Assembly (NCBI GenBank): GCA_021513695.1
Contig: CP084166.1
Location: forward strand, 1,568,001 to 1,632,000
Direction of reading: 5' to 3'
Source of the DNA: Candidatus Heimdallarchaeum aukensis
GTDB taxonomy: Archaea > Asgardarchaeota > Heimdallarchaeia > Heimdallarchaeales > Heimdallarchaeaceae
Length of the DNA: 64,000 nt
Within the stretch, counting starts at the first letter, position 1; every line of letters begins with the position of its first letter. The notes under the pieces were generated by a model that was not told the DNA's origin, searched no databases, and saw nothing but the letters and a program-made list of their open reading frames with translations. The translations under genes were made by a program, and so were the position numbers. This document shows, piece by piece, positions 1 to 64,000 of this stretch.

Positions 1-280
1 CTCCACCAGTTAAACCTAAGAATGCAAGATCAAAATCATATGTAACAGTAAGAGTACCTATAAAGACTATCCATTCTTCATTCTTTATATTAACTTTAAT
101 ACCTAATTTGTCCAAATATTGAGCAATGTAAAGACCATAATCAGGAAGATAACCACTACCACTAACTTTAAGGGTTAATACCGCAATTATATCAGCTTCA
201 GCTTTTGTATTTAAAGCATAAAATGAACTAGTTATCAAAAGAGTAGAGAGCAGAATTAGATTGTACAATTTTTTTTTCAT
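1..280 (-). CDS. Putative secreted protein, N-terminal part only (ORF runs off the left window edge)
   Basis: Reverse-strand ATG at 278-280. My translation MKKKLYNLILLSTLLITSSFYALNTKAEADIIAVLTLKVSGSGYLPDYGLYIAQYLDKLGIKVNIKNEEWIVFIGTLTVTYDFDLAFLGLTGG stays open to base 1, so it is absent from the ORF track because it is truncated. The basic n-region plus hydrophobic core looks like a signal peptide. There is a weak resemblance to family-5 solute-binding proteins. Confidence 0.4.
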   Translation of the reverse strand, partial: MKKKLYNLILLSTLLITSSFYALNTKAEADIIAVLTLKVSGSGYLPDYGLYIAQYLDKLGIKVNIKNEEWIVFIGTLTVTYDFDLAFLGLTGG

Positions 281-510
281 TTTTATACCTCTATTTTATT
301 TATCTATTGATGTAAGGTTAAAATTACTAATCAATAATTACAACCCTTCTTCTCTACAAAATATAGAATTTTAACCGATACATCGTCAACTTATATCCAA
401 AGACACTTATAATAATATCGACAAATAGGTATTTTTTGAAAAGAATCATTTTTTATGTAGAAAAAAATTAAATAAATTTTAACAAAGATAAGCAAACAAA
501 AATGATAGAA

Positions 511-759
511 CTAACCAACAATTTTTAGTTTGCCTTTAAAAATAAAAATACTACCTATTCCAGAGATTACCAGCATAAATAAAGCTCCGATAAACCAATC
601 AAAATTTGTTGTATCTTTTAGATATTGTAACAAGAAGATGACAAAAAGAGTACTAAATACTGCATCAAACAAGACCATATTCAAGAAGATGTTACTAAAA
701 CTAGGTTTCTGGGAATCGTTTCCTAATGAATCTTTCTTTAACTCATTCATAGTTTTCAC
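511..759 (-). CDS. Small hypothetical membrane protein (2 predicted TM helices)
   Basis: 82-aa ORF with two hydrophobic stretches (FLNMVLFDAVFSTLFVIFLLQYL, WFIGALFMLVISGIGSIFIF). The overlapping plus-strand ORF 530-766 looks like antisense noise. No family recognised. Confidence 0.3.
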   Translation of the reverse strand: MKTMNELKKDSLGNDSQKPSFSNIFLNMVLFDAVFSTLFVIFLLQYLKDTTNFDWFIGALFMLVISGIGSIFIFKGKLKIVG

Positions 760-945
760 TTCCTAAGGAAAGGTTTTTCGTCTCTTCTTCTATTGAAGCG
801 TAAAACTATTAATTATTTTCTGTGAAAATATTAATGAAAAATTAAATTATTGCTTGGTTTCATTAATTTCATGTTTGAGCGAGAAAAGTAATGGTAGTGG
901 TTTCTTCTTTATGTAAATTGTATCTCTAACAATAATTCTATGATT

Positions 946-2148
946 TCATTTTTTTAGTGTTTTAATAATTGTTACAGGAAGATGGTAGAGTACTTTTCTT
1001 AAAAACCTTCCATAGTCTAATATTCCCATTATCATCTTACCTACTAAGTCAGCTAATTTATCATCTTTAATAGCTAAATTGACAATTAGCTCCATTCTTC
1101 TCAAAGTTTTATATAGAAAGTTTTGGAGAAATAGCCCTGTTTTGCTTAAATCTTTACCAAAATCTTTCATCCACTTTTTCTGATAAGCTTTCAACGGTTT
1201 ACCATATTTTTTATTGTTGTATATAGCTTCTGCAGCAAATTTTCCTCCAGAAATACAATAATATAGTCCTTCACCTGTTACTGGACTAACAAATCCTGCA
1301 GCATCACCTACTAGCAAGAGTTTATGAAAAACGGATTTTTTTACAGGTTTCTTAAAAACTAGTGTATAGGACTTTGCTTTGGCTAATTTGATACCAGAGG
1401 GAATAAGATTCATTCCTTTTAACTGTTCAACAAATCGTTCATATACATTTTTTGGGCCAGTTTCTTTAATATCGACCCATGTAGCTCCAATACCGATGTT
1501 GATGTAACCTTTTTTGATGAAATACCACCCATACCCTCTGGGAACAACTCCAAAAAAGATTTGCAAGCTAGTCTTTTCTATACCTAAATCAGCTAATAAT
1601 TTCTGTTCGATTTCAGTTTCTGAATTAACACATATAGCGAGATAACCCTCTGGCCAGCGAGATCTAATACCCAGAGAACGAATTAACTTATTATTTTGAA
1701 CTCCTGTGGCAAGAATAACATAATTTGCAGTGATTATTCTTTTTGTGGTGACAATAGTGTATATATCATTATTGGAATCATGTTTTATTTCTAGAACTGC
1801 TTCACCATCAAAAATTATAACACCTTGTTCTTGAGCGTCACGAGCCATAGCTTCATCAAACTGTTCTCTAATAACAAAATAACCTTTGTTGCCCCTATTA
1901 ATGAAATGTTTAAGAGACGGTGAATAGATAGTAATATTGTCTATTGAACAATTAATAGACTGTTTGGCTTTTTCACCTAATAAGGATAAAGTTCTATAAG
2001 ATAAAGCTCCACCACAAGGTTTGTCTCTGGGATAAGCCTTTTTTTCAAATAAAATGGTTTTCAGGCCCATTTTTGCACAATAATAAGCTGATGAAGAACC
2101 AGCAGGCCCTCCTCCAATAATCGCAACATCATATAATTCGTTTGACAC
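946..2148 (-). CDS. Geranylgeranyl reductase family FAD-dependent oxidoreductase (archaeal lipid saturation type)
   Basis: N-terminal dinucleotide-binding motif VAIIGGGPAGSSSAYYCAKMG followed by FEKK...PRDKPCGGAL. The 400-aa length and motif order are typical of archaeal geranylgeranyl reductases. Confidence 0.85.
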   Translation of the reverse strand: MSNELYDVAIIGGGPAGSSSAYYCAKMGLKTILFEKKAYPRDKPCGGALSYRTLSLLGEKAKQSINCSIDNITIYSPSLKHFINRGNKGYFVIREQFDEAMARDAQEQGVIIFDGEAVLEIKHDSNNDIYTIVTTKRIITANYVILATGVQNNKLIRSLGIRSRWPEGYLAICVNSETEIEQKLLADLGIEKTSLQIFFGVVPRGYGWYFIKKGYINIGIGATWVDIKETGPKNVYERFVEQLKGMNLIPSGIKLAKAKSYTLVFKKPVKKSVFHKLLLVGDAAGFVSPVTGEGLYYCISGGKFAAEAIYNNKKYGKPLKAYQKKWMKDFGKDLSKTGLFLQNFLYKTLRRMELIVNLAIKDDKLADLVGKMIMGILDYGRFLRKVLYHLPVTIIKTLKK

Positions 2149-2592
2149 ACACTCAAAAAAAGCTAATATTTAAAAAAATTTGCTGTAACCAAAAGTAATT
2201 TCTAATTGATTATTGTTTCATGTTTTGTACAATAGATTAATCACTGTTGGGCAGGGTATTACAAAAACATTTACTTATACAGTTAAAATTAAGGTAAATG
2301 ATTATCTTGAATTGAAAGTTAAGCTTTCCTCTATCAGGGATTAAAATGGAATGCAGTTGCAAAGTTACATACGGAATTGTTTACTCTTATACAACTAAAT
2401 TATATATCAAAGACACTACACAAGACCTCGAATTCTATATTGAATCTGATGATATGCTGACATCCTCGTTTATCAATGACCCAATCTTCTGGTTTAGTCC
2501 AATGGAATAAAACAGCAGAGGTGATATAAATTAAGAAGAGATTAGAGTTCTTCATTTTTTTCTTTCTTTTATTATTTGCTTATAGTAGTAGT

Positions 2593-4575
2593 ATGAACAT
2601 GAGCAGAATTAATAGTCTTTATAAAATTGAAGGCAACAATTATAATAAATTAAAACATGAAAAGTATTCATTTATTACAGATAACAATTTTAGGGATAGT
2701 AATTATAAAGAAAAAATGAAACAAAAATTAAATAATAACCAGCTGAATAAAAAAATAAAATCAGAAATAAGTTTTGATGTGGTTTTTGATAAAGATTGGG
2801 TAATTAATGAATCAATTACAGTTGTAGGAAAAACTATATTACTAAAAGGAAATCTAATTGTAAACTCAACAGGGAATATCACAATAGAGAATTCAATTTT
2901 AATATTTAACTCTTCGTGGATAGTTAATAATGGAAATCTTGTAGAAGAAGCTTTACAGATTAGAATTCTTGGAGGTAAAACTATTTTTATTAATACTACA
3001 ATATCAGTTTTAGTTCCATTTGTAGAATTAAGTTATAATCAAATACGTAATAATTACTTTACGATAAGCGCAGAAAAATCTTCCCAGTTGTACTTTATAA
3101 ACAGCGAATTGAAACATTTAGGAATTATAGATAACATAAATAGTGGGATAAATGTTAACCAAATAAGTGAGTTAAAACTAGAAAATTGTAATATTAATGC
3201 ATTATGGGGAATTCTTTATGCTAATAATACAGACAGAATCGTAATCAATAATTGCAAATTAAACTCAAGCTTGAGGGGAGATATGAGATTTGGAACAAAT
3301 TATACCATGGTAACTCTAAATGGTGGAATTGAACATATAATTACACACAACAATTTCTTTAGAAATGAGGAAACAAAGTCTATAGAATATTCAGAAGAAA
3401 AAATAGACAGGCTTGTTATCTTGAATTCAAAGAACAGTATTATTTCAGAAAACACATTTAAACAAGCAAGATCTTATGATAATTCCTTTGGTCTAAATGT
3501 TAGAAACTGCACTTCAACGATAATTAATAACAATAAGGGACCATCAATGCACATGCATTTAAAAGATTCTAGAAATATTACAATAACACAAAATCACTTT
3601 GGGCAACTAATGGTTCATAATACCTGCGAATTGTTACTTAAATTCAACATAGCTGAAAATCTGGAACTCGCTAACTGTTCTTATATAAACGTCAATTACA
3701 ATATTTTTAATGCTACAAAGGAAAGAATCTATGATATAGGATCTTGCGTTTTTCTAATGGGTTCAAATGAATATATTAATATTTCATGTAACATTAATGC
3801 AGTACCTATTTTGGAAAGTTCATTTTATACAATAACAGCAGAAATAAAGAACAGTTTCTTTTATATGAATAATCAAGTTGGCCCCATATATATAAATGAT
3901 TATCCAGATTTCTATGAGAAAGTGTTTAATTTCTCAATAGAAAATAAAAGAGAAATAGTAATAGAATACCCAAAACTATCAGTAAATCAATATTACAGTT
4001 ATAACAGTCAAGGTAATTTCTATTCAGCCGATATACAAGCAAGTTTAGAAAATATATTAGAAGATTTTAACAACGATGGTATAGGAGATGCATCCTTTCC
4101 AGTATCGTCCGTTCCTATAATAATGGATGAAAATCCATTAATGTTCCCCATTACGTTTAATAATAATTTCGATCAAAAAGCCCCAACTCTTAATCATAAA
4201 AATTATTTTCCAGGGGGCGATAATTCTATTTATGATACCATCTATGCTAGTGTAACTGACAATTTTATGTTGGCTACAATTGTAGTAGCTTATGATTTAG
4301 GTTCATCTGGTTCATGGACTTTTAAGACTATGATAAAGGATGAATTTACAGGAGAATTTATTGCAAAAATTCCTAAATTGACACAAGGGATAAATCAATA
4401 CTACTTTATTGTATGTGATATTTTTGGTAACGAAGCGAAAAGCGAAATTTATACTTATAAGGTTCCAATTATTACTTCACAGATTTCATGGCAAATCTTG
4501 AATTCCTTTCTAGGAGTATTACTTTTGATTTTTTATCTGAAAAAAACTAAACTCAAAAGGGTTCAAAAATGTTAA
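2593..4575 (+). CDS. Cell-surface protein with parallel beta-helix (PbH1/NosD-like) repeats and a C-terminal TM anchor
   Basis: 660 aa, Asn-rich, with periodic short repeats (NxxIxN, IINNN, ITITQN) typical of right-handed beta-helix proteins. The C-terminal hydrophobic helix WQILNSFLGVLLLIFYL is followed by the basic tail KKTKLKR. A signal-peptide-like sequence lies in frame just upstream of the ATG (see findings). Confidence 0.6.
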   Translation: MNMSRINSLYKIEGNNYNKLKHEKYSFITDNNFRDSNYKEKMKQKLNNNQLNKKIKSEISFDVVFDKDWVINESITVVGKTILLKGNLIVNSTGNITIENSILIFNSSWIVNNGNLVEEALQIRILGGKTIFINTTISVLVPFVELSYNQIRNNYFTISAEKSSQLYFINSELKHLGIIDNINSGINVNQISELKLENCNINALWGILYANNTDRIVINNCKLNSSLRGDMRFGTNYTMVTLNGGIEHIITHNNFFRNEETKSIEYSEEKIDRLVILNSKNSIISENTFKQARSYDNSFGLNVRNCTSTIINNNKGPSMHMHLKDSRNITITQNHFGQLMVHNTCELLLKFNIAENLELANCSYINVNYNIFNATKERIYDIGSCVFLMGSNEYINISCNINAVPILESSFYTITAEIKNSFFYMNNQVGPIYINDYPDFYEKVFNFSIENKREIVIEYPKLSVNQYYSYNSQGNFYSADIQASLENILEDFNNDGIGDASFPVSSVPIIMDENPLMFPITFNNNFDQKAPTLNHKNYFPGGDNSIYDTIYASVTDNFMLATIVVAYDLGSSGSWTFKTMIKDEFTGEFIAKIPKLTQGINQYYFIVCDIFGNEAKSEIYTYKVPIITSQISWQILNSFLGVLLLIFYLKKTKLKRVQKC

Positions 4576-4825
4576 ACATTTTATTTTTTTCTCTTAGACA
4601 GAACAATAAGAAAGAAAACTCAAACTCTTCAAGGTTAAGATGAATTGCGTAGTAAGCATACTAAAAGATTCATATAATATAATAAAGAAACAGCAGACTC
4701 TCCACCAATAATCCAACATCTAATTCATTTGTCATAAACCCAAAAAAAGTTATGGAAAAATTGTTATAAATAAAAATTACTAGTTAATCATTGTTTCACA
4801 ATTTTATGTTATAGATTTTGTTAGA

Positions 4826-5425
4826 TTAAGTTAAATGATCGGTATTATTGAATTGGCTAATATAAAAGAGACCATTCTCATAAACTATCTTTGAGATTGA
4901 ACTTGGTTTAGGGTAAACTCGCCAAAAGTTGGATGGGTGAGTTCTAGTAATATAAACAAATATTAAATTTATTACTGCTCCGTGAGTAACGAGAACAACA
5001 ACTTTTTCGTCTTGTTTTTCAAGTCGCTTAAACAATCTGTGAATTCGATCTAAAACTGTGTAAAATGTTTCTCCATTAGGAATAATAAAATCGTGTGGAT
5101 TAGAAAACCATTTTTCTTTCTCTTCTCCTACAAAAATTTCATCAAAGGTTTTTCCTTCCCAATCACCAAAAGACATGTCTAACAAATAAGGCTCTTCCTT
5201 AAAAATAGCTTTAGGATGATGGACTTTTATTTTCTCTGCTGACACTCTTGTTCTAGAAAGTTTACTATAATAAATAGCTTCTACAGGAACTTTAGCAAGA
5301 GCTTGTCCTGTTTCTTCTGCATGTTTAATTCCTAATTCAGATAGTGGGATGTCTTTTCTCCCTCTAAATCTAATAGCACCGACATTATAATCTGTTTCCC
5401 CGTGTCTTACTACGTATATTTCCAT
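4826..5425 (-). CDS. Histidine phosphatase family protein (phosphoglycerate mutase-like)
   Basis: Catalytic RHG motif at the N-terminus (MEIYVVRHGETDYN) and a downstream LVTHGAVI motif. The 199-aa size fits histidine phosphatase superfamily branch 1. Confidence 0.8.
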   Translation of the reverse strand: MEIYVVRHGETDYNVGAIRFRGRKDIPLSELGIKHAEETGQALAKVPVEAIYYSKLSRTRVSAEKIKVHHPKAIFKEEPYLLDMSFGDWEGKTFDEIFVGEEKEKWFSNPHDFIIPNGETFYTVLDRIHRLFKRLEKQDEKVVVLVTHGAVINLIFVYITRTHPSNFWRVYPKPSSISKIVYENGLFYISQFNNTDHLT

Positions 5426-5530
5426 TTTTAACGCAATTATTCAGAATATGCAATAGAAAAATGTTTCTCACCGAGTATTAACCAAATGGTTAAAGCTAAG
5501 AAAAACCATATACCTTCTTATATATAGACC

Positions 5531-5556
5531 CATCTAATAACTTACATTATTAGATG
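5531..5556. promoter_or_regulatory. Perfect 10-bp inverted repeat (CATCTAATAA-N6-TTATTAGATG), candidate operator downstream of a TATA-like box
   Basis: 5531-5540 is the exact reverse complement of 5547-5556. TTATATATA at about 5517-5526 lies immediately upstream. The site sits in the divergent intergenic region about 60 nt upstream of the archease ATG. Confidence 0.35.
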
Positions 5557-5616
5557 ATAGGCGAACTTATGTCTACAACAATTAAGTTAAAATTATGAAG
5601 AGATAAAGAATTTCAC

Positions 5617-6045
5617 ATGGGAAAATATCGATTGCTTGAAGAGGAGACCACTGGTGATTTTGCATTTGAAGCATATGGTTCTTCTTTAGGAGAATTGTTT
5701 AAGTATGCAGGGTTAGCTACAATGAGTGCAATGGTCGACATTTCTCAACTTAAAGGAGACCAAGAATACTCATTCGAAATAGAATCGTCTAATCTTCAAA
5801 TGCTTCTTTATGAATTTCTCTCCGAAATAATCTTTGTTAAAGATGTGGAGATGGTATTTTTTACAGATTTTGAAATTGAGATAATAGAAAACAGTGGTTA
5901 TAAACTTCTTTGTAAAGCAAAAACAACGCCAATAGATAGTTTAAAACAAGACCACTTTACTGATGTAAAAGCTGCAACTATGCACCATTTAGTTGTAGAA
6001 AAACAGGGTACACAATGGTATTGTAAAGCAATTCTGGATCTCTAG
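5617..6045 (+). CDS. Archease (RtcB/tRNA-modification chaperone family)
   Basis: 142 aa. The N-terminal EETTGDFAFEAYGSSLGELF and C-terminal DVKAATMHHLVVE... match the archease pattern (H/T-x-D-x-x-x-x-A-x-G ... KA-T-H). Confidence 0.75.
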   Translation: MGKYRLLEEETTGDFAFEAYGSSLGELFKYAGLATMSAMVDISQLKGDQEYSFEIESSNLQMLLYEFLSEIIFVKDVEMVFFTDFEIEIIENSGYKLLCKAKTTPIDSLKQDHFTDVKAATMHHLVVEKQGTQWYCKAILDL

Positions 6046-6123
6046 TCTCAACTTTCTTATGAAATTTTATTATTTTTAAAAAATCTAGTTATTGGAACTA
6101 AAAAAGGGTAAAGAATAAGGATA

Positions 6124-6606
6124 TTACACTATCCTTTGTTTTCCTCCAGGAGGATTAATGAAAAATACTGTTAATAGTAATAGAAATATCCCTACAGATT
6201 CCTTAAATGTTACATTATTTACAATGTCTTGTGGTAATCCTTCTCTAAAGGCTGTAATTGCCTGGAAGCCAAAAAACACTATAAAGAGTTGTATAAAGAA
6301 ATATAGTATAACTGTGATAAATGCTCCTCTTATTAGATATCTCAAAAGTTTTCTATCTTCAGCTCTTCTTACTCTACTTAACAAATAATCTGTTACTAAT
6401 AATGATGAAGCTGTTAACACTATTGCACCAAATAGTGGAAAAGCAATTACTAAGCTAATATATCCTACCTGATTTAGTTGCACAATTTCACTGAGATAAT
6501 AATAGTGTGGTAATTGTGCAATCATGGATATTCCAAATAAGATTAAAATACTAGGTAAAGCTGCTTCTTTGTTCCAAAATCTTGATTGTTCACTCATAGC
6601 TTTCAT
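6124..6606 (-). CDS. Hypothetical integral membrane protein (about 4 TM helices)
   Basis: 160-aa ORF with four long hydrophobic segments. No family recognised. The antisense ORF 6158-6388 was rejected. Confidence 0.45.
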   Translation of the reverse strand: MKAMSEQSRFWNKEAALPSILILFGISMIAQLPHYYYLSEIVQLNQVGYISLVIAFPLFGAIVLTASSLLVTDYLLSRVRRAEDRKLLRYLIRGAFITVILYFFIQLFIVFFGFQAITAFREGLPQDIVNNVTFKESVGIFLLLLTVFFINPPGGKQRIV

Positions 6607-6679
6607 TCCTTAACATTAGGGATGCTTTTGCTATAATCAACAGTGTTTTTTTTAACTTTTCTGTTCAAGTTTCTATTAG

Positions 6680-8311
6680 TTAATGCATATCTTCCTCAAA
6701 AGAATAACCTTTTTCTATTCTAAATTCGCAGTAATTGTATCCTGTTCCATGACATTTTGTTTCTGTAACAATTGGTGGGTCTTTCAGCAGTAATGCTAGT
6801 CTTCCTGCAATGTATCCTGAAGTGAAGTCACACAGCGTTTCACCTTTGCTTTCTCCATCTTCGGTAAGATTTATTCCAGAGGAATAGGCATTTTCATAGA
6901 TTCTAATGTACATTTCATCTTCGTCCTCCCCATCTATGACTTCAACAAAAGAATACTCTCTTTTTAGGATATTTGTAGGATGAGTGAGATAAAGTTTCAA
7001 GATTTCAACTGCTTTTTTTAGCGATTCGATAGGTAAACTTTCTTCTTCTAGTACATCGTAAATTATTGTTTTACCTGGTCCAATTACACCCAACTCTCTT
7101 CCTGCAGAGTATAGTAGAGCTCCACAGAATTTATCTCTGAACTTAAGTGACATTATCTGTTGTTGTAAGATGCTTATATGCACGTAATCCACGTCATTTG
7201 GTCGTAAAGCGTTAGTCATAAGTAAAGATTCAAATCCATTTTGACTTGTTTCATGAATTAGTTCAAAAAACATTTGCTTACGATATTCTGATTTCGGAAG
7301 ATCTCCTAAGTACTGAATGTTCTTTTTACTTTCATCAATTTCTTTTACTTTATATGGAGCTTTTCCTGGTTCTTTTCCTATATATACCTCAATCTCAAAT
7401 TCACAGTAAGGATCGCCAAGCCCTTTGCACTTTGTTTCCACAACAGATGTAGCAGAACCAGTCATTGCTTCAACCGTACCTGCAATTTTTCCTGCAGTAA
7501 AGTGACACAAAGGTTCTCCTACGTTAATTACTCCAGAAACAGTACAAAGATCATGAATTCTAAGTGTAGCCTTATAATTTTCAATACTTGCTATATCACA
7601 GTGAGTAGCTTGATAAATTGGAACATCGCTATTATGACTATACAATTTGGCTAATGCGATTAGAACTTCTTGAAAACGTTCTTCTGGATTTACAGCTTGA
7701 ACATTAGGATTAAGCACTGTTAGATAGTAAGGGTCTGCACCATAAATCCCTAATTCTCTTCCACTTTGATAAAGTAATTGAGGTACTAATGGGTCTAAAG
7801 CGAGTAATGATAAAACAACTTGCTGATATACGCTGATATGGCAATAATCCCCGATAGTTTTTCGAACAATATTCTGAGAAATGAGAGAAGAGATGGTATT
7901 TTTTGTAAGAACCATCATACTTTCTTTTCTCTGAGTTTTTTTATCAGAAGCTACCATCAAAGGAAGAATATGACTCCACAATTTGTCTTTGATATCGTCT
8001 TCAGTTATCATCCCTTGTGCAATTACGCTGTCATTCATCATAATAACAGGTACTGACATTACATTATATTGAGAAGCAATCTCAGGTTCCTCTGTTATGT
8101 CTACTTTTGTTACACTCACAAGATTTTTTAGAGAGGTCCCTGCTACTTGCTCTACAACATGTTCTACAGATGGGCACGCAAAACATGTAGGGCTTGTAAA
8201 TAGTAATAATCGAACCTTAGATTGCATTTCTTCTTCTGACATAGTAACCGCATTTACAAATTTCTTAATACTTATTATTCGTTTATATTGAAAAAGATTT
8301 CTTCGATGCAA
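6680..8311 (-). CDS. Thioredoxin/glutaredoxin-like domain fused to two V4R (4-vinyl reductase / Bet3-TRAPP-related) domains
   Basis: N-terminal LLLFTSPTCFACPSVEHVV (CxxC thioredoxin fold). There are two copies of the V4R C-terminal signature: LCHFTAGKIAGTVEAMTG...ETKCKGLGDPYCEFEIEV and LCDFTSGYIAGRLALLL...ETKCHGTGYNYCEFRIEKG. A more likely start is the internal Met at 8242 (MSEEEMQ...). Confidence 0.7.
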   Translation of the reverse strand: MHRRNLFQYKRIISIKKFVNAVTMSEEEMQSKVRLLLFTSPTCFACPSVEHVVEQVAGTSLKNLVSVTKVDITEEPEIASQYNVMSVPVIMMNDSVIAQGMITEDDIKDKLWSHILPLMVASDKKTQRKESMMVLTKNTISSLISQNIVRKTIGDYCHISVYQQVVLSLLALDPLVPQLLYQSGRELGIYGADPYYLTVLNPNVQAVNPEERFQEVLIALAKLYSHNSDVPIYQATHCDIASIENYKATLRIHDLCTVSGVINVGEPLCHFTAGKIAGTVEAMTGSATSVVETKCKGLGDPYCEFEIEVYIGKEPGKAPYKVKEIDESKKNIQYLGDLPKSEYRKQMFFELIHETSQNGFESLLMTNALRPNDVDYVHISILQQQIMSLKFRDKFCGALLYSAGRELGVIGPGKTIIYDVLEEESLPIESLKKAVEILKLYLTHPTNILKREYSFVEVIDGEDEDEMYIRIYENAYSSGINLTEDGESKGETLCDFTSGYIAGRLALLLKDPPIVTETKCHGTGYNYCEFRIEKGYSFEEDMH

Positions 8312-8488
8312 AAAAATCGAAAAGAAAAATAACAGACTAATCGGTCAATAAAACAATTTTTTATTATAAATAAAAAAAGACATATTTAAAATAAACATTT
8401 ATCCAATATTAATTTTAGAAATTTGAACTTTTCAGATAAAATTTTATTAATGACTAAAAAAAATGCACAAATGATTTGGTGAAAAAAC

Positions 8489-9694
8489 GTGACAGATATA
8501 ACCAAAATTGAACGAGTTGCAAAGTTGTTAAAAAGAGAAAGAAAACTGCGTCTAGCAAGATTAAATGATGTATATATGAGGCCTATTGAGGGTCCGACTG
8601 ATCGTCTTGTAACTAGCGAAAAAAAAGATTATATAATGTTAGGTAGCTATTCATATCTAGGTCTAATTAATCACCCAGAAATCAAAAAAGCAGCAAAAGA
8701 AGCTATTGATAAATATGGAACAGGGGCTGGAGGAGTAAGATTACTTACAGGAACACTGGATTTACACAAAAAACTTGAAAGAAAAATAGCTGAATTCAAG
8801 AATGCAGAGGATGCTGTAGTGTATTCAAGTGGTTATGTTACCAACGAAGCTATTTTATCTAGTATTTTTGGGAAAGGAGATCTTATTATTATTGACCGAT
8901 TTGCTCACGCAAGTATTTACAGTGGATGTACTCTTTCAAAAGCTGAATGGACAAGATTCCAACATAATGACATGGAAGATCTAGAAAGAGTTTTGAAAGA
9001 GAATAGAGAAAAATACGATAACATCGTTATTGCCGTCGATGGTGTTTACTCAATGGATGGAGATGTAGCTCATATGCCTGAAATTATCGAACTAGCAAAA
9101 GAATATGATGCTTTTACGATGGTTGATGAAGCACATGCCATTGGTGTTTTAGGTGAAACAGGAAGAGGAGTCGAAGAATATTTTGGATTGAAAAAAGATG
9201 ATATTGATATAAAAATGGGAACATTAAGTAAAGCCATTCCTTCTGTTGGCGGTTATATTACTGGAAAAAAAGAACTAATGACATTTTTAAGATACAGTTC
9301 TAATCCTTTTATTTTCTCCGCTGCTTTACCTCCACCTAGTGCTGCTGCAGCTTTAAAAGCTTTTGAAATCATAGAAAATGAACCAGAGCGAATAAAGCAG
9401 GTTCAGCATAATGCTAAAGAGTTCATAAAAGGTGTAAAAGAATTAGGCTTTGATACTCTAAAAAGCAAAGATACTGCCATTATTCCTGTTATTATAGGCC
9501 CAGAAGTAAAGACATTTCGCTTTGCACGAAAATTAGAAAAAGAAGGAATAATTGTTCCACCAGTCGTATATCCTGCTGTCCCTAGAGATGGGGGAAGATT
9601 AAGGTGCTGTGTAATGGCTACACATACAGAAGAAGACATGCAGAAAATACTAGAAAAATTTGAAAAAGTAGGAAAAGAATTAGAAGTAATATAA
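8489..9694 (+). CDS. PLP-dependent alpha-oxoamine synthase (8-amino-7-oxononanoate synthase / 2-amino-3-ketobutyrate CoA ligase / serine palmitoyltransferase family)
   Basis: 401 aa with family motifs: LGSYSYLGL, SGYVTNE, DEAHAIGVLGETGRG, and GTLSKA (PLP lysine). GTG start preceded by GGTGA. Confidence 0.85.
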   Translation: MTDITKIERVAKLLKRERKLRLARLNDVYMRPIEGPTDRLVTSEKKDYIMLGSYSYLGLINHPEIKKAAKEAIDKYGTGAGGVRLLTGTLDLHKKLERKIAEFKNAEDAVVYSSGYVTNEAILSSIFGKGDLIIIDRFAHASIYSGCTLSKAEWTRFQHNDMEDLERVLKENREKYDNIVIAVDGVYSMDGDVAHMPEIIELAKEYDAFTMVDEAHAIGVLGETGRGVEEYFGLKKDDIDIKMGTLSKAIPSVGGYITGKKELMTFLRYSSNPFIFSAALPPPSAAAALKAFEIIENEPERIKQVQHNAKEFIKGVKELGFDTLKSKDTAIIPVIIGPEVKTFRFARKLEKEGIIVPPVVYPAVPRDGGRLRCCVMATHTEEDMQKILEKFEKVGKELEVI

Positions 9695-10271
9695 ACTAAC
9701 TTTTTCTTTTCTTTAGTAATAAGTTCAGTCTACGTAAAGGAGAAGAAAAATTATTCCATTTTTTAAAGAATATACTACTTTCACCTTTTTAATTCAGATT
9801 GTAACTATCTGAATAAGCAAATAAAACAACTCCAATTGTGTTTCTAATAATTCTTCACATCTCTTTAGGTGCTTTAACACCAGTATGTCAGACATAAAAT
9901 AGGTAACAATTACAATGTCATCAATTATTAATACAGAATGGTATTTGTTATATTTCGAATTTTGCATATTAAAAAGGATTAAGTACGAAAAAATACATTT
10001 ACAAAAGACCTAATATTGACAAATGTTTTAATTGTGAAATACTGGATAACTAAAGAAAAAATCATAGAAAAACAAGAACATAATGAACTTAGTTACAAAT
10101 ATTTTTTTTATTGTAGATAACATTAGTAACGATCTAGTTACTACACAACTGGTATTTCAATGTGAGAAAAAAGTGAAAAGTATCTTTGTTTCTGTTATTT
10201 CAATTATTGAATTTGTTATCTTCATTAAACTAACTTGTAAAAAGCTCGAATATTAGAAAAAACAATTTAGT

Positions 10272-11138
10272 TTACACAAAAACTGATCGTAATTTGTAAA
10301 CTATACTAGAAAATGAAAGAACTTTTTTTCTACGAAGAATAGCTTCTCTTGTAAAAAGATCTACATAAGCAAAAAAACCATTTACTAAAGGACCAGGATT
10401 AATAAGCATAATATTTTTTTCAGTTTGAATAGCTTGTATTTCATGAATGTGCCCACAAAAAACAAAATCAAACAATAATGATTCAAAAATAAAAGAGGTG
10501 ATTTCTTGATTTCCTGCGTGATAGTTTCTTGAAGGAATTAGATCAATATGTGTATTCTTGGGGGGTTCATGGAAAAGACCAATAAATAGTTTATTTTCAT
10601 TCTTCTTTTTAAGAAGAAGAGCTTGTTCTTTTAGTTTAAGTAAATCTTTTCTTATAATGCTTATGTCTCTATTTGTAGGTGTTTGAACAGATGAGTATTC
10701 AGCTTTTTGGCAATACCCATACCCTAAAACAATAAATTTGTCATGCTCAACAATGCTTGATTCGATAAAAATTAAATTCGAATTTTGTTCTGTTTGTTTT
10801 TTAATATATGTAATTACTTCAGGAATATCTGTATTTCCGTGTGTAAAGAACACAGGTTTATTTAATCCACGCAGAAAATTCAGAATTTTCTTGGTTGTTT
10901 GTAATTGAAAATCAACAAATTCCTTATATTTTTCTCCAAATACAAGTTCCATGTATTTTTTTCTACTAATTCTTTTATATTTGATAATTGATTGAAAAAT
11001 AAGAGGTATACAAATAGTTCCTGCTATGTCTCCAGCAATAAAAATCACATCAACCTCTTCTAGTTCCTTTCTTAATCGTCTTAATAACTTTAATGACCCA
11101 TGAATATCCGCTATAACGATAGCTTTCAACTTACTCAC
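10272..11138 (-). CDS. Calcineurin-like metallophosphoesterase
   Basis: Metallophosphoesterase motif series DIHGS, GDIAG, HGNTD and CGHIH. It overlaps the hutH 3' end by 8 nt, so it is probably co-transcribed. Confidence 0.7.
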   Translation of the reverse strand: MSKLKAIVIADIHGSLKLLRRLRKELEEVDVIFIAGDIAGTICIPLIFQSIIKYKRISRKKYMELVFGEKYKEFVDFQLQTTKKILNFLRGLNKPVFFTHGNTDIPEVITYIKKQTEQNSNLIFIESSIVEHDKFIVLGYGYCQKAEYSSVQTPTNRDISIIRKDLLKLKEQALLLKKKNENKLFIGLFHEPPKNTHIDLIPSRNYHAGNQEITSFIFESLLFDFVFCGHIHEIQAIQTEKNIMLINPGPLVNGFFAYVDLFTREAILRRKKVLSFSSIVYKLRSVFV

Positions 11139-12663
11139 CAGAAATTGAGAGTAATTCTTCTTCTGTAAATTTTAGTAGGCCCCCTGTCTTTACTTGTTCA
11201 ATAACCCAATATACATCCTCATCATATCGTCTATCATTAGCAATAGGCGGTATTTTTTTTCTGATGTGATTATAGATTTTCATGTTCACTGGTGAGAGTT
11301 TTCTCTCTCCTCGAAATTCCAAAGCTTGACATGCAGTAAAAATTTCTATCGCAATCATTTGTGAGACTATATCTCTTATTTTGTAAACTTTTTTACTAGA
11401 AGTTAACCCCATACTTACATGGTCTTCTTGATCAGCTGAAACAGGTGTATTATCTATCGATGCAGGAGTGCTTAAAATTTTATTTTCTGCTGATAAAGCA
11501 GCGTCAGCATATTGAAGAATCATCAATCCAGAATTTAATCCTGGTTTCCCTGTTAAAAAGGCTGGAAGACCAGAAAGCGCGGTATTTAATAATTGATTAA
11601 CTCTTCTTTCAGATATTGTTCCTAATTCGGTTAAAGCAATAGAAAGAAAATCCATGACTAAAGAAATTGGTTCTCCATGAAAATTTCCACCAGAGAAAGC
11701 ATGGTTATGGTTTACTGAAATTAAAGGATTGTCAGTAGCAGAATTCATTTCTACTTCTACTACACTCTTTACATATCTAATAGTATCGAGAACTGCCCCA
11801 TGAACTTGAGGAGAACAACGTATAGAATAGGGATCTTGTACTCTCGGAGCTTTAATGTGTTCAATATCACTTCCTTTTATAAGTTTTAACACTGTATCAG
11901 CAAAGTCAGATTGCCCCTTATGTTTTCTATTTTGCATGATGAAAGGAGAAAAAGCATCAGTATTTCCATGAAGTGCTTCTAAAACTAAAGCAACCGCTAT
12001 AGCTGAATGTTTCAAAATATTTAAAGAATCATAAATCGTATGAGCTGCAAAAGAAGTAAGAACATGAGTACCATTAACTAAGGAAAGACCTTCTTTTGAT
12101 ACAGGTGAGATAGGTTCTAGCCCCAACTTTGCTAGAATTTCTTTGCCTGTTAAAATTTGATCATTGTATTTTACTTTTCCTTCTCCTATTAACACACTAG
12201 CAATATAGGATAAAGGAGCGAGATCACCACTTGCGCCTAAAGAACCAATGCTAGGAACCAGAGGAATAACGTTATTATTTACTAAATCCACATAAAGCTC
12301 GACAGTGGATAAACGTATTCCACTGCTACCTTTACAATAAGAATTAATCGCAATAACCATAGCTCCTTTAACTATTTCATCAGGAAGAAACTCACCAAAA
12401 CTTATGCTATGAGAACGAATAATATTTTCTTGTAACTGTGATTGCTCATTAATTGAAATAAGTACATTTGCTAGTTTTCCAAAACCTGTTGAGACACCGT
12501 AGATGGGATCGTTTTCGGCGATTAAATTTTCAATTGCATTACGTGATTCTCTTATTCTTTCTTTACTGTCATCACTTAGTCGGATTTTATATCCTTGTCT
12601 TGTTATTTTGATTAAATCGTTTATATTTAGAGAGTTTCCATTAAGGACAATAAAATTGCTCAT
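11131..12663 (-). CDS. hutH: Histidine ammonia-lyase
   Basis: 510 aa with the MIO-forming Ala-Ser-Gly signature in GSLGASGDLAPLSYIA. Aromatic ammonia-lyase family motifs are present throughout. Confidence 0.93.
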   Translation of the reverse strand: MSNFIVLNGNSLNINDLIKITRQGYKIRLSDDSKERIRESRNAIENLIAENDPIYGVSTGFGKLANVLISINEQSQLQENIIRSHSISFGEFLPDEIVKGAMVIAINSYCKGSSGIRLSTVELYVDLVNNNVIPLVPSIGSLGASGDLAPLSYIASVLIGEGKVKYNDQILTGKEILAKLGLEPISPVSKEGLSLVNGTHVLTSFAAHTIYDSLNILKHSAIAVALVLEALHGNTDAFSPFIMQNRKHKGQSDFADTVLKLIKGSDIEHIKAPRVQDPYSIRCSPQVHGAVLDTIRYVKSVVEVEMNSATDNPLISVNHNHAFSGGNFHGEPISLVMDFLSIALTELGTISERRVNQLLNTALSGLPAFLTGKPGLNSGLMILQYADAALSAENKILSTPASIDNTPVSADQEDHVSMGLTSSKKVYKIRDIVSQMIAIEIFTACQALEFRGERKLSPVNMKIYNHIRKKIPPIANDRRYDEDVYWVIEQVKTGGLLKFTEEELLSISGE

Positions 12664-12753
12664 GGTAATTACTTTATCAAAATAAATTTAAGAATTTGGA
12701 TAGACGGATGAAATTTAAGCAAAGAAAAATTGTACGATAATCGAAGGTTCTGT

Positions 12754-12782
12754 AAAAATAAAAAATAGGGTATTACACCCTA
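12754..12782 (-). terminator. Hairpin (TAGGGT-attac-ACCCTA) followed on the minus strand by a T-run; candidate terminator
   Basis: A 6-bp perfect stem at 12766-12771 / 12777-12782. The minus-strand reading continues into TTTTTTATTTTT (plus 12754-12765). It lies downstream of the DUF1295 gene and GC island and upstream of the hutH promoter region. Confidence 0.3.
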
Positions 12783-13020
12783 CTTCTTTCTAACTGGTAG
12801 AGGAACTAATGAAGAAACTCTATGCTTATAATCTTTATATGCGCTGTATTTAGAAAGCAGTCTATTCTCCATAAGATACTTTTTTACGTAAAAAACTAAA
12901 TTTTTAGTTTGTGGAGTTATTAGACTAATAACAACCAGAAACACATTTGCATTAATAAAGAATATACAATATTATGGGTGTCACAACTTTTCCGCTGTCT
13001 TTATATATTCAATTATCATT

Positions 13021-13237
13021 TATCTAGTGTCTTGAGCTAGATGCTTAAAGACGTAGGTTTCATTCCTACGACACCCGGTCTTCCCTGTGGGAGTGATGAG
13101 TGCCCGGGATCAGGAGATGAACCCCTTAGAGAACTCACTTAAGACTGTGTCTTTCATGTTCTCTTAACCCAGTCTTCACAACTTTCGCTATGTTTGTTGA
13201 CTGGTTGGGTAGAGTCCTGAAGAAATTACGTAAAATT
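13021..13237. ncRNA. Candidate structured non-coding RNA of unknown class (GC-rich island)
   Basis: No ORF. Local GC is well above background (I counted 39 G+C in the 68 nt from 13071). Several perfect stems: CGTAGG/CCTACG (13052-57/13065-70), CCCGG/CCGGG (13074-78/13104-08) enclosing TCCC/GGGA (13082-85/13089-92), AGAGAAC/GTTCTCT (13128-34/13158-64), and CCAGTC/GACTGG (13169-74/13199-204). Strand and class are undetermined. Confidence 0.25.
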
Positions 13238-14049
13238 TCAACTCATAAGAGGGATGCTAATAAATATAAACAGCAGCGAAATAGAGATTGGCCCAATAAT
13301 CATCCACCAATTGCTTAAAGAAGAACCAAGTGCGAAGAAATATAATCCCCACCAGAAGGATATTTCTCCAAAATAGTTAGGATGGCGAGAATACTTCCAA
13401 AGTCCGATATAATTATTTCTCCTTCTCTTCTTCTTTTAGCAAAAACTCTTCGTTGTTCATCAGAGATTGCTTCAATCGCAATTGCAGCTATTGTGATAAC
13501 TATGCCTATGATATCTAGATAATTAAATTGTTCATTTTTAACGTTCACGGAAGGATAAATCGATAAACAACCTAGAAAAACTAGGACAGTGGGAAGCATC
13601 TGTAATCCTGAAAGATTAATCAATTCAAAAATAAACCTCGAGTGTTTTTTTCGATACAAAGTATATCTCCAATCTTCATCAGTTAAACCTTTCCATCCTC
13701 TTAACCAATTAACTGTTAATCTAATTCCCCAAATAGAAACAAGGATAGCAACAATTAACGGTTTTAAATAGATATCATTCGAGTTATTAATAAATAGCCA
13801 ATAAAAAGCGATAAATATAGGAATAACACTCCAGTAAGGGTCGTATACACTTGTATTTGCAAAGAGAACACTGAACAAGTAGACAATTATAGTAGCCAAT
13901 ACATCAGCAATAAAAGTTCTCCAAATAATGGAGATTGACCAATTAACATAATGAAGAAAACTCCAACCAGCAAAAATTGCTATGGCATAGACTAAAAAAA
14001 CACTCAATAATGAGGTCCAGTATTTAGTTTTAATAACCTTCAAACTCAT
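13238..14049 (-). pseudogene. DUF1295 / steroid-5-alpha-reductase-like membrane protein, interrupted by a 1-nt frameshift near 13405
   Basis: The track ORF (13315-14049) ends in an unrelated tail. Shifting frame at about 13405-13407 gives GLWKYSRHPNYFGEISFWWGLYFFALGSSLSNWWMIIGPISISLLFIFISIPLMS*, with its stop at 13238-13240. That tail contains the family signature RHPNYFGE. Confidence 0.7.
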
Positions 14050-14218
14050 AAATGGAAGAGATTTAAGGCAGTTTATAAAGATTTATTCAAAAATTTTGTA
14101 AATGGAAGTAAAAAAGAATAATGGTTAAAGTATTGGAAAATTCTATTTATCGGGATTAGAAATCAAAACAAGTTTTTTACAAAAAAAATAAATTAAAGTA
14201 CATAAAAGTTAAACTGAA

Positions 14219-15490
14219 ATGTTCCATGAAGAAAAAGAAGGAATTATTATTGCAAATATAGCTGAGCTTTTTTTAGGCGAAGTAAAAAAATATGAACCAT
14301 CTTATCCCAACGAGAAACCTGACGCTCTCGTTATAAAAAATGGAAAGATAGAAGCTATTGGTGAAACTGGGAGAATACTAGCTGACTACAATAGAACAGA
14401 TTATGAATATATTAATTGCAATAATGAACAGAGTGTTTGCCCAGGTTTTGTAGATTCCCACACACATCTTGTATTTGCTGGAAATAGATCCCATGAGCTA
14501 GAAATGAAAATTCAAGGAATAAGTTATAGTGAGATAGCTGCGAAAGGAGGAGGAATAAATTATACAGTTAGAGAGACTAGAAATGCATTAAAAAAAGAGT
14601 TGAAAGAAGCTGCATTAAAGGTATTAAATAAAATGTTATTACACGGAACAACAACTATTGAAGCAAAATCAGGATATGGATTAAACCACGAAAGTGAACT
14701 AAAAATATTGGAAGTAATTAATGAATTAAATGAAGAACATCCGATTGAGATAGTTCCAACATTTTTAGGCTGCCATATCAAACCTGAGGACTTCATGGGT
14801 AACACATATGAATACATCGAAACAATGATGTATTTGCTCCCTGAGATAAAGAGAAGAAATTTAGCTGAATATGTAGATATATGGACTGATTTAGGAGCAT
14901 TTACAGTAGAAGAATCAGAATTTTTCCTTAAAGAAGCAATAAAGCAGGGATTCAAAATAAGAGTTCATGCTGACGAAATGGACAATGTTGGAGCAGGAAT
15001 CATGGCTGCAAATCTGGGAGCAGTATCAGCAGATCATTTACTAAAATCGGAAGCTATAACTGCAGAAGCAATGGCAGAGAAAGAAGTTGTAGCAAATTTA
15101 TTACCAGGAACACCATTTGTTTTGATGAGTAAAAAATATGCTAATTATAGAATGTTTAGAGATGCAAATTGTACAGTTGCATTGAGCACCGATTTCAATC
15201 CCAATTGTTATATTCTAAACATGCAAACTATCCTAACACTGGGAACATATATGATGAAGATGACACCAAAAGAAGCTCTGAAAGCAGGAACATTTGGTGG
15301 AGCAAAAGCACTTAATAGAGAAAAAAGGATTGGATCTTTAGATCTAGGAATGCAAGCAGATGTCCTAATCTTAGACGTACCCTCAATAGACGATTTAGTT
15401 TATCAATTTGGAACAAATAATGTTTCAACAGTAATAAAGGAAGGAAAAATACTAGTAAAAGATAGAGAGATAGTTACAGAAACAAAATAA
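14219..15490 (+). CDS. hutI: Imidazolonepropionase
   Basis: 423 aa amidohydrolase fold. Metal-binding GFVDSHTHLVFAG, with later HADE and DH motifs. The overall pattern is typical of HutI. Confidence 0.88.
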   Translation: MFHEEKEGIIIANIAELFLGEVKKYEPSYPNEKPDALVIKNGKIEAIGETGRILADYNRTDYEYINCNNEQSVCPGFVDSHTHLVFAGNRSHELEMKIQGISYSEIAAKGGGINYTVRETRNALKKELKEAALKVLNKMLLHGTTTIEAKSGYGLNHESELKILEVINELNEEHPIEIVPTFLGCHIKPEDFMGNTYEYIETMMYLLPEIKRRNLAEYVDIWTDLGAFTVEESEFFLKEAIKQGFKIRVHADEMDNVGAGIMAANLGAVSADHLLKSEAITAEAMAEKEVVANLLPGTPFVLMSKKYANYRMFRDANCTVALSTDFNPNCYILNMQTILTLGTYMMKMTPKEALKAGTFGGAKALNREKRIGSLDLGMQADVLILDVPSIDDLVYQFGTNNVSTVIKEGKILVKDREIVTETK

Positions 15491-15520
15491 GAAAAAAAGT
15501 GCTGTAAACCTTAATTTGAT

Positions 15521-15542
15521 ATGTCGAGAAAAAACTCGACAT
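15521..15542 (+). terminator. Perfect 8-bp hairpin (ATGTCGAG-aaaaaa-CTCGACAT) about 30 nt after the hutI stop
   Basis: 15521-15528 is the reverse complement of 15535-15542. A T-rich sequence (gttttatt) follows shortly after. Confidence 0.35.
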
Positions 15543-15820
15543 CAACTTTCAATTGTCGAAGTTTTATTAGACACTAACAAAAGTAGAATACACAAGAGTT
15601 CTTAAACGAATATATTACAGATAGCCATTTTTCTCCCAGAATTTTTACAAAATTAAGTAAAGTTGACTGACCGTTAATTTTATATATCAGTCTAAGTCGA
15701 ATTTTTACGGAAATTGTTTCTCGTGTAATAAAAAACAAAGAAAAAAATACAATTAAAGCAATTATCAAGTAAGAAATTCTAAAAAATAATAAATTATAAC
15801 ACAGAGAAATAAAAAACTAA

Positions 15821-15826
15821 AGGTGA
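15821..15826 (+). promoter_or_regulatory. Shine-Dalgarno-like AGGTGA upstream of the thermosome gene
   Basis: AGGTGA lies 8 nt before the ATG at 15834. The same motif recurs before the actin gene (44855-44860), and GAGGTG before the second ESCRT-III gene (19457-19462). Confidence 0.5.
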
Positions 15827-15833
15827 AAAAAAA

Positions 15834-17498
15834 ATGTATGGGCAAGGCCAAGTACCAGTGATAGTCCTAAAAGAAGGAACAGAAAGGACAAAAGGAAAAG
15901 ATGCACAGAGAAATAACATAATGGCAGCACAAGTAGTAGCTGAAACAATTAAGACCACCCTAGGTCCAAAGGGTATGGATAAAATGCTCGTTGACGGGCT
16001 AGGAGATATTTTGATATCTAATGATGGTAAAACAATTCTTGACGAAATTGACGTCAAGCATCCTGCAGCAAAGATGATGGTTGAAGTAGCAAAAGCTCAA
16101 GACCAAGAAACAGGAGATGGTACCACTTCAAGTGTTACCCTTGCTGGAGAATTGCTAAAAAACGCTACTGATCTTTTAGACAAACAGATTCATCCTTCAA
16201 TAATTGTTGAAGGCTATAAAGCAGCTGCTGAAAAAGCTGAAGAGATCTTACAAGAATTAGCCAAGCAATTTGATCCTTTTGGCGATGAACAAATTCTGTT
16301 CAAGATTGCTAATACTTCATTAAACAGCAAATCTGTATCTGGCGCTAAAGAGCACATTGCTCAACTAGCAATTAACGCTGTAAAGAAGGTTGCAGATGAA
16401 GATAATGGCAATCATATCGTTGATCTTGATAACATTAAGATTTTACAAAAATCAGGTAAGAGTTTAGCCGAGTCTGAACTTATTGAAGGAGTAATTATTG
16501 ATAAAGAAGTTGTTCACCCTGGTATGCCAAAGCAAGTTAAAGAGGCAAAGATTCTTCTACTCAATCAAAACATTGAGATCGAAAAAGGAGAATTTGACAA
16601 AGAAATTAGAATTAGCGACCCTCTACAGATGCAAAGTTTCTTAGAAAATGAAGAAGCTATGTTAAGAGAGATGGTTGAGCAGATAGCTACTACAGGAGCC
16701 AATGTTTTAATCTGTCAGAAAGGAATCGATGACATGGCCCAATATTTCCTTGCAAAGAAGGGTATTATGGCTGTTCGTCGCGTTAAAAAATCTGACATGG
16801 AGAAACTTTCACGTGCTACAGGAGGAAAAGTAATTAGTAATTACAAAGACGCTAAAGCTGAGGATCTTGGCTATGCTGGACTAGTTGAAGAAGTCAAAAT
16901 TGGTGATGATGATCACGTTTTTGTTCGTGAATGTAAGAATCCTAAAAGCGTTTCTATTATTCTCCGTGGAGCTACAAAATACGTTACTGATGAAGCTGAA
17001 CGTGCTCTTCATGATGCTCTATGTGTAGCTCGTAATGCTGTTGAAGACAAAACCTATTTACCTGGTGGAGGAGCTACTTATCTTGAGCTTGCTAAACAGC
17101 TAAATGTTTTCGCTGAAGAGTTCAAAGACAAACGTCAAATGGCAGTTAAGGCTTTTGCTCAAGCTCTTGAGGTTATTCCTACCACTTTAATTGAAAATGC
17201 AGGTTTAGATCCTATTTCAATCATGAACGAATTAAAAGCTGCACATGCTTCTGAAAACGGTGTTTCTATGGGTCTAAATCTTTTTAAGAATGGTCAAGTT
17301 CTTGACATGTTTGCTGAAGGAATAATTGAACCTCTTCGAGTAGTTAGTCAAGCTGTTAAGTCAGCTTCTGAATCAGCTATAATGATTCTAAGAATCGATG
17401 ATGTAATTGTCGCTAAGGCTTCCTCTCCACAAGGTCCACCTGGCGGTGGTGGAATGGGCGGCATGGGCGGCATGGGCGGCATGCCTGGTATGATGTAA
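15834..17498 (+). CDS. ths: Thermosome subunit (group II chaperonin)
   Basis: 554 aa. Motifs: [11 protein letters not shown], the [11 protein letters not shown]-binding motif, and VPGGGA-type [10 protein letters not shown]. The C-terminal tail is [18 protein letters not shown]. Confidence 0.95.
17454..17480 (+). repeat. Tandem 9-bp repeat (ATGGGCGGC x3) encoding the chaperonin Gly-Gly-Met tail
   Basis: Three exact consecutive ATGGGCGGC units, flanked by degenerate copies, inside the thermosome 3' end. Confidence 0.9.
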
Positions 17499-17522
17499 TT
17501 TTTTTCTTATCAATTTTTTTTA
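17499..17522 (+). terminator. Oligo-T tracts directly after the thermosome stop codon
   Basis: A T7 run at 17499-17505 and a T8 run at about 17514-17521. Archaeal termination typically occurs at oligo-T. Confidence 0.5.
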
Positions 17523-17577
17523 TTAACTTTGATTTTTCATTTTCTTACTTTGTTTATTCTTTGGGAAAATACTTTTA

Positions 17578-17904
17578 TTGTTCCTCTCTCACAATGTAGA
17601 TATGACCAAGCAAAATAAATCAAAATTTGATCGCATTACTTGGATTGTCACAGAGTTGATTATTGGCTTTGCTGCCGCAGGTTATGGAGTTTATGGTTTA
17701 TTTAAAGGTTTACCAGAACAAAAGATTGTCCACATAATTATTGCTTCTATTGGTGGGGTTCTATTATTACTTGCTTTTAGTCAGATTCTTATATTAAGAG
17801 GTAAAAAGAAAAGAACTAAAGAAATCAAGCATTGCCCCAAATGTGGAGCTGAAGTCCAAAAAGGAGATGAACACTGCAGAAAATGTGGAGAAAAATTAAA
17901 ATAA
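17578..17904 (+). CDS. Small membrane protein with C-terminal zinc ribbon
   Basis: Two TM helices, then CPKCGAEVQKGDEHCRKCGEKL (CxxC-N9-CxxC). The likely true start is the ATG at 17602 (MTKQNKS...). Confidence 0.5.
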   Translation: MFLSHNVDMTKQNKSKFDRITWIVTELIIGFAAAGYGVYGLFKGLPEQKIVHIIIASIGGVLLLLAFSQILILRGKKKRTKEIKHCPKCGAEVQKGDEHCRKCGEKLK

Positions 17905-17922
17905 TAATTATTTGCTCTTTTC

Positions 17923-18309
17923 TTATTTCCAAACTTTTAGAAACTCTGGCATTTCTTCGAAGTTTACAATTGGTATTGATACGGGCCATCTAGCATCACT
18001 TACTTCATCAGCGAATTCGAACTCTTCCTTTGGACTTGTTCTATATCTTATAAATGATCCTGCAGGAGGTTCATCATTTTCTATCCAGACCACTATTGGA
18101 AGAGCTCTTAAGTTATAGTATCCTAAGCTAGTGTTGAACATGAAAAAAATATTCCTATTCGCTTCTTTTTCATAAAAATATCCAATATAACCAGTCACTC
18201 TATCTGATAAAGTTGAAGCAATGAGTTTTATTATATCTGATAATCCCTTAAGTTTTATTGACGCAGCTTTTTTTATATTATCTACTATTTCATCCATATT
18301 AACCACCAA
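17923..18309 (-). CDS. Hypothetical protein (128 aa) immediately downstream of atpK
   Basis: Clean ORF 19 nt after the atpK stop on the same strand. No motif recognised. Confidence 0.45.
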   Translation of the reverse strand: MVVNMDEIVDNIKKAASIKLKGLSDIIKLIASTLSDRVTGYIGYFYEKEANRNIFFMFNTSLGYYNLRALPIVVWIENDEPPAGSFIRYRTSPKEEFEFADEVSDARWPVSIPIVNFEEMPEFLKVWK

Positions 18310-18328
18310 AAATAAAAAAATAAGAAGT

Positions 18329-18634
18329 TTAGAAGATTAATAGAATAGCTACAAGTAGACCATAAATTGCTACTGCTTCAATAAGCACGATGAACAAGAA
18401 GATTTTACCAAAAATCTCTGGTTTTTCAACTAATGCGCCTATACCAGCCGAACCAGCTGAACCCATTCCGAGTGCACTACCGATTCCTGCTAGACCTATT
18501 GCTAGAGCAGCGCCTATAGGTCTCATATCTCCTTCTTCACCTAGAGGAATTTCTGCAGCGAATGTACCTTTTGCGGTTATAATGATAAGCGCAACAATTG
18601 CTAGTAGTCCAATAATCAGATCATTTTTTTTCAT
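18329..18634 (-). CDS. atpK: A/V-type ATPase proteolipid subunit K (c subunit)
   Basis: Gly-rich helix GAALAIGLAGIGSALGMGSAGSAGIG and a second helix with the conserved carboxylate (FIVLIEAVAIYGLL). The track ORF extends to 18730, but the Met at 18634 (MKKNDLIIG...) is the plausible start. Confidence 0.8.
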   Translation of the reverse strand: MKKNDLIIGLLAIVALIIITAKGTFAAEIPLGEEGDMRPIGAALAIGLAGIGSALGMGSAGSAGIGALVEKPEIFGKIFLFIVLIEAVAIYGLLVAILLIF

Positions 18635-18834
18635 AATACGTCCCTTTTTCACGTGTTTAAAATTACAAATCATCGTTTCTTTATTAGTTTTTTGTATTGG
18701 ATACTTTTTAATATTGAATACTTTTTTCAATAAAAAAGTTTTAAGAATAACATATTTTATATTTCATGTATAAGTAAGAAAGCAAACCTATAATAAATGG
18801 GAAAACTTTATGATTATTAAGAAAAGATTCTATC

Positions 18835-19452
18835 GTGAGTAAAATGTTTGGAAACTTTATGAGATGGTTATTAGGAACTCAAAAATCAAGTAGAGACCAT
18901 ATAGTAAACCTTAAACTAACTATTCGCAGACTAGAAAGAGCTCAAAGGAAACTGGAGAGAGATGAATCAAGAATACAACTAAAAATGCGAACAGCTATTC
19001 AGCGTGGTGATTTAGAAGGTGCCCGTCTTTATGCTACAGATATTGTTCGTTCTCGTAAGTGGGTTTTAGGTTACCAGCGTTTAGTTTCTCGTATTAATGG
19101 TCTTATTTTTAAACTAGAACGAGCTGATTCTGCTGCTAACTTGGCAGCTGAAATGCATTCTATTGCAGGAGCTCTTCGACAAGCTAACGCTCAATTAAAT
19201 GTTCCTGATTTAGATCATGTTATTCAAGACATGGAACGTAGTATTGATGGAATTGAGGATTCAACTGAAACAATTGAAGATGGAATTGATGATCTTCTTA
19301 TTGCTGATACCGACCCAGCTGAAGTCGATAGGTTAATTGACCAAACAGCTACAGAGATGGGTGTTAGTGTAGGAGGAGAACTCCCTTCAGTAAGCGCTGT
19401 TGCAACAGACGATCTCGAGGAAGAGATTCAAAAATTAAGGAAAAAAGAGTAA
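18835..19452 (+). CDS. ESCRT-III, Vps2/24/46 (CHMP1-3)-like Snf7-family protein
   Basis: By-eye alignment to CHMP2: ARLYATDIVRSRKWV vs VRIMAKDLVRTRRYV, and MGVSVGGELPSVS vs LGLSLTDELSNLPS. The C-terminal MIM-like DLEEEIQKLRKKE matches DLEERLKNLRRD. Confidence 0.85.
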   Translation: MSKMFGNFMRWLLGTQKSSRDHIVNLKLTIRRLERAQRKLERDESRIQLKMRTAIQRGDLEGARLYATDIVRSRKWVLGYQRLVSRINGLIFKLERADSAANLAAEMHSIAGALRQANAQLNVPDLDHVIQDMERSIDGIEDSTETIEDGIDDLLIADTDPAEVDRLIDQTATEMGVSVGGELPSVSAVATDDLEEEIQKLRKKE

Positions 19453-19456
19453 ATAT

Positions 19457-19462
19457 GAGGTG
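19457..19462 (+). promoter_or_regulatory. Shine-Dalgarno-like GAGGTG before the second ESCRT-III gene
   Basis: GAGGTG lies 5 nt upstream of the ATG at 19468, and only 15 nt separate the two ESCRT-III genes. Confidence 0.45.
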
Positions 19463-19467
19463 TTTAT

Positions 19468-20127
19468 ATGGGTATGAAAAACTGGTTATTTGGAACCAAA
19501 CGCAAGGATGATGCTGAAGCTTTAGCTACACTCAAAGCTCAGATCAATCGATATGAGCACGAGTCCCGCAATTTAGAACGTCAAGCTGATGAACAAAAAT
19601 CTTTAGCTGCTAAGATGTTAAAGTCGGGTAATAAAGCTGGAGCTAAACAAGCTCTTAAGCGTCGAGCTATTTATATGAAACGTTTAAATCAGGTTCAAAA
19701 TATGCTAATGAACCTTCAGAGTCAGATTGATAGTATTCAAACTGCAACCTCTACTGTTGAAACAGTAAAGGCAATGGAGTTAGGTACGAAAGTTGTCAAG
19801 ACGAAGATGCAAGAAGTTGATGTAGAGAAAACTGAACGTGTAATGGATGAAGTTATGAGTCAACGTGATGAAATTGAAATGATGACAGAAGCTTTATCTG
19901 ATACTGCACTAAGTGAGAGCATTTTAGATTACGAAGATGATGTCGCAATTGATGATCAACTTGCTCAATTAGAAGCCGAGATGAATCTTGGTAAAACAGA
20001 AGAATTACCAGATCTTTCAGATCTTCCTTCAACTCCATCAGAAAAACCGACTGAAAAAGAAGAAGATACTTCTGACCTTGAAGCCGAATTAGCTTCTCTT
20101 AAGAAGAAGTTAAGTGATGACAAATAA
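19468..20127 (+). CDS. ESCRT-III, Vps20/32/60 (Snf7/CHMP4)-like protein
   Basis: AKQALKRRAIYMKRLNQVQNMLMNLQSQIDSIQTA aligns by eye with CHMP4 ALQALKRKKRYEKQLAQIDGTLSTIEFQREALENA. The C-terminus is acidic with a terminal amphipathic helix (DLEAELASLKKKL). Confidence 0.85.
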   Translation: MGMKNWLFGTKRKDDAEALATLKAQINRYEHESRNLERQADEQKSLAAKMLKSGNKAGAKQALKRRAIYMKRLNQVQNMLMNLQSQIDSIQTATSTVETVKAMELGTKVVKTKMQEVDVEKTERVMDEVMSQRDEIEMMTEALSDTALSESILDYEDDVAIDDQLAQLEAEMNLGKTEELPDLSDLPSTPSEKPTEKEEDTSDLEAELASLKKKLSDDK

Positions 20128-20254
20128 TAATAATCAAATTCTTTTTTCAATTCTTTTTTTCATCATTTTAGAAACGAACAGTTTTTTAACGATAATGATG
20201 TTACTAGTTTAGTAATTCAATTAATAGGATTATTCAGTTAGAGAGGTTAAAGAA

Positions 20255-21400
20255 TTGAGCGCGCAAGGACTGATTGAACACGCACGTAAATTTGCAAAAA
20301 AAGCTTATGAACTTGATAAGGCAAAACAATACAATGAGGCAATACCACTTTATCTCGACGCTGCAGAAGCTCTAATGAAAGCAATAAAATTTGAAAGAAA
20401 TCCACAAGTGGGAAAGACATTAAAGAAAAAAGCAGAGATGTACATTGAACGAGCAAAAGATCTAAAAGAAATTATTGAGAAAAAAGCTGAAAAGGGGGCA
20501 GAAACAGGGTCAGACGAAGAATCTGATAAATTAGAAGGAGCAATTAGCGATATCATAGTTACAGAAAAGCCATCAGTTACTTTGGATGATATTGCAGGAC
20601 TAGAAGAAGCAAAACGGAATCTTCGAGAAGCAATAGTGTTACCTCTTGTAAGACCAGACTTATTTAGTGGTGCAAGAAGACCATGGAAAGGGATTTTACT
20701 TTTTGGCCCCCCAGGATGTGGAAAAACTCTTTTAGCAAAAGCAACAGCTGCAGAAGTAGAAGCTACGTTTTTTAATGTTAGTGCGTCCGCGGTTATATCC
20801 AAATGGTTAGGAGAATCTGAAAAATTAGTTAATACATTATTTAAAATTGCTCGTGAAAGGCAACCAAGTATAATTTTCATAGATGAAGTAGATGCTCTTA
20901 CCGGAGCACGTGGTGGCGAGCATGATGCTATGCGCAGAGTTAAAACTGAATTATTAACTTCTATGGATGGTTTATCTAGCTCTGCTCAAGATCGTCTTGT
21001 AGTTATTGGGGCTACTAACCTTCCTGAGTCTATTGATGGAGCTTTTCGCCGTCGTTTTGAGCGTCGTATTTACATTAAGCTTCCAGATTTTGAAGCGCGT
21101 AAAGCTATCTTTCAACTAAATGTCAAAGGAGTGGACTTAGCTCCCGATGTTGATTTTGAATCTTTAGCAGAGATTACAGAAGGTTATTCTGGAGCAGATA
21201 TTGCTATGGTTTGTCGCGATGCTATTATGACTCCTATTCGTGAACTTGATTTATCAGGAGACATTCATGACCCCAATATTAAAGCCAGACCAGTTACACA
21301 AAAAGATTTTCTTGAGTCTATTCAGTCAGTTAATCCTTCTGTAAGTGCAGAAGAAATCGAGAAATATGAGAAATGGAATGAAGAATTTGGTTCAGCGTAA
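20255..21400 (+). CDS. vps4: Vps4-like AAA+ ATPase with N-terminal MIT domain
   Basis: MIT-like helices AKKAYELDKAKQYNEAIPLYLDAAEALMKAIKFERNP. Walker A GPPGCGKT and Walker B IIFIDEVD. The C-terminal helix EEIEKYEKWNEEFG matches the Vps4 pattern. TTG start preceded by GAGAGGT. Confidence 0.95.
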   Translation: MSAQGLIEHARKFAKKAYELDKAKQYNEAIPLYLDAAEALMKAIKFERNPQVGKTLKKKAEMYIERAKDLKEIIEKKAEKGAETGSDEESDKLEGAISDIIVTEKPSVTLDDIAGLEEAKRNLREAIVLPLVRPDLFSGARRPWKGILLFGPPGCGKTLLAKATAAEVEATFFNVSASAVISKWLGESEKLVNTLFKIARERQPSIIFIDEVDALTGARGGEHDAMRRVKTELLTSMDGLSSSAQDRLVVIGATNLPESIDGAFRRRFERRIYIKLPDFEARKAIFQLNVKGVDLAPDVDFESLAEITEGYSGADIAMVCRDAIMTPIRELDLSGDIHDPNIKARPVTQKDFLESIQSVNPSVSAEEIEKYEKWNEEFGSA

Positions 21401-21412
21401 AAGGGTGTTTTT

Positions 21413-21433
21413 ATGATTTACCTTTTTACGTAA
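21413..21433. repeat. Left terminal inverted repeat of element B
   Basis: ATGATTTACCTTTTTACGTAA. The reverse complement of 23311-23331 is ATGATTTACTATTTTACATAA. Confidence 0.7.
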
Positions 21434-21707
21434 GTTTTTCGCACTCGGTCTTTCAAGGGAGAAAACAGGAGTTTCATCACTTGATAACTCAACCACAACA
21501 TACAATGAAAGGAAACGTGGTTAAGACAGACGTCATACACGAATCGTGGGAATCATAAAGAAGGAAAAGAAAAAAGTAAGAAAGGAGAAAAGAAAGGAGG
21601 TTATCTCCTTCTTTATTCTACTTTCTTTTCTTTCCTTCACTCCACGAGAGACGAAAAAACAAACAAATAATCCTCTAACAAGAGAGAATGTAAGTTTATA
21701 TTTTCAT
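21413..21707 (-). ncRNA. Candidate omega-RNA/reRNA scaffold of element B (decayed copy)
   Basis: The non-coding stretch between the tnpB stop and the element end shares conserved blocks with copy A. The CTTAACC/GGTTGAG helix at 21488-94/21519-25 stays paired only in the tnpB-sense RNA, through a U-G wobble. Confidence 0.3.
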
Positions 21708-23161
21708 CTACTGGGGCTGCAACCAATGGCTGAGCCCTTGGCAAACAGTGAAATGAGTGAGACTAAATTTACGACCAGTGAGTAGATCAGTAATAGTTGT
21801 TGCACGGGGGCGGAAAAGAGAACTAAGGAGCAGACGAGCGATATTCATTGCTCCTGTTAGATCAGAGTGGAAGGTGTAATTGCAAGAGGGACAATAAACT
21901 AACCCTCTAACGGGGCGGGTAACTTTTTTTCCGCAACGGGCACAGTGAGATGATGTTCCTCTTTCCTCTATCGTCAGAATTCGGTGAGAGGGAAAACCTC
22001 TAAGTATTAGTGCACGACGGATAAAAGAAAGAACAAGAGCATAGTTCCACTGGTGAAGTTTTCTTCGTGACTTGCGATTAGTTACTCCCTTATTTTTTTC
22101 TCGTCGAATGTATTTAGGATAACCTATAACAACGAAAAGATTATAGATCCGAGCATAAACCTCTATTGTCCACACGATAGCACTTACAAATTGATTGATA
22201 TACGCTCGTCTGACGTTTCTATACCTCCGACGGAGACGTTTGAGAAAACGGTAAACTTGGTGTTTTTTACCCGATTGGTCGTTTAAAGCTGCTTTCCTCT
22301 GAAGACGGGAAAGTTTGAGTTTATATCGATGATTAACTTTATTCCACTGTTTGGTATACTAGAACTTTATTTCTTTACTTGTTACCTTCTTTTTCGGGGT
22401 CAGTAGCACTTCTACCGCAGGAATGTTTATCCCTAGATCTATTCCCAGCACAGCTGGGGGAAGAAAAGAAGAGTCAGAAGAAAGATTATCTCCCTGAAGG
22501 AAAGAAGAAGGAAGAACTTTTGAATGAAAATATATCCACCATTCACGTGTAGAACGTTTGTATCTTATTTCTAAACTTTTTACTCTTTCTTTAATTCTTT
22601 TTGATGAAACTCGCTCATCTCTAAAGGTAACCACAATCGCTGATGAAAACGTGTTTTTCTTTTCCACCTATCTAACGAGTCTCGTATTCCTACCCACCAA
22701 CGAGAAAGAGTGTTATTCTTATCTTTTGGTAGATGGACGAGGATGAACCTTTTTTTATTAATTAATTGTCTTCTTGCTCTCTTTCTTGGAGGACGAGTAT
22801 TGTTAGGTCTATATCCTTGCTCATATAGTTGCACAGCTATATCTCTACATTCTTGAAACTCATCGTGAGAACAATAGGGAAACATTTTCTTCATATCGTG
22901 AGGAACAGTCGTTCTTCTTTCTTCCTCTTTTTTTACTCTCGAGGTCGTTAATGTCAATTCGTCTAATTTTCCTTTATGTACTTTTATTTTCCCTTCTTTT
23001 GCTTTAATACCTATTTTTTTTCTGTTATGGTGTATAATTCTCACATACTTTTCTATTATTCTAGTATCTCTCCCCGTTATTCTCCTTAACTTTTCTTTTT
23101 TTCTCGTCGTCAATACTTCATTCTTCACTCTCACCTTTAACGTTTTGACGACGTCCTCCAT
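21708..23161 (-). pseudogene. tnpB: tnpB pseudogene (frameshift plus premature stop)
   Basis: Three track ORFs (22580-23161, 22359-22667, 21708-22175) together reproduce the 484-aa copy-A protein. There is an indel near 22585-22595 relative to copy A. TGG became TAG at 22359-22361 (KFWYTKQ in A, KF*YTKQ here). Confidence 0.85.
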
Positions 23162-23310
23162 CCTTTTTTTCTCCTCTTATTTTACTCTCTCTTTTTTTCT
23201 ATTTTTTTCTCTTCTTTTACTTCTTCTCTTCCTCATTATACTTTTTTTCCCTATAAAAAGTCCTTTCTTTTCTTTTTTTCTCATTATTCTTCCTCAATTT
23301 TTATATAAAG

Positions 23311-23331
23311 TTATGTAAAATAGTAAATCAT
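23311..23331. repeat. Right terminal inverted repeat of element B
   Basis: See 21413-21433. The terminal ..TCAT abuts a G, so the first ATG of the next ORF (23330) is built from the element end. Confidence 0.7.
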
Positions 23332-24130
23332 GGCTACAATGGAAAAACAAAAAGATAATGAATTTGAGCAAATTGATCTTGAAAAATTGAAAGAAGAAAA
23401 GAAAATATCAGAAGATAAGCTTAAGCTTATTGAAGCCAGTATTAAGGGATTAAAAGTTTCAGAAGAAGAACTGAAGTCCACGAAACCTATTGTTAGAGAA
23501 GAAGCAAGATTAGAACTAACAGAAGACACAAAGACGAAGCTAATTAAAGAATTTGAGCAAAGTTTACCTGATTGGGTTAACAAGCCTTGGATGTATGTCA
23601 CCCCAAAAAAGGCAAATCAAGTTGAGTCTTGGTTAGACAGTTGGTCATCAGTCATGCTTGATTATACAAAGAAATTTGTTATTCATATTGTTAATGTCAA
23701 TTCTCTTAGAGAAACTTATCCTTTTTGTAATAAGAAAATAAGAAAAGAACTTACCATCGATCAAATTCGTGATATCATCGATTTTCTTGAAACAAAGGGT
23801 TTTGCTCTTTGGATAAATGATAGGACAAAATTCTTTGAGAAACTTTTTGCAAAGATACTTGGAAAACCTTTAACAAAAAAGATCCGTGCAAAGATAGAAT
23901 GGAAAACAAAAGAAGAATTTGCTGAAGATTTACTTAAATGGATGATTGAAACCGGTAGAGTAGTTGAAGTTCACTCTTTATATGATTTAACAAAATATGA
24001 ACAACCCTGGTCTTCTTTACCTTCAGATGATTTAATCCATGTATGCAATTTACTCGTAGAAAAAGGTTCTGCTAGATGGTTAAATAGAGAAAGAACTATA
24101 ATTTCCTTTGAAGCAACAAAGGTATTCTAA
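23330..24130 (+). CDS. Vps25-like ESCRT-II subunit (two winged-helix domains) with a charged N-terminal extension
   Basis: The C-terminal 170 aa align by eye with human EAP20/Vps25: VESWLDSWSSVMLDYTKKF vs QLAAWCSLVLSFCRLH, DIIDFLETKGFALWIND vs VLEELRKKGNLEWLDK, and WKTKEEFAEDLLKWMIETGRVVEVHSLYDL vs WRRPEEWGKLIYQWVSRSGQNNSVFTLYEL. The native start may be the ATG at 23339. Confidence 0.7.
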   Translation: MATMEKQKDNEFEQIDLEKLKEEKKISEDKLKLIEASIKGLKVSEEELKSTKPIVREEARLELTEDTKTKLIKEFEQSLPDWVNKPWMYVTPKKANQVESWLDSWSSVMLDYTKKFVIHIVNVNSLRETYPFCNKKIRKELTIDQIRDIIDFLETKGFALWINDRTKFFEKLFAKILGKPLTKKIRAKIEWKTKEEFAEDLLKWMIETGRVVEVHSLYDLTKYEQPWSSLPSDDLIHVCNLLVEKGSARWLNRERTIISFEATKVF

Positions 24131-24183
24131 CTTTAATTTTTATTTTAATTTTATTTATTTACTATTTTTTGTGATGTAATGCT

Positions 24184-24621
24184 ATGTTTAAAAATTATAT
24201 ATTGAATAGACTTTTGAGATTTATGTCTTTAGACGATGAAGAATTACAAAGGATTCGAGAAAAAAAGGCACAACAACTTAGGCAAATTTTAGAACAGAGA
24301 AAATCAAAAATGGAACAACTTAAACAAGAGGAAACAGCGCCAAAAAGCATTACAAAAGAGGACAAGTATCGTTTAATGAATTATTTTCTAACTGATGACG
24401 CTTTTTCTTATTGGAAGAGTCTATATGAAAATCCACAAAAGCATAATACAGCAGAAACAATTTTCATTAATTTGCTCTATCTGATTAAGATTGGTTTTAT
24501 GGAAGGAAAACTTATCTCTCTTCTAGGAATTAAAAAATTAGAAAGAAAAATAGATAATATTCCTTCTAAAATCACAATAAAGAGAAAAGGAGAAAAAGAA
24601 AGATCCAAAGTTTTGGATTAA
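24184..24621 (+). CDS. PDCD5/TFAR19-like double-stranded-DNA-binding family protein
   Basis: DDEELQRIREKKAQQLRQ..., then a helical core (LMNYFLTDDAFSYWKSLYENPQKHNTAETIFINLLYLIKIGFMEGKLIS...KITIKRKG). These parallel PDCD5 (ELEALRRQRLAELQ ... [41 protein letters not shown] ... VKFNRR). The start may be Met14. Confidence 0.6.
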   Translation: MFKNYILNRLLRFMSLDDEELQRIREKKAQQLRQILEQRKSKMEQLKQEETAPKSITKEDKYRLMNYFLTDDAFSYWKSLYENPQKHNTAETIFINLLYLIKIGFMEGKLISLLGIKKLERKIDNIPSKITIKRKGEKERSKVLD

Positions 24622-24697
24622 TAATTGACTTTTACTTATTAGGTTACATTTATTTAGGATAATGAAAATAAAGTATTAGAAAGGAGCTGATGGATAA

Positions 24698-24934
24698 ATG
24701 AAGTTGAGTATTGTTACCGCAATAGGAGGAGGTCTTTTAGAATTAGATGTTGATAGCCATCAAACAATTGCACAACTTAAAAGAGAAGTTTCAAGAATTA
24801 AAAAGATACCTGCAAATACAGTTATTTTGGTTCATCATGGTCAACAGTTAGATGATGGTGAAACAATTAAGAGTTGCGGATTACAAGAAGGAGATAAACT
24901 CTATCTAATTGCAAGAACAAAAGGTGGACTTTAG
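24698..24934 (+). CDS. Ubiquitin-like beta-grasp protein ending ...RTKGG-L
   Basis: 78 aa. The pattern matches ubiquitin (TIAQLKREVSRIKKIPANTVILVHHGQQLDDGETIKSCGLQEGDKLYLIARTKGGL vs [55 protein letters not shown]). AGGAG lies upstream of the ATG. Confidence 0.85.
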   Translation: MKLSIVTAIGGGLLELDVDSHQTIAQLKREVSRIKKIPANTVILVHHGQQLDDGETIKSCGLQEGDKLYLIARTKGGL

Positions 24935-25009
24935 CTTTTCTATTTCAAAATTTTTTTAGAAGAATAGAAACTGTTTTATTACTTCTAAAAGATATTTTTG
25001 TGAAAGTGG

Positions 25010-26014
25010 ATGTCTAAAGAAGGTAGATATGCGAGACAGACTCTCATACCTGGTTGGAATCAGAAGAAACTCAACAAATCAACAGTTATTATTGTTGGTG
25101 TGGGAGCAATTGGATCATATGTATCAACGATTTTAGCTTCTTCAGGAGTAAAAAATCTCATTCTAATTGATTTTGATACTATTGAAATCTCTAATCTTAA
25201 TCGTCAATTACTATTTCGGGATGGAGATATTGGAAAATCCAAATCTGAAATTGCAGCTATGCGATTATCGGAACTAAATCCAGATATTAACATTACCTTT
25301 CATCATAAGAAGATGCAAGATTTACCTATTTCTATTTACAAAAAAGCAGATGTCATTGTGGCTTGTCTTGATACCTTCATTGGAAGAAGATGGATAAATT
25401 CACTTGCTGTAAAAATAAACAAACCTTTAATTTTAGGTGGAATGTTTGCTTTTCTAGGAGATGTTCAAGTTGTTTTACCAAAAAAAACTGCTTGCTTTGA
25501 TTGTCAACCTTTAGTTGCAGAAAGAGAACTTGCGCAAGCTTGTACTCCATTCGGAGAAGAAAGGAAGAAAAACAGAGAAGAAAAAGAGGATGAAGCGAAA
25601 TTACCATCTGTAGCCACATTGTCTGCGATTATCGGAGGAATTATGGCACAAGAAGCCTTAAAACTTCTTTTAGACATAGGTGAACCAATCAAGAATTATC
25701 TTTTCTATGATGGATTACATAATGCAACAACAATAATTGAACTTGCAAGAAGAAAAAAAGATTGTCCAACTTGTGGAGAACTATATGAGTTGGAACAAGT
25801 CGAATTTGTGGTAAATAAAGATAATACCGTCAAAGAACTATTAATCCAATTAGGTTTACAATTCGGACTTGAGAGCCCAGACATTATGATTAAAGGGAGG
25901 ATACTCCCTCACGATTCAAAAATCCAAGAACTAGGTATAAAAAATAACATGAAGGTTTTTGTAATGGACAAAAATTTAGCTTCACCAATCAAGTTAAAGT
26001 TAAAGATTGAGTGA
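25010..26014 (+). CDS. E1-like ubiquitin-activating enzyme (ThiF/MoeB fold) with C-terminal beta-grasp/UFD-like domain
   Basis: Rossmann motif VGVGAIGSYV, then DFDTIEISNLNRQLLF. Zinc-type cysteine pairs CFDC and CPTC. A charged crossover-loop insert (EERKKNREEKEDEAK) follows ACTPF. The last ~70 aa (VKELLIQLGLQFGL...MKVFVMDK) look like a beta-grasp domain. Confidence 0.85.
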   Translation: MSKEGRYARQTLIPGWNQKKLNKSTVIIVGVGAIGSYVSTILASSGVKNLILIDFDTIEISNLNRQLLFRDGDIGKSKSEIAAMRLSELNPDINITFHHKKMQDLPISIYKKADVIVACLDTFIGRRWINSLAVKINKPLILGGMFAFLGDVQVVLPKKTACFDCQPLVAERELAQACTPFGEERKKNREEKEDEAKLPSVATLSAIIGGIMAQEALKLLLDIGEPIKNYLFYDGLHNATTIIELARRKKDCPTCGELYELEQVEFVVNKDNTVKELLIQLGLQFGLESPDIMIKGRILPHDSKIQELGIKNNMKVFVMDKNLASPIKLKLKIE

Positions 26015-26025
26015 AAAAAGAAAAT

Positions 26026-26751
26026 TTAGGTGTGTGACAGTCCAGGGAAATAATATTTAGTTCCTTCAGCATAGGAACTATCTACTCTTGCTATACCATT
26101 TTCTTCAAAAAATGATAAGCAACGATTAATTCTTTCCTCTGCCCACCCTGTTCTAAGTAATAGATCTTCTTTTGTTACAAATCCTGTTCTTGAAGCAATG
26201 TTTAATATTACATCATGGTCGGGACTGAATTCAACAGGAGCAAATTCTACTAGTTTCACTCCAGATTCTAAAACTTTGAAAGGTGGAATTAATTTTGAAT
26301 TTATGAGTTTCTCTAATGAACGATACAAGTCATCAATTGTAACTAGTTTTCCAGGTCTAGTTTTATTTAATTGGGTAAACAATTCACCTACAGACATTAT
26401 ACCTCCATTTTCTTCTATAAGTTTTTGACCCAAATCCATGATTTCGTTTGCTAAAACATCATAGAAACCTTTTCCTGTTAATCTATCTTTTAGAGTTGGA
26501 GCTTCTTTCCATTCATATCTCCCTATTTCTGTAGGTAAGCCTAGTTCTTCTCGCAGGCCAGCAAGTTTTTCATAATATTCTTTATTTTCAACTATTTTAT
26601 CACCATATTTCTTTTCAAATTTCTTTAGTTGCTTTTTAACTTGTTTAATATTTTCCAACATTTGTTCTAATTCTTTTATCATTAATTCGGCTTCTTTAAC
26701 TTGGAAAGCTGACTTCACTTTTAATTTCTTTTCAATATCTCTTAAGCCCAA
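26026..26751 (-). CDS. EAP30-domain ESCRT-II subunit (Vps22/Vps36-like)
   Basis: By-eye alignment to SNF8/EAP30: FYDVLANEIMDLGQKLIEENGGIMSVGELFTQL vs [33 protein letters not shown], and DHDVILNIASRTGFVTKEDL...W..ER....L..FEENGIARVD vs DHTVVLQLAEKNGYVTVSEI...W..ER....L..LLKEGLAWLD. An N-terminal coiled coil is present. Confidence 0.8.
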   Translation of the reverse strand: MGLRDIEKKLKVKSAFQVKEAELMIKELEQMLENIKQVKKQLKKFEKKYGDKIVENKEYYEKLAGLREELGLPTEIGRYEWKEAPTLKDRLTGKGFYDVLANEIMDLGQKLIEENGGIMSVGELFTQLNKTRPGKLVTIDDLYRSLEKLINSKLIPPFKVLESGVKLVEFAPVEFSPDHDVILNIASRTGFVTKEDLLLRTGWAEERINRCLSFFEENGIARVDSSYAEGTKYYFPGLSHT

Positions 26752-26823
26752 CTTTAATCACTATTTTTTATTTGTCAGTGAGATATAAAAAATATACTAT
26801 TTAATTTCGCAATTAGCTTAGAG

Positions 26824-27132
26824 TTAAAAAAGGAGAGGAAGTCTTCTAATCCACTCTTTAATTGAATTCATAAGCTTTTTAGATTCATTTGGAGGAAGAA
26901 AAGCTGCTAGTTTGTCTTTATAGTTTTTGTATAGTTTTTGATAAACGCTGTCCATTTCATCAACAATTGAATCATTTACCAAATTGATTTTTTTAACAAG
27001 ATGTTTTATCTCTTCCAACTCTTCTAAGATGTATGAACAGTCAATTTTTATTTCTAAGAGATCCATCAACTCGAATAAACTATCTTTTGCTTTATTATAG
27101 GTATTTTCTAAAGATTTTCTCCTAGAAATCAT
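26824..27132 (-). CDS. Small all-helical protein (102 aa) between the ESCRT-I-like and ESCRT-II genes
   Basis: Heptad-like, charged helical sequence. It has its own SD-like GAGGAG 6 nt upstream of the ATG. No family recognised. Confidence 0.5.
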   Translation of the reverse strand: MISRRKSLENTYNKAKDSLFELMDLLEIKIDCSYILEELEEIKHLVKKINLVNDSIVDEMDSVYQKLYKNYKDKLAAFLPPNESKKLMNSIKEWIRRLPLLF

Positions 27133-27168
27133 GTTTACTCCTCTAAAAAGGCTGGATAAAAGATAGGA

Positions 27169-28638
27169 CTACATATCTTTTAAAATTCGTCTAAATTCGT
27201 TTAACCATCTTGATGCTTGGAATTCTAGTTTTTCACAATCGTCTTCATTTATTATTTCACTTGGTTTATAATTTGAAAGAATGTCTTTCCAGTTTTTCAT
27301 ATCGCTGAGCATCCAATGATCTTGCGGAATAGATGGAAACGAGTGCAAAACATGAATTAGCTCTTCTACGTCAGCCAACAGCAAATCAGCTCGTGCGACT
27401 GATTTAAGCCTTGTTAGATCAATTAATTCAATTGCAGCTGAAACAAAATCAGCTGTTTTTACAGGCATTTTCTTTAAGGATTCAAATGGTATCATTTCAA
27501 CATCTTTAGTTCCAGTTCCTTCAGCCATTTGTAGCAATCTCATTCCTTTGTCAAATCTATTTAGCAGATTTTCTTGCTCTATAAACGAATCGAGATCAAA
27601 TCCACCTAATTGTTCCAGTTTCATTCTTGTTTTGAAAACTGTTCTTATTAGTGATCTTAACTGCTTTTTATATGCAACTTGCTCAATCTCACCATTTTCA
27701 TACCCTCTCGCTAAATTATCTAATGTCACTATTGCTGCATATAAATCAGCTTCAAAATCTAATCTTTTATCTAAATCACTAGGCATTACTTGTCCTCCAA
27801 CATTTTCTAAATAAGCTAATTTTTTATTTGTCTTATAACTTTCCACTGAATATTTTCTATAAAGTTTCAAGTAATCAACACTTGAAAGATCTCCATCATC
27901 AAATTTCTCATTTAATAGCTCTAATAAGTCATTAGATGCTCTTGAACTTGCTTTTAAATCATCGGTTACAGAAATTGTAAGTTCTTTTAATGAATGTGAA
28001 GGCTCAGCTTTCTTGATTAGAGCAGCTCTTTTTTCCTCAATTTGTTTATTTAGTTCGTTTATCTGCTGCTGATACGCTTCTATCTCTGCTTCAATAGTAC
28101 TTTTTTCTATCGATGTTTGACTCCGTTCATTAAAGGATGGTACACTTTGCTTACGTACAGTGTGACGTGAAACTGTTCTTGGTTTCATCGGTTGAACTAC
28201 AGATCTAGACACACTCCTAGCTGTAGACATATGCTTTGTTCTTAATGGTCTTGCAGGAACATTAGCAAATAATCGCCGAATATCATTTATAACTTGATAA
28301 ATATGATAGCGTGGTTTCCATTGAGCGAGTATTTGCAAACTAAGAAAGTCATTGTCGTCAACATTAGGATGATTTACTTTAGGAGTAATTTCAACTTGAG
28401 GAGGAATTCTTGGGAACTCTGGAGAGATATATATTGTAGCATAAACAGTTATCTTCGTTCCTTGAATTATCCCTACAGGGCCTTTCCACTTTCTTAAATT
28501 GCCTCCTACTGGCTCAAATCCTTCAACATTATTATAAATTAATTGCATCTCATTAGCAAGAATCTGATCTAGAGAAATTTGTCTCACCTTTACTCTTCTA
28601 TTATTGTTATAAACTTCAAAGTTTAAAAAATATTGCAT
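27169..28638 (-). CDS. ESCRT-I-like fusion: UEV/E2-variant domain + coiled-coil stalk + Vps28-like domains
   Basis: Residues ~45-125 have a UBC fold (KWKGPV..GT...V...I....FP..PP.V.....V.HPNV) with Ser100 where E2s carry the catalytic Cys (DFLSLQIL vs GSICLDIL). A coiled coil spans ~170-205. The C-terminal ~200 aa align by eye to Vps28 (DLYAAIVTLDNLARGYENGEI...Y vs ELYSLIITLDHLEKAYLKD.I...Y, plus a C-terminal helical bundle). Confidence 0.75.
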   Translation of the reverse strand: MQYFLNFEVYNNNRRVKVRQISLDQILANEMQLIYNNVEGFEPVGGNLRKWKGPVGIIQGTKITVYATIYISPEFPRIPPQVEITPKVNHPNVDDNDFLSLQILAQWKPRYHIYQVINDIRRLFANVPARPLRTKHMSTARSVSRSVVQPMKPRTVSRHTVRKQSVPSFNERSQTSIEKSTIEAEIEAYQQQINELNKQIEEKRAALIKKAEPSHSLKELTISVTDDLKASSRASNDLLELLNEKFDDGDLSSVDYLKLYRKYSVESYKTNKKLAYLENVGGQVMPSDLDKRLDFEADLYAAIVTLDNLARGYENGEIEQVAYKKQLRSLIRTVFKTRMKLEQLGGFDLDSFIEQENLLNRFDKGMRLLQMAEGTGTKDVEMIPFESLKKMPVKTADFVSAAIELIDLTRLKSVARADLLLADVEELIHVLHSFPSIPQDHWMLSDMKNWKDILSNYKPSEIINEDDCEKLEFQASRWLNEFRRILKDM

Positions 28639-28729
28639 TCAAAAAAAAGAGTCTTTTCTTGAGAAAAAAATATATGAAAAAAAATTGATTATAATTCTAA
28701 ATTACAATAGAACCTAGGAATAAACTCTT

Positions 28730-29272
28730 TTACTTTCTATTTTTGACTAAAAGTGTAGCTAGTTTCACAAATGCTTCTTGAACATGTTCTCCTGTAAGTG
28801 CACTTGTTTTTATGAAATCCAAACTATTGATTTTGTTTTGTAATGATTTACATTCATCATCTGATACAGCAATTTTATCTTCTAAATCATTTTTATTTCC
28901 AACTAAGATGGTAAGGGTGTTCTTTCCACAGTTTTTAACAAGTTCAGAGTTCCATTTCTCTAGATCAGTTAGTGTTGAATTCCTGGTTAAATCGAAAACC
29001 ATCAGTGCTGCTTTTGCTCCTTTAAAGAAAGTATGTCTTATAAACCTAAATCTATCTTGTCCTGCTAGATCCCAAATTGAAAGAGCTACAACTGTATTGT
29101 CCTCTAATGTAACAAATTTCTCACTCGGTTCCATACCTATTGTCATCAGATAACTTTGTTCAAAACGATTATGAACAAAACGTTGTACAAGAGATGTCTT
29201 TCCTACAGCGGCGGCACCTAATAGAAGTATTTTGAAATTGAAATCAGGACGAATTGAACGCATTATTCTCAA
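28730..29272 (-). CDS. Rab/Ras-like small GTPase
   Basis: G1 GAAAVGKTS, G3 WDLAGQD, G4 GNKND and G5 TSAL. By eye it aligns end to end with Rab-type GTPases. There is no C-terminal Cys prenylation motif. The likely start is the ATG at 29263 (MRSIRPDF...). Confidence 0.9.
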   Translation of the reverse strand: MRIMRSIRPDFNFKILLLGAAAVGKTSLVQRFVHNRFEQSYLMTIGMEPSEKFVTLEDNTVVALSIWDLAGQDRFRFIRHTFFKGAKAALMVFDLTRNSTLTDLEKWNSELVKNCGKNTLTILVGNKNDLEDKIAVSDDECKSLQNKINSLDFIKTSALTGEHVQEAFVKLATLLVKNRK

Positions 29273-29275
29273 CTT

Positions 29276-29572
29276 TTACATTTTTTTTGCTTTTACAAGC
29301 TCTTCTTTTAAACTTTTAAGATAGTATGTTTCAAAATTTTCTTCTGCGCGTTTAATAGTAGTAAGAGAAATACAGAGATCTAATATGAATTCATATTGTT
29401 CTTTTTTCTCTTTCTGTGGTTTGAATGCTTTAAATTTTTTTAATAAATACTCGGCTAACTTTGACGCTTCTTTTTTTGTTAATGTTCCTTGCTCATATAA
29501 ATTAATAATTAACTCCATTTTCTCTATAGTAATATCATTGTTAATCTCTTTTAACGACAAAATTTTACTCAT
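29276..29572 (-). CDS. Small helical hypothetical protein (98 aa), first gene of the GTPase/ESCRT-I/II strand
   Basis: Clean ORF ending a few nt before the GTPase start. Lys/Glu-rich helices. No family recognised. Confidence 0.5.
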   Translation of the reverse strand: MSKILSLKEINNDITIEKMELIINLYEQGTLTKKEASKLAEYLLKKFKAFKPQKEKKEQYEFILDLCISLTTIKRAEENFETYYLKSLKEELVKAKKM

Positions 29573-29791
29573 ATGCTATCTATTCATTTTTTTCGGTTAA
29601 TATATGTTTTGCTGTTAAACTGGTTAGAAAATTGCTATCAGGGACTTATAATTAGATCAATAAATCAGATATTATATTTAAAATTGAGTAAGAAATTTCA
29701 ACAAGGATAACCTTTAGAAAAAGATAAAATAACCAAATAACTATTTTTGGGAGAAATATAAATTTAAAAATGGAAAAAAAAAATAATTTTA

Positions 29792-30499
29792 ATGACAAAA
29801 AAAACAATACTTGCTTGTTTTGCCCATCCTGATGATGAATTGGGTTGTGTTGGAACATTAGCAAACCATGCAAAAAATGGAGATAGAGTTGTAATTGCAT
29901 GGACTACTAGTGGTGAGATGGCTTCTTTTTTTGAAGGGATGAGTTTTGAAGAAGTAAAAGATATTAGAGAAAAACAAGGAAGAGAAATCGGTAAAATCAT
30001 AGGAAGTAATGTAGAAACTATTTTCTTAGGTTATGGTGACACAGAAGTCATTCCTACTAGGGAAAATGCTATTAAAATGGCAAAAATAATTGCTAAAATT
30101 AAGCCAGATGCCGTTATTAGTTGGGGATTTAATAATCGACACCCAGATCATAGAGGAACAGTACAATTATTGTATGATGCTATGACATATGCTAGAATCC
30201 CAAGAATAACAAGTCCTGACCCTCCTCACAGACCTCCATTTCATATACCCATGTTCTTATATTATGAGAAAATCAGCCCTTTACGAACAGTTTACGTAGA
30301 TATTAGTGAAACTTATCCTCAGGTAGAAAAAGCGTTTAGACTTTACGCTGATTTCTATGGATGGTCGGTAAGTGATTGGATTCATGTAAGAAGAAGAACA
30401 GATGGAATGGATTGCGGAGTAAAATTCGCAGAGAAATTTAATGTTTTTTCAAGATATGAGCCATATTCATCTTTATTACCAATAAATAATGATGCATAG
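29792..30499 (+). CDS. PIG-L/LmbE family N-acetylglucosaminyl deacetylase
   Basis: Signature AHPDDE (LACFAHPDDELG) and a later HPDH (NRHPDHRGT). 235 aa. Confidence 0.85.
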   Translation: MTKKTILACFAHPDDELGCVGTLANHAKNGDRVVIAWTTSGEMASFFEGMSFEEVKDIREKQGREIGKIIGSNVETIFLGYGDTEVIPTRENAIKMAKIIAKIKPDAVISWGFNNRHPDHRGTVQLLYDAMTYARIPRITSPDPPHRPPFHIPMFLYYEKISPLRTVYVDISETYPQVEKAFRLYADFYGWSVSDWIHVRRRTDGMDCGVKFAEKFNVFSRYEPYSSLLPINNDA

Positions 30500-30538
30500 A
30501 AAAATCTAGAAAAAATCCAGTGCTGATTTACTTTTTTA

Positions 30539-31162
30539 TTATTTTTCATCATCAGTTTGCTTCTCTTCTTTTTCTTCTTCATTTTCTTCTTCAAAGAAGT
30601 CATCATCAAACATTAATACACTGTCTAAAACAGAGTCAAGGGAAGGTCTTTCAGGAGGAGTTAATGGTATATCTGCTTTATCTGCAACAGAAATATCTAA
30701 AGATGAAAGATCTGCTCTCGCTCTTCTTCTCGTTGTTGGAGTCGTACTAACATATTGAATATTCTTTAACATTGATTTAACAGAACTGATTTCTTCTTTC
30801 AAATCTTTCAGAGAACTGAGTGCATTAATTTTTTCTAAAAGCTCATCTACTTTCTCTAACTCTCTTTTGGTTTTCTCTTCAAACTTTTTACTTGTTTCAG
30901 TTATCTTTGCAAACTGGCCTTCAGTTATGTTTATTCTTCTAGGAATTGAGGGTTCAGTGGGTGGAAAAAACAATGCAGGAGATGCTTTTAATTCTTCAAG
31001 AGAACCAAATTTTTCACTATGGTGTGCCTTGATTGACGCAAGAATTGCAGTTATAGGGTTTCCATATTCCGTCATTAAATCTTCAATCATATCCCATATT
31101 GCTATAGGAATTGGTACTTCTATTATTCTAGCTATCCTTTGCTTCTTTTTTTGAGAATACAT
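30539..31162 (-). CDS. Hypothetical protein with central coiled coil and strongly acidic C-terminal tail
   Basis: 207 aa. The N-terminal region could be ribbon-helix-helix-like (RIARIIEVPIPIAIWDMIEDLM), which is a weak call. The tail is FDDDFFEEENEEEKEEKQTDDEK. Confidence 0.5.
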   Translation of the reverse strand: MYSQKKKQRIARIIEVPIPIAIWDMIEDLMTEYGNPITAILASIKAHHSEKFGSLEELKASPALFFPPTEPSIPRRINITEGQFAKITETSKKFEEKTKRELEKVDELLEKINALSSLKDLKEEISSVKSMLKNIQYVSTTPTTRRRARADLSSLDISVADKADIPLTPPERPSLDSVLDSVLMFDDDFFEEENEEEKEEKQTDDEK

Positions 31163-31397
31163 TATTTTCTACCAGATTAATTAGTAATTTGAGTATTTAA
31201 TTAAAGACCACTACTTTACACATCTCTGATAATACTTCTCTGTATATAAATATACTTTTTAATCTACTAAAATCAAAGAATGATAAATATTAGACAATAA
31301 TAGGAATTTTAACCTAATTAAAAAACAAACTGTTAAAATAAGAAGATAAGGTAGAAAGGAAAGATCCTTTCTCTCTCTCCCTTTTAATAGAATTTTC

Positions 31398-31670
31398 TTA
31401 TGCAGTGTCTGTTACTTTGCTTTCTTCTTGTAGGAACTCAAAAGTTTCACGTAACTCAGGAGCTAAGTAATAATAGACCGACCGCATATCTGATAGATTA
31501 GACATTTTCTTTAAAATGCCTTTTTCTAGAAGGCGTCTAATACCATAACGAACTGTTCGTTCTGGTTGTTCTACAGATGCTAAGATCTGTTTCTGTGTCA
31601 TTGGTCCTTTTTCGTCCAATACTTTTATTATATCTTCTCCGCCTCGGGGTAATTTTCGTCTTTTCATCAT
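31398..31670 (-). CDS. Small winged helix-turn-helix DNA-binding protein
   Basis: 90 aa. DIIKVLDEKGPMTQKQILASVEQPERTVRYGIRRLLEKGILKK is a typical wHTH (MarR/TrmB-like) core. AGGTGA lies 3 nt upstream of the ATG. Confidence 0.65.
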   Translation of the reverse strand: MMKRRKLPRGGEDIIKVLDEKGPMTQKQILASVEQPERTVRYGIRRLLEKGILKKMSNLSDMRSVYYYLAPELRETFEFLQEESKVTDTA

Positions 31671-31692
31671 GATTCACCTTTTTTTTGTTCAT

Positions 31693-31709
31693 CTAGTGTT
31701 TTACACTAG
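31693..31709. promoter_or_regulatory. 7-bp perfect palindrome (CTAGTGT-ttt-ACACTAG) 22 nt upstream of the wHTH gene start
   Basis: 31693-31699 is the reverse complement of 31703-31709. Its position in the 5' region of a DNA-binding protein gene suggests an autoregulatory operator. Confidence 0.3.
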
Positions 31710-31767
31710 CTTTAACACATGCATATTGAGCGTAACTCAATCAAACTACTGGGTTTATAAACTTTTG

Positions 31768-31851
31768 CCTAGTCCGAGAGCATCTCTGCTAATGCAATGA
31801 ATACGTATCATTGTTGCGTATGTTTATCCATACACACAACGCGGACTTAGG
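31768..31851. ncRNA. Cloverleaf-like 84-nt element of unknown nature (not a canonical tRNA)
   Basis: The closing stem is CCT-AGTCCG / CGGACT-(T)-AGG. It encloses three hairpins: AGAG-cat-CTCT, CAATGA-atacgta-TCATTG, and GTATG-tttatc-CATAC. GC is above local background. There is no T-loop GTTCRA, no D-loop and no proper spacers. Confidence 0.15.
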
Positions 31852-31964
31852 AATTCGCCCAAACCCCAAATTTATTGAAGTTACTGTTACTCAGTATTTA
31901 CTATTCTCATCTAAGTATATAATGATTTCTATGTAACAAAATAAAAAAATTATATATATTTAAC

Positions 31965-32867
31965 CTATAAATTATTTAAAAAATCTCTTATTCTTTGAAG
32001 AGCAAGTCTACTTTCTGGCAACATTTTTCCAAAGAGAGTGAAACAGTGTGTCATTTCTTCCCAAATATCTAGCTCCACATTTACACCTTGTTCTAGTGCT
32101 TTTTTTGCGAATCTTATTGAATCATCGAGTAAAATTTCAGAGGTTCCAACTTGGATAAATATTGAAGGTAGACCACGAAGGTCACCAAACAAAGGGGACA
32201 CTAAGGGGTTTCTAGGATTTTGTCCTTGTAGATACATTTCGGCGGCAAATTCTAGATTCTTTTTTGATAACTGGGGATCTTCATCTTCTTTAGTAAGAAC
32301 TGATTCACCAGATAAGGTTAAGTCAGTCCAGGGAGAGATACATATTCCTGCCCTAGGAAGAGGTTTTCTTAATGATTTCAAGTTGAGCATTGTAGATAGT
32401 GTCAATCCTCCTCCTGCAGAGTCACCCATTATGATTACTTTTTTTGGGTTAAGTTCCAGATCGCCTATCAAGTTCAAATATGCTTTTGTTGCATCTTCAA
32501 GAGCTGCAGGAAAAGGAAATTCTGGAGCTAAACGATAATCAAGAAGTAGTACTTGCGTTTCAGTTATCAGTGAAAATCTTCCTGCAAAAGCTCTATGCGT
32601 TTTTGGAGATCCAATTACATATGCTCCCCCATGTAAATATAAAATAGTATATTCAGATTTCATGTAACCGATCTTTGTTGGATATAACCATTCTGCATTT
32701 AAATTATTTATTTCAGTTTTTTCAACAGTTATTGCTTTTGGTACTTTTAAAATAGAAAGAGTTCTCTCTAAAATGTGCCTTTTTCTTTCTACACTCCTGT
32801 CTCCAGTAGATTTTACGGGCAGAGAACGTAAAAGATTTAACAAAATTTTTGCTTTACGACTAACCAC
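31965..32867 (-). CDS. Alpha/beta-hydrolase fold-3 esterase/lipase (HSL family)
   Basis: Oxyanion-hole box YLHGGAY (an HGG motif) and nucleophile elbow GDSAGG. A late acidic residue and His (EEMTHCF) are also present. 300 aa. Confidence 0.85.
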   Translation of the reverse strand: MVSRKAKILLNLLRSLPVKSTGDRSVERKRHILERTLSILKVPKAITVEKTEINNLNAEWLYPTKIGYMKSEYTILYLHGGAYVIGSPKTHRAFAGRFSLITETQVLLLDYRLAPEFPFPAALEDATKAYLNLIGDLELNPKKVIIMGDSAGGGLTLSTMLNLKSLRKPLPRAGICISPWTDLTLSGESVLTKEDEDPQLSKKNLEFAAEMYLQGQNPRNPLVSPLFGDLRGLPSIFIQVGTSEILLDDSIRFAKKALEQGVNVELDIWEEMTHCFTLFGKMLPESRLALQRIRDFLNNL

Positions 32868-32912
32868 AATAACAAAGAATTACTACATAAAACATAAATG
32901 TTTTCTTTGGAC

Positions 32913-32935
32913 ATGATTTACTTTTTTCCGTAAGT
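32913..32935. repeat. Left terminal inverted repeat of element A
   Basis: See the mobile_element entry; 20/23 match to the inverted right end. Confidence 0.75.
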
Positions 32936-33173
32936 TTTTCGCACTCGGTCTTTCAAGAGAGAAAAACAATAAAATAGCTTAATCGCTTGGTAACTCAACC
33001 TAAACATACAATGAATGGGAGTGGTTGAGACAGACATCATACACGAATCGTGGGAATCATAAAGAAGAAAGGAAGAAAAAAGTAAAACCTTTTTTCTTTT
33101 TTCCTTCACTCCACGAGAGACAAAAAAGAAAGACTAACTCTAACACAAGAGGATAGAATTAGTTTCTTTTCGT
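32913..33173 (-). ncRNA. Candidate omega-RNA/reRNA scaffold of element A
   Basis: A 261-nt non-coding stretch between the tnpB stop and the element end. Its blocks are conserved with copy B (CGCACTCGGTCTTTCAAG, CATACACGAATCGTGGGAATCATAAAGAAG, CCTTCACTCCACGAGAGA). Conserved hairpins: CTCAACC/GGTTGAG (32994-33000 / 33023-33029) and a purine/pyrimidine hairpin at ~33066-33106. Confidence 0.4.
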
Positions 33174-34628
33174 CTACTGGGGCTGCAACCAATGGCTGAG
33201 CCCTCGGCAAACAGTGAAATGAGTGAGACTGAATTTCTGACCAGTGAGGTAATCAGTAATGGTGTTACATCGAGGACGGAAAAGATATCCAAGGAACTTA
33301 CGAGCGATATTCATTCCCCTTGTTAGATCAGAATGAAAAGTGTAGTTACAGGAAGAACAATGAACTAACCCTCTAACGGGACGGGAAACTTTCCTCCCGC
33401 AACGAGCACAGTGAGAAGATGTCCCTCTTTCCTCTATTGTTAATATTCGGTGAGATTCAAAGCCTCGAAGTATAAGTGCCCGACGGAGAAGAGAGAGAAC
33501 AAGAGAAAAATTCCACTGATGAAGTTTTCTGCGAAACTTACGATTACTTTTTTCTTTTTCTTTTCCTTCTCGAACATGTTTGGGGTAACCTACAACAACG
33601 AAAAGGTCATACACTTGTGCATAACTCTCTATCGTCTGCACAACATCGCTTATAAATTGGTGAATATACGCGCGTTTAACGTTTCTATACCTCCGACGAA
33701 GAAGACCAAGAAAACGGTAAACTTGGTGCTTTTTACCTAACTGGTCGTTTAAAGCTGCTTTCCTCTGAAGACGGGAAAGTTTGAGTTTATATCTATGATT
33801 GATTCTATTCCACTGTTTAGTATACCAGAATTTTATCTCTTTTTTTGTTAACTTCTTTTTAGGAGTCAGTAACACTCCTGCAGCAGGAATGTTTATCCCT
33901 AGATCTATTCCCAGCACAGCTGGGGGAAGAGAAGAAGAATTATCTCCTTGACTTGTGAGATAAAAGGAAGAAGGAGGAAGAACTTTTAATTGGAAATACA
34001 CCCACCATTCACGTGTAGAACGTTTGTATCTTAGTTCTAGACTTTTCACCCTCCCTTTCTTTAACTCTTTCTGGTGAAAATCGCTCATCTCTAAAGGTAA
34101 CCACAACTTCTGATGATAAGGTGTCTTTCTCTTCCAGGTATCTAACGAGTCTCTTATTCCTACCCACCAACGAGTAAGTGTATTATTCTTCTCTTTTGGT
34201 AGATGGACAAGAATGAACCTTTTTCCATTAATTAATTGCCTTCTTGCTCTCTTTATTGGAGGACGAGTAGGACGGGGTCTATACCCTTGTTCATATAATT
34301 GTACAGCTATATCTCTACACTCTTGGAATTCATTGTGAGAACAATAGGGAAACATTTTCTTCAAGTCGTGAGGAACAGTCTTTCTCCTCTCTTCTTCTTT
34401 TACTCTTGAAGTAGTCAGTGTCAACTCGTCTAATTTTCCTCTATGTACTCTTATTTTCCCTTTTTTTGTTCTTATACTTATTTTTCTTCTGTTGTGGTGT
34501 ATAATTCTCACATATTTTTCTATTATTCTCGTGTCTCTCCCCGTTATTCTCCTTAATCTTTCCTTTTTTCTCGTCGTCAATACCTCATTCTTTATTCTCA
34601 CTTTTAATGTTTTGACGACGTCCTCCAT
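33174..34628 (-). CDS. tnpB: TnpB-like RNA-guided endonuclease family protein (OrfB, RuvC + zinc ribbon)
   Basis: 484 aa. RuvC-I is LGIDLGINIP. The zinc ribbon is CARCGRKVSRPVRGLVHCSSCNYTFHSD. RuvC-III is HSDLTRGMNIA. The N-terminal KTLKVRIKN... is typical of TnpB. Confidence 0.9.
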   Translation of the reverse strand: MEDVVKTLKVRIKNEVLTTRKKERLRRITGRDTRIIEKYVRIIHHNRRKISIRTKKGKIRVHRGKLDELTLTTSRVKEEERRKTVPHDLKKMFPYCSHNEFQECRDIAVQLYEQGYRPRPTRPPIKRARRQLINGKRFILVHLPKEKNNTLTRWWVGIRDSLDTWKRKTPYHQKLWLPLEMSDFHQKELKKGRVKSLELRYKRSTREWWVYFQLKVLPPSSFYLTSQGDNSSSLPPAVLGIDLGINIPAAGVLLTPKKKLTKKEIKFWYTKQWNRINHRYKLKLSRLQRKAALNDQLGKKHQVYRFLGLLRRRYRNVKRAYIHQFISDVVQTIESYAQVYDLFVVVGYPKHVREGKEKEKSNRKFRRKLHQWNFSLVLSLLRRALILRGFESHRILTIEERGTSSHCARCGRKVSRPVRGLVHCSSCNYTFHSDLTRGMNIARKFLGYLFRPRCNTITDYLTGQKFSLTHFTVCRGLSHWLQPQ

Positions 34629-34780
34629 CTTTCTTTCCTCTTTTCTTATTCTAAACTTTTTTCTTCTCCTTTAATTATACTTTTTTTCCCTATAAAAATT
34701 CCTCACTTTTTCTTCTCTCCCTCCCTCTTCCTTCCTTCTTTCCTTTCTTTTTTCGTTGCACTCTTCCTCAATTTTTATAA

Positions 34781-34803
34781 ATTTACGTAAAAAAGTAAGT
34801 CAT
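34781..34803. repeat. Right terminal inverted repeat of element A
   Basis: ATTTACGTAAAAAAGTAAGTCAT, the inverted match to 32913-32935. Confidence 0.75.
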
Positions 34804-34947
34804 TTATTATGCTTTTCTTTAAAGTTTTTACAGTAAGTGCTGAATGTTTCTATTTCATTTATCCCTGAAAGAGGACAATAGTATAAAAAAGTGTAAAAAA
34901 CAATAATTAAGAAAATATTTATAGTTTAACAAAAATAAAAAACATCA

Positions 34948-35895
34948 ATGTGCTGCAAGATAAAAGAAGTTCATGCAAAAATAAGACAATATATCAACAA
35001 AACTCCAGTGATGACTTCAACTACACTAAATAAACTAACTAAAGCGGAATGCTACTTAAAGTGTGAAAACTTCCAAAAAATGGGTGCATTTAAGATTAGG
35101 GGAGCAGTTAATGCCATACTAAATCTAACTGAAGAACAAAAAAAGAAAGGAGTAATAACGCACAGTTCAGGAAATCATGCTCAGGCCTTATCTCTTGCAG
35201 CTTCTTTTTTTAATGTTAAAGCCACAATTGTTATGCCTGAAAATGCACCAAAGGTTAAAATTGAAGCAACCAGAAATTACGGCGGAGAAGTTATTTTTTG
35301 TGGAAACAAACCCTTGGATAGAGAAAAGAAAACAGAAGAATTAATTAAGCAACACGATTATACATTAATTCATCCTTCAAATAATTGGGACATTATTCGT
35401 GGAGCGGGAACAGCAGCCTATGAATTGATACATGAGATCCAAGATCTAGATTATGTTTTTGCTCCTGTTGGAGGAGGAGGGCTATTAAGTGGAACATCTT
35501 TAGCAGTTAAAGAATTATCACCAAAAACAAAAGTGATTGGTGTTGAACCTGAAAAAGCAGATGATGCTTTTAGATCTATAAGAGACAATAAGATTTACCC
35601 CTCAATTAATCCAGACACAATAGCAGATGGCCTTAGAACTTCATTAGGAAATATTACTTTTTCTGTAATAAGAGACAATGTTGATAAAATCATTTTGGTA
35701 ACAGAAGAAGAAATAGTAAAAGCAATGGAATTTCTGTGGTCTCGTATGAAATTAGTTGTTGAACCCTCTGGTGCTGTTTCATTAGCTGGATTATTAAAAC
35801 AAAAAGAAAGTATAAAAAACAAACGAGTAGGAGCAATCATTTCAGGCGGAAATATTGATTTGACCGATTTCTTTGCAAAATTTAAGGGATTGTAA
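34948..35895 (+). CDS. PLP-dependent threonine ammonia-lyase / serine racemase family enzyme (fold type II)
   Basis: CENFQKMGAFKIRGA (PLP lysine), HSSGNHAQAL, and the Gly-rich phosphate loop PVGGGGLLSG. 315 aa with no regulatory ACT domain. Confidence 0.85.
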   Translation: MCCKIKEVHAKIRQYINKTPVMTSTTLNKLTKAECYLKCENFQKMGAFKIRGAVNAILNLTEEQKKKGVITHSSGNHAQALSLAASFFNVKATIVMPENAPKVKIEATRNYGGEVIFCGNKPLDREKKTEELIKQHDYTLIHPSNNWDIIRGAGTAAYELIHEIQDLDYVFAPVGGGGLLSGTSLAVKELSPKTKVIGVEPEKADDAFRSIRDNKIYPSINPDTIADGLRTSLGNITFSVIRDNVDKIILVTEEEIVKAMEFLWSRMKLVVEPSGAVSLAGLLKQKESIKNKRVGAIISGGNIDLTDFFAKFKGL

Positions 35896-35909
35896 AACTA
35901 TTCAAAACA

Positions 35910-37439
35910 GTGAAAGTTATGGAAGAATCTTCAAAAAAGCCAATCGCATTTATACCTACACCAAAAGAGATAGCTTCTCTAATGGTTTCTTTGATAACAA
36001 AATCTAAAACTGACAGTATATTAGATCCGGGTTGTGGAAAAGGTATTTTCATTGAATGTTTAAAGGAACAGAACTTCACTAACATAACAGGAGTAGAATT
36101 AAACAAAGAATTGTACAATTATTGTAAAAATAAATTCTCTCAAAATAATATAGTTAACCACGATTTTCTTGATTTGAGCGAAGATAACAAATTTGATGTA
36201 ATCATCGGTAACCCACCCTATACCCATTATAATTCTCTTCCTACAAGTATGAGAGAAAAAGTTTATTCAATTACAAAAACAAGAGAAACAGATATTTATT
36301 ATGCTTTTATCATAAAAGCTGTAAAATTATTGAAGGATGAAGGCGAACTTATTTTTATTGTACCATACAGTTTTTTTTATAATACATTTGCAAAAACAGT
36401 AAGAGAGATTCTTGCAGAAAATGGTTTTTTTGAGATAATAATAGATTTAGATGAAGTAAATTTATTTGAAGGAGAGTTACCAGAAACAATAATTTTTAAG
36501 TTTAAGAAGGTAAAGGAGAAAAGAGATACAGTTGTTCTAAAGATTAAAACAAGGTTAACAAAACCAGCACAAGTTGCTGAAAGAGCACTAGAGAGTTTAG
36601 AAAAAAGAAGAGAAAATGAACTTTTTTCCTATTTCATAAAAAAATTTGATTATAAAGCAGAAACATGGTCAACTTTTCCAGATATTGAAGTCAGTTTTTT
36701 TAACAGACTATCAGAATTAGCTTTTGTTGGAGTTGGAATGGTTTCAGGCTATGATAAAGTCTTTAGACTAGAAGAAAAAACAATTAAATTACTAAACGAT
36801 GAAGAACAAAAAAGAGTTTTTCCATTTGTAAAAGGGGAAAACTGTAAGGGATATTTTATTCAAGGTTGCGTATATTATTTCCTACTAGATAATAACATAA
36901 AATCAGAGGAAGAACTATGTAAAAAATACCCCAATTTTTATTCTATGATTTTGTCTTCTAAAGAAAAAATGATTAAAAGGTATTTACCAAAAAACGGCAA
37001 ATGGTTTCATTGGCAAGCTCTTAGAAATTATGAAACATACAGAAAGAGGTTAGATGCTCCCAAGATTTTTGTTCCTACATTGGATAGAAGTAAGATAAAC
37101 CGTTTCAGCCTTACCTATGAAAAATTGTTTCCTTCAGGAGATGTTATTACAATCATTCCTTACAAAGATGTTGATCCCTTCTTCCTTCTAGGTTATTTGA
37201 ATAGTGACTTCTTTAGGAGATATTATTTTTCATATGGAGGAAAAAGAGGAAACAGAGTTTCGTATACACAACGATTATTATCTAACGCTAAAATACCCAA
37301 ATTTTCTGAGAAAATAAAAAAAATAATTTCATCTGAAGCCAAAAAGATCTTTAATCAAAAGTCATTTCAAAATTGTAGGGAAAAGATAGAAAGAACCATA
37401 CTCAAATCTTTCGAGGAAAATCTTTTTGATTCAGTATAG
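35910..37439 (+). CDS. N6-adenine DNA methyltransferase (gamma-class, TaqI/Eco57I-like) with C-terminal target-recognition region
   Basis: Motif I ILDPGCGKGIF and motif IV IIGNPPYTHY (NPPY), followed by a ~300-aa C-terminal region. The likely start is the ATG at 35919. No adjacent endonuclease gene was recognised. Confidence 0.8.
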   Translation: MKVMEESSKKPIAFIPTPKEIASLMVSLITKSKTDSILDPGCGKGIFIECLKEQNFTNITGVELNKELYNYCKNKFSQNNIVNHDFLDLSEDNKFDVIIGNPPYTHYNSLPTSMREKVYSITKTRETDIYYAFIIKAVKLLKDEGELIFIVPYSFFYNTFAKTVREILAENGFFEIIIDLDEVNLFEGELPETIIFKFKKVKEKRDTVVLKIKTRLTKPAQVAERALESLEKRRENELFSYFIKKFDYKAETWSTFPDIEVSFFNRLSELAFVGVGMVSGYDKVFRLEEKTIKLLNDEEQKRVFPFVKGENCKGYFIQGCVYYFLLDNNIKSEEELCKKYPNFYSMILSSKEKMIKRYLPKNGKWFHWQALRNYETYRKRLDAPKIFVPTLDRSKINRFSLTYEKLFPSGDVITIIPYKDVDPFFLLGYLNSDFFRRYYFSYGGKRGNRVSYTQRLLSNAKIPKFSEKIKKIISSEAKKIFNQKSFQNCREKIERTILKSFEENLFDSV

Positions 37440-37472
37440 TAATTATTTTAAATAAAAACACATTGTGCCTAT

Positions 37473-38114
37473 ATGACCTCTAGAACTTCAACGAACGGTC
37501 TATTTTTAGTTATTGAAGGAATCGATGGTGTAGGTAAAACTACTCAAGCAAAGAAGCTAGTTGAGTTCCTAAAGTCCAAGAAGATAAAAGCTGAATATAC
37601 AACTGAGCCTACTCACTGGAGCATTTATGGAAAAAAGTTGAGAGAGAGTTTTTTTGCCCCAGAAAGACTATCTGTTGAAGAAGAATTTAGACTTTTTTTA
37701 GAAGATAGAAAGGAACATATTGCAAAAGAAGTACTACCACTTATAGAGCAAGAGACAATAGTTGTATGTGATAGATATTACTTTTCATCTGCTGCATATC
37801 AGGGATCTAGAGGACTAGATTGGAAATATATTCTAGAAGAAAATATGAAGGTTGTTCCACCTCCAGATATTACATTTTTAATTGACATTCCTGTAGAAAA
37901 AGCAATAGATAGAATATCTAATGGAAGAGCGGGAAAAATCAATACCTTTGAGAAAAGAGAGAATCTCATCAAAGTAAGGAAAATTTACCATAAGATTGCT
38001 CAAGAGTTCAGTGATTTAATAGTCGTAATAGATGGAACAGATAGTATAGAAGCAGTTCATGAGTTAATAATTAAGAACTTAAAACCTAAACTTTTGGAAA
38101 AAAACTTAATTTAA
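37473..38114 (+). CDS. tmk: Thymidylate kinase
   Basis: P-loop FLVIEGIDGVGKTTQ and the DRY-type motif VCDRYYFSSAAYQG. 213 aa. Confidence 0.9.
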   Translation: MTSRTSTNGLFLVIEGIDGVGKTTQAKKLVEFLKSKKIKAEYTTEPTHWSIYGKKLRESFFAPERLSVEEEFRLFLEDRKEHIAKEVLPLIEQETIVVCDRYYFSSAAYQGSRGLDWKYILEENMKVVPPPDITFLIDIPVEKAIDRISNGRAGKINTFEKRENLIKVRKIYHKIAQEFSDLIVVIDGTDSIEAVHELIIKNLKPKLLEKNLI

Positions 38115-38311
38115 ATTGTTTTAGTATCACTTTAAATTTCTTAAAAAGTTTCAAAAACAAAGCATTTTTAAATAAAAAGAAATGATGCTATTTGAGGACT
38201 AATGAGTATAGGTGAATTTGTTCCGAACTTGCAGTAGCAACATTGTTTTACTTAGGAGTAGGAACAACACCTTGAAGAGTCTTTTTTCTATGAAAAAAAA
38301 TATGAGAGGAT

Positions 38312-39757
38312 GTGAAACAGTTGTCAGTTTTTACAAAGAAAAAGGATGAGCAATTCATGGCATGGTATCTTGATGTCATTCGAAGAGCAGAAATTGTAGA
38401 CACTCGAACAGGGGTAAAAGGAGCTAACGTACTTATGAGCAACGGATATGAAATCTGGAAAAGGATGCAAAACATCTTAGATGAGAAATTCTATGGAACT
38501 AATCACAAGACCATGATATTTCCTTTATTAATTCCTGAAAAGTTCTTAATGATGGAAAAAGAACACTTTGAGGGATTTGTTCCAGAAGTAGCACTCGTTA
38601 CTCACGCTGGTGAAAAAAAATTAGAAGAAAATTACGCTTTGAGACCAACATCTGAAACTATAATGTATCACTTATATAGTCAATGGATTAGAAGTTATAC
38701 GGATCTACCTTTAAAAGTAAATCAATGGTGCAACATTATTAGAATTGACACAAAGGATACTCGACCTTTACTTCGTGACAGAGAGTTTCACTGGACAGAG
38801 GCCCATACATGTCATGAAACAGCAGAAGAAGCAGAAGAACAAGTGAAAGAATCGATGTGGATTTATTCAACATTCTTTGATGAATGCTGTTTACCTTATT
38901 TAGTACTTAAACGTCCAAAACATGACACTTTTCCTGGAGCAGAATATAGCGTAGCTTATGATTGCCCTCTTCCTGATGGAAAAAGTTTACAAATTGGGAC
39001 TACACACAATCTTGCACAAGGATTTAGCAAAGTATTTAAAATCAAGTTCCAGAAAGCAGATGGTTCACATGATTTTGCTTATCAAACATGTTACGGACTA
39101 TCCACAAGAGTCATAGCTGCCGTTATTGGAGTACATGGTGATGATCGAGGACTAATCTTACCTCCATATCTAGCACCCACACAAATAGCCATTATCCCTA
39201 TTATATTCAAAGGCAAAGAAGAAAAAGTGAAAAAAACTAGTAAAGAAATATATGAGAAAATCAAGTCGTCTGGTATAAGAGTAATATTAGATGACGGTCC
39301 TAAAACTAGTGGCTGGAAGTTTAATGAATATGAACTTCGAGGGGTACCACTAAGAATAGAAGTAGGTCCAAGAGATGTAGAAAAAGGATCAGTGATTATT
39401 GTTCGTCGTGATACAAAGGAAAAGATCGAAGTCAAAAATGAAGATATAATAGAAGAGATACAAAAATTGTTTGAAGCAATTACTACAGAATTAAAACAAA
39501 GAGCCAAAACCTTATTGGAAAAATCTGTTTCCACAATAGAAACTTTAGAAGAAATTGAAGAGAAATTCAACACAAAAAAACCTGGTTTCATCAGAACAAA
39601 CTGGTGCGGAAATAAGAAATGTGCTGAATATATAAAAGAAAACTTCCGAGCTAATATTCTAGGCACAAAGTATGGTGAAGTAGAGCAAGTTTTTGGAGAT
39701 TGCCCAGTTTGCGGTGAAAAAGCTAAACATGTTGTGTATCTTTCAAGAACCTACTAG
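38312..39757 (+). CDS. proS: Prolyl-tRNA synthetase, archaeal/eukaryotic type
   Basis: Class II aaRS core (LRPTSET, REFHWTEAHT) and an anticodon-binding domain. The C-terminal zinc-type module is WCGNKKC...CPVCGEK, ending in the conserved terminal Tyr (..SRTY). GTG start after GAGAGGAT. Confidence 0.9.
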   Translation: MKQLSVFTKKKDEQFMAWYLDVIRRAEIVDTRTGVKGANVLMSNGYEIWKRMQNILDEKFYGTNHKTMIFPLLIPEKFLMMEKEHFEGFVPEVALVTHAGEKKLEENYALRPTSETIMYHLYSQWIRSYTDLPLKVNQWCNIIRIDTKDTRPLLRDREFHWTEAHTCHETAEEAEEQVKESMWIYSTFFDECCLPYLVLKRPKHDTFPGAEYSVAYDCPLPDGKSLQIGTTHNLAQGFSKVFKIKFQKADGSHDFAYQTCYGLSTRVIAAVIGVHGDDRGLILPPYLAPTQIAIIPIIFKGKEEKVKKTSKEIYEKIKSSGIRVILDDGPKTSGWKFNEYELRGVPLRIEVGPRDVEKGSVIIVRRDTKEKIEVKNEDIIEEIQKLFEAITTELKQRAKTLLEKSVSTIETLEEIEEKFNTKKPGFIRTNWCGNKKCAEYIKENFRANILGTKYGEVEQVFGDCPVCGEKAKHVVYLSRTY

Positions 39758-39866
39758 TTTTTCACTTTCTTATTTTATTTTTTAAAATCTGTGACAAACG
39801 ATAGATTTTTTTGTTTGAAAGATAGTTTTTTAATATTAATACAGTAATTAAGAAAGGAAGAGTAAA

Positions 39867-40247
39867 ATGTCAATAAGTTTACCACCAGAAAAGAAAAAAG
39901 AATTAATTAAAATATTAAAACAAATTTCACAAGGTTGTGAATTGGAAGCTTTAGCAGTTGTAACAGATGAGGGAATTAAAGTAGCTTTTTTTGCCGAGAA
40001 AAGTGCAGACCCTGATTTACTCAGCGCTGTAAGCTCGGCTGTTCTTTCCACCGGAGAGATGGTTACAAAACAGCTTTCTCACGGTTTTTTGGAACAAGTT
40101 TTAATCCGCGGTGCTAAAGGATTTACTATCTTATCTAATTTAGATCACTATCTTTTAATTGGAGCTTCTAAGGATTTACACAGCGTTGGTTTAGCTATAC
40201 AAGTAATAAGAAGGCATAGCCCCACAATTGCAGAATTGTTAAACTAA
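39867..40247 (+). CDS. Roadblock/LC7/MglB-family protein
   Basis: 126 aa. ALAVVTDEGIKVAFF...AVLSTGEMVTKQLSHGFLEQVLIRGAKGFTILSNLDHYLLIGASKD follows the Roadblock/LC7 alpha-beta-alpha pattern. Confidence 0.8.
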   Translation: MSISLPPEKKKELIKILKQISQGCELEALAVVTDEGIKVAFFAEKSADPDLLSAVSSAVLSTGEMVTKQLSHGFLEQVLIRGAKGFTILSNLDHYLLIGASKDLHSVGLAIQVIRRHSPTIAELLN

Positions 40248-40289
40248 AAAAGAATTAAAAAAAAGAACTAACTGATTAGTAAGAGAGAG

Positions 40290-41291
40290 TTAATAAAAGA
40301 GGAAACTCTTCTCTATTTCCTCTTGGCTAAAGCCAGCATTAATTCCAACAATTATTCTAATAAGATCAGAGATTTCTGCGTATTTCATTTCAAAAAAGGC
40401 AATCAATATTTTAAGATCAGTTGAAGATTTTTGACGAAATATTTTTTTCCATTTTTTGATTTGGAAACGCTCAACAGCAAATTCTATATCATGTAGAGGA
40501 ATATCATCTTTTCCCATGTAGTCAGCGAAGATTCTTTTGTATATTCCAAAATTGTACATGCTTAGGACTTCAGGAATGGAATTTGATTCTAATGCTTTTG
40601 CAATAAATGTTGTTGGTTTAATATAACGATAGGGAGCAATCCCAAGATTAATACATCTACACACCCAAATTATGTTCTTTAAGTTAACGTAGACATCAAA
40701 CTCACGAGAAATTACAGGGAGAATATAATATTCAAATTGATCTATTGCTGCGTCAACTGGTACAAAACGTCCTGTTTTCTGAAATTCAGAATAGCCTTGT
40801 TCTAATAATTGTTTGAAAGTCTGAATTTTTTCTGACTTAATGATATCAGCAATTGATGAGGAGGAAGAAAGAACTTTTTCATAATATTCATAACTGTATC
40901 TTCCAACTGGAGAAATTCTTTCTATTATTTCTTCATGAGGTTGCTTCATAAACAGTCCACGAAGAATATATCGGATATTCTCTGCATGAAATCGTTGGGA
41001 ATGAAGATCAATTATCTTTTTTGCTCTACTTGATCCCTGTTTATAAAAAGTGCTCACAGTTTGAGCAAAATGGTTCTTTAATTGTTTTGCAACTTCTGGC
41101 ATCTCTGTAACAAAATTAATATCTTGAACAATTGGACCATATTGCGTTTGCCGAAAAGCAGCTTGTAGTTCTTTAAGATTAGAAGAGGATAGAAGAAAAT
41201 TTATCTGACTTCGACTAAGTACTTTGCCTATTATTCCATGAGCTCTTCCATATAAATATCCATCTCCTGAGAACATTTCATTCACCAGCAA
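40290..41291 (-). CDS. atpC: A/V-type ATPase subunit C (eukaryotic V0-d / AC39 family)
   Basis: 333 aa helical protein. YLYGRAHGIIGKVLSRSQINFLL at the N-terminus, AENIRYILRG in the middle, and EISDLIRIIVGINAGFSQEEI near the C-terminus fit the triple-repeat AC39 pattern. It overlaps atpI by 14 nt. Confidence 0.75.
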   Translation of the reverse strand: MLVNEMFSGDGYLYGRAHGIIGKVLSRSQINFLLSSSNLKELQAAFRQTQYGPIVQDINFVTEMPEVAKQLKNHFAQTVSTFYKQGSSRAKKIIDLHSQRFHAENIRYILRGLFMKQPHEEIIERISPVGRYSYEYYEKVLSSSSSIADIIKSEKIQTFKQLLEQGYSEFQKTGRFVPVDAAIDQFEYYILPVISREFDVYVNLKNIIWVCRCINLGIAPYRYIKPTTFIAKALESNSIPEVLSMYNFGIYKRIFADYMGKDDIPLHDIEFAVERFQIKKWKKIFRQKSSTDLKILIAFFEMKYAEISDLIRIIVGINAGFSQEEIEKSFLFY

Positions 41292-44200
41292 TAGTTGTGT
41301 ATTGAATAAATTTGGTTTTCTCTAGTAATGGAGTATATTGGACACCTTCCCCTTTGTAGAACTTGGAGAAAAATTCTACCCAATGCAACCTCAGTGTCTG
41401 TAAGAATGAGAACATTCCTTCAATAGGTACAATCACAACAAGTCCCCAAACAATGCCAACAATCCAATAAATCCAAGAGGTAGCTAAAGCAGAGACGTTA
41501 TGGGTATCAACACCAGCTAAAATATATGGAAGACCACTCAAAATTGCATGGACTAGTAACATAGCTAAGATACGGCTAAAGGATAGTGTGTTAGAGAATA
41601 GAGCAATAAGATGATCTATAGCTTCCATAATCCCCTCTGTTCCTTCATGGAGATATTCGAATAGGAAAACTAGAGGAATTGAAACTAAGGCAATAATTGT
41701 AAATATTGTAGAATAGGGTTTTGGAATACTAGGAAGTGCATTTCCACCGATAAGTCGTGAAGTAGCACCAGCACCCATTAAATTATACAATACTGCAAAA
41801 AGTCCTACGTAAAAAATGGAAAGTATAATTGGAGAAATCCATGAAGCTACACCGTGACCGTATTTTTTGTTTTGTATAAATCTTAACCAGATCCCAAGTT
41901 GTATAATTACAAAACCAATAGAAATGGAAAACAATAAGAACAATGGTACTTCTTTTGTAGGCTCAATCAAAGGCAACCATTCAATATGCAAAACGTTTTC
42001 ATAAATATCAGGTAGAAATACTTCATCACCTAGAAGTGCTCCAAATAGGAAACCAAAGATAATTGAAGAAAAACCAGAAAGAGCAAGTAACTCAGAACCT
42101 TTATACAGAAATCCAGACATTGATTCATCAGGTTCAATATTCTTTTTGTTTTTCTTATAAGTTAGAAACAATCCAATCAAGAAGAGAAGTATTCCATGTC
42201 CCACATCAGCGAACATTATACCAAATATCAAGGGAAAAGTAAATTGTATAATTTTGAAGGGGTCTACTTCATGAGTTGAAGGGATACCCATTCCATCAAC
42301 TATTCCTCGAAAAACTTTAGTAACCTTATTCCCATGTTTTGTCATTGAAGGATTCGTTAATGGTACTTTTTGTTTTTCAGACATAGTTATTGGAAAATCC
42401 AATTTTTCGGTTTCTTTCTTTAAGTCTTCAACCCTATCTTTAGGAACCCAACCCCAAATTGTTGTAGTGGTTTCATCAGTTTTACATTTTTCTTCTGTTT
42501 CCAACCTTTTAATTTCTGTTTCTATTAACTCTTCTAGTGCGAAGATTTTGTCTTCTACTTTCTCCCTAATTTCATCCAATTCATGTTCTTTATGTTCTAT
42601 TTCAGTTTGAAGATTCGTGAGCTGACTTTCAATAGATTCTGAAGATATCATGCTATAGTCAATAGATAACAGCTCAAAGGAATATTCTTCTAGAACTTGT
42701 TGTATAGACTTCTTATAATCTATTAGAGACAATATGTAGACAAAGACTGTGTCACTTTTTTCTGGTTGCTCAACCTCAATGAAAATTAATTGCCCATCAG
42801 AAACTTCATTTAGGAAAAACTTTACAGCCTTAACATTCTTTTTTGGGATATTCCCCAAAAAGGTACAAGTTTCAAAATCTGGATCATCCAAGTATGGTTT
42901 AACATCAGAGCTTAAATAGGAATAAATAGGGATATATGCTTCTAATTCTGTTTTCTTCGCTTTTAATTCTTTAAGTTCGGAACTAAGATTTTCTATTTTT
43001 TCTCCATAATCTGCAATAAATTGCTCAACAAAAGATATAGCTTCATCATAGTTATCTTTTACAGCAATCTTAGAATCAGATATTGCTGGAGGAATAGATA
43101 ATCCAAGGGCTTGTTTGTATCTGCTAATTTTGGAAGATAGTAAAGTAAAATTCTGTCTTTTTTGTTTTATGTCGTTTAAAATATCTTCTGACTGTCTTCC
43201 TATCTTTTCTTGATGAAGGATACCAGTGTTATGAATAAAGGAGATTAACTTACGTGTGTGCTCCTTTGGGACTTCCATTTTAACAAACTCTACATCCTTC
43301 GGAAATAAAGCTCCTCCCTTACTGTCACCTAAATGATGATAAGGAGGAATTTCTTTTTCAATTGTTTTTTCTTCTTTCAAAGTCAAAGAACCACGATCCT
43401 TGGAAATTTTTTTAGATTTTTTATATTTCAGAGGAACATCCCTCAATTGAGTGAGTTTAACAGGAAAAGGAAGCTCTTTGAGTTCCTTTTCGAGATTAAG
43501 ATAATCATTAGGTTTAATCCAACCCCAAAGGGTGAAATTAGTTTGAGTTGTTCGACCCTGTTCTAGAATATCAAATAACTCAAGCATGAGATTAATAAAA
43601 GTGAGAAAATGCAAAAGAGTTTCACGATGTTCATCACGCAATTCTGAAATTTGAGATAAAATTTCATCGTGCTTTTCGTGCAGAAAATCATGTACATTAG
43701 CTACTGTAAGCTTGCTAGTTTCTTCATCACTGAACATATCGGCAAAAACAGACAGTTCAAAATCTATTGAAGAAAAATAGAAATTTTCTAGAATAGTCAA
43801 AACTTCATCTTGATATTCCTGGGGGGTGAGAATAAAAACCAAACGAAAATCAGGGTTAGATGATTCAATACTCCAGAAGTAATAAAGACCTTTAGTTATC
43901 TCATCAATATAAAAGGAGATAACTTTCTTATACGAATGATGGATTTCTCCAACGATAGAAAAGGTGGAAGGCCCAGAAGAAAGTAAATCTAAAGGGATAT
44001 CACCAGTCTCAAACTTATGCCGAAAATAATGAAGTTTGTCGGCAATTAGATGCTTCTTTGTTAAAGAATGATTTTCTTCAAAAAGAGAGATAAGAGAAGT
44101 TTCATGTGTATCTAAGAAAGATTTTAGTTCGGAAAGAAATCTAGAAGCATCAAAAACATCAGAGTAGTTTTTTTCTGAATATGAATAAACATCAGAAAGA

Positions 44201-44406
44201 TCTAGACCTAGTTCTTGTGATATGGTAGTAAAACGCTTTAACAAATCAGAAAAAAGCTGGCGATTATCTTCAATTTTAGCCAATTCTGAAGGAGATTGAG
44301 TATCAATTTGAACAAAATCAAAACAATCTAAATAATGTAATTTGGATACAAGAGGAAGGGAGTCGGAGGGTGACACCTGAACCTTTGAAAGTACTCTTTT
44401 TGCCAT
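41278..44406 (-). CDS. atpI: A/V-type ATPase subunit I (a-subunit), unusually long, with duplicated N-terminal cytoplasmic domain
   Basis: The C-terminal ~330 aa form the membrane domain (EVDPFKIIQFTFPLIFGIMFADVGHG ... SFSRILAMLLVHA ... LRLHWVEFFSKFY). Two successive N-terminal-domain-like units each end in a GW-x-P/K motif (FTLWGWIKPNDY..., TTIWGWVPKDRV...). Confidence 0.85.
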   Translation of the reverse strand: MAKRVLSKVQVSPSDSLPLVSKLHYLDCFDFVQIDTQSPSELAKIEDNRQLFSDLLKRFTTISQELGLDLSDVYSYSEKNYSDVFDASRFLSELKSFLDTHETSLISLFEENHSLTKKHLIADKLHYFRHKFETGDIPLDLLSSGPSTFSIVGEIHHSYKKVISFYIDEITKGLYYFWSIESSNPDFRLVFILTPQEYQDEVLTILENFYFSSIDFELSVFADMFSDEETSKLTVANVHDFLHEKHDEILSQISELRDEHRETLLHFLTFINLMLELFDILEQGRTTQTNFTLWGWIKPNDYLNLEKELKELPFPVKLTQLRDVPLKYKKSKKISKDRGSLTLKEEKTIEKEIPPYHHLGDSKGGALFPKDVEFVKMEVPKEHTRKLISFIHNTGILHQEKIGRQSEDILNDIKQKRQNFTLLSSKISRYKQALGLSIPPAISDSKIAVKDNYDEAISFVEQFIADYGEKIENLSSELKELKAKKTELEAYIPIYSYLSSDVKPYLDDPDFETCTFLGNIPKKNVKAVKFFLNEVSDGQLIFIEVEQPEKSDTVFVYILSLIDYKKSIQQVLEEYSFELLSIDYSMISSESIESQLTNLQTEIEHKEHELDEIREKVEDKIFALEELIETEIKRLETEEKCKTDETTTTIWGWVPKDRVEDLKKETEKLDFPITMSEKQKVPLTNPSMTKHGNKVTKVFRGIVDGMGIPSTHEVDPFKIIQFTFPLIFGIMFADVGHGILLFLIGLFLTYKKNKKNIEPDESMSGFLYKGSELLALSGFSSIIFGFLFGALLGDEVFLPDIYENVLHIEWLPLIEPTKEVPLFLLFSISIGFVIIQLGIWLRFIQNKKYGHGVASWISPIILSIFYVGLFAVLYNLMGAGATSRLIGGNALPSIPKPYSTIFTIIALVSIPLVFLFEYLHEGTEGIMEAIDHLIALFSNTLSFSRILAMLLVHAILSGLPYILAGVDTHNVSALATSWIYWIVGIVWGLVVIVPIEGMFSFLQTLRLHWVEFFSKFYKGEGVQYTPLLEKTKFIQYTTIAGE

Positions 44407-44854
44407 TAATTTCTCACCAGAATAGTAAGCAAGAACAATTTTAAAATCTTCCTACTGAACATAAGACAAAAAAAATAGTGAGCTTGTTACTAAAAAATAT
44501 GAGAAAATATTGGAGAAGAAACAAGAAAGAGAAGAATGAACTACAAAAACAAAGAAGAGAGTTAAAAAATTAAAAAAGAGATTTGAAAAAAGAATTGTTT
44601 GGTTTAAAAACCAGTGAAATTTTTCAATTTTATTCGAGAATAATTATTTTCAAATGGAAAAACAGTAAAAAAGAGAAACAATAACAGATATGCAAATAAT
44701 CAAAAAACAAAAGATGGAAGAAGGATTCATTTAAAAAGAATGACCTAAGAATAACAAAAAGTTTAATAACTTTCTAAAGGTAACTAAGGTCAGTAACCAA
44801 ATAGGTTAGATTTGTAAAAACAAGTCGAAAAAAATTTGAAAAAAACCAAACAAT

Positions 44855-44860
44855 AGGTGA
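44855..44860 (+). promoter_or_regulatory. Shine-Dalgarno-like AGGTGA upstream of the actin gene
   Basis: AGGTGA lies 7 nt before the ATG at 44868. Confidence 0.5.
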
Positions 44861-44867
44861 AAAATTT

Positions 44868-46004
44868 ATGGAAGAAATAGTATCTGATAAACCGTTGGTA
44901 ATAGACAACGGAACAGGATTCACAAAAAATGGATTCGCAGGAGAAGATCAACCAAGAAGTGTGTTCCCAACGCTAATAGGTTATCCAAAATACCAAATAA
45001 TAATGACTGATGTTGAACATTACGTAAGAGAATACTATATAGGAGAAGAAGCACTAAACTTGAGAGGAGTGCTCAAACTAGTATACCCAATAGAACATGG
45101 TCAAATAGGTGACTGGGACGCCATGGAAAGAATCTGGCATTACACCTTCTATAACGACCTTAGAGTTAATCCTAACGAGCATCCTATTTTGCTCACCGAA
45201 CCTCCTCTTAACAAGAATGTCAACAAGGAAAAGATGGCCGAATTAATGTTTGATACCTTTAATGTTCCTGCTATGTATATTAGCATGCAAGCTATTCTTT
45301 CGCTTTATGCTTCTGGTCGTACTACAGGTATTGTAGTCGACAGTGGTGATGGTGTTACACACATCGTTCCTGTTTACGAAGGTTTTGCAATTAGTCATGC
45401 TATTCGCAGAGCTGATATTGGTGGTCGTGATATTACTGACTATCTACGTCGTCTATTAAGACAAAGAGGATATTCCTTAACCAGCAGTGCAGAACGAGAA
45501 ATTGTTCGTGACATTAAGGAACGTCTTTGTTACGTAGCTTTAGATCCTGAAAAAGAACTCAAACTTGCTGAGAAAGTTTCTGGTATGGAAAAGACTTACA
45601 CCTTGCCAGATGGTGAAACTCTAAGCATTGGCGCTGAGCGCTTTATGGCTCCTGAATTGTTCTTCAATCCTGGTGCCATCGGTTCTGAAGAACTTCCTTT
45701 GGATGAACAGATCTATCAAGCTATCACTGATTGTGATGTCGATCTTCGTAGAGATCTTTATTCCAACATTGTTCTTTCTGGTGGATCCACCATGTTCCCA
45801 GGTTTGAAGGAGAGATTACACAAGGAACTTACTGAACTAGTCCCCGAAACTATGGAGGTTAAGATTATCGCTCCACCAGAACGTCGTTACAGTGTTTGGA
45901 TAGGAGGAAGCATCCTCAGTAGTCTTAAGACCTTTACCAAACTTTGGGTGACTAAGAAAGAGTATAAAGAAACTGGTCCTACCGCAGTTTATCGTTGTAT
46001 CTAA
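44868..46004 (+). CDS. Eukaryote-like actin (Asgard 'lokiactin' type)
   Basis: [28 protein letters not shown] vs eukaryotic [94 protein letters not shown] is nearly identical to actin. The C-terminus [12 protein letters not shown]...W..K.EY.E.GP..V.R.C also matches. Confidence 0.95.
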
Positions 46005-46185
46005 TTTAACTTGATTGAAATTTATTTAATTCAATCTTTTTTCTTCATTTTTGTGTTTTTCTGTTTTTCTTTTTTCCTATTGGTAAAGTCTTTTCTTCAA
46101 TATTCTCAAATTTTTTTCATTAATTTTTATCGGGTTGAGAAAACTTTATTTTATTCTTTGAGTATACATTCTTTTAGGGGGTATA

Positions 46186-47124
46186 TTGTTGGACGTCAAT
46201 TTACTCAGATCTTATTTATCTGAGCCTAACTATCGCGCTGTTTTATCGGAGATTATACATTCCCATCGTAGCCGTTCTATTGACGAACTTTCTTCTCTTT
46301 TTCCTTCTTTAACTAGTAACTACTCTTTAACTAAAATTTTGAAGAAGTTTGTAGATATAGGTATTATTAAAAGCAAGAAAATTTCCCTTGGTTCTCAAGA
46401 GCGTGAATTTTATTTTCCCAATCGGGAACTTTTACGAAGTAATTTTTATCAAGATTTGCTTTTAGAATATGAAGATCTAAATTATCCAGCCAAACTAGAT
46501 CTGGAATTTACTTATCTTTGGGAAGATTGGCCTCAGTGCCTTGTTGATAATGGTTCTTTAACCCTGTATATTGTCACCAGTACTTATTTACCTGAAAATG
46601 TAGATATTTCACACCTAACAAAGCTTCTTACTGTTTGGGCTTTAAAATATGCAAAACTATCTATTGAAAACATTCATATTTCTAATATTGTTGATATTAA
46701 AGCAACACCAGTTAAAACTAATAATCTAATAGTTATTGGTTCTGGAGAAGTCAACAAGGTTACTGCCGATATTTTATCTCTTTATGGTGACTCTTTACCT
46801 ATTCGTTTTCAATCTAAATCAATATATAGTTCCTTGACTTCCAAAAATTATTCTTCTACAAAAGGTTCTATTGTAGGTTTACTTCCAAATCCCTGGAATC
46901 CTAGCAAAATTGCTTTAATCTGTTCTAGTATGAGTTATTTTGGAACTAATATTTCACTTAAAGCTTTAATTGATGATCTTGATTCAATTATCCATCAAGA
47001 ACCCAGAATTTTATCTAATCACTCTGTTTATTCTGAAATCCCCATTCGTGTTCTTGCATCAGAAGAAAACAACAAGAATAAAGAAAAACTTGAAGGACTG
47101 AAATCTTACACTTTCAAAGAATGA
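46186..47124 (+). CDS. Hypothetical protein with probable N-terminal winged-helix domain, downstream of actin
   Basis: 312 aa with a TTG start. The N-terminal ~80 aa (YRAVLSEIIHSHRSRSIDELSSLF...LTKILKKFVDIGIIKSKK) are wHTH-like. The remainder was not recognised. Confidence 0.5.
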   Translation: MLDVNLLRSYLSEPNYRAVLSEIIHSHRSRSIDELSSLFPSLTSNYSLTKILKKFVDIGIIKSKKISLGSQEREFYFPNRELLRSNFYQDLLLEYEDLNYPAKLDLEFTYLWEDWPQCLVDNGSLTLYIVTSTYLPENVDISHLTKLLTVWALKYAKLSIENIHISNIVDIKATPVKTNNLIVIGSGEVNKVTADILSLYGDSLPIRFQSKSIYSSLTSKNYSSTKGSIVGLLPNPWNPSKIALICSSMSYFGTNISLKALIDDLDSIIHQEPRILSNHSVYSEIPIRVLASEENNKNKEKLEGLKSYTFKE

Positions 47125-47269
47125 CTTCTATGATACTGTTCAAATATACCCCCCTTTTTTTACTATTTCTGCTTTCTTCTTCATATTTTAATTTTCTATT
47201 AAATAATGTAAATCTTAAAGAGGGTTTATAAAAAAAGAGAAACTGAAGTTAACATTTTTAGTTATTTGT

Positions 47270-48058
47270 TCATTTTCCTACATTAACTTCCAGCTTTGGT
47301 AGTTCACCTATTTTCAGTGAAACTATATCCCCCAAATTTATTTTTCCTACTCCCTCAGGTGTTCCTGTTGCAATAATATCTCCTGGCTCTAAAGTCATCA
47401 CTTCTGAGACATATTCTATCATTCTTTCTGGTGGAAAAATCATTTTCTTCGTGTTACTATTTTGTTTTAATTCTCCGTTTACAAATGTTTGAATACTTAA
47501 GTTTTTTACTCGAGTAGTCAAGTCTATCCACGGGCCTAAAGGTCCAAAGGTGTCGAACCCTTTCGCTCTTGTCCACAATCTATCTTTTTTCTGTAAATCT
47601 CTAGCAGTTATATCCAAAAAACCAGTCCAAGCATAATAATCTTCTGGCCATTGTGCTATATCTTCTGCTTTTTCACCTCTTATTTTTCTTCTTATTACTA
47701 GAGCTAGCTCCCCTTCAAAATCCACATGGTTTGACAAAGAAGGATAAATTATTCTTCCCTTGTGAGGAAGTAGAGAACTTGGAGGTTTTAAAAAGATTAT
47801 TGGCTCTTCTGGTACTTCATTACCCAATTCTTTTGCGTGTTCACTATAATTTCTTCCTACACAAACAATTTTTGTTGGAGTTATTGGAATATCAATTTTT
47901 ACCTTTTCTATCTCAATGCCTATTGGATCAAGGTCTATCTCTTCGTGATTTTTTAAGACTTCCTCAATAGGAGATAATATTTCATACACTTTTTCCTCTT
48001 TTTGATCAAATAGCACGTTAAATTTTCTATTTTTATAAATGACCTTTCCTATTAACAA
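47270..48058 (-). CDS. Fumarylacetoacetate hydrolase (FAH) family protein
   Basis: CVGRNYSEHAKELGNEVPEEPIIFLKPPSSL, VDFEGELALVI, and TGTPEGVG near the C-terminus. These are typical FAH / 2-keto-4-pentenoate hydratase family motifs. Confidence 0.85.
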   Translation of the reverse strand: MLIGKVIYKNRKFNVLFDQKEEKVYEILSPIEEVLKNHEEIDLDPIGIEIEKVKIDIPITPTKIVCVGRNYSEHAKELGNEVPEEPIIFLKPPSSLLPHKGRIIYPSLSNHVDFEGELALVIRRKIRGEKAEDIAQWPEDYYAWTGFLDITARDLQKKDRLWTRAKGFDTFGPLGPWIDLTTRVKNLSIQTFVNGELKQNSNTKKMIFPPERMIEYVSEVMTLEPGDIIATGTPEGVGKINLGDIVSLKIGELPKLEVNVGK

Positions 48059-48079
48059 AATAATCCCTTTTTTACTTTT

Positions 48080-49636
48080 TCATTTTTTATGTTTTGTTTT
48101 CTCTTTATTTTTTGTTTTAAATAATTCAAACTTTTCTGGTCGTAATAACATATAAGTTAGCATTCCAATTACTATCATTAATGCTGCAATATAAAAGGTT
48201 ACTCTGTATGAATAAGCATCAGAATTTCCCCCTGAACTTATCCAGTTAGCTATTTTTTGTGAGAACAGAAAGGCAACAATTACAGAAAACACAAAAGAGA
48301 TACTAAAGGATGACATCTGAATACCTTTTGTTTTATTTAACTTGAAATAAGAAATAAAGAATGTAGCTAACCACATACATACGCTTACAATGAAGAATCC
48401 AACATATATTGAAAGAGTCACTAGATTTACGTCAACTATGCTATCTGCAACTGGGCCAGTTATTAATGTCCCCCCTAATCCCCATGACAAATAAAAAGCG
48501 GCATTATAGTAGCCCATCATTTTCCCTCTTATTTCAAGTGGGATAATCTTCGTTATCATTGAATAAGAGATAGTCTGTATCCACACCCTAGATAATCCTA
48601 AAAGAGCCATATAAACAAAGATAAGTACAATAGACGGTGCAAAAGGTAGAATTAATGTTCCAATAAACAAAAAACTAAATCCAACTAACAATAGTGTATG
48701 ATCACTGAAATGTTTAGTTAAAAAACCAACAAGTAATCCACCAATTATTATTGCAATACTACTTGTATTTCTTAATTGAGCAACAATTACATCTGAAGCA
48801 GCAAAAGTTGACGGTAATCTTATGTAAATACTTACCATTTGATTAATGCTATTTCCTCCAATATTTACAATTCCAAGAACTACTAAAATCCACACAAATA
48901 ATTGCCATTCCCAACGTATTTTTTGAGGATTCTCGACAGTGTTATTTTTTCCTTTATTCTCCATACCCTCTTCATTTTTATTCAAAATCGCGTTGTTAAT
49001 TGGCACTACACCACTATCTTCCAGTTCAGCATAAGATTCAGGTATAAGGAACAAGGCTATAATACTGAAAACCATTATTCCTGAAGAAATAAAAAACAGA
49101 TTTCCATTGGAAAATCCCTCTCCACCTAAGTATAAAAATCCACTCGCTGTAACGCCCAATATATTTCCTATTCCTCCAATAAATTGGAGTCTACCCATTA
49201 TTTTTCCTCTTTCAGTTTCTTTTGTTAGATCTGCAATTAATGCAGTCCACCCTAGGTTACTACTACTCCATCCAGCTTCTATTATTGTGAAACCTATGAT
49301 TATTGTATAAGCTGCTGCATGAAGACTCTTGTTTATGGCCATGTTCTTGTGAATGAAATAAACTACAATATAGCCCACAGCGGCGTATAATTCTCCAAAA
49401 ATAATTAATAATCTCCTTTTTTGGAATTTGTCAGAGATTCTCCCCCAAACTGCTGATTGAGTTAAAATGTTAGCAACCATTGGCAATGTTGCATAAAGTG
49501 TCATTTCTGTGTTACTTACACCCAGATTCTCTTTCAAATATATACTTAGAAAAAAATAGAAGATTCCTCTCCTAAACATAGCCATTATCTGAAATATAGA
49601 CAAGCTTACAAAATGCTTATTTCTCAAAGGTTTCAC
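48080..49636 (-). CDS. Major facilitator superfamily transporter
   Basis: 518 aa with about 12-14 hydrophobic segments in two halves separated by a hydrophilic loop. The MFS-like GRISDKFQKRR motif sits after TM2. Confidence 0.8.
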   Translation of the reverse strand: MKPLRNKHFVSLSIFQIMAMFRRGIFYFFLSIYLKENLGVSNTEMTLYATLPMVANILTQSAVWGRISDKFQKRRLLIIFGELYAAVGYIVVYFIHKNMAINKSLHAAAYTIIIGFTIIEAGWSSSNLGWTALIADLTKETERGKIMGRLQFIGGIGNILGVTASGFLYLGGEGFSNGNLFFISSGIMVFSIIALFLIPESYAELEDSGVVPINNAILNKNEEGMENKGKNNTVENPQKIRWEWQLFVWILVVLGIVNIGGNSINQMVSIYIRLPSTFAASDVIVAQLRNTSSIAIIIGGLLVGFLTKHFSDHTLLLVGFSFLFIGTLILPFAPSIVLIFVYMALLGLSRVWIQTISYSMITKIIPLEIRGKMMGYYNAAFYLSWGLGGTLITGPVADSIVDVNLVTLSIYVGFFIVSVCMWLATFFISYFKLNKTKGIQMSSFSISFVFSVIVAFLFSQKIANWISSGGNSDAYSYRVTFYIAALMIVIGMLTYMLLRPEKFELFKTKNKEKTKHKK

Positions 49637-49875
49637 TCCAAGGAATAATTTACTTTTCGTCGTTTTGCTTTTTTTTGTAACGAATAAATAGTTTGTGTTT
49701 TGCCTATTTTTGTAATAAAAAAATTAAGTTAAAGTAAACTTTTTTATATCGGTGCAATTTTCCTCTTTTGAGGACAATGAATCCTGGTGAATATGAAACA
49801 ATACAGTAAAATGCTTTCTTTTGGTTTAGTAGTTTATCTTTGTCCTCTTGGGAAAAAATGTTTTAAGGTGGAAAG

Positions 49876-51801
49876 ATGGTAGAAGTAAAAGTAAAATTAC
49901 CTGATAACAACGAGATTACCATTGAAAAGGGTAAAACAGTATTGGATTTAGCCAATAAAATAAGCCCTAATTTAGCAAAAGCATCTTTAGCAGCAAAAGT
50001 AGATGATAAATTAGTGGATCTTACTTACCCAATTGAACAAGATTGCAAAGTAGAATTAATTACAGCCAGATCAGATGAAGCTTTTCATATTCTAAATCAC
50101 AGTGCGGCTCACGTATTAGCTAGTGCTGTCGTCGAATTGTTTCCTGAAGCGAAGCCAACTATTGGACCCTCTGTTGATGAGGGATTTTATTACGATTTCG
50201 AGGTAAAAAAGCCCTTTTCTCAAGAGGATTTGGAAAAAATAGAAAAGAAAATGATAGAGATAATAGAAGAAGATACTCCGTTTATTAGAGAAGAAGTTCC
50301 AATTCAAGAAGCCATTAAGTACTATAAAACAGTTGAAAAAAACAAATTCAAAGTAGAAATATTGGAAGAGATGCCAGATGTTGGCACCGTTTCTTTTTAC
50401 TCTCATCGAAACGGTAAATTCAAAGATCTTTGTAGAGGACCACATGTTCCATCAACGAAAAAAATTAAAGCTGTAAAAGTGTTAAACGCTTCTTCTGCAT
50501 TCTGGAGAGGAGATGCAAAAAGAGAATCTCTTCAACGAGTATATGGTATTGCTTTTACTGACGCTAAAAAACTAAAGAAGCACTTGAAAATGCTTGAAGA
50601 AGCAAAGAAACGTGATCATAGAATTTTAGGTCCTCAACTTGACCTATTCGATACTGCAGATGAATGGGGGCCTGGGATGCCATTAATCTATCCTAAAGGC
50701 ACAATCCTTCTAGATACAATCAAAGAGTTTTGGAAAAAAGAACACAAAAAAGCAGGGTATAAGGTTGTTCAAACTCCTCATCTGTTCAAAGAGATAGTTT
50801 GGAAAACGAGTGGGCATCTAGACTACTACATTGAAAACATGTATCCAGTTGACGCTAGAGGTGAACGTTGGTATGTTAAACCTATGAATTGTCCAGGACA
50901 TATGATGATCTTTAATAGAAAAACATATTCCTACAGAGAATTACCTGAAAAAATTGCAGAAATGGGTACTGTATATAGATACGAACTTTCAGGAGTACTT
51001 CATGGTTTATTCAGAATTCGAGGTTTTACCCAAGATGATAGTCACATTTTCATGCTTCCGGAGCAACTAGAAGACGAGATAGTAAAGATTATTGAAATGG
51101 TTAATCATTTTTATAAAGTGTTTGGATTCAAAGAGTGGGAATTTTTCATTAGTACAAGACCAGAGAAGTCTATTGGAACTGACGAAGGCTGGGAACACGC
51201 CACCAAATCTTTAATGAATGCTATAGAAAGAGTTGGAATCAAATACAAGGTTAAGCAAGGAGATGGAGCTTTCTATGGACCAAAGATTGATGTTGATGTT
51301 AAAGATGCAATTGGAAGACGTTGGCAATTAGCAACTATACAAGTAGATTTTAACTTACCTGAGAGATTTGATATAAATTACATAGGAGAAGATGGTCAAA
51401 AACATAGACCATTTGTTATTCACAGAGTCATATACGGTGCCTTAGAACGGTTTTTAGCTATATTAGTCGAGCATTATGCAGGAAAATTGCCAATATGGTT
51501 GAGCCCTGTACAAGCAATTGTTATTCCTATTACTGATGAACATATAGAATATGCAAAAATGGTTGCAACGGCACTTGATAATGAAGGAATTAGAGCAGAA
51601 GCTGATCTTTCTGGAGAGCGAATGGAGTACAAAATAAGACAAGCTACTCTTCAAAAAATACCTTACATTATTAACGTTGGTGGAAAAGAAATAGAGAACA
51701 ACACTATAGCTGTTCGTGATCGAACAAATAAAGTAAGATTTGGCGTTAAGATTGAAGAATTCGTTAAAGAAGTCAAAGAAAAAATAGCAAATTATGAATA
51801 A
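49876..51801 (+). CDS. thrS: Threonyl-tRNA synthetase
   Basis: N-terminal TGS domain (VKVKLPDNNEITIEKGKTVLDLA), the HSAAHVLA second-additional-domain motif, a class II core (FRIRGFTQDDSHIF, GAFYGPKID), and a C-terminal anticodon-binding domain. Confidence 0.95.
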   Translation: MVEVKVKLPDNNEITIEKGKTVLDLANKISPNLAKASLAAKVDDKLVDLTYPIEQDCKVELITARSDEAFHILNHSAAHVLASAVVELFPEAKPTIGPSVDEGFYYDFEVKKPFSQEDLEKIEKKMIEIIEEDTPFIREEVPIQEAIKYYKTVEKNKFKVEILEEMPDVGTVSFYSHRNGKFKDLCRGPHVPSTKKIKAVKVLNASSAFWRGDAKRESLQRVYGIAFTDAKKLKKHLKMLEEAKKRDHRILGPQLDLFDTADEWGPGMPLIYPKGTILLDTIKEFWKKEHKKAGYKVVQTPHLFKEIVWKTSGHLDYYIENMYPVDARGERWYVKPMNCPGHMMIFNRKTYSYRELPEKIAEMGTVYRYELSGVLHGLFRIRGFTQDDSHIFMLPEQLEDEIVKIIEMVNHFYKVFGFKEWEFFISTRPEKSIGTDEGWEHATKSLMNAIERVGIKYKVKQGDGAFYGPKIDVDVKDAIGRRWQLATIQVDFNLPERFDINYIGEDGQKHRPFVIHRVIYGALERFLAILVEHYAGKLPIWLSPVQAIVIPITDEHIEYAKMVATALDNEGIRAEADLSGERMEYKIRQATLQKIPYIINVGGKEIENNTIAVRDRTNKVRFGVKIEEFVKEVKEKIANYE

Positions 51802-51814
51802 TTTTTTATATTTT

Positions 51815-52960
51815 TTATTTTTCTTTAAATAGTTCAACAATTGTTTTGAACAACAAATTTGAATAAGTCACGACCTCATCCTTTAATGTATATTCATCAG
51901 TCACATGTAATTTATCCAATCTACCAGGACCAAAAATCACAAAATCAGTATTGTTAGGTGGAACCAATACTGCACCATCTGTACCGTAGGTAACACCTAT
52001 TACTTCCAAAATGCCTTTTTCTTTGAGTTTTTCTTTTAATTTGTCTAAAAATGCTATTTCTGAATTTGATTCAATTGGAGGAATAACATGTACTTCTTCA
52101 AACTCTGCTCGTGCATCCTCTTTAGAATTAAACTGATCTAATACTCTATTTATTTTCATTCTTATTTCATTATAATCGACAGAAGGAACAACTCTATAGT
52201 CTAGAGTAAATTCACAATATTCAGGAACAACGTTGAAAGAAGTCCCCCCGCTTATTTTACCAATATTAAGAGTTGAGTTGTTTAAAAGAGGATGCTTAGT
52301 TGATGGTATAGTTTTCTTAATTTTGGCTATTAATTCAGCAGCTTTCTCTATAGCATTAACTCCCAACTCAGGAGTTGAGCCATGAGCTGACTTGCCGTAT
52401 ACCTTTATTTTTGCCCAATATACACCTTTTTGAGCTATTGAAAGTTTTAATTCTGTTGGCTCACCTATTATAAGAAAGTGAGTCGAATCCATTATATCAG
52501 TGTTTAAAGCAGCTTTAGCACCCCCCATTCCTACTTCTTCATCACTTGTTATTAACAACTTAATTTTTTTTGTTAACTTTATGTTCTTTTCTTTTAATTT
52601 TAACAAAATTGCTATATATGACGCAATAGAGCCTTTCATGTCTGTTGCTCCTCGCCCATATATTCGTCCATTATGCTCAATCCCTTCAAAAGGATTAAAA
52701 GTCCATTTTTCTTCATCTCCAGGGGGAACAACATCAATATGTCCACATAGTACTATGCTTTCTTTACCAGATCCATATTCCGCAAAAAGATTGGCTCGAT
52801 CTTCTGAATACTTTTGAATTTCACATTGTATGCCTTTTTCAGAAAGAATTTTTTTCACATAATTAATCGCGTTTATTGTTTTTCCAGGAGGATTTACTGT
52901 TTTAAACTGGATGAGTTTTTGCAATATTGGAATTACTTCTTTTTCTTTTATTTCATTCAT
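51815..52960 (-). CDS. M20-family metallopeptidase/deacylase (ArgE/DapE type)
   Basis: CGHIDVVPPG, GRGATDMKG and TSDEEVG metal-ligand motifs, plus a dimerisation-domain insert. 381 aa. Confidence 0.85.
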   Translation of the reverse strand: MNEIKEKEVIPILQKLIQFKTVNPPGKTINAINYVKKILSEKGIQCEIQKYSEDRANLFAEYGSGKESIVLCGHIDVVPPGDEEKWTFNPFEGIEHNGRIYGRGATDMKGSIASYIAILLKLKEKNIKLTKKIKLLITSDEEVGMGGAKAALNTDIMDSTHFLIIGEPTELKLSIAQKGVYWAKIKVYGKSAHGSTPELGVNAIEKAAELIAKIKKTIPSTKHPLLNNSTLNIGKISGGTSFNVVPEYCEFTLDYRVVPSVDYNEIRMKINRVLDQFNSKEDARAEFEEVHVIPPIESNSEIAFLDKLKEKLKEKGILEVIGVTYGTDGAVLVPPNNTDFVIFGPGRLDKLHVTDEYTLKDEVVTYSNLLFKTIVELFKEK

Positions 52961-53139
52961 TATTGTTCTTGAGGAATTGAAGCCCCTTCTATAAAATTTT
53001 TTTCTATTGATGTTCTTTAGATTCTCAATGTTTTAAAAACGAAAATTTGCACCTAAAAATAAGATACTTGTAATCAAATTTTCCAGATATTACATTCATT
53101 TTAAAAACCCCTCATAATTGTGTTGTTGGTTGAACCATC

Positions 53140-54558
53140 TTGTTAGTATTATCAAGTTGTCAATATTGTGGTAATAAAGCTCAATATTATTGTACAAATT
53201 GTGGAAAATTACTATGTTCAGAACATGCGACTGAAGCCCACACAGTCTACTATTGTAAAAACTGTGATTTAGAAGTGTATGAAAAGCAATGTCACAAGTG
53301 TGGAAACAAAACAGAATTTTCTAGAAATGATAATGTTCTCCTGTGCGAATGGTGCAAAACTCCTACAGTAGTAGATGGCTATGCCTATCATCAACAATTA
53401 CCTGAAAAAATATTTAGTTCAATACTTAGAATAAATAAAAAGATAGCTGATTTGCTTTACCTAACAGATAGATATCACAAATTAGTTGACGAAATTCTAA
53501 AAGTGCGATATGCTAAAATAAAATTATTTCCAGAAATTGAAGATGATCTCTCCATTCTAAGAACAAAAATAGACAACTTAATCAAAAAACTAAGAATCAT
53601 CAGTGATAGCTTATTTTTGAAAATAAACAAAAAGTTACAATCATTAAACTACCTTAGATCCCCAAACTTAAACAACCTTGAACCAGCTGAAGAATTAATC
53701 AATTATTTAGACAAAAACTATGAATCTTTAGGATATAGCTTACATTTAAAAATTGAGCAAATAGAAGAATACTTTGCCTCCATTGGCAAAAAAGTTGATT
53801 TTCTGAATTATCAATATACTCTTTTGAAGATAATATACCGACTTATTCCTGAAGTTGAAGGAGAGGAATTAATTGCTATCATTCCTAGAATGTGGATAAA
53901 AAAAAGTTATAAGCTCCCTAAGCGTCATGTTTTTGTTTTAACAAACAAGAACATCTACCTCTTAAGAGAAAAAGGCCTATTTCGTACAATGTTAAAATTA
54001 AAAGAGAAAATCGATCTCTCTAATGTAAGATTAGTTTCAGAATCCCAAACATTATTGAAAGGAAAGGTTGTAAAAATTTCAACATTACTTTCACAATATT
54101 CATTGTTTGGTAGAGATATAGCTATTTCAGAGTTATCAAAATATTTCAGTATCTATTATGAATACTTCAAATATTCTACAAGTGACCTCACAGTAATTAA
54201 TGAATTTAAATATTATAATTTATCTGTAAAAGATTTACGAGAAGCAATAAATAAATACCTCAACAACCTCCGTGTTTCTCTTCTTAAAAAGAGAGAAATA
54301 AAAAGAGAAATAATGTATAAAAATAGTTTAGTAGCAAGACGACAGCAGATATTACAACGATTAGCAAATATAAGACGTAAAATCCAAGAAATAACGCAAT
54401 CTAGAACAGGAAGATATCAAAGTCCTAAAGTTTTCAACAACCTGTTACAGAGACTTATGGAAGAGCAATCTCGTTTAGAAAAAGAAATAAGAATAAATGA
54501 CGCAAAAATCAGAGAGATAGATGAATTGTGGGGTGTTTTTTATGATCAAGTTTCTTAA
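53140..54558 (+). CDS. Multi-zinc-finger protein (B-box-like N-terminus) with PH/GRAM-like middle region and C-terminal coiled coil
   Basis: CQYCGNKAQYYCTNCGKLLCSEHATEAH has C-x2-C-x7-C-x2-C-x4-C-x2-H-x4-H spacing. Further pairs are CKNC, CHKC and CEWC. The segment HVFVLTNKNIYLLREKG... suggests a beta-sandwich. The C-terminus is heptad-rich. TTG start. Confidence 0.55.
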   Translation: MLVLSSCQYCGNKAQYYCTNCGKLLCSEHATEAHTVYYCKNCDLEVYEKQCHKCGNKTEFSRNDNVLLCEWCKTPTVVDGYAYHQQLPEKIFSSILRINKKIADLLYLTDRYHKLVDEILKVRYAKIKLFPEIEDDLSILRTKIDNLIKKLRIISDSLFLKINKKLQSLNYLRSPNLNNLEPAEELINYLDKNYESLGYSLHLKIEQIEEYFASIGKKVDFLNYQYTLLKIIYRLIPEVEGEELIAIIPRMWIKKSYKLPKRHVFVLTNKNIYLLREKGLFRTMLKLKEKIDLSNVRLVSESQTLLKGKVVKISTLLSQYSLFGRDIAISELSKYFSIYYEYFKYSTSDLTVINEFKYYNLSVKDLREAINKYLNNLRVSLLKKREIKREIMYKNSLVARRQQILQRLANIRRKIQEITQSRTGRYQSPKVFNNLLQRLMEEQSRLEKEIRINDAKIREIDELWGVFYDQVS

Positions 54559-54641
54559 CCCCCTTTTCCTTTCCTATTACTATAGAAAAACTAATAAGGA
54601 CTGTAATTAACTCTATTTTAGTTAATTCAAGAGTTGAAAAA

Positions 54642-55790
54642 ATGAATCCAATTCCTGTTGTAGATGTGAATATTAATGAAAAAGAGTTAGAAGCGGTAAA
54701 AAAAGTAATTGAAAGCAAGTATCTTGTAGAAGGTAAGAACGCGAGAGAATTTGAAAAGAAATTTGCTAAATTCACTGGTGCTAAATATGTTACTACTGTT
54801 GTAAACGGTACAGCCGCGCTTCATCTTGCAATGACCGCTTTGGATATTGGTCCTGGAGATGAAGTTATAACTACACCATTTACTTTTATTGCTTCTTCAA
54901 ATGCTATCCTATTTAATGGTGGAGTACCGATTTTTGTTGATGTTGATAAAGAGACTTTTAACATAGACCCAGAGAAAATTGAAGAAGCAATTACTGAAAA
55001 AACAAAAGCTATTCTTCCCGTACATATTTTCGGAAACCCGTGTGACATGAAAGCAATATCTGATATCGCTGAAGATCACAATTTAATAGTAATTGAAGAT
55101 TGTGCTCAAGCACATGATGCGCGAATAGATGGTGTTCATACTGGAAATTTTGGACAGATTGGTTCATTCTCTTTCTATGGAACGAAGAACCTTATTGGTG
55201 GAGAAGGTGGGGCAGTAATCTGTAATGATGAAGAACTTTTCGAAAAAATAAAAAGTATAAAAAATCACGGAAGAAGTCCAAAAGGAGGGTATTATCACTA
55301 TAGAATAGGGTTTAACTATCGAACAACAGATATATCTGCTGCCATCATGAATGTACAAATGGATAGAGCTCAAGAAATTTTAGAAAGAAGGCATAAGAAT
55401 GGAGAACTTTATAGAAAATTACTTTCTGAACAAGAAAATTTAATGATACAAAAAGTTCTTCCAGGCCATCAGCATAGTGACTATATAATGACACCAATAA
55501 TACTAAATGAAAAAGTGAAAACTGAAGAAATTATTAGTTACCTTAAGAAGAATGGCATCTCATCAAGAACAATTTACTCAATACTTTCTTACGAACAACC
55601 ATCTTATACTGATCTTTCAAATTGGCACATGTCTCGTGTTGTTAACTATCCAGATTATTCGAAAGTTTCTTGCCCTAATGCAGAATTTTTAGCAAGAAAC
55701 CACTTCGAAATACCTATGGTATCCACACTTTCAGATGAAGAAATTACTTTCATTGTAGAAAAAATAAATGATTTCTTCAAAAAAAAGTAA
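54642..55790 (+). CDS. DegT/DnrJ/EryC1/StrS-family sugar aminotransferase
   Basis: VVNGTAALHLAM, EDCAQAHDA, and SFSFYGTKNLIGGEGG (PLP lysine). 382 aa. Confidence 0.9.
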   Translation: MNPIPVVDVNINEKELEAVKKVIESKYLVEGKNAREFEKKFAKFTGAKYVTTVVNGTAALHLAMTALDIGPGDEVITTPFTFIASSNAILFNGGVPIFVDVDKETFNIDPEKIEEAITEKTKAILPVHIFGNPCDMKAISDIAEDHNLIVIEDCAQAHDARIDGVHTGNFGQIGSFSFYGTKNLIGGEGGAVICNDEELFEKIKSIKNHGRSPKGGYYHYRIGFNYRTTDISAAIMNVQMDRAQEILERRHKNGELYRKLLSEQENLMIQKVLPGHQHSDYIMTPIILNEKVKTEEIISYLKKNGISSRTIYSILSYEQPSYTDLSNWHMSRVVNYPDYSKVSCPNAEFLARNHFEIPMVSTLSDEEITFIVEKINDFFKKK

Positions 55791-55913
55791 TATAGACTTA
55801 AAAAAAATCTTTTTCTTTTCTTATAGATTCTATCATTTTACTTGGAACTTAAAAAAATGAATATTCAATCTTTTTCCAAAACATTTTTTTGCTCTTACTG
55901 ACAAGAATAAACA

Positions 55914-56846
55914 ATGAGTAACTTACCATTAGAATTTCCTTTGTATCTTAGTAATATTTCAGTAAAAGAAAAAGACACTCCAGAATTAGTTTTAACTTAT
56001 GAGGGAGATGAAACCCTTGTTGATAAATTGCTTCTAATTGGGAAGAATAATGGCTTACCTGACAACATTAATGCGGCCTTACCTTTTGAGCAAAAGAAAG
56101 TAAAAGGGAGAGTAGTTTTTGAGATTACTATCCCTATTTATGAGGACGGAGAATTTCAAGCTGTTGTGGAGTATGAAGACGAATATATTTATGAACCAGG
56201 GCAAGCTCATAATATAGTCTTTAGAGGTAAAGGTATTTTTTTGGATTTCAGAAAAATATTCCATCTTCAAAAAGAAGTTGTAAGACCAAAAGGAGCACCT
56301 AAACCTACCAAAAAAGAAACAGAACTCGAGGAAAAAATTGAAATTAAGAAAGAAGAGGATAAGCTTACTCCGTCTATTGAAAAGAAGAAAGATTTGACTC
56401 CTATTGCGGATAAAGATAACCTGCTAAAGGTTCAGCCTAAGGATTTTAGAAACTTTGATGAAAACCTTAAAACAAAACTTCTTCAGATATTGGATTATTT
56501 AGCAAATGAAAAAAGTAAAAAACTTGTTCTTGACACCATTATTCTGCCAGATATCTCTAGAACACTCAAAAGGCTAATTCTAGAAGAAATGAGGAAAAGC
56601 GTCTACGAAGCATGTTTTCCTGTAATTGTGTTGATCGAGAAGGCTCTGATATTAGGTGGTATGGTTTTTCAAGCTGTTTTTACTGATGAAACATTTGAAG
56701 AATATAAAAAAGAGGTTGTAGAAAAAATCCCAAAAATAAAAGAAAAAATCAATAGAATTGAGTTTGAACCCACAAATACTATGATAAAAGTAAAATACGA
56801 TAAAGACAAGCATTCATTTAAGAAAATGTTATATCATCAGATATAA
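55914..56846 (+). CDS. Hypothetical protein (310 aa) with central Lys/Glu-rich linker
   Basis: Clean ORF. No motif recognised. Confidence 0.45.
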   Translation: MSNLPLEFPLYLSNISVKEKDTPELVLTYEGDETLVDKLLLIGKNNGLPDNINAALPFEQKKVKGRVVFEITIPIYEDGEFQAVVEYEDEYIYEPGQAHNIVFRGKGIFLDFRKIFHLQKEVVRPKGAPKPTKKETELEEKIEIKKEEDKLTPSIEKKKDLTPIADKDNLLKVQPKDFRNFDENLKTKLLQILDYLANEKSKKLVLDTIILPDISRTLKRLILEEMRKSVYEACFPVIVLIEKALILGGMVFQAVFTDETFEEYKKEVVEKIPKIKEKINRIEFEPTNTMIKVKYDKDKHSFKKMLYHQI

Positions 56847-56882
56847 TTTTACTTTTTAATTATTGAAAAAATAAAAAAATGA

Positions 56883-57998
56883 TTAGGATTTATCTAGTTT
56901 TACTTTTTTTACTTTGTACTGGTGGTAAGCTGTTAACACTCTAATGAAACCATTATTTAATTCAGGAATATTCACTTCACCGTTTAAGTCAATTTTTATG
57001 CTTTCAATTGTTTGAACCTTTGAACTTGTTGAGACAACAATAAGATCAACTTTTTTACAACCATTGATTACTCTTGCGCTTATTTGTTGATTTCCTCTAC
57101 CTAATAGAAATCCTTGGCCCCCTATTGGTGAAAGAAGAATTTTAACTTCTTTATCTTTCGCTAGATTATATAATGTCTCTTCGTCAACATCCTCTGCAAT
57201 AATTTTTCCATTTTCCATAAAGTCTACGCCTAAAAGAGTTTTGTTAAAACCCAAATATTTCATCACTTGATAAACTGTACTCCCTGTACCTAAGATAACG
57301 GATCCATTCAATATATCATAACTAAATTTCAGATCCTCTGCAATAGATTCATACTCAATTTCATCACTATGTCCAGTGGGAATTTTTCCTCCTTGCATTA
57401 AGCCACCCTTTACTGGAGTTAAAACAGAGCCAAAATAATTTGCTGAAACTTGCCCATTTCTGAAGAGTTCTTCGTCAACGTCAAGAACATCTTCTAAAGT
57501 ATATTGAATCTCACCACTTTCTATTGCCTTGATTATCTCACCAAGATAAGTAGGATATTGCAGGAAACATCCACTGAACATTTTCACTCCAGAGGGTATA
57601 CCTACAATAGGAACTTCTTGGTTAACCACTGTTAATATATCTCTAGCTGTTCCATCTCCTCCAACAAAAACAATTAAATCAACTTTTTTATCTAGGAACA
57701 ATTTACATGCATTTTTCGTGTCTTCAGCTGTCGTTTGATCTTTTGCAAATGAATACACTAATTCTTTTTTAAAAGGATAGTTTTGTAGAATCGATTCACC
57801 CATTGGATCTGAACAATAATAGAAGAAAAGTGATTTTGAGTCAGAAATTGAAGATAGAGCTTTTTCAACTCTTTCATATGCATATTTCTCTTTTTCGAAA
57901 ATAGTCCAAGCTTCTTCTATTCCATCAGTTCCCTTCCAAGCTCTTTTTCCTCCAATTCCTGCAATTGGATTAACAATAAAACCAATTTTAATCGTCAT
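56883..57998 (-). CDS. ATP-NAD kinase-like protein (COG3199-type)
   Basis: FIVNPIAGIGG at the N-terminus and the diacylglycerol/NAD-kinase GGDGT motif (FVGGDGTARDIL). The track ORF extends to 58073, but the Met at 57998 (MTIKIGFIVNP) is the plausible start. Confidence 0.7.
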   Translation of the reverse strand: MTIKIGFIVNPIAGIGGKRAWKGTDGIEEAWTIFEKEKYAYERVEKALSSISDSKSLFFYYCSDPMGESILQNYPFKKELVYSFAKDQTTAEDTKNACKLFLDKKVDLIVFVGGDGTARDILTVVNQEVPIVGIPSGVKMFSGCFLQYPTYLGEIIKAIESGEIQYTLEDVLDVDEELFRNGQVSANYFGSVLTPVKGGLMQGGKIPTGHSDEIEYESIAEDLKFSYDILNGSVILGTGSTVYQVMKYLGFNKTLLGVDFMENGKIIAEDVDEETLYNLAKDKEVKILLSPIGGQGFLLGRGNQQISARVINGCKKVDLIVVSTSSKVQTIESIKIDLNGEVNIPELNNGFIRVLTAYHQYKVKKVKLDKS

Positions 57999-58134
57999 TG
58001 AAAAGGAATAAAGTATAAGAAATTTTAATTTTCCGCATAAGCAAAAAATAGAAAAAAGTAGACAATTGAACAAGTTATTTTATTTGAAAGTTACACATTA
58101 AAAAAACTTAAAACAATATCAAAAAAGTTATCTT

Positions 58135-58506
58135 GTGATTACCTTAAAGAAAAAAGACTTGTTGAAATATTATGGAGGAGCTTATTTATTAGTTGCCATC
58201 CTTGAAACATTATTATTTACCGCTATTCACGGAGATTGGAGCTTTAGGAGTATAATACTTAGCTTTAGCATTTGGGGAATTATCTGGTTAATATCAATGT
58301 TCGCATACCCTTCACTGATTACTGATGCAAACTATGAAATGCTAGCATTATCGCCATATCTATCACTTCTAGGATATGTAATAATCATTTTAGTTTTCTA
58401 TATTGTTTTCCGAGTTCATAAGCAAAAGGTAGAAAAAAAATTAGGAAAAAAATTAACTTTTGGGAAACTAATGGATTTATACTTTCCAATCAAAGAAGAA
58501 ACTTGA
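58135..58506 (+). CDS. Small hypothetical membrane protein (about 4 TM)
   Basis: 123-aa ORF with a GTG start and hydrophobic segments. No family recognised. Confidence 0.4.
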   Translation: MITLKKKDLLKYYGGAYLLVAILETLLFTAIHGDWSFRSIILSFSIWGIIWLISMFAYPSLITDANYEMLALSPYLSLLGYVIIILVFYIVFRVHKQKVEKKLGKKLTFGKLMDLYFPIKEET

Positions 58507-58730
58507 ACCCTTCTTTATATTGTTCAGAACAAAATTTCTTTCTTTTTGAATTAAAATATAGCAATAATGTTATTCAAGTTAGTATCTTTGATCTTACTCT
58601 TATTGCTTTTTCTAATCTTTCTTTACTCCCTTTCACACCTATTACTTGAATTTTTCTTTTTTTTCTATAAAATTCTCAATTATTTTTCTTCTTTCCTAAA
58701 CTTTATAAAAATTATACAAAAAATTCAATC

Positions 58731-59936
58731 ATGAAAATATCAAGTCGAGCTTCTAGTTTTAGTTATGCAATCAGAGACATTCTATCGGTAGCTAAAGAAG
58801 TGGAAGAAAAAGGTCATAAATTAATAAAATTAAATATCGGAGACCCTATTAAGTATGACTTTAAAACTCCTGATATCTTAACTGAACAATTAAAATTTGC
58901 AAAAACAGAAAATTATAATTTTTATGCTGATTCTCAGGGTTTGCTTGAATTTAGAGAGCAAATTGCGAATTATGAAAATAGAAAACATGGATTAAATGTT
59001 TCAGAAGAAAACGTGTTAGCTACTTCAGGGGTAAGTGAAGGCATTGCTTTTACATTTATGGCCTTCACAAATGAGGGAGATGATGTTTTAATTCCAGGAA
59101 TACATTATCCTAGTTATTCTGGAAATTCTTCAATCTATGGCACTAATTCAATATTTTATAAGACGGTAGTTGAAGAAAACTTTTATCCTGACCCAGATGA
59201 GATTCGTTCTCTCATGACAGAAAAAACGAAATTGGTATTTCTTAATACGCCTAATAATCCTACTGGAAGTGTTTATCCTGAAAAAGTAATTAAAGAGATT
59301 GTTGATATAGTTGGAGAATATGACGCGTGTATCGTCTCTGACGAAACTTACGATCAACTAATCTTAGATGATGGACTCAAACACATTCCAACTGCAAAAG
59401 TGGCAAAAGATGTTCCAGTAATAGCTTACAATGGTTTTAGCAAAGTTTTTTTGGCTCCAGGATGGAGATTGGGGTATCTTTACGTTCATGACCCAGAAGG
59501 AAAGATAGAAGAACCTTGGGAAGGAATAAATAAGTTAGCTAGAATTCGTTTATGTGCTTCAACCCCCTTGCAAAAAGCAGGAGCAGAGGCCTTAAAAATT
59601 GACCAAAGCGTTTACTTACCAGAAGTCATCCAAGATTTAAGAAAAAGAAGAGATTTAATGTATAATCGATTAAAAGAAATGGATGGTGTTTCTGTTTATA
59701 AACCCCAAGCAGCGTTTTACATCTTTCCTGTACTTGATATGGAACAATTCACATGGAAAAATGATAAAGAGTTTGTAATAGATTTTCTAAAAAAGAAACA
59801 TGTGTTAACAGTCTTTGGAACTGGTTTTGGTCCTTATGGAAAAAATGGTTTCCGTATGGTCTTTTTGCCTACACCAGAAGAGATAGACGAATCAATGAAC
59901 AGGCTTGAGGAATTGTTAAAAGAAAATAGAAAATAA
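58731..59936 (+). CDS. Class I/II PLP aminotransferase (alanine/aspartate aminotransferase type)
   Basis: LNIGDP, NTPNNPTG, SDETYD, and NGFSKVFLAPGWRLGY (PLP lysine). 401 aa. Confidence 0.9.
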   Translation: MKISSRASSFSYAIRDILSVAKEVEEKGHKLIKLNIGDPIKYDFKTPDILTEQLKFAKTENYNFYADSQGLLEFREQIANYENRKHGLNVSEENVLATSGVSEGIAFTFMAFTNEGDDVLIPGIHYPSYSGNSSIYGTNSIFYKTVVEENFYPDPDEIRSLMTEKTKLVFLNTPNNPTGSVYPEKVIKEIVDIVGEYDACIVSDETYDQLILDDGLKHIPTAKVAKDVPVIAYNGFSKVFLAPGWRLGYLYVHDPEGKIEEPWEGINKLARIRLCASTPLQKAGAEALKIDQSVYLPEVIQDLRKRRDLMYNRLKEMDGVSVYKPQAAFYIFPVLDMEQFTWKNDKEFVIDFLKKKHVLTVFGTGFGPYGKNGFRMVFLPTPEEIDESMNRLEELLKENRK

Positions 59937-59946
59937 GAGAATACCT

Positions 59947-60903
59947 TTATTCTTTATCTACTTCTTCTTTTGTTTTTTTCAAATTTTGTGAAACAGATGT
60001 TAAACCGATACCTATTATCACAATTAGAGCATAAGCAAGTGTGATTATTTCTGGAATTTGATCTAGAAAAATTATGCCTAATATAGTAGCTCCAATAGGT
60101 TCTGCAACTATAACAGTTCCTACAATAAAAGCGGGGATTTTTCTAAGAGAATAGTTATATGTAGCATGACCAATAAGTGATGGTCCTAAAGCCATTAGGA
60201 CTATAAATAAAAATGCTTTTCCTGAAAAAACAAAACTATTACGTTGAATTAGATTATAAATCATTAACGCGACTGCAGAAACGATGTTTACAACTCCAAA
60301 ATAAGCCCATAGCGGAGAATCTTTTAATATTTTTTTTCCTATTAAGAAATAAAAACTTACAGTGATTGCTCCTATTATAGCTAAAATTCCACCTAATAAA
60401 GGGTTAAGCAAATCAGAAGACTGAGATGTTGAGAGTGTTAGTAAAACACTACCAACAATTGCTATAACAATCCCGGTAACACCTATCCAGTTAACCCTTT
60501 CTCGAAAGAATAAATAGCCAAAAATAGCCATAAAAATTGGTACAGTGTCGACCAATGTTGTGGAGATTGCAACAGAGATAAATCGTAGGGATAAGAACCA
60601 AGTTGCGAAATGAATAGCTAATAGTATACCAGAGAGAATTATCCAGTGATATCTCCTTCTAGTTTTTTCTGATTTTAGCCATTTAACATCTTTATTAATC
60701 GTTGAAATAGTGAGAGCACCAATTCCAGCAAAGAAGGTTCGATACATTGCCACAATTTCAGAAGAAACATTGTATTCTTGAATTAAAACAACGAGAGGAG
60801 CAGCAAATGAAACGGCAATTATTGCTATGAATAAAAGAATAAAAGGGGTGTATTTTTTTATCCACGAGTTATTTCTAATTTTTTTCATTTGCACCAATTC
60901 CAA
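59947..60903 (-). CDS. EamA/DMT-family transporter
   Basis: 318 aa with about 10 TM segments arranged as two similar halves, typical of the drug/metabolite transporter superfamily. Confidence 0.8.
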   Translation of the reverse strand: MELVQMKKIRNNSWIKKYTPFILLFIAIIAVSFAAPLVVLIQEYNVSSEIVAMYRTFFAGIGALTISTINKDVKWLKSEKTRRRYHWIILSGILLAIHFATWFLSLRFISVAISTTLVDTVPIFMAIFGYLFFRERVNWIGVTGIVIAIVGSVLLTLSTSQSSDLLNPLLGGILAIIGAITVSFYFLIGKKILKDSPLWAYFGVVNIVSAVALMIYNLIQRNSFVFSGKAFLFIVLMALGPSLIGHATYNYSLRKIPAFIVGTVIVAEPIGATILGIIFLDQIPEIITLAYALIVIIGIGLTSVSQNLKKTKEEVDKE

Positions 60904-60936
60904 TACTCCTCACTGTCAATAAAGTAATATAGTGTT

Positions 60937-62172
60937 TTAAGCTCCAAACTTTTCTACCAAGTGCAACTCATTTAATAACACTTTCATTAGATGTTTTCCT
61001 TTAATTCTTCCTAATCCACCATTATACGCATAACGTTCTCCAAAATACTTAACATTATCTTTTACGCAAGTTGGAGAATAAACAATTAGTGGAACTGGAT
61101 CAGCAGAGTGGTCTTTAAAGGAACAAGGAGTACTATGATCCCCAGAAATCATTACAACTAATTCTTCATCAAAGTTTTCAGGAAGAAATCTGTAAAGCTC
61201 TTTGTCAACTTTTTCAATGAATTCGACTTTTCCGTTATAATTTCCATCGTGCCCATAATTATCTGTTCCCTTAAAATGTAAAAATATGAAATCATGAGTT
61301 TTTAGAAGGTTAAAAGCAGTTTCAGCTTTTAAACGTACATCAGTGTTTGTTCCTCCTGTCATTCCATCTTTTTCAACTATTTCCATTCCGAGCATTCGAG
61401 CAACACCTTTGTAAAGACCTCCACCCGCTACACATGCTGTTTGCAACCCATATTCTTTTTCAAAGTTTGGCAATTTAGGGACTCTTCCAGCACCTCTGAT
61501 TAGCAAGTAATTTGCAGGTAATTTACCGGCTTCAATTCTTTGTTCATTTAGGGGGGAATGAGACAAAATTTCGTGAGATTTCCTTGCAAACTCAGATAAC
61601 ACCCTAGCAGTTTTTTGTGCTGATTCTGAATCATCTAAAGCTTTAAACGAATAAGGAGCTTTTCCTTCTACTTTAGGATCATTTGCTGAAACTTTATCTG
61701 ATAGATTTTCACCACGAAGAACTAGCGCAGCCCTATGTTCAGTACCTGCTTTCATGAGAAATTGAACATCTTCTATCTTCATTCCATTTAATTGCTTAAT
61801 GAACTCTTCTGTTCCTTCTTTTATACGCCCAGCACGACGATCAATAATAATTCCTTTTTCATCCATCGTGGCAAAATTCACTCTAAAAGCAATATCTCCC
61901 TCTTTTACAGTCAAACCAACACCTGAAGCTTCAAAAGGTCCGCGTCCTGTATAATACTGAAAAGGATCAACTCCAAATAGTGCAAGATGAGCAGTATCAC
62001 TTCCTGGCGTCTGTCCAGTTTCAATTACGTCCATGATTCCAGTTACACCCAGTTCAGCAAACTTATCCATATTTGGTGTTTTTGCATACTCTAAGGGAGT
62101 TTTACCGTCTAATTCAGGAATTGGACGATCACCTAATCCATCAAGGATAATAAATAATAATTTTCCAGTCAT
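60937..62172 (-). CDS. apgM: 2,3-bisphosphoglycerate-independent phosphoglycerate mutase, archaeal type
   Basis: [12 protein letters not shown] at the N-terminus, [14 protein letters not shown], and ISGDHSTP. 411 aa, the archaeal ApgM pattern. Confidence 0.9.
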
Positions 62173-63637
62173 TAATCAACTTGATTTTTGTACAAAAATA
62201 AATTTTGTGCAAGAATCTTGCTCTCGGAAAGCACTAAAAGAAACTATCACGAAGGAGAGTTTAGATTAGGCGAACCGGTCATAGAGCCAGAGGAGAGAGT
62301 TGATAAACCCTCGACCACGGAAACTGGAAAAAAGAACTTTTTCCGCTCACGTGGGACAGGAAAATAAGAAAAAAAGGAAGAAGAGAGAGGGAGAGGAAGA
62401 GAACCAAAAAAGAGAAGAGAAAGGTTGCGAGAGGCGTTGCGGTCAGAGTGAACTTCAAAACCACAAGAAACGCAACGAAAAAGGTCACGAGTGACACGGG
62501 AGGAAGGAGAAACGTGACCGCAACGAGAGCAACGTTGACTGGTATAATGAGGGGGGACAGGAAGAACAGGAATATGCTTTTCTTCAGCAAGAGAGGTCAA
62601 GAAAGAGAGGAAAAAGCGATAAGACCAGCGGTTGAGAGAGCGACGAATACGTTCTCTTCCTCTAAAATTCTTTTTAGTCCATTTTTTTCTTATTTTACTA
62701 ATTTCTTCAATTACTATCGCAGAGCGTGTAACTACTGCTAAATCTACAATCTCGTGAGCTATTTGCTCACATCGGGTTTTGTTATAATTTTTTTCTTTAT
62801 TTTTCAATCTTTTTAACGCACGCCGTGCTTTTTCACTTCCTTTATCAGCATACGATTGTAGCTTTCTTCTTCTTTCATTAAACTTATGTTGTTTCCAGGC
62901 AAGATCTTTTCCGAGGTAACGTTCAATTAGAGTAAAAGAGGGATGATTAAGTGTTATTGCGGCAGCTATCTTTCTACCTACGTCTACTCCTATCGTTCCT
63001 TCTACTTGTTGAGGAGGAAAAAGGTTAAGTTCTTTACGTAAAATTATGTGCTCTACCCACTTTCTTTCCCGTTTAAAGACTTTACAACTATGCTCTTTCC
63101 ATCCTTCTCTGCGGTATGCTTCTACTCTTCTCCATCCTCCATCTAGTTTGATAGGTATAGCTATCCTTTCTTTCATCGGAGAAATAGCTAAAACAGGGTT
63201 CCCTCTCTCTGTTTCTTTTATTCCTCCACTCCTGGGAAAGTTGAACTCCAACGGTAAATTATCGAACTTTTTCACTTTCCTTGCCGCATAAACTCTTCTC
63301 TGTACCGCTTCTTGCACTTGACTGTGTAACTTCACATATTTGAACCTCTTATATACTAAATGATGGAACTCTTTTCCTGATTTCGCTTTTTCCTTGAACA
63401 CTATTATTTTATTTGCCATCTCTGTCGCTTTTTTCTGTGCTCTCTGCATGTATGCTCTTTTTCTTCTACTCGGGAGAATATTCACTTTTACTGTTTTTTC
63501 TTTCCACTTCCTTTTCTTTCCTTTTCTTCTCCCTTTCGTTTTCATTCCTTCTTCTTACTTTTTTTTCCTATATAAACCCCTCTCCTCTCTCTTTCCTTTT
63601 CTTTTCTTTCCTCTTTTTTTACAAAAAACTTGTTCAT
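62171..63637 (-). mobile_element. Third TnpB-only element (copy C, different subfamily); boundaries approximate
   Basis: The tnpB ORF is flanked by a pyrimidine-rich leader region and by ends resembling those of copies A/B (..TTTACAAAAAACTTGTTCAT at 63618-63637; ATTAATCAACTTGATTTTTGTA from 62171). The alignment of the ends needs indels, so the limits are uncertain. Confidence 0.5.
62247..63545 (-). CDS. tnpB: TnpB-like protein (OrfB, RuvC + zinc ribbon), second subfamily
   Basis: RuvC-I is IGVDVGRKIAAA. NRWSYRFFLSFLTSLAEEKHIPVLPVPPHYTSQRCSRCGH...CVSCGFEVHSDRNASRNL carries the zinc ribbon and RuvC-III. The last ~55 aa are low-complexity and may be read-through of the RNA-coding 3' region. Confidence 0.85.
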   Translation of the reverse strand: MKTKGRRKGKKRKWKEKTVKVNILPSRRKRAYMQRAQKKATEMANKIIVFKEKAKSGKEFHHLVYKRFKYVKLHSQVQEAVQRRVYAARKVKKFDNLPLEFNFPRSGGIKETERGNPVLAISPMKERIAIPIKLDGGWRRVEAYRREGWKEHSCKVFKRERKWVEHIILRKELNLFPPQQVEGTIGVDVGRKIAAAITLNHPSFTLIERYLGKDLAWKQHKFNERRRKLQSYADKGSEKARRALKRLKNKEKNYNKTRCEQIAHEIVDLAVVTRSAIVIEEISKIRKKWTKKNFRGRERIRRSLNRWSYRFFLSFLTSLAEEKHIPVLPVPPHYTSQRCSRCGHVSPSSRVTRDLFRCVSCGFEVHSDRNASRNLSLLFFGSLPLPLSSSFFSYFPVPRERKKFFFPVSVVEGLSTLSSGSMTGSPNLNSPS

Positions 63638-63789
63638 GAGAAAAATTAGTGAATACAAATAAATGTTGCTTTAAATCAATAATTCTTTTTGAAACTACTT
63701 TATTTTTCTTATTAAGAATTTAAAAACGGAGAATCTGCTCTGTTTAATATTAAGCTGAAAAATTTTGCTTGGTGTTAAATCAGATTATT

Positions 63790-64000
63790 CTAAAAGAAAT
63801 AAAATGAAAGAACACAAATAGCTATCGAAACAGATGAGATAAAGAAATCTTTTATTCTAAATCTCCTACTGATGCTATATTTTCGTTTGATGGAGGGGTT
63901 ATATCCTTTTATAACTAAAGTTTCGGCAAATAGGATACTATTATTGATAGCTCTAATAAATACTGTTTTCAACATTTTTTTTAGGATGGAAAATTGATTT
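63790..64000 (-). CDS. C-terminal part of an ECF-transporter T component (EcfT/CbiQ-like); 5' end outside the window
   Basis: The frame stays open upstream of the track Met to base 64000 (NQFSILKKMLKTVFIRAINNSILFAETLVIKGYNP...). The pattern A..NS...AE.L..KGY, followed by a final TM helix, resembles EcfT/CbiQ C-termini. Confidence 0.4.
   Translation of the reverse strand, partial: NQFSILKKMLKTVFIRAINNSILFAETLVIKGYNPSIKRKYSISRRFRIKDFFISSVSIAICVLSFYFF

Follow-up and report, generated by a model that had tools for sequence, protein, structure and literature searches.

Two related insertions, both with tnpB on the minus strand, lie in the window, the 64,000-nucleotide stretch of DNA from a Heimdallarchaeaceae Asgard archaeon that was analysed here. 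The first, copy A (positions 32913–34803), is a complete element of 1891 bp; its limits are exactly where homology to the second insertion and to some 20 further copies ceases. Elements are oriented by tnpB, which makes 34803 the left end of copy A and 32913 its right end. Terminal inverted repeats (TIRs) occupy positions 34781–34803 (left end, reading ATGACTTACTTTTTTACGTAAAT on the tnpB strand) and 32913–32935 (right end, closing with ...ACTTACGGAAAAAAGTAAATCAT at the boundary on the same strand). Between them is an intact tnpB (33174–34628, minus strand) that encodes 484 amino acids. A TTTTTATA box on the same strand (34691–34698), ~105 nt in from the left end and ~70 nt before the tnpB ATG, recurs at a comparable position in 13 of 14 copies; it is a candidate archaeal TATA element and a putative tnpB promoter. 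The second insertion, copy B (21413–23331, minus strand; 1919 bp), has decayed. Its tnpB survives as three ORF fragments (21708–22175, 22359–22667 and 22580–23161), and its TIRs lie at 23308–23331 (left end, with the flank ...GCC/ATG, where the slash marks the element boundary) and 21413–21436 (right end, ...AAATCAT/A).

An earlier note on this DNA had described TnpB elements with TIRs of 21–23 bp, at which homology between the copies ends, and with no transposase gene. That description was accurate. The TIR pattern ATGAYTTACTTTTTTMCGTAARTT matched the window four times, at 21413, 23331 (minus strand), 32913 and 34803 (minus strand), and shuffled sequence not once; the arms agree at 20 of 23 positions in copy A and at 18 of 21 in copy B. 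When copy A and 300 bp of each flank were compared with the window by blastn, the sole match was copy B, which aligned from TIR to TIR at 80.5% identity. Neither copy holds any gene besides tnpB. Copies A and B are two copies of one element, on balance a non-autonomous insertion sequence of Heimdallarchaeia, in which a promoter, tnpB and a guide-RNA gene are enclosed between true TIRs of ~23 bp.

The product of tnpB is a member of the TnpB/Cas12f superfamily, with a RuvC fold whose motifs are split and a C-terminal zinc ribbon (TNB). It matched Pfam PF07282 (TNB) with 27.5 bits against a cut-off of 26.3, and NCBIfam guided_TnpB at E = 8e-21 (74.7 bits, under that model's cut-off of 100). A profile search of the PDB found Cas12f at E = 5.5e-21, and an AlphaFold2 model (pLDDT 84) had Cas12f, ISFba1 TnpB and ISDra2 TnpB as its top Foldseek matches (E = 1e-14 to 1e-10). 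The motifs ascribed earlier to the copy A protein are all found on the minus strand: RuvC-I (GIDLG, with D242 at 33903–33905), RuvC-III (HSD, with D434 at 33327–33329) and the CxxC...CxxC zinc ribbon (C407/C410/C424/C427).

A point absent from the earlier note is that the canonical RuvC-II glutamate is missing from this protein. In the profile alignment, Gly347 (33588–33590, minus strand) occupies the canonical RuvC-II position and falls on the catalytic glutamate of Cas12f; Glu400 (33429–33431, minus strand) lies seven residues before the zinc ribbon. All of D242, Gly347, E400 and D434 are invariant in the family, and Glu400 apparently takes over the role of the canonical glutamate. The gene is under purifying selection (dN/dS 0.11–0.14, about 0.12). 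Thus, the suggestion that the protein may be an active nuclease has gained ground: the invariant D242/E400/D434, the selection and the predicted TnpB/Cas12f fold agree, and the copy A TnpB is probably active.

The 3' end of tnpB is also the site of a candidate omega/reRNA scaffold of ~350 nt (32913–33262, minus strand), found by applying RNAalifold to 16 copies. It overlaps the last ~90 nt of tnpB, spans the whole 3' untranslated region and stops at the right-end boundary, with the right-end TIR doubling as its 3' end (helices 2 and 5). The consensus contains 77 pairs, 9 of them with compensatory changes; this covariation comes from essentially two subfamilies and so amounts to few independent events. 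Of the cells in the alignment, 98.7% were paired, versus 38–51% when the partners were slid. No Rfam family matched the scaffold. These features point to a structured guide-RNA scaffold that is predicted to end at the element boundary. DNA flanking the element past 32913 would supply the guide, giving a predicted RNA of ~300–350 nt of scaffold, ending in ...GUAAAUCAU, and then ~16–20 nt of flank.

About 20 more copies with the same ends were found in Ca. Heimdallarchaeum endolithica and in metagenomes, and aligning their ends, a check that the earlier note had proposed, gave the same termini throughout; at 14 loci of CP084167.1 (Ca. Heimdallarchaeum endolithica), too, the limits of homology coincide with the TIRs. 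The repeat begins at the very terminus, with matches at 14–17 of the first 18 positions, and where TTTTTTACG is replaced by TTTTTGCG between subfamilies, the change appears at both ends together. By eye, TTTWCG-like motifs recur inside the arms at ~10-bp spacing. A second family (L015 and L019), with only 43% TnpB identity, has unrelated TIR interiors; its termini likewise read C/ATG...CAT/G. The TnpB clade to which these proteins belong is confined to Asgard archaea. It is also small: at E<=1e-30, 1.84 billion representatives yielded 102 clusters.

Are these ends true TIRs? Canonical IS200/IS605 elements lack TIRs and carry subterminal hairpins instead. Eight ends folded as single-stranded DNA gave energies of -0.3 to -5.6 kcal/mol. 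Seven z-scores were near 0 (-0.8 to +0.9 for the family of copies A and B), the exception being the right end of the unrelated L015 family (z = -1.96). The lack of single-strand hairpins argues that the ends are not of the IS200/IS605 type; together with the co-variation of both arms between subfamilies, it upholds their description as TIRs.

The copies do move: their insertion loci are unrelated and marked by a precise site signature, and some copies within one genome are as much as 96–97% identical. The closest relative of copy A (94%) is at another locus. Two 5'-truncated copies (L013 and L014) have no left TIR and start exactly at internal ATGs, with normal flanks; the chance of both starting at an ATG is ~1e-4. 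These starts suggest that mobilisation may be anchored on the right end.

The earlier note had seen no detectable target-site duplication, a view that the larger set of copies overturns. Over ~20 independent copies, the junctions read C/ATG...CAT/G, with AT at both sides. The base before the left end (-1) is C in 19 of 20 copies (P about 2e-14), against A in copy A; the base after the right end (+1) is G in 13 of 18 (P about 2e-7), and T is absent from position -2 (P = 2.7e-4). All 76 of 76 inner AT positions are unaltered, against mismatches at 6 of 38 outer bases (Fisher P = 0.001); this speaks against duplication of the 4-bp CATG, which we consider disfavoured.

Reconstruction of three interrupted host genes (L005, L007 and L010) bears on the spacing directly: their junction-spanning ORFs appear only when exactly two nucleotides (AT) remain between the flanks. 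At L005, the Lactamase_B and RMMBL halves then fall into one frame. The L010 reconstruction aligns with its orthologues without gaps (KS-H-EF against KS-Q-EF), and the DNA of an uninterrupted orthologue (AGCCAAGAA) has the same spacing as the reconstructed sequence (AGCCATGAG), so that the agreement extends to both the protein and the DNA level. Because the frame is restored only with 2 nt and the uninterrupted orthologue agrees, we conclude that each junction carries an AT set in CATG. The palindrome permits three parsings: a 2-bp duplication, a blunt insertion of a TG...CA element between A and T, and the 4-bp duplication. The first two are inseparable by sequence alone.

With no transposase gene of their own, the elements must depend, as had been supposed, on an enzyme supplied in trans. 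The copies in the window, at 14 genomic loci and at ~10 metagenomic loci of the family were examined for genes of serine recombinases, Y1, DDE and Cas1; none was found within or beside them, nor among the neighbours of three distant relatives (P0029, P0038 and P0110). Neighbours at 17 metagenomic loci likewise included no transposase. A scan of the window and all loci for serine-recombinase and HUH motifs returned nothing near the TIR-bounded tnpB family; the HUH scan detected a Y1 gene beside an unrelated TnpB (L047), which served as a positive control. The search for a tnpA partner or for a DDE or other transposase gene flanked by the same TIRs, which the earlier note had recommended, was therefore negative in and near the copies examined, a set that at the genome level covered less than 10% of one genome. 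In viral contigs, the 19-nt right-end TIR had 0 matches and the TnpB profile found no relatives; the 16-nt predicted circle junction GTAAATCATGATTTAC had 30 matches, none of which reached into the TIR, and these are chance matches or unrelated operators.

An IS481/IS3-like partner was rejected. On metagenome contig L020, a tnpB copy ends abruptly at ...TATCAT and an HTH ORF follows; that ORF belongs to another element, a decayed one of HTH+rve type whose TGT...ACA-type repeats bear no relation to the TIRs. Elements of this IS481/IS3-like kind (L020, L099 and L101) are the only DDE elements that were seen. A transposase fusion was likewise discarded, as the only additions in the long relatives are MazE/AbrB or winged-helix. 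In a Thor/Loki-type sister group (~33% TnpB identity), the conserved neighbour is a protein of 1400–1800 amino acids encoded by a giant upstream ORF, for which there was no match among Pfam, NCBIfam or PDB sequences and no recognisable domain.

These observations provoke a question: what chemistry would leave such junctions? We propose that the element would be mobilised in double-stranded form and enter CATG-like sites, which would leave an identical AT at either junction (C-AT-[G...C]-AT-G). As the most likely mechanism we tentatively advance a conservative exchange of strands at the 2-bp AT core, comparable to that of IS607-type serine transposases with GG. The intermediate would be an excised circle with the predicted junction ...AAAAAGTAAATC-AT-GATTTACTTTTT..., in which the joined ends would form the palindrome GTAAATC-AT-GATTTAC. 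In the IS607 model, a filament built on one end recruits a second end that is itself unbound, and a matching dinucleotide is all that the target requires (PMC6188088, PMC4058570); the internal-ATG starts of L013 and L014 fit this one-end filament. TnpB would act as a RuvC nuclease with a relocated glutamate, loaded with the ~350-nt RNA whose predicted scaffold limit is the right end. Its target would be the CATG site, whether resealed or not yet occupied, and homologous repair of the cut would restore the element. Judged from 20 flanks, the predicted target-adjacent motif probably contains VCAT (CAT after any base but T). With this requirement, the element's own right end, which reads TCAT, would be spared.

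The next most likely chemistry, although on the whole a doubtful one, is that of a DDE transposase with a 2-nt staggered cut. The enzyme would be encoded elsewhere (IS630/Tc1-mariner-like, IS30-like or other) and act by cut-and-paste or by copy-out/paste-in; AT would be a true duplication and TnpB a passenger. TIRs of ~23 bp with a 2-bp flanking repeat are indeed the classical DDE signature, and the alternative parsing yields the common TG...CA termini. There are also precedents in IS630-linked TnpBs with symmetrical ends (PMC10691335) and in Fanzor2s, which occur in non-autonomous elements with TIRs and target-site duplications and without known partners (bioRxiv 10.1101/2023.08.09.552727). 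However, the repeat is AT, versus the TA that is universal in IS630/Tc1/mariner elements. The terminal base mimics the target flank, such that each junction rebuilds CATG, which would be expected of recombination between like sites instead. The left ends of the truncated copies are internal ATGs without a TIR, and no DDE gene with these TIRs was found at the loci examined. Finally, DDE excision leaves a break rather than a resealed site for the TnpB guide, yet tnpB is under strong purifying selection.

It is unlikely, in our estimation, that the elements belong to an Asgard-specific transposon class with an enzyme outside Y1, the IS607 serine TnpA and the IS630 DDE. In the most far-reaching version, TnpB together with its RNA would help to cut the CATG-bounded ends. 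No likelier is the proposal that the enzyme is an Asgard Cas1 homologue (aCas1) or another unrecognised integrase or transposase, and the family a TnpB-only derivative of such a class. The confinement of the small clade (102 clusters) to Asgard archaea fits this proposal, as does the TIR sequence peculiar to each TnpB subfamily, from which it follows that the partners must have co-diversified. The Thor/Loki-type sister group, moreover, carries near its right end the GTTCACTCA motif described for aCas1-associated Asgard TnpBs, for which aCas1 has been proposed as the transposase (PMC10691335). Against this stand the giant protein with no recognisable domain as the sister group's conserved neighbour and the lack of a Cas1-like gene adjoining any relative examined. 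The family of copies A and B has neither an adjacent Cas1 nor a hypervariable stretch followed by GTTCACTCA downstream of tnpB, the motif itself being absent. Known Cas1 and casposase integrations produce duplications of at least 14 bp, versus the 2-bp repeat found here.

We regard as very improbable an ordinary IS200/IS605 (IS1341-group) element that a Y1 TnpA acting in trans would mobilise in single-stranded form, with CAT as the left target/TAM, TCAT as the right cleavage site and no duplication. Such tnpB-only elements are common, and if insertion takes place 3' of a constant ...CAT without duplication, the +2-nt empty site is equally expected; the left flank ends in (V)CAT and the empty site retains one copy. 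The asymmetry at -2 (V at the left, T at the right end) also resembles the difference between a target and a right-end cleavage site. The G preference after the right end (13 of 18) is nevertheless left unexplained, neither end has stable or conserved hairpins, the similarity of the ends is inverted and not direct (the left T-run is matched by a right A-run), and no Y1 gene was found near the family by the scan that detected the L047 control. Just as improbable is that no separate transposase exists, and that TnpB and its RNA or a host activity mobilises the element or the copies are now immobile: no protein other than TnpB co-diversifies with the individual TIR families, the right TIR forms part of the RNA scaffold, selection maintains tnpB in TnpB-only copies and a partner appears nowhere in the loci examined, but integration catalysed by TnpB has no known precedent, the site signature and near-identical copies at unrelated loci bespeak mobility, and the absence of a partner refers to less than 10% of one genome.

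TnpB genes are among the most abundant in prokaryotes. To our knowledge, what TnpB does has been established only alongside IS605 (Y1) and IS607 (serine) partners, and with both of these the donor site is resealed. The family described here constitutes a well-defined third tnpB architecture, of which closed Heimdallarchaeum genomes contain many copies. Its ends are true TIRs, its site is a palindromic CATG in which the AT is shared, and its right end would also serve as an RNA scaffold. It renders three questions testable, namely which enzyme mobilises TnpB-only elements, whether the recognition motif (predicted VCAT) co-evolves with the transposase site, and whether the RuvC site with the relocated glutamate is active. 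It also offers a compact archaeal pair of nuclease and RNA with a short predicted motif.

Among known systems, the IS1341 group of IS200/IS605 comports with these elements in having a single tnpB with a guide RNA, no transposase and several copies per genome; the true TIRs, the symmetrical CATG site and ends incompatible with single-strand recognition by Y1 set our family apart. With the IS607 family (IS607, ISXfa1 and ISC1926) it shares a tnpB with a guide RNA (a predicted one here) that extends across the right end, one and the same dinucleotide at the two termini and in the target before insertion (the empty site keeping one copy), and a target otherwise little constrained in sequence. The capture of an unbound partner by a strongly bound end fits L013 and L014, and the ISXfa1 TnpB motif, GGG, is one base off its right-end CGG, a parallel to VCAT versus TCAT. 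Yet canonical IS607 has unrelated termini with subterminal repeats and a GG core (PMC6188088); the analogy thus fails on two defining features, as our elements have ~23-bp TIRs and AT within CATG. They also differ in the relocated RuvC-II glutamate of their TnpB and in the lack of a serine-recombinase tnpA in or beside any copy or relative examined.

Symmetrical-ended TnpBs and Asgard-specific TnpB groups are already on record (PMC10691335). The former, the IS630-linked "DDE-6" branch, resemble our family in placing TnpB within inverted-repeat ends with a 2-bp flanking repeat; in contrast, our elements have no DDE or HTH gene, have AT rather than TA at 100% of ends, and belong to an Asgard-specific clade not found in viral contigs. 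The aCas1-associated Asgard TnpBs (Cas1H-Asgard-1/2; PMC10691335) are likewise of an Asgard-restricted lineage, and in the sister group the conserved N-terminal region is shared and the published GTTCACTCA motif is present. The family of copies A and B lacks this motif and a Cas1 neighbour, and its guide is predicted to lie outside the element rather than in a hypervariable region inside it.

As for eukaryotes, the parallel with Fanzor drawn in the earlier note is one of analogy only. According to published phylogenies, Fanzors arose from cyanobacterial IS607 TnpBs. Fanzor1 and Fanzor2 are likewise TnpB-type nucleases alone in TIR-bounded elements without a known autonomous partner, and in them, too, the RuvC-II glutamate has moved to just before the zinc ribbon. 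Unlike them, our TnpB has a prokaryotic (archaeal) host and DLG (GIDLG) instead of DPG in RuvC-I. By fold and profile it is no nearer to Fanzor than to bacterial TnpB or Cas12f: the solved Fanzor2 (9b0l) ranked 19th by fold and scored E = 1e-10 by profile, behind Cas12f and below bacterial TnpB too. A specific link is therefore not supported. Should the elements nonetheless prove to be an Asgard class with a new enzyme, the TIR-bounded, TnpB-only architecture that carries Fanzors in eukaryotes would already have existed in the archaeal lineage closest to eukaryotes. The shifted glutamate is widespread, being found in thousands of prokaryotic TnpBs (bioRxiv 10.1101/2023.08.09.552727, PMC10691335). 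In the RIIr TnpB groups, which are presumed to be active, glycine has replaced the glutamate and an alternative glutamate is on the next strand (PMC10691335); our family has the same arrangement, with the invariant Gly347 at the canonical position and the invariant Glu400 before the zinc ribbon.

Copy A (positions 32913-34803, minus strand) is compact. Read on the minus strand, it starts with a 23-bp left end (ATGACTTACTTTTTTACGTAAAT), passes through a purine-rich spacer that holds a TTTTTATA box into its single ORF, the 484-aa tnpB (33174-34628, minus strand), and closes with a 261-nt untranslated tail terminating in ...ACTTACGGAAAAAAGTAAATCAT. The two ends are inverted repeats, identical at 20 of 23 positions. 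Across the 64-kb window, a degenerate pattern of these terminal inverted repeats (TIRs) occurred just four times, at the ends of copy A and of the decayed copy B (21413-23331), and never in shuffled sequences. Queried with blastn, copy A plus 300-bp flanks aligned to copy B from the first TIR base to the last (80.5% identity), with no other match. The description of two TIR-ended copies in an earlier note is thus borne out. The ORF of copy B is split into three fragments. No tRNAs were found, and no Rfam family matched within the element; across the whole window, a single Rfam match reached gathering score, a SNORD36-like C/D-box RNA at 19239-19313 (plus strand; 31.9 bits, E = 0.38) that may be an archaeal C/D-box sRNA. 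Genes lie on either side of copy B (20255-21400 and 23330-24130, both plus strand). One neighboring protein, of 381 aa, looks by eye like an MIT-domain AAA ATPase (Vps4/CdvC-like); on the other side, the annotated ATG start of the ORF comprises the element's terminal AT and the flanking G, and translation probably begins at the following ATG, 9 nt further on.

Relatives of the copy A TnpB were found exclusively in Asgard archaea: identities were 84-94% in Heimdallarchaeaceae, whose closed Ca. Heimdallarchaeum endolithica and Ca. H. aukensis genomes contribute many copies, 36-43% in other Heimdall lineages, and about 33% in Thor- and Loki-type genomes. The clade is small: when 1.84 billion cluster representatives were searched exhaustively with a profile, only 102 clusters reached E<=1e-30. 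Some copies are 96-97% identical to each other, and the relative nearest to copy A sits at a different locus, so the family has moved recently. Copies were retrieved from the H. endolithica chromosome (14), metagenome contig fragments (three, L020-L022), and loci L133-138 (three further insertions). In all of them, the left end, upstream of tnpB, reads ATG-N6-(T-run)-(A/G)CGTAA, and the right end, downstream, reads ...AAAAAGTAAATCAT. Arm sequences define two subfamilies: the arms are TTTTTTACGTAA in the first, and both are TTTTTGCG in the second, where the repeat reaches ~30 bp (25/30). Since both arms change between subfamilies, they evolve together, and such co-evolution would be expected of a protein-binding TIR. 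One locus (L003, CP084167.1:3318853-3326307) is chimeric, with a subfamily 1 left end (TTTTTTACGTAA) and a subfamily 2 right end (TTCGCAAAAAG), which implies either recombination between subfamilies or one enzyme tolerating both end types. L015 and a second copy, L019, belong to a separate family whose TnpB identity is only 43%. The interiors of their TIRs are unrelated (ATGGTTGTTTTTCCCCAC...), yet termini and flanks match those of the main family (C-ATG...CAT-G, hyphens marking the element boundaries).

The ends are not of the IS200/IS605 type, in agreement with the earlier proposal of TIRs in place of hairpins. Eight ends folded as single-stranded DNA gave weak structures that varied from copy to copy, with z-scores around 0, and the similarity between ends is inverted, the left T-run matching the right A-run. 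A scan of the copies' surroundings found no HUH gene near any of them; it did detect one beside an unrelated TnpB.

The target-site picture rests on about 20 independent insertions. The base preceding the left end is C in 19 of 20 copies (P about 2e-14), and that following the right end is G in 13 of 18 (P about 2e-7); thus, the junctions rebuild CATG. Empty sites were reconstructed by joining the flanks across a spacer of 0, 1, 2 or 3 nt. Long junction-spanning ORFs arose solely when 2 nt were kept, at three loci (142+269, 554+264 and 109+479 codons). At L010, an interrupted ABC transporter gene, the reconstruction is gapless against uninterrupted orthologues (...EEFYDDMLKKS-H-EFHDRV... vs. 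...EKS-Q-EFHDRV...); at the DNA level, the orthologue has AAGAGCCAAGAATTC and the reconstruction AAGAGCCATGAGTTT. At L005, a single frame then joins an upstream Lactamase_B domain to an RMMBL domain downstream of the junction. From the reconstructed flanks and the uninterrupted orthologue, the empty site is C-AT-G and the occupied site C-AT-G...C-AT-G. The earlier report of no duplication must accordingly be revised: AT stands at both junctions within CATG, and the 2-nt spacing is given by the three ORFs and the orthologue DNA. Because the site is palindromic, three parsings are possible. Sequence alone fits both a 2-bp duplication or shared core and a blunt insertion of a TG...CA element between A and T. 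A 4-bp duplication is disfavored, as the outer bases deviate at 6 of 38 ends and the inner AT at 0 of 76 (Fisher P = 0.001).

The earlier note credited the TnpB with RuvC motifs and a zinc ribbon. Pfam recognized only the zinc-ribbon TNB domain in the copy A protein, and the NCBIfam TnpB model matched residues 145-444 with a score below cut-off. An AlphaFold2 model (mean pLDDT 84; input, a 37-sequence clade alignment) found its best solved structural matches in Cas12f, ISFba1 TnpB and ISDra2 TnpB, with mimivirus Fanzor2 lower. D242 (GIDLG) and D434 (HSD/NAD) are invariant in the alignment, in line with the note. The canonical RuvC-II position is Gly347 (VVVGYPK) throughout the clade. A profile alignment places Gly347 on the catalytic Glu of Cas12f. 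Invariant instead is Glu400, at a position that is Pro in ordinary TnpBs, seven residues ahead of the first zinc-ribbon cysteine. Judged from these alignments, Glu400/Gly347 is the rearranged site of the RIIr groups and of TnpBs with a "C-terminally shifted glutamate", which are regarded as active (PMC10691335; bioRxiv 10.1101/2023.08.09.552727). Pairwise dN/dS among intact copies was 0.11-0.14 (dS 0.23-0.76), so TnpB was kept functional while the copies diverged. A profile search also recovered two distant members with N-terminal additions, MazE/AbrB-like in P0155 (852 aa) and a MarR/TrmB-type winged helix in P0167 (736 aa); similar TnpBs with links to antitoxins or regulators have been published.

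Alignment of the final ~350 nt of 16 copies yielded a predicted RNA of ten helices and 77 pairs. In it, 98.7% of cells were paired, compared with 38-51% when partners were slid by 1-3 columns; nine pairs changed on both sides (1-7 in the slid controls), although the alignment comprises two subfamilies and hence few independent covariation events. In two long-range helices, upstream segments pair with the right TIR itself (ACUUAC... and ...GUAAAU), so the right end would be both transposon end and scaffold 3' end. This predicted dual role would explain why the right end is invariant and the left arm variable at positions 4-9.

No mobilizing partner was found in the window (where the TIR pattern gave no further matches), within 84 kb of H. 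endolithica flanks, among neighbors of relatives, in viral contigs, or as a TnpB fusion protein. An HTH ORF adjoining a truncated tnpB copy (L020) was rejected as part of an IS481/IS3-like element with unrelated ends. Decayed elements of this kind (L020:1752-2207; L099:3715-4740; L101:600-1640), with a 141-aa HTH ORF, rve fragments and TGT...ACA-type inverted repeats, live in the same Heimdallarchaeaceae populations, one of them adjoining truncated tnpB.

The insertions themselves offer clues. The left -2 base is C, A or G, with T in 0 of 20 (P = 2.7e-4), and the equivalent right-end base is always T (aaTCAT). By analogy with ISXfa1, an IS607 element whose TnpB accepts GGG and rejects the CGG that stands before its own guide (bioRxiv 10.1101/2023.08.09.552727), we predict a target-adjacent motif, VCAT, that would spare the occupied site. 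Two 5'-truncated copies (L013:3011 and L014:3001) start exactly at internal tnpB ATGs (chance about 1e-4; two cases known) and have intact right ends and the usual C/G flanks. They look like transposition products from a pseudo-left end sharing little beyond AT-G. Substrate and product sites all share C-AT-G. The VCAT asymmetry, truncated copies and shared core are consistent with conservative recombination over a 2-bp core, in which the joined element ends would form the palindrome GTAAATC-AT-GATTTAC. IS607 serine transposases work in this way: they exchange over a dinucleotide identical at both termini and target, excise a circle joined at the crossover site, and assemble on one end, to which an unbound partner is then recruited (PMC6188088, PMC4058570). 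A serious rival to such recombination is a DDE enzyme that makes a 2-nt stagger: IS630-linked TnpBs with symmetrical ends are known (PMC10691335), but the TA universal to the IS630 family is absent here. A divergent Asgard Cas1 or other enzyme is possible.

At eight loci of the Thor/Loki-type relatives, with about 33% TnpB identity (L018, L023-L026, L028, L031, L042), an ORF of 1400-1800 aa lies directly upstream of tnpB in divergent orientation (for example, L024:190-5676, minus strand). Searches against Pfam, NCBIfam and PDB sequences gave no match for this ORF, which may be a conserved partner, cargo, or a favored neighborhood of that TnpB group. The right-end region of these relatives holds ...CTTACAGTTGAGGTTCACTCACCAAAATGTAAGA... 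(L024:7740-7780; equivalents in L026, L028, L023, L031 and L018), within which lies the GTTCACTCA motif reported from aCas1-associated Asgard TnpBs (PMC10691335). A similar 9-mer in the TIR of an IS481/IS3-like element (TGTTCACTCAAT, Heimdall contigs) may be coincidence.

The element belongs to the relocated-glutamate class of the TnpB superfamily, in a clade sister to the Asgard TnpB groups bearing the GTTCACTCA motif, and, as a clean system with multiple copies, lends itself to finding out how TnpB-only elements are mobilized. With Fanzor-bearing, non-autonomous TIR transposons it shares architecture only: the clade lacks a DPG motif of the Fanzor type, and the Asgard parallel, offered earlier as speculation, is no evidence of a special tie to eukaryotes. 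Formally, the element falls outside IS200/IS605, IS607 and IS630, because it lacks defining features of each. Canonical IS607 has ends unrelated at their termini, a GG core and its own tnpA, whereas here there are terminal inverted repeats and an AT core, and no tnpA was found; functionally, the element nonetheless comes closest to an IS607-like system reduced to tnpB.

Follow-up and report, generated by a model that had tools for sequence, protein, structure and literature searches.

Rotary ATPases differ chiefly in the number of their peripheral stalks, with one in the F-type, two in the archaeal and bacterial A/V-type and three in the eukaryotic V-type, where the third is anchored by subunit C. 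A gene of Candidatus Heimdallarchaeum aukensis raises the question of what a second cytoplasmic arm does in the stator subunit I of such an enzyme. The gene lies in a stretch of 64,000 nucleotides of contig CP084166.1 (positions 1,568,001 to 1,632,000 of the forward strand), hereafter the window, from whose first letter all coordinates are counted. The initial annotation, made from the letters alone, had read the product as a subunit I with a tandemly duplicated N-terminal domain.

Architecture of the gene and its neighborhood

The features to which the analysis refers are as follows.

41278..44406, minus strand: the entire gene, coding for a V/A-ATPase subunit I (a) of 1042 aa that starts with a pair of arm domains (open reading frame with ATG start; PF01496, E = 5e-48)
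43432..44406, minus strand: unit 1, the extra and more diverged arm copy, residues 1–325 (aNT fold with proximal lobe, coiled-coil hairpin and distal lobe)
43300..43431, minus strand: linker, residues 326–369, Lys/Glu-rich and predicted to be disordered (from pLDDT, alignment and lengths)
42337..43299, minus strand: unit 2, the canonical arm, joined directly to the membrane domain, residues 370–690 (matched on its own by NCBIfam NF004428, E = 3e-21)
41278..42336, minus strand: membrane domain, residues 691–1042 plus the stop codon (HEVDPF, FGIMFADVGHG, LSFSRILAMLLVHA and LRLHWVEFFSKFY conserved)
40290..41276, minus strand: subunit C of the A-type (equal to d of the V-type; AC39 family), co-oriented and downstream (PF01992, E = 1.8e-32)
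18329..18634, minus strand: proteolipid c (K) subunit with one hairpin, start codon uncertain (PF00137, E = 1.6e-19)

The strings quoted in the initial annotation (RVLSKVQVSP, TNFTLWGWIKPNDYLNLEKELKELPFPVKL, VEFVKMEVPKEH, TTTIWGWVPKDRVEDLKKETEKLDFPITMS and HEVDPF...FGIMFADVGHG) are all present where it had placed them, and its statement that the membrane domain is entered only from unit 2 matches the layout that we found. The protein scores 164 bits against the Pfam family PF01496 (cut-off, 30.7; E = 5e-48), and the NCBIfam subunit I models match it with E = 1e-68, covering only residues ~369–1034 of 1042; the equivalog cut-offs of NCBIfam, which are very high, are not reached. Judged by these profiles, the double-arm protein is a member of the subunit I family that belongs to no specific equivalog. 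The proteins of Thermus thermophilus (5GAR, 6R0W), Meiothermus ruber (I-NT, 3RRK) and Enterococcus hirae (NtpI, 8WCI) fall into the same family (PF01496 and NCBIfam PRK05771), and the prokaryotic subunits share with the Heimdallarchaeum protein the membrane motifs and an adjacent gene for the d homologue. Whereas prokaryotic subunit I has one arm and ~650–700 aa, the Heimdallarchaeum protein has two tandem arms, a ~45-residue linker and 1042 aa. The comparison of lengths suggested in the initial annotation gives the same picture, with 1042–1071 aa for double-arm proteins against 655–703 aa for related single-arm subunits I. The tandem second arm is the sole departure from the architecture of the family.

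The C-terminal multi-helix membrane domain is present with its arginine-bearing helices (SxxR(I/L)xAL and LRLHWVEF type). Its motifs are invariant in four orthologues, including LSFSRILAMLLVHA and LRLHWVEFFSKFY, whose arginines we take to be the catalytic arginines of subunit a. The closest solved sequence relatives of unit 2 plus membrane domain are the eukaryotic subunits a (Vph1p/Stv1p, a1–a4). Specifically, Stv1 (6o7u, E = 1.6e-25), human a4 and a1 are the closest matches of the membrane domain in the PDB sequence search, with E. hirae NtpI (8e-16) and T. thermophilus I (5e-9) ranking behind them, and residues 927–1028 align to residues 725–829 of human a4.

The likely ATG of the downstream subunit C gene (d homologue) lies 2 bases past the stop codon of subunit I, and this gene directly follows I in all loci examined. 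This A-type subunit C is distinct from the eukaryotic stator subunit C, Vma5p. Genes for subunits A, B, D, E, F and H were found neither in the 64-kb window nor in the 10-kb flanks of the 23 loci described below; unlike in the prokaryotic systems compared, the Heimdallarchaeum I gene does not share one operon with the remaining enzyme genes. The c subunit gene is located 23 kb from I, divergent from ESCRT-III genes, and the same layout recurs in locus L006 and many other loci; its product has a single hairpin, where eukaryotes have a double hairpin in subunit c. In the closest single-arm relative (P0017/P0029, locus L005), the I-C pair likewise lies apart from the A1 genes, and this gene order indicates that the separation of I-C from the other ATPase genes is older than the duplication.

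Homology and predicted fold of the two arms

Residues 1–335 and 365–700 align collinearly (8–326 of the former against 12–319 of the latter) in a single BLASTP comparison, with 23% identity (73/324), 73.9 bits and E = 2e-19, so the self-alignment of the two halves by which the duplication was to be checked is both significant and collinear. The profile cross-scores are much stronger than this pairwise similarity: the unit 1 HMM gives 116–154 bits on unit 2 sequences, and the unit 2 HMM gives 125–148 bits on unit 1 sequences. The initial annotation had further expected two hits in a domain scan, which held for NCBIfam and failed for Pfam. In NCBIfam, unit 1 alone matches NF004430 collinearly (E = 8e-7, residues 80–311 on model positions 78–297), and six of seven orthologous unit 1 sequences match the N-region of subunit I (best E = 2e-9). 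In Pfam, unit 1 of the host and its orthologues (7 sequences, E up to 10) matches no V-ATPase family. Because unit 1 is invisible to Pfam, a two-match test there would fail misleadingly, and in Pfam-based pipelines the protein passes for an ordinary '116 kDa subunit', with ~370 residues overlooked. The PDB sequence search with unit 1 profiles returned nothing relevant and no subunit C chain.

The AF2 model of unit 1 alone, built from a 24-row alignment, reaches pLDDT 87 and pTM 0.71. As predicted by AlphaFold, unit 1 adopts a confident subunit a/I arm fold with an order of secondary-structure elements identical to that of unit 2, in line with the features that the initial annotation had described as common to both. 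When the unit 1 model was searched with Foldseek, the top 25 matches were all subunit a/I, the closest being the N-terminal domains of these subunits; the model also matches subunit C (1U7L) significantly (E = 1.2e-7). The full-length AF2 model (pLDDT 54, pTM 0.32) is too poor for the relative placement of the arms, and its pLDDT falls to 24–34 for residues 322–371 in the linker region. The alignment of eight proteins shows that the linker length is kept at 44–49 residues, and the gap between the unit 1 and unit 2 HMM matches amounts to 45–50 residues across the 23 loci. The linker ends are conserved as VP(L/F)xY(K/R)K and GG.LFP, and the short 'VP' segment that follows the arm was duplicated along with the ~320-residue arm. 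The linker is basic and flexible, and its ~45 residues would span an estimated ~150 Å when fully extended, a reach that we estimate would let unit 1 sit at one end of unit 2 or at the other.

Among 26 sequences, 43 columns of unit 1 and 48 of unit 2 are at least 90% conserved; only 14 of these are common, and therefore each arm copy has its own signature. Specifically, unit 1 carries a conserved motif of its own, [VI]D[PST]Q[SRN]P[SKA]E[QL]A at residues 34–43, which in the form VDPQSPKEQA constitutes an invariant surface motif of its proximal lobe. From the collinear alignment, the HMM cross-scores and the fold together, we regard it as virtually certain that the cytoplasmic arm domain of subunit I was duplicated in tandem, as the initial annotation had proposed.

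Distribution, age and selection of the duplication

The census of double-arm proteins combined an exhaustive homologue search with a genome scan. The scan found unit 1, unit 2 and the membrane domain together in one ORF in 23 species-level genomes from independent assemblies, all Heimdallarchaeota-labelled or Asgard MAGs with conserved synteny; further metagenome contigs carry the same one-ORF architecture, and among the database entries there are also fragments with frameshifts (P0010, P0014, P0016). No free-standing unit-1-like protein appeared in the exhaustive search, where short matches were contig-end or frameshift fragments. The census was changed neither by a word-indexed search with a 50-sequence arm alignment, which yielded 3 fragments only, nor by a membrane-domain search, whose matches were for the most part short fragments, with no named Heimdallarchaeaceae paralogue among them. 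Our search of the literature on the ATPase subunit I of Asgard or Heimdall archaea, on three peripheral stalks and on Heimdallarchaeum brought up no account of the double-arm architecture.

In a neighbor-joining tree on Poisson distances, a crude method chosen with Kimura-corrected distances saturated and with few other Heimdallarchaeia sampled, unit 1 is monophyletic in 300 of 300 bootstraps and unit 2 in 299 of 300, and the two are sisters in 262 of 300 (87%). Tree and distribution point to one duplication, old and conserved, at the base of a Heimdallarchaeia clade that comprises the Heimdallarchaeaceae and relatives, and the double arm is confined to this clade. Two other origins of the architecture were considered. 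Fusion with an unrelated upstream gene is rejected on the tree, which puts unit 1 sister to unit 2. Misassembly is contradicted by the same ORF in 23 independent genomes and by the divergence of the copies, since a repeat or collapse of reads is ruled out at only 23% identity.

The membrane domain has a dN/dS of 0.07, against 0.17 in unit 1 and 0.22 in unit 2, and the two arms have diverged in parallel, their pairwise divergences in 26 hosts being correlated with r = 0.96 and a slope of 1.06. These rates indicate that both arms have been kept under purifying selection since the duplication. By the distances, unit 1 is the faster-diverging copy and unit 2 is nearer to the arms of single-arm relatives, which score 152, 122 and 105 bits with the unit 2 HMM versus 118, 74 and 54 bits with the unit 1 HMM. 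Unit 2 is thus the conservative copy, attached to the proton-channel domain.

Possible roles and significance of the extra arm

In Thermus, whose stator is a1E2G2, EG stalks are docked by both lobes of an arm with this fold (PMC7367684). The eukaryotic V-ATPase has three stalks, and the collar at their ends is made up of aNT, C and H (PMC4985227). Eukaryotic subunit a contributes a single aNT and the separate subunits C and H the remainder, whereas the Heimdallarchaeum protein itself carries two arms. In the reading that we prefer, unit 2 would do the canonical job, lying parallel to the membrane and holding one E-H (EG-type) peripheral stalk on the proximal and one on the distal lobe, while unit 1 would act as a further stator arm and widen the collar that surrounds the central stalk. 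With as many as two additional docking lobes from unit 1, the enzyme could brace the A3B3 head at a third, normally free position. Since each arm normally docks two stalks, the extra arm probably enlarges the collar and may anchor a third peripheral stalk. Two arms would offer four lobes for three stalks, as the eukaryotic collar does with aNT and C, and for this reason unit 1 would be the functional counterpart of eukaryotic subunit C, built into subunit I. The initial annotation's proposal that the collar and the stalk-binding part of the stator would be roughly doubled is, given the two docking lobes of an arm in Thermus, a reasonable one. Taken as a whole, with duplication and stalk or collar role combined, we give this explanation an even chance of being right.

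The faster divergence of unit 1 and its new invariant motif would, on sequence grounds, fit a new partner as well as a stalk. Unit 1 could accordingly be a docking or regulatory platform outside the collar that anchors no stalk and instead receives non-ATPase partners, such as Roadblock/LC7 proteins with small GTPases, the cytoskeleton, the ESCRT machinery or particular lipids. The distance of unit 1 from single-arm relatives, greater than that of unit 2, and the privacy of VDPQSPKEQA to unit 1 agree with such a platform, and the eukaryotic aNT is called 'a regulatory hub targeted by multiple signals' (PMC10313074). In most of the 23 loci the I-C pair has a Roadblock/LC7 gene at most a few kb away, and genes for actin, the c subunit and ESCRT-III/Vps4 lie within ~10 kb in many; this neighborhood is, however, synteny among fairly close relatives and no proof of functional linkage. 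Moreover, the complete two-lobe arm fold seems from the models to have been kept beyond the needs of a simple adaptor, and we consider the platform unlikely.

Rather more doubtful is a role of unit 1 as an intramolecular regulator, which would bind subunit C (the d homologue), the rotor or unit 2, and would lock the free membrane sector or control reversible attachment of A1. Such a regulator would elaborate the arm-d auto-inhibition of the Thermus and yeast Vo; in Vo isolated from Thermus, rotation is blocked by the arm, which bends onto subunit d (PMC7367684). The d-homologue gene is translationally coupled to I, and the location of the I, C/d and c genes apart from the A1 genes, in the clade and in the closest single-arm relative, would suit a separate assembly of the sectors. 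A single arm nevertheless suffices for inhibition in other organisms, and the separation of I-C, seen already in L005, predates the duplication.

The likeness to subunit C invites the bolder proposal that the Heimdallarchaeaceae enzyme is three-stalked and that its fused arm is the invention that became eukaryotic subunit C after gene fission; if true, the gene would be a surviving intermediate between the two-stalk archaeal A-ATPase and the three-stalk eukaryotic V-ATPase. Subunit C and aNT have a common fold and no common sequence (PMC3899036). The model of unit 1 likewise suggests a general dumbbell shape like that of subunit C (Vma5p, 1U7L), in which a coiled coil joins two alpha/beta lobes, and subunit C is an additional arm beside aNT, the role that we propose by analogy for unit 1. 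However, unit 1 forms one ORF with subunit I in every case whereas subunit C is a free soluble V1 polypeptide, and by sequence unit 1 matches neither the subunit C family of Pfam nor any other family there. Subunit C was left out of the tree because no sequence similarity remains. The sisterhood of units 1 and 2 within the clade speaks for a lineage-specific duplication, so that unit 1 looks like an independent, parallel invention rather than an ancestor of C, and we hold the ancestral proposal to be improbable.

Less probable still is that the double-arm protein serves as the stator of a second, specialized rotary ATPase or as a bridge of two complexes, an ordinary single-arm I being encoded elsewhere. 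Some Asgard MAGs are reported with two ATPase types (PMC7997004), and the isolation of the I-C pair from all A1 genes would suit a second enzyme; the closest single-arm relative (P0017/P0029) has the same isolated pair, however, and the isolation is therefore a lineage trait and no mark of a paralogue. None of our searches, whose scope stopped short of whole genomes, returned a Heimdallarchaeaceae single-arm subunit I, and the single c-subunit gene seen moves with the same neighborhood. That unit 1 is a decaying, functionless remnant or the feature an assembly or gene-calling artefact, as its absence from Pfam and the frameshifted entries P0010, P0014 and P0016 could suggest, is hardly credible in view of a dN/dS of 0.17, the 43 columns conserved at 90% or more in 26 sequences, an intact frame in 23 species, the confident fold and, against a repeat-collapse artefact, the 23% identity between the copies.

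For annotation, the gene is a warning that Pfam-based labels overlook the extra arm of subunit I. Closed Heimdallarchaeum genomes exist, and the double-arm protein is therefore a defined target for structural biology. A lineage near the eukaryotic stem has duplicated the arm, with both copies under selection in at least 23 species, and it offers a testable model of collar growth by aNT duplication, whether or not this duplication is ancestral to subunit C.

Two arm domains in one subunit I

The subunit I gene and its downstream neighbor form an I-C pair:

41278–44406, minus strand: V/A-ATPase subunit I ORF, 1042 aa, ATG start (PF01496, E 5e-48)
Directly downstream of subunit I, co-oriented on the minus strand: archaeal subunit C (AC39, E 2e-32), homologous to subunit d; its probable ATG lies 2 bases past the subunit I stop codon

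The subunit I start codon is correct, since the N-terminus MAK(R/V)(V/I)LSK is kept across orthologues. In the whole protein, the Pfam and NCBIfam subunit I models reach only from residue ~369 on, and therefore ~370 N-terminal residues are unexplained by ordinary annotation. The initial annotation read two consecutive units of ~330 residues as copies of the cytoplasmic arm: unit 1 in this stretch, and unit 2, which alone runs on into the membrane domain. The two halves indeed align end to end (8–326 versus 12–319) with 23% identity, 74 bits and E 2e-19. An HMM of unit 1 from 8 orthologues scores 116–154 bits on unit 2 sequences, and the corresponding unit 2 HMM (8 orthologues) 125–148 bits on unit 1 sequences. 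The two domain-scan matches anticipated for the N-terminal region were recovered with NCBIfam, to whose subunit I models unit 1 alone gives a collinear N-terminal match (E 8e-7), as do six of seven orthologous unit 1 sequences (best E 2e-9); the Pfam scan gave no V-ATPase family match in unit 1 of the window protein or of the 7 orthologues.

AlphaFold's model of the full-length protein is of poor overall quality (pLDDT 54), with residues 322–371 disordered. Despite this, strands and helices follow the same order in both units. Modelled alone from a 24-row alignment, unit 1 scores pLDDT 87 and pTM 0.71, and its top 25 Foldseek matches are all subunit a/I (E 1e-11 to 1e-7, query TM 0.36–0.60). 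Unit 1 forms a second, complete arm domain. Separately, residues 197–251 of unit 1 (window ~43654–43818) weakly resemble the replication factor A C-terminal domain (Pfam E 0.03; TIGR00617 E 7e-4); this similarity is most likely due to chance, because it is present in only one of 7 orthologues.

Conservation differs between the copies: it reaches 90% or more in 43 columns of unit 1 and in 48 of unit 2, and the only 14 common to both include the TxWGW motif. Judged from these columns, each arm copy has its own conserved signature. Specifically, the proximal lobe of unit 1 carries the invariant motif [VI]D[PST]Q[SRN]P[SKA]E[QL]A. The Lys/Glu-rich linker between the arms keeps to 44–49 residues in length, with conserved ends and a poorly conserved middle.

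Distribution and history of the duplication

A repeat misassembly is ruled out as the source of the two arms, because the copies share just 23% identity. Orthologues of 1042–1043 aa occur in other Heimdallarchaeaceae MAGs (98, 62 and 55% identity) at loci sharing the gene order actin, I, C, Roadblock, ProRS, Tmk. When 1.84 billion cluster representatives were searched exhaustively by HMMER, the unit 1 profile matched just 17 proteins at E <= 1e-3, comprising double-arm proteins (1051–1067 aa), their fragments and a few single-arm subunits I. Scanning one genome per GTDB species gave 23 loci, all from MAGs labelled Heimdallarchaeota or from Asgard MAGs, in which a single ORF of 1043–1071 aa encodes both units and the membrane domain wherever the contig permits. 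No free-standing unit-1-like protein was found among the HMMER matches or these loci. The suggested length comparison separates the two forms, at 655–703 aa for single-arm and 1042–1071 aa for double-arm proteins.

We built a neighbour-joining tree of 64 arm domains (Poisson distances, 314 columns, 300 bootstraps), whose single-arm relatives included P0017 from a lineage with Mb-sized contigs, the Baldrarchaeia sequence P0022 and P0023 from Methanohalarchaeum. The unit 1 clade was monophyletic in 300/300 and the unit 2 clade in 299/300 replicates; the two were sisters in 262/300, with the sampled single-arm relatives outside, which indicates a single duplication at the base of the double-arm clade. 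Its exact node is provisional, because the tree method is crude and other Heimdallarchaeia are thinly sampled. Pairwise distances in units 1 and 2 across 26 hosts are tightly correlated (r = 0.96, slope 1.06), pointing to co-divergence of the copies at nearly equal rates. By HMM scores and tree distances, single-arm relatives consistently lie nearer unit 2 than unit 1, which makes unit 2 the conservative and unit 1 the derived copy.

The window derives from a Heimdallarchaeum, being collinear with the closed Ca. Heimdallarchaeum endolithica PR6 genome at 92–94% nucleotide identity, and dN/dS between them is 0.17 in unit 1, 0.26 in the linker, 0.22 in unit 2 and 0.07 in the membrane domain. These analyses establish the duplication, fold, conservation and selection of the arms. 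Along the gene (window 41278–44406 versus 10001–13126 of L007, the Ca. H. endolithica locus), divergence is uneven: nucleotide differences are 5–7% at codons ~50–250 and 800–950 and 1.3–2.7% at codons ~270–780, with dS of 0.15 in the more divergent codons versus 0.04–0.05. Recombination between species or synonymous-site constraint may account for this.

Genomic setting

Besides lokiactin-type actin, the window contains ESCRT-I/II/III, Vps4, Roadblock and small GTPase genes. The following features are relevant to the ATPase:

17923–18309, minus strand: conserved ORF of 124–128 aa adjoining the c gene, as in many loci (10386–10760, minus strand, in locus L006)
18329–18730, minus strand: proteolipid c (K), one hairpin (PF00137, E 1.6e-19)
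18835–21400, plus strand: two ESCRT-III (Snf7) genes and Vps4, divergent from the c gene
39867–40247, plus strand: Roadblock/LC7 (PF03259, E 1.7e-7), convergent with the I-C pair

The lone c gene divergent from Snf7, Snf7 and Vps4 recurs in L006 (10796–13464) and many of L008–L029. Many of the 23 loci share, within ~10–13 kb, the layout [Vps4, Snf7, Snf7] [c, 124–128-aa ORF] ... Roadblock ... [I, C] actin, so that the genes of the membrane sector are interspersed with 'eukaryotic signature' genes, apart from all A1 genes. The remaining ATPase genes were found neither in the 64-kb window nor in the flanks of the 23 loci. The 124–128-aa ORF, ~50% identical to the window copy across loci and matching no Pfam family, could be an unrecognised ATPase-associated protein. 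In most of the 23 loci a Roadblock gene is no more than a few kb away from I-C; because eukaryotic Ragulator contacts the V-ATPase, this is suggestive, but it amounts to synteny alone. At L005 (10001–13090), on a 2.85-Mb ENA contig that encodes the closest single-arm relative, P0029, no other ATPase genes lie near the I and AC39 pair. Repeated SocA_Panacea-domain genes flank this pair. I-C therefore separated from the rest of the operon before the arm was duplicated.

The window also has apparent TnpB/IS200-IS605-type transposon ORFs, recognised by eye from zinc-ribbon C-termini, at 33174–34628, 21708–23161 and 62247–63545 (all minus strand): the full-length one has 484 aa, another copy, split in two ORFs, shares nearly the same N-terminus (MEDVVKTLKVR...), and a third, different one has 432 aa. 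Genes at 27169–28638, 26026–26751 and 28730–29272 (minus strand) and 25010–26014 (plus strand) include an ESCRT-I-like fusion (UEV/UBC, Vps23 core, Vps28) adjoining an EAP30/Vps36-family protein; a putative small GTPase and E1-like ubiquitin-activating enzyme were assigned there by eye.

Relation to the eukaryotic collar

Sequence and membrane domain place the double-arm protein in the subunit I/a family, from which it departs in a single defining respect, how many arms it has. Among solved structures, eukaryotic a subunits are its best sequence matches (E 1.6e-25), ahead of the Enterococcus (E 8e-16) and Thermus (E 5e-9) subunits. The Thermus stator has the composition a1E2G2 (PMC7367684), and the three EG stalks of the eukaryotic V-ATPase end in a collar of aNT (the N-terminal arm of subunit a), C and H (PMC4985227). 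The double-arm protein does not belong to the eukaryotic subunit C family: that family has no sequence match to unit 1, eukaryotic subunit C is free whereas unit 1 is fused to subunit I, and the modelled unit 1 appears closer to aNT than to subunit C. The tree likewise favours a lineage-specific duplication over ancestry of subunit C.

As to position and binding partners, we infer that unit 1 would work like eukaryotic subunit C without being subunit C. Three rivals survive because the other ATPase genes lie outside the window and the examined flanks. Unit 1 might instead be a hub for non-ATPase partners, which we consider unlikely; that it locks subunit d or the rotor from within the enzyme is more doubtful still. 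Least probable, and scarcely to be expected, is that the double-arm protein is the stator of a second enzyme.

Our literature search found no description of a double-arm subunit I, and nothing combining Asgard with three peripheral stalks; the Heimdallarchaeum circularised-genome paper does not discuss the ATPase, and an ATP synthase evolution study was limited in scope to the catalytic and non-catalytic head subunits. The tandem duplication of the A/V-ATPase stator arm in this Asgard lineage is real, old and clade-wide. The double arm is likely to surprise rotary-ATPase specialists, and with it the origin of the eukaryotic collar becomes open to experiment.

Follow-up and report, generated by a model that had tools for sequence, protein, structure and literature searches.

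The actin gene of this Candidatus Heimdallarchaeum aukensis locus is followed on the same strand by a 312-aa open reading frame, which raises the question of whether the product of this second gene has anything to do with actin. In the window, by which we mean the whole stretch of 64,000 nucleotides analysed here, the actin gene (44868..46004, plus strand, 378 aa) is separated from the divergent atpI gene (41278..44406, minus strand) by an intergenic spacer of 461 nt (44407..44867), and the 312-aa ORF (46186..47124, plus strand, TTG start) begins 181 nt downstream of actin. The earlier note had described this layout and its coordinates correctly and had suggested that the downstream gene could encode an actin-linked factor or a regulator. 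We propose, with a probability of roughly 0.78, that the locus consists of three independent transcription units, whose proximity is an accident of genome history, and that the 312-aa gene codes for a separate regulator rather than for a partner of actin.

The identity of the actin itself is clear from profile and sequence comparisons. The protein matches the Pfam family PF00022 over its full length (residues 8-376), scoring 441.4 bits where the cut-off is 27, and shows 60% identity and 80% similarity to human beta-actin (ACTB). Together with the presence of the 47-letter peptide that had been quoted, this bears out its description as a eukaryote-like actin. Its best solved relative in a PDB sequence search is 9wc4, 'HC1 actin' (658 bits), eukaryotic actins reach approximately 535 bits, and the crenactin and MreB models score far below threshold, which identifies the protein as a lokiactin orthologue. 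Orthologues with 74-99% identity are found at 80 Asgard genome loci, with one gene per genome across the Asgard classes, and the actin of Ca. Heimdallarchaeum endolithica PR6 is 99% identical. This agrees with the reported occurrence of lokiactin across Asgard lineages (PMC9834061). Judged by its sequence, the protein is thus an ordinary and already known lokiactin orthologue, whose genome lineage has been published, and nothing of note sets it apart from the Lokiactin of 'Ca. Lokiarchaeum ossiferum' and others (9wc4). A stretch of 13 letters matches the Lokiactin peptide that was used to raise antibody ab2, and relatives of the protein are known to polymerise in an ATP-dependent manner into F-actin-like filaments (PMC9834061). 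The locus is therefore of little consequence for actin biology, as it contains a known lokiactin orthologue and a suggested partner that is refuted by synteny (see below).

The second of the proposed units, the lokiactin gene, would be expressed from a BRE/TATA-like core promoter approximately 100 nt upstream of the coding region. We predict this element at 44757..44769 on the plus strand, 99-111 nt 5' of the ATG, where the sequence AAAAGTTTAATAA coincides with the one block that has invariant columns when the regions upstream of actin from 20 Heimdallarchaeota loci are compared. It also fits the motif AAA[AC]NTTTA[AT], and 10 of the 24 matches to this motif in the window lie at most 150 nt upstream of a start codon on the same strand. 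The position of the predicted promoter implies that transcription would start about 75 nt before the coding region, giving the actin mRNA a leader of this length. A Shine-Dalgarno-like AGGTGA (44856..44861, plus strand) is located 7 nt 5' of the ATG, and GGTGA or GTGAT is found at the same place in relatives. Just past the stop codon, five T5-T6 runs (46037..46075, plus strand) form a predicted archaeal intrinsic terminator region; a density of at least five runs of T5 or longer per 100 nt is reached on the plus strand here and at just two other places of the 64 kb, and T-tracts follow the actin stop codon in every relative checked, regardless of the next gene. From these signals, the lokiactin gene is probably monocistronic. 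A scan for sigma-70 promoters and hairpin terminators gave no excess over shuffle expectation, this type of scan being unsuited to archaea. Both the consensus AAA[AC]NTTTA[AT] and the predicted actin leader could guide the mapping of transcription start sites in Heimdallarchaeia. We also noticed a small palindrome, AAAGTT-TAAT-AACTTT, around the TATA-like element of actin.

What kind of protein, then, does the 312-aa gene encode? The protein has no Pfam match of its own, and only a weak match to Lrs14 was obtained (E 0.074); it passes the threshold neither of HTH_5/HTH_20 and the NCBIfam ArsR models nor of PF05124 and TIGR01564. The assignment consequently relies on relatives that serve as intermediates, on a structure prediction and on searches with the family profile. 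Among 90 relatives, 50 contain an ArsR HTH (HTH_5/HTH_20), 58 pass PF05124 (S_layer_C) and 39 pass TIGR01564. An AF2 model computed from the 90-sequence alignment has a pLDDT of 89.8 and replaced an earlier run on four sequences (pLDDT 60.9), which was set aside. The family profile matches PH1932 with an E value of 6e-16 and the S-layer anchor structure 9FSA with an E value of 5.9e-11. The N-terminal part (approximately aa 1-95, 46186..46470, plus strand) has the fold of an ArsR-type winged helix-turn-helix, and the wHTH matches of the relatives, the weak Lrs14 match and the structure model uphold the winged helix that had been read from the N-terminal sequence. The C-terminal part (approximately aa 111-312, 46516..47124, plus strand) is an alpha/beta domain homologous to S_layer_C, with the same fold as 9FSA and detectable homology to it. 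A formerly unassignable Heimdallarchaeum protein can thereby be assigned to an archaeal family, widespread and uncharacterised, which combines a winged helix with an S-layer-anchor dimerisation domain.

The earlier suggestion of a regulator holds in so far as the protein probably is one. We propose that it would be a cytosolic, transcription-factor-like protein, in which the ArsR-type winged helix would bind DNA and the S-layer-anchor-like domain would provide dimerisation and possibly ligand sensing. 9FSA, described as the domain through which the S-layer anchor dimerises, forms the two-fold (dimer) axis of this anchor (PMC11410804). In the C-terminal domain, six polar residues (D137, D170, N180, N190, N235 and T254) are near-invariant in the 90 sequences and suggest a putative binding pocket. 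Relatives of the protein resemble regulators of the ArsR/SmtB type (ArsR, 6j05; Pyrococcus Phr, 2p4w; PH1932, 1uly) in that they pass HTH_5/HTH_20, whereas the protein of the window matches none of the ArsR HMMs above threshold. It would moreover dimerise through its large C-terminal alpha/beta domain, whereas ArsR uses helices alpha1 and alpha5. The Methanococcales S-layer anchor (PF05124, TIGR01564, 9FSA) is homologous to the 312-aa family at the family level, but in the anchor this domain is split by the S-layer body, while in the 312-aa protein it is contiguous, cytosolic and fused to a DNA-binding domain. No signal peptide or hydrophobic leader is visible in the 312-aa protein by inspection, its N-terminus being the wHTH. 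Literature searches for PF05124 gave nothing relevant.

One might speculate that the protein is not a conventional transcription factor and that the S-layer-anchor-like domain is its core, acting for instance as a sensor of envelope or glycan precursors, or serving sensing or assembly in a conflict (defence) system, with the wHTH as one of several interchangeable modules at the N-terminus. Such a role would fit the fusion of the same domain to DUF4062, HD-CE, TPR or an XRE-type HTH in other proteins, a relative of the 312-aa gene that overlaps a gene with a NERD nuclease domain, and the near-invariance of the polar residues. We nevertheless consider it unlikely, as the combination with an ArsR wHTH, which is typical of one-component regulators, dominates among the relatives and no defence genes lie beside the 312-aa gene in the window. 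PADLOC matches to Csa3/CasR-type models, which probably stem from the wHTH common to both, were rejected as a sign of defence.

As the third of the proposed units, the regulator gene would be transcribed from its own promoter-like element. A match to AAA[AC]NTTTA[AT] at the distance typical of the genome, AAAACTTTATTTTA (46140..46153, plus strand), lies 33-46 nt 5' of the TTG and is the predicted promoter; it is followed by a Shine-Dalgarno-like GGGGG run (46177..46181, plus strand). In PR6, the 55 nt directly preceding the start codon are identical, whereas the remainder of the gap differs. The T-runs after actin and this separate motif argue for separate transcription of the two genes. As a less likely alternative, the rearrangement described below may have exposed the regulator gene to read-through from actin, a highly expressed gene. 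An operator common to the upstream regions of the 312-aa orthologues was also considered and rejected, as the apparent GAGTAT match in one of them (L003) is coding sequence.

The spacer between atpI and actin had been described as a long, A/G-rich control region without ORFs. Its purine excess is real: at 66.8% purine it ranks in the top 0.36% of all 461-nt windows of the sequence and exceeds all other long intergenic regions of the window, which reach 0.60-0.64. With 52% A, 15% G, 10% C and 24% T (GC 24%), it is A-rich, however, and not A/G-rich. Inside it only ORFs of at most 33 aa are found, in agreement with the earlier note, and at its edge the actin start is overlapped by two ORFs on the antisense strand, 49 and 53 aa long. 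The distal 334 nt differ from those of near-identical strains by 4.8-5.1% mismatches and 26 gap columns, comparable to the 5.9-7.7% at third codon positions of atpI in these strains. The distal spacer is thus, as far as the alignments tell, an A-rich, lineage-specific sequence that diverges like silent sites, with indels. The promoter motif common to orthologues is confined to the last approximately 110 nt, and the notion of a control region spanning the whole spacer finds no support. Strain-level conservation of the proximal part was considered as a sign of constraint and rejected; because the adjoining 5' part of actin is just as identical, this identity points to a mosaic or recombination block.

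It appears improbable to us that the spacer carries a functional element such as a non-coding RNA, a long regulated leader, a small protein or an extended bidirectional control region. Its purine content and folding z-scores of -2.5 (plus strand) and -3.3 (minus strand) would be in line with such an element, and long spacers are common 5' of Asgard actin genes that have a divergent upstream gene. Against this, the purine bias is missing from the orthologous loci with 93% identity (purine 0.51-0.57), Rfam gave no match on 44000-47500 even at E values of up to 1, a repeat search in both spacers yielded nothing but low-complexity A/T matches, and the small ORFs and silent-site-like divergence described above speak in the same direction.

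On the other side of the spacer lies what would be the first unit, a two-gene unit for the membrane sector of an ATPase, which is read away from actin. It comprises atpI (A/V-type ATPase subunit I, 1042 aa; Pfam V_ATPase_I, E 5e-48) and its downstream partner atpC (40290..41291, minus strand), coding for the AC39/d-like subunit C (Pfam vATP-synt_AC39, E 1.8e-32). The NCBIfam subunit I models begin to match AtpI only at about residue 370, and residues 1-370 are 23% identical to residues 371-1042 over 324 aa (E 5e-17), from which we infer that the N-terminal cytosolic domain is tandemly duplicated. Nothing relevant to a duplicated N-domain in Asgard subunit I was found in the literature. A candidate TATA-like element of atpI, ATTTTAAAAT (44438..44447, minus strand), was read from the sequence 32-41 nt 5' of the ATG, a distance that fits the 33-51 nt usual for the promoter motif in the window. 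This assignment is weak, because L005, one of the near-identical loci, carries a 23-nt insertion between the element and the ATG.

The atpC gene travels with atpI beside actin in relatives, and at 18 loci the pair, with the duplicated N-domain in atpI, adjoins the Heimdallarchaeota lokiactin, in one orientation or the other. Downstream of actin, 19-21 species-level Heimdallarchaeota loci have a Prefoldin_2 gene (prefoldin beta), a gene for a 105-aa protein, DHH and ABC genes. It is tempting to see a functional module in actin, its chaperone prefoldin beta and the membrane sector of a specialised ATPase, a module that would be partly broken in the lineage of the window, yet we regard this as very doubtful, and the neighbourhood is more readily explained by synteny inherited within a single clade. 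Promoter-like motifs lie separately between the genes of this neighbourhood.

We return to the arrangement that raised the initial question, the proximity of actin and the 312-aa gene. Apart from the window, the adjacency is seen in just two relatives, the near-identical L005 and PR6 (L006); it is absent from L001, L002, L003 and 78 other actin loci. Upstream of the 58% identical orthologue of the 312-aa protein (L001/L002) we find Dak2 and LeuRS genes and no actin, and upstream of the 41% identical orthologue (L003) a divergent M20 peptidase gene. In assembly JAGXNV01, the orthologue and actin are located on separate contigs (L003 and L021). Orthologues of the 312-aa protein form only three clusters among 5.8 billion proteins, whereas lokiactin occurs across Asgard archaea. 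The conservation of the gene pair in Asgard genomes, which the earlier note had proposed to check, thus does not extend beyond the strain level, and the suggested link to actin falls with it.

That the 312-aa protein is an actin-linked factor, binding actin or regulating its gene and co-expressed with it as a gene pair, is in our view extremely unlikely: its position close downstream of actin in three loci and the palindrome, a putative site for a dimeric factor, are outweighed by the lack of the pair in all other loci examined, the narrow distribution of the protein, its ArsR wHTH and S-layer-anchor-like fold, the terminator-like T-runs and separate promoter motif between the genes, and the lack of conservation of the palindrome in the actin upstream regions of relatives. 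With the Asgard actin regulators (profilin and gelsolin/cofilin-like proteins) the gene has only its position beside actin in this lineage in common, and its product shows no resemblance to them in sequence or fold. Genes for profilin or gelsolin were found in the window neither by Pfam scans of its small ORFs nor by comparing seven of these, all unassigned, with PDB sequences, although divergent Asgard profilins could escape both; here we concur with the earlier note.

The ORF does have constant neighbours. On its other side, FAA hydrolase (minus strand), MFS transporter (minus strand) and ThrRS (plus strand) genes form a block (47270..51801; Pfam matches) that is kept in L001, L002, L003, L005 and PR6, and the 312-aa gene would evolutionarily be part of this block. 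As the FAA hydrolase and MFS genes are convergent with the gene of the regulator, they do not suggest themselves as its targets. A recent rearrangement in the Heimdallarchaeum endolithica lineage probably placed the block after actin, where relatives have prefoldin beta and the other genes. In PR6, the gap between actin and the ORF is 648 nt long, differs in sequence and carries a leftover piece of the 3' end of actin in inverted orientation, which marks a rearrangement junction.

The actin gene of the window (44868-46004, plus strand, 378 aa) is separated by a 461-nt spacer from the divergent atpI (41278-44406, minus strand, start codon end at 44406), coding for the 1042-aa ATPase subunit I, and is followed after a 181-nt gap by the 312-aa ORF, which has a TTG start (46186-47124, plus strand). 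This ORF map reproduced the coordinates, spacer length and actin peptide of the earlier note; the suggestion made there that the 312-aa gene might be actin-linked was not borne out. A search of 5.8 billion proteins gave just three orthologue clusters of the 312-aa protein, with 98%, 58% and 41% identity, all from Heimdallarchaeota. Outside the window, the gene has actin ahead of it just in the 98% twin (locus L005) and, as seen by tblastn, in Candidatus Heimdallarchaeum endolithica PR6 (L006). The 58% orthologue (L001, L002) has LeuRS and Dak2 upstream and the 41% orthologue (L003) a divergent M20 peptidase, and in assembly JAGXNV01 the latter orthologue and actin (L021) lie on separate contigs. 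As adjacency is confined to near-identical relatives and the other orthologues have different upstream genes, the two genes are not syntenic in more distant relatives. What is kept in every orthologous locus is the far side of the 312-aa gene, with a convergent FAA hydrolase, an MFS transporter and ThrRS, and distant relatives of the protein are found in genomic contexts without actin.

Actin neighbourhoods were defined by clustering ORFs across all 80 actin loci. In 19-21 species-level Heimdallarchaeota genomes (L007-L030), whose actin is 93% identical, the next gene on the actin strand is prefoldin beta (PF01920, E 2e-19; for example L019 7305-7661), which is absent from the window; after it come a 105-aa gene, a DHH/DHHA1 phosphoesterase and ECF-type ABC genes. 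Upstream of actin, atpI-atpC is kept in 18 loci, in either orientation. Since relatives carry prefoldin beta and the subsequent genes after actin, and the 312-aa gene has other upstream genes elsewhere, the gene orders indicate that a rearrangement breakpoint lies directly 3' of actin in the window lineage, which has lost the downstream part of this neighbourhood. The gap between actin and the 312-aa gene in PR6 supports this, as it is 648 nt long, mostly unrelated to the window gap and holds, about 100 nt past the actin stop, a 60-nt inverted, degenerate remnant of the actin 3' end (L006 7222-7280 versus 7065-7120, 80% identical) that looks like a rearrangement scar. The window and PR6 share just the final ~130 nt ahead of the 312-aa gene, of which the last 55 nt are identical. 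More interesting than the actin/312-aa finding itself are the conserved neighbourhood of atpI-atpC, actin and prefoldin beta in relatives and the duplicated N-terminal domain of atpI. The length of atpI results from a tandem duplication of its cytosolic N-terminal domain, residues 1-370 being 23% identical to the following domain (E 5e-17), and the atpI of relatives has the same duplicated form (~1060 aa). The ATPase genes of this genome are scattered: atpI-atpC is located away from all others, and a lone c-subunit gene (18329-18730, minus strand; Pfam match to residues 72-131 of 133) lies far from it, beside an unassigned 128-aa gene (17923-18309, minus strand). A Roadblock/LC7 gene (39867-40247, plus strand) is located between ProRS and atpC, and in several relatives (L018, L020, L024) ProRS and Roadblock likewise occur as a pair close to actin.

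The window actin is lokiactin, already known and universally conserved in Asgard archaea, and its description as eukaryote-like was right. It matches Pfam Actin with 441 bits, eukaryotic actins with ~535 bits and its best solved relative, the 'HC1 actin' structure 9wc4, with 658 bits; with human beta-actin it shares 60% identity and 80% similarity. A scan with one genome per species placed orthologues, 69-99% identical, at 80 Asgard loci, the closest (99%) being that of PR6 (CP084167.1), one of the genomes that Wu et al. 2022 circularised (PMC8813620). A 13-residue stretch corresponds to the peptide of Lokiactin against which antibody ab2 was raised (PMC9834061). Divergence between the window gene and that of PR6 (L006 6001-7137) is mosaic: the 3' third has ~20% DNA mismatches, with the protein still 99% identical, and third positions differ by 23% overall, whereas the first ~180 nt and the proximal spacer hardly differ at all. 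This pattern suggests intragenic recombination. Other Heimdallarchaeota MAGs (L028, L029, L032-L039) carry a second actin paralogue, 83-85% identical, that the window lacks. This paralogue is preceded, 26-79 nt ahead, by a K/E-rich protein of ~300 aa with a weak AT-hook match, with which it may form a genuine actin-linked pair (for example L028 4252-5199 and 5226-6359), and is followed by a DUF389 membrane protein.

Archaeal promoters consist of a BRE and a TATA box ~25 nt before the transcription start. When 20 Heimdallarchaeota actin upstream regions were aligned, the sole block with invariant columns was CT.A.A.TA.CA.AA..TTTAAT.A., which corresponds in the window to the candidate BRE/TATA block AAAAGTTTAATAA (44757-44769, plus strand, 99-111 nt before the ATG). 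Together with this spacing, the block places the predicted actin start near 44790, giving a leader of ~75 nt that would end in an AGGTGA Shine-Dalgarno site. In its generalised form, AAA[AC]NTTTA[AT], the motif has 24 matches in the window, of which 14 are intergenic, although non-coding DNA makes up only 16%, and 10 lie at most 150 nt (typically 33-51 nt) upstream of a same-strand start; one match, at 46140, lies 46 nt before the 312-aa start. Oligo-T tracts are an established intrinsic termination signal in archaea, and five T5-T6 runs (46037-46075) directly follow the actin stop, a density matched at just three places in the 64 kb, this one included. T-tracts follow the actin stop in every relative checked, regardless of the next gene. 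The T-run cluster and the separate motif favour a predicted monocistronic actin and independent transcription of the 312-aa gene, with some read-through possible. In the 93% identity group (L007-L034), a conserved element, GCTTATAAAAGCTACGATAGTG, precedes the BRE/TATA block by ~40 nt and actin by ~130 nt (columns ~23-45 of alignment A5); the window, PR6, L023, L077 and L083 lack it.

The atpI/actin spacer had been viewed as a long, A/G-rich control region without ORFs. It is indeed purine-rich (66.8%; top 0.36% of 461-nt windows in this sequence) and the most purine-rich long intergenic region in the window, others reaching up to 0.60-0.64, but the bias comes from A (52%; G 15%, C 10%, T 24%), and the ORFs inside are all at most 33 aa long. 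The strong bias is restricted to the H. endolithica lineage, with the 93% orthologous loci at 0.51-0.57, and the distal 334 nt differ from PR6 and L005 by 4.8-5.1% mismatches plus 26 gap columns, compared with 5.9-7.7% mismatches at atpI third codon positions, so that a long control region is not supported. Across strains, the proximal 127 nt hardly differ, which we rejected as proof of constraint because the adjacent ~180 nt of actin are equally similar and both belong to a mosaic block. An Rfam search of the region gave no match, a repeat search of the spacer gave low-complexity matches only, and folding z-scores were mild (-2.5 and -3.3). The best reading is that the spacer would comprise two ordinary promoters at its ends with A-rich filler in between.

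The 312-aa protein itself fell below threshold in every curated HMM tried. A profile built from four orthologues retrieved 155 relatives in an exhaustive search, a few of them as full-length matches (P0007, P0009 and P0011; E 1e-40 to 1e-28) and the majority only at profile positions ~170-270. Of the 90 relatives that were aligned, 58 matched Pfam S_layer_C (PF05124), 39 the S-layer protein model TIGR01564 and 50 ArsR-type HTH_5/HTH_20 models, in agreement with the N-terminal winged helix recognised previously. With this alignment, AlphaFold2 gave a confident model (pLDDT 89.8, pTM 0.74), and the family profile matched the winged-helix protein PH1932 (E 6e-16) and the S-layer anchor domain 9fsa (E 5.9e-11), described as dimerising the anchor (PMC11410804). 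Judged by modelled fold and profile homology, the protein is a divergent representative of the wHTH plus S_layer_C architecture, which is widespread but uncharacterised. Based on this homology and the dimerising role of 9FSA, we read it as a putative dimeric, cytosolic one-component regulator, in which the wHTH would bind DNA and the S-layer-anchor-like domain would provide dimerisation. Nearly invariant polar residues suggest that this domain probably holds a ligand pocket. The same domain is joined elsewhere to DUF4062, HD-CE, TPR or XRE-HTH modules (P0016, P0025, P0034, P0047), which leaves some room for a less likely, non-classical sensor role. For the one-component regulator, the conserved FAA hydrolase and MFS genes are candidate targets, though convergent with the 312-aa gene. 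The family C-terminus is conserved as F/L-x-E, and the gene of one relative (L089) overlaps a NERD nuclease-domain gene. The 312-aa protein belongs neither to the profilins nor to the gelsolins. In line with the earlier note, which had seen no such gene in the window, searches of small ORFs, a subset of the window ORFs, gave no profilin or gelsolin.

Elsewhere, the window encodes a ubiquitin/ESCRT-type cluster (25010-29272) with an E1-like ThiF, a Vps22/36-like EAP30 protein, a 489-aa UQ_con/UEV-Vps23-Vps28 fusion and a Ras-family small GTPase, as well as a 484-aa TnpB/Cas12f-like gene (33174-34628, minus strand) and a second copy seemingly split into three ORFs (21708-23161, minus strand).
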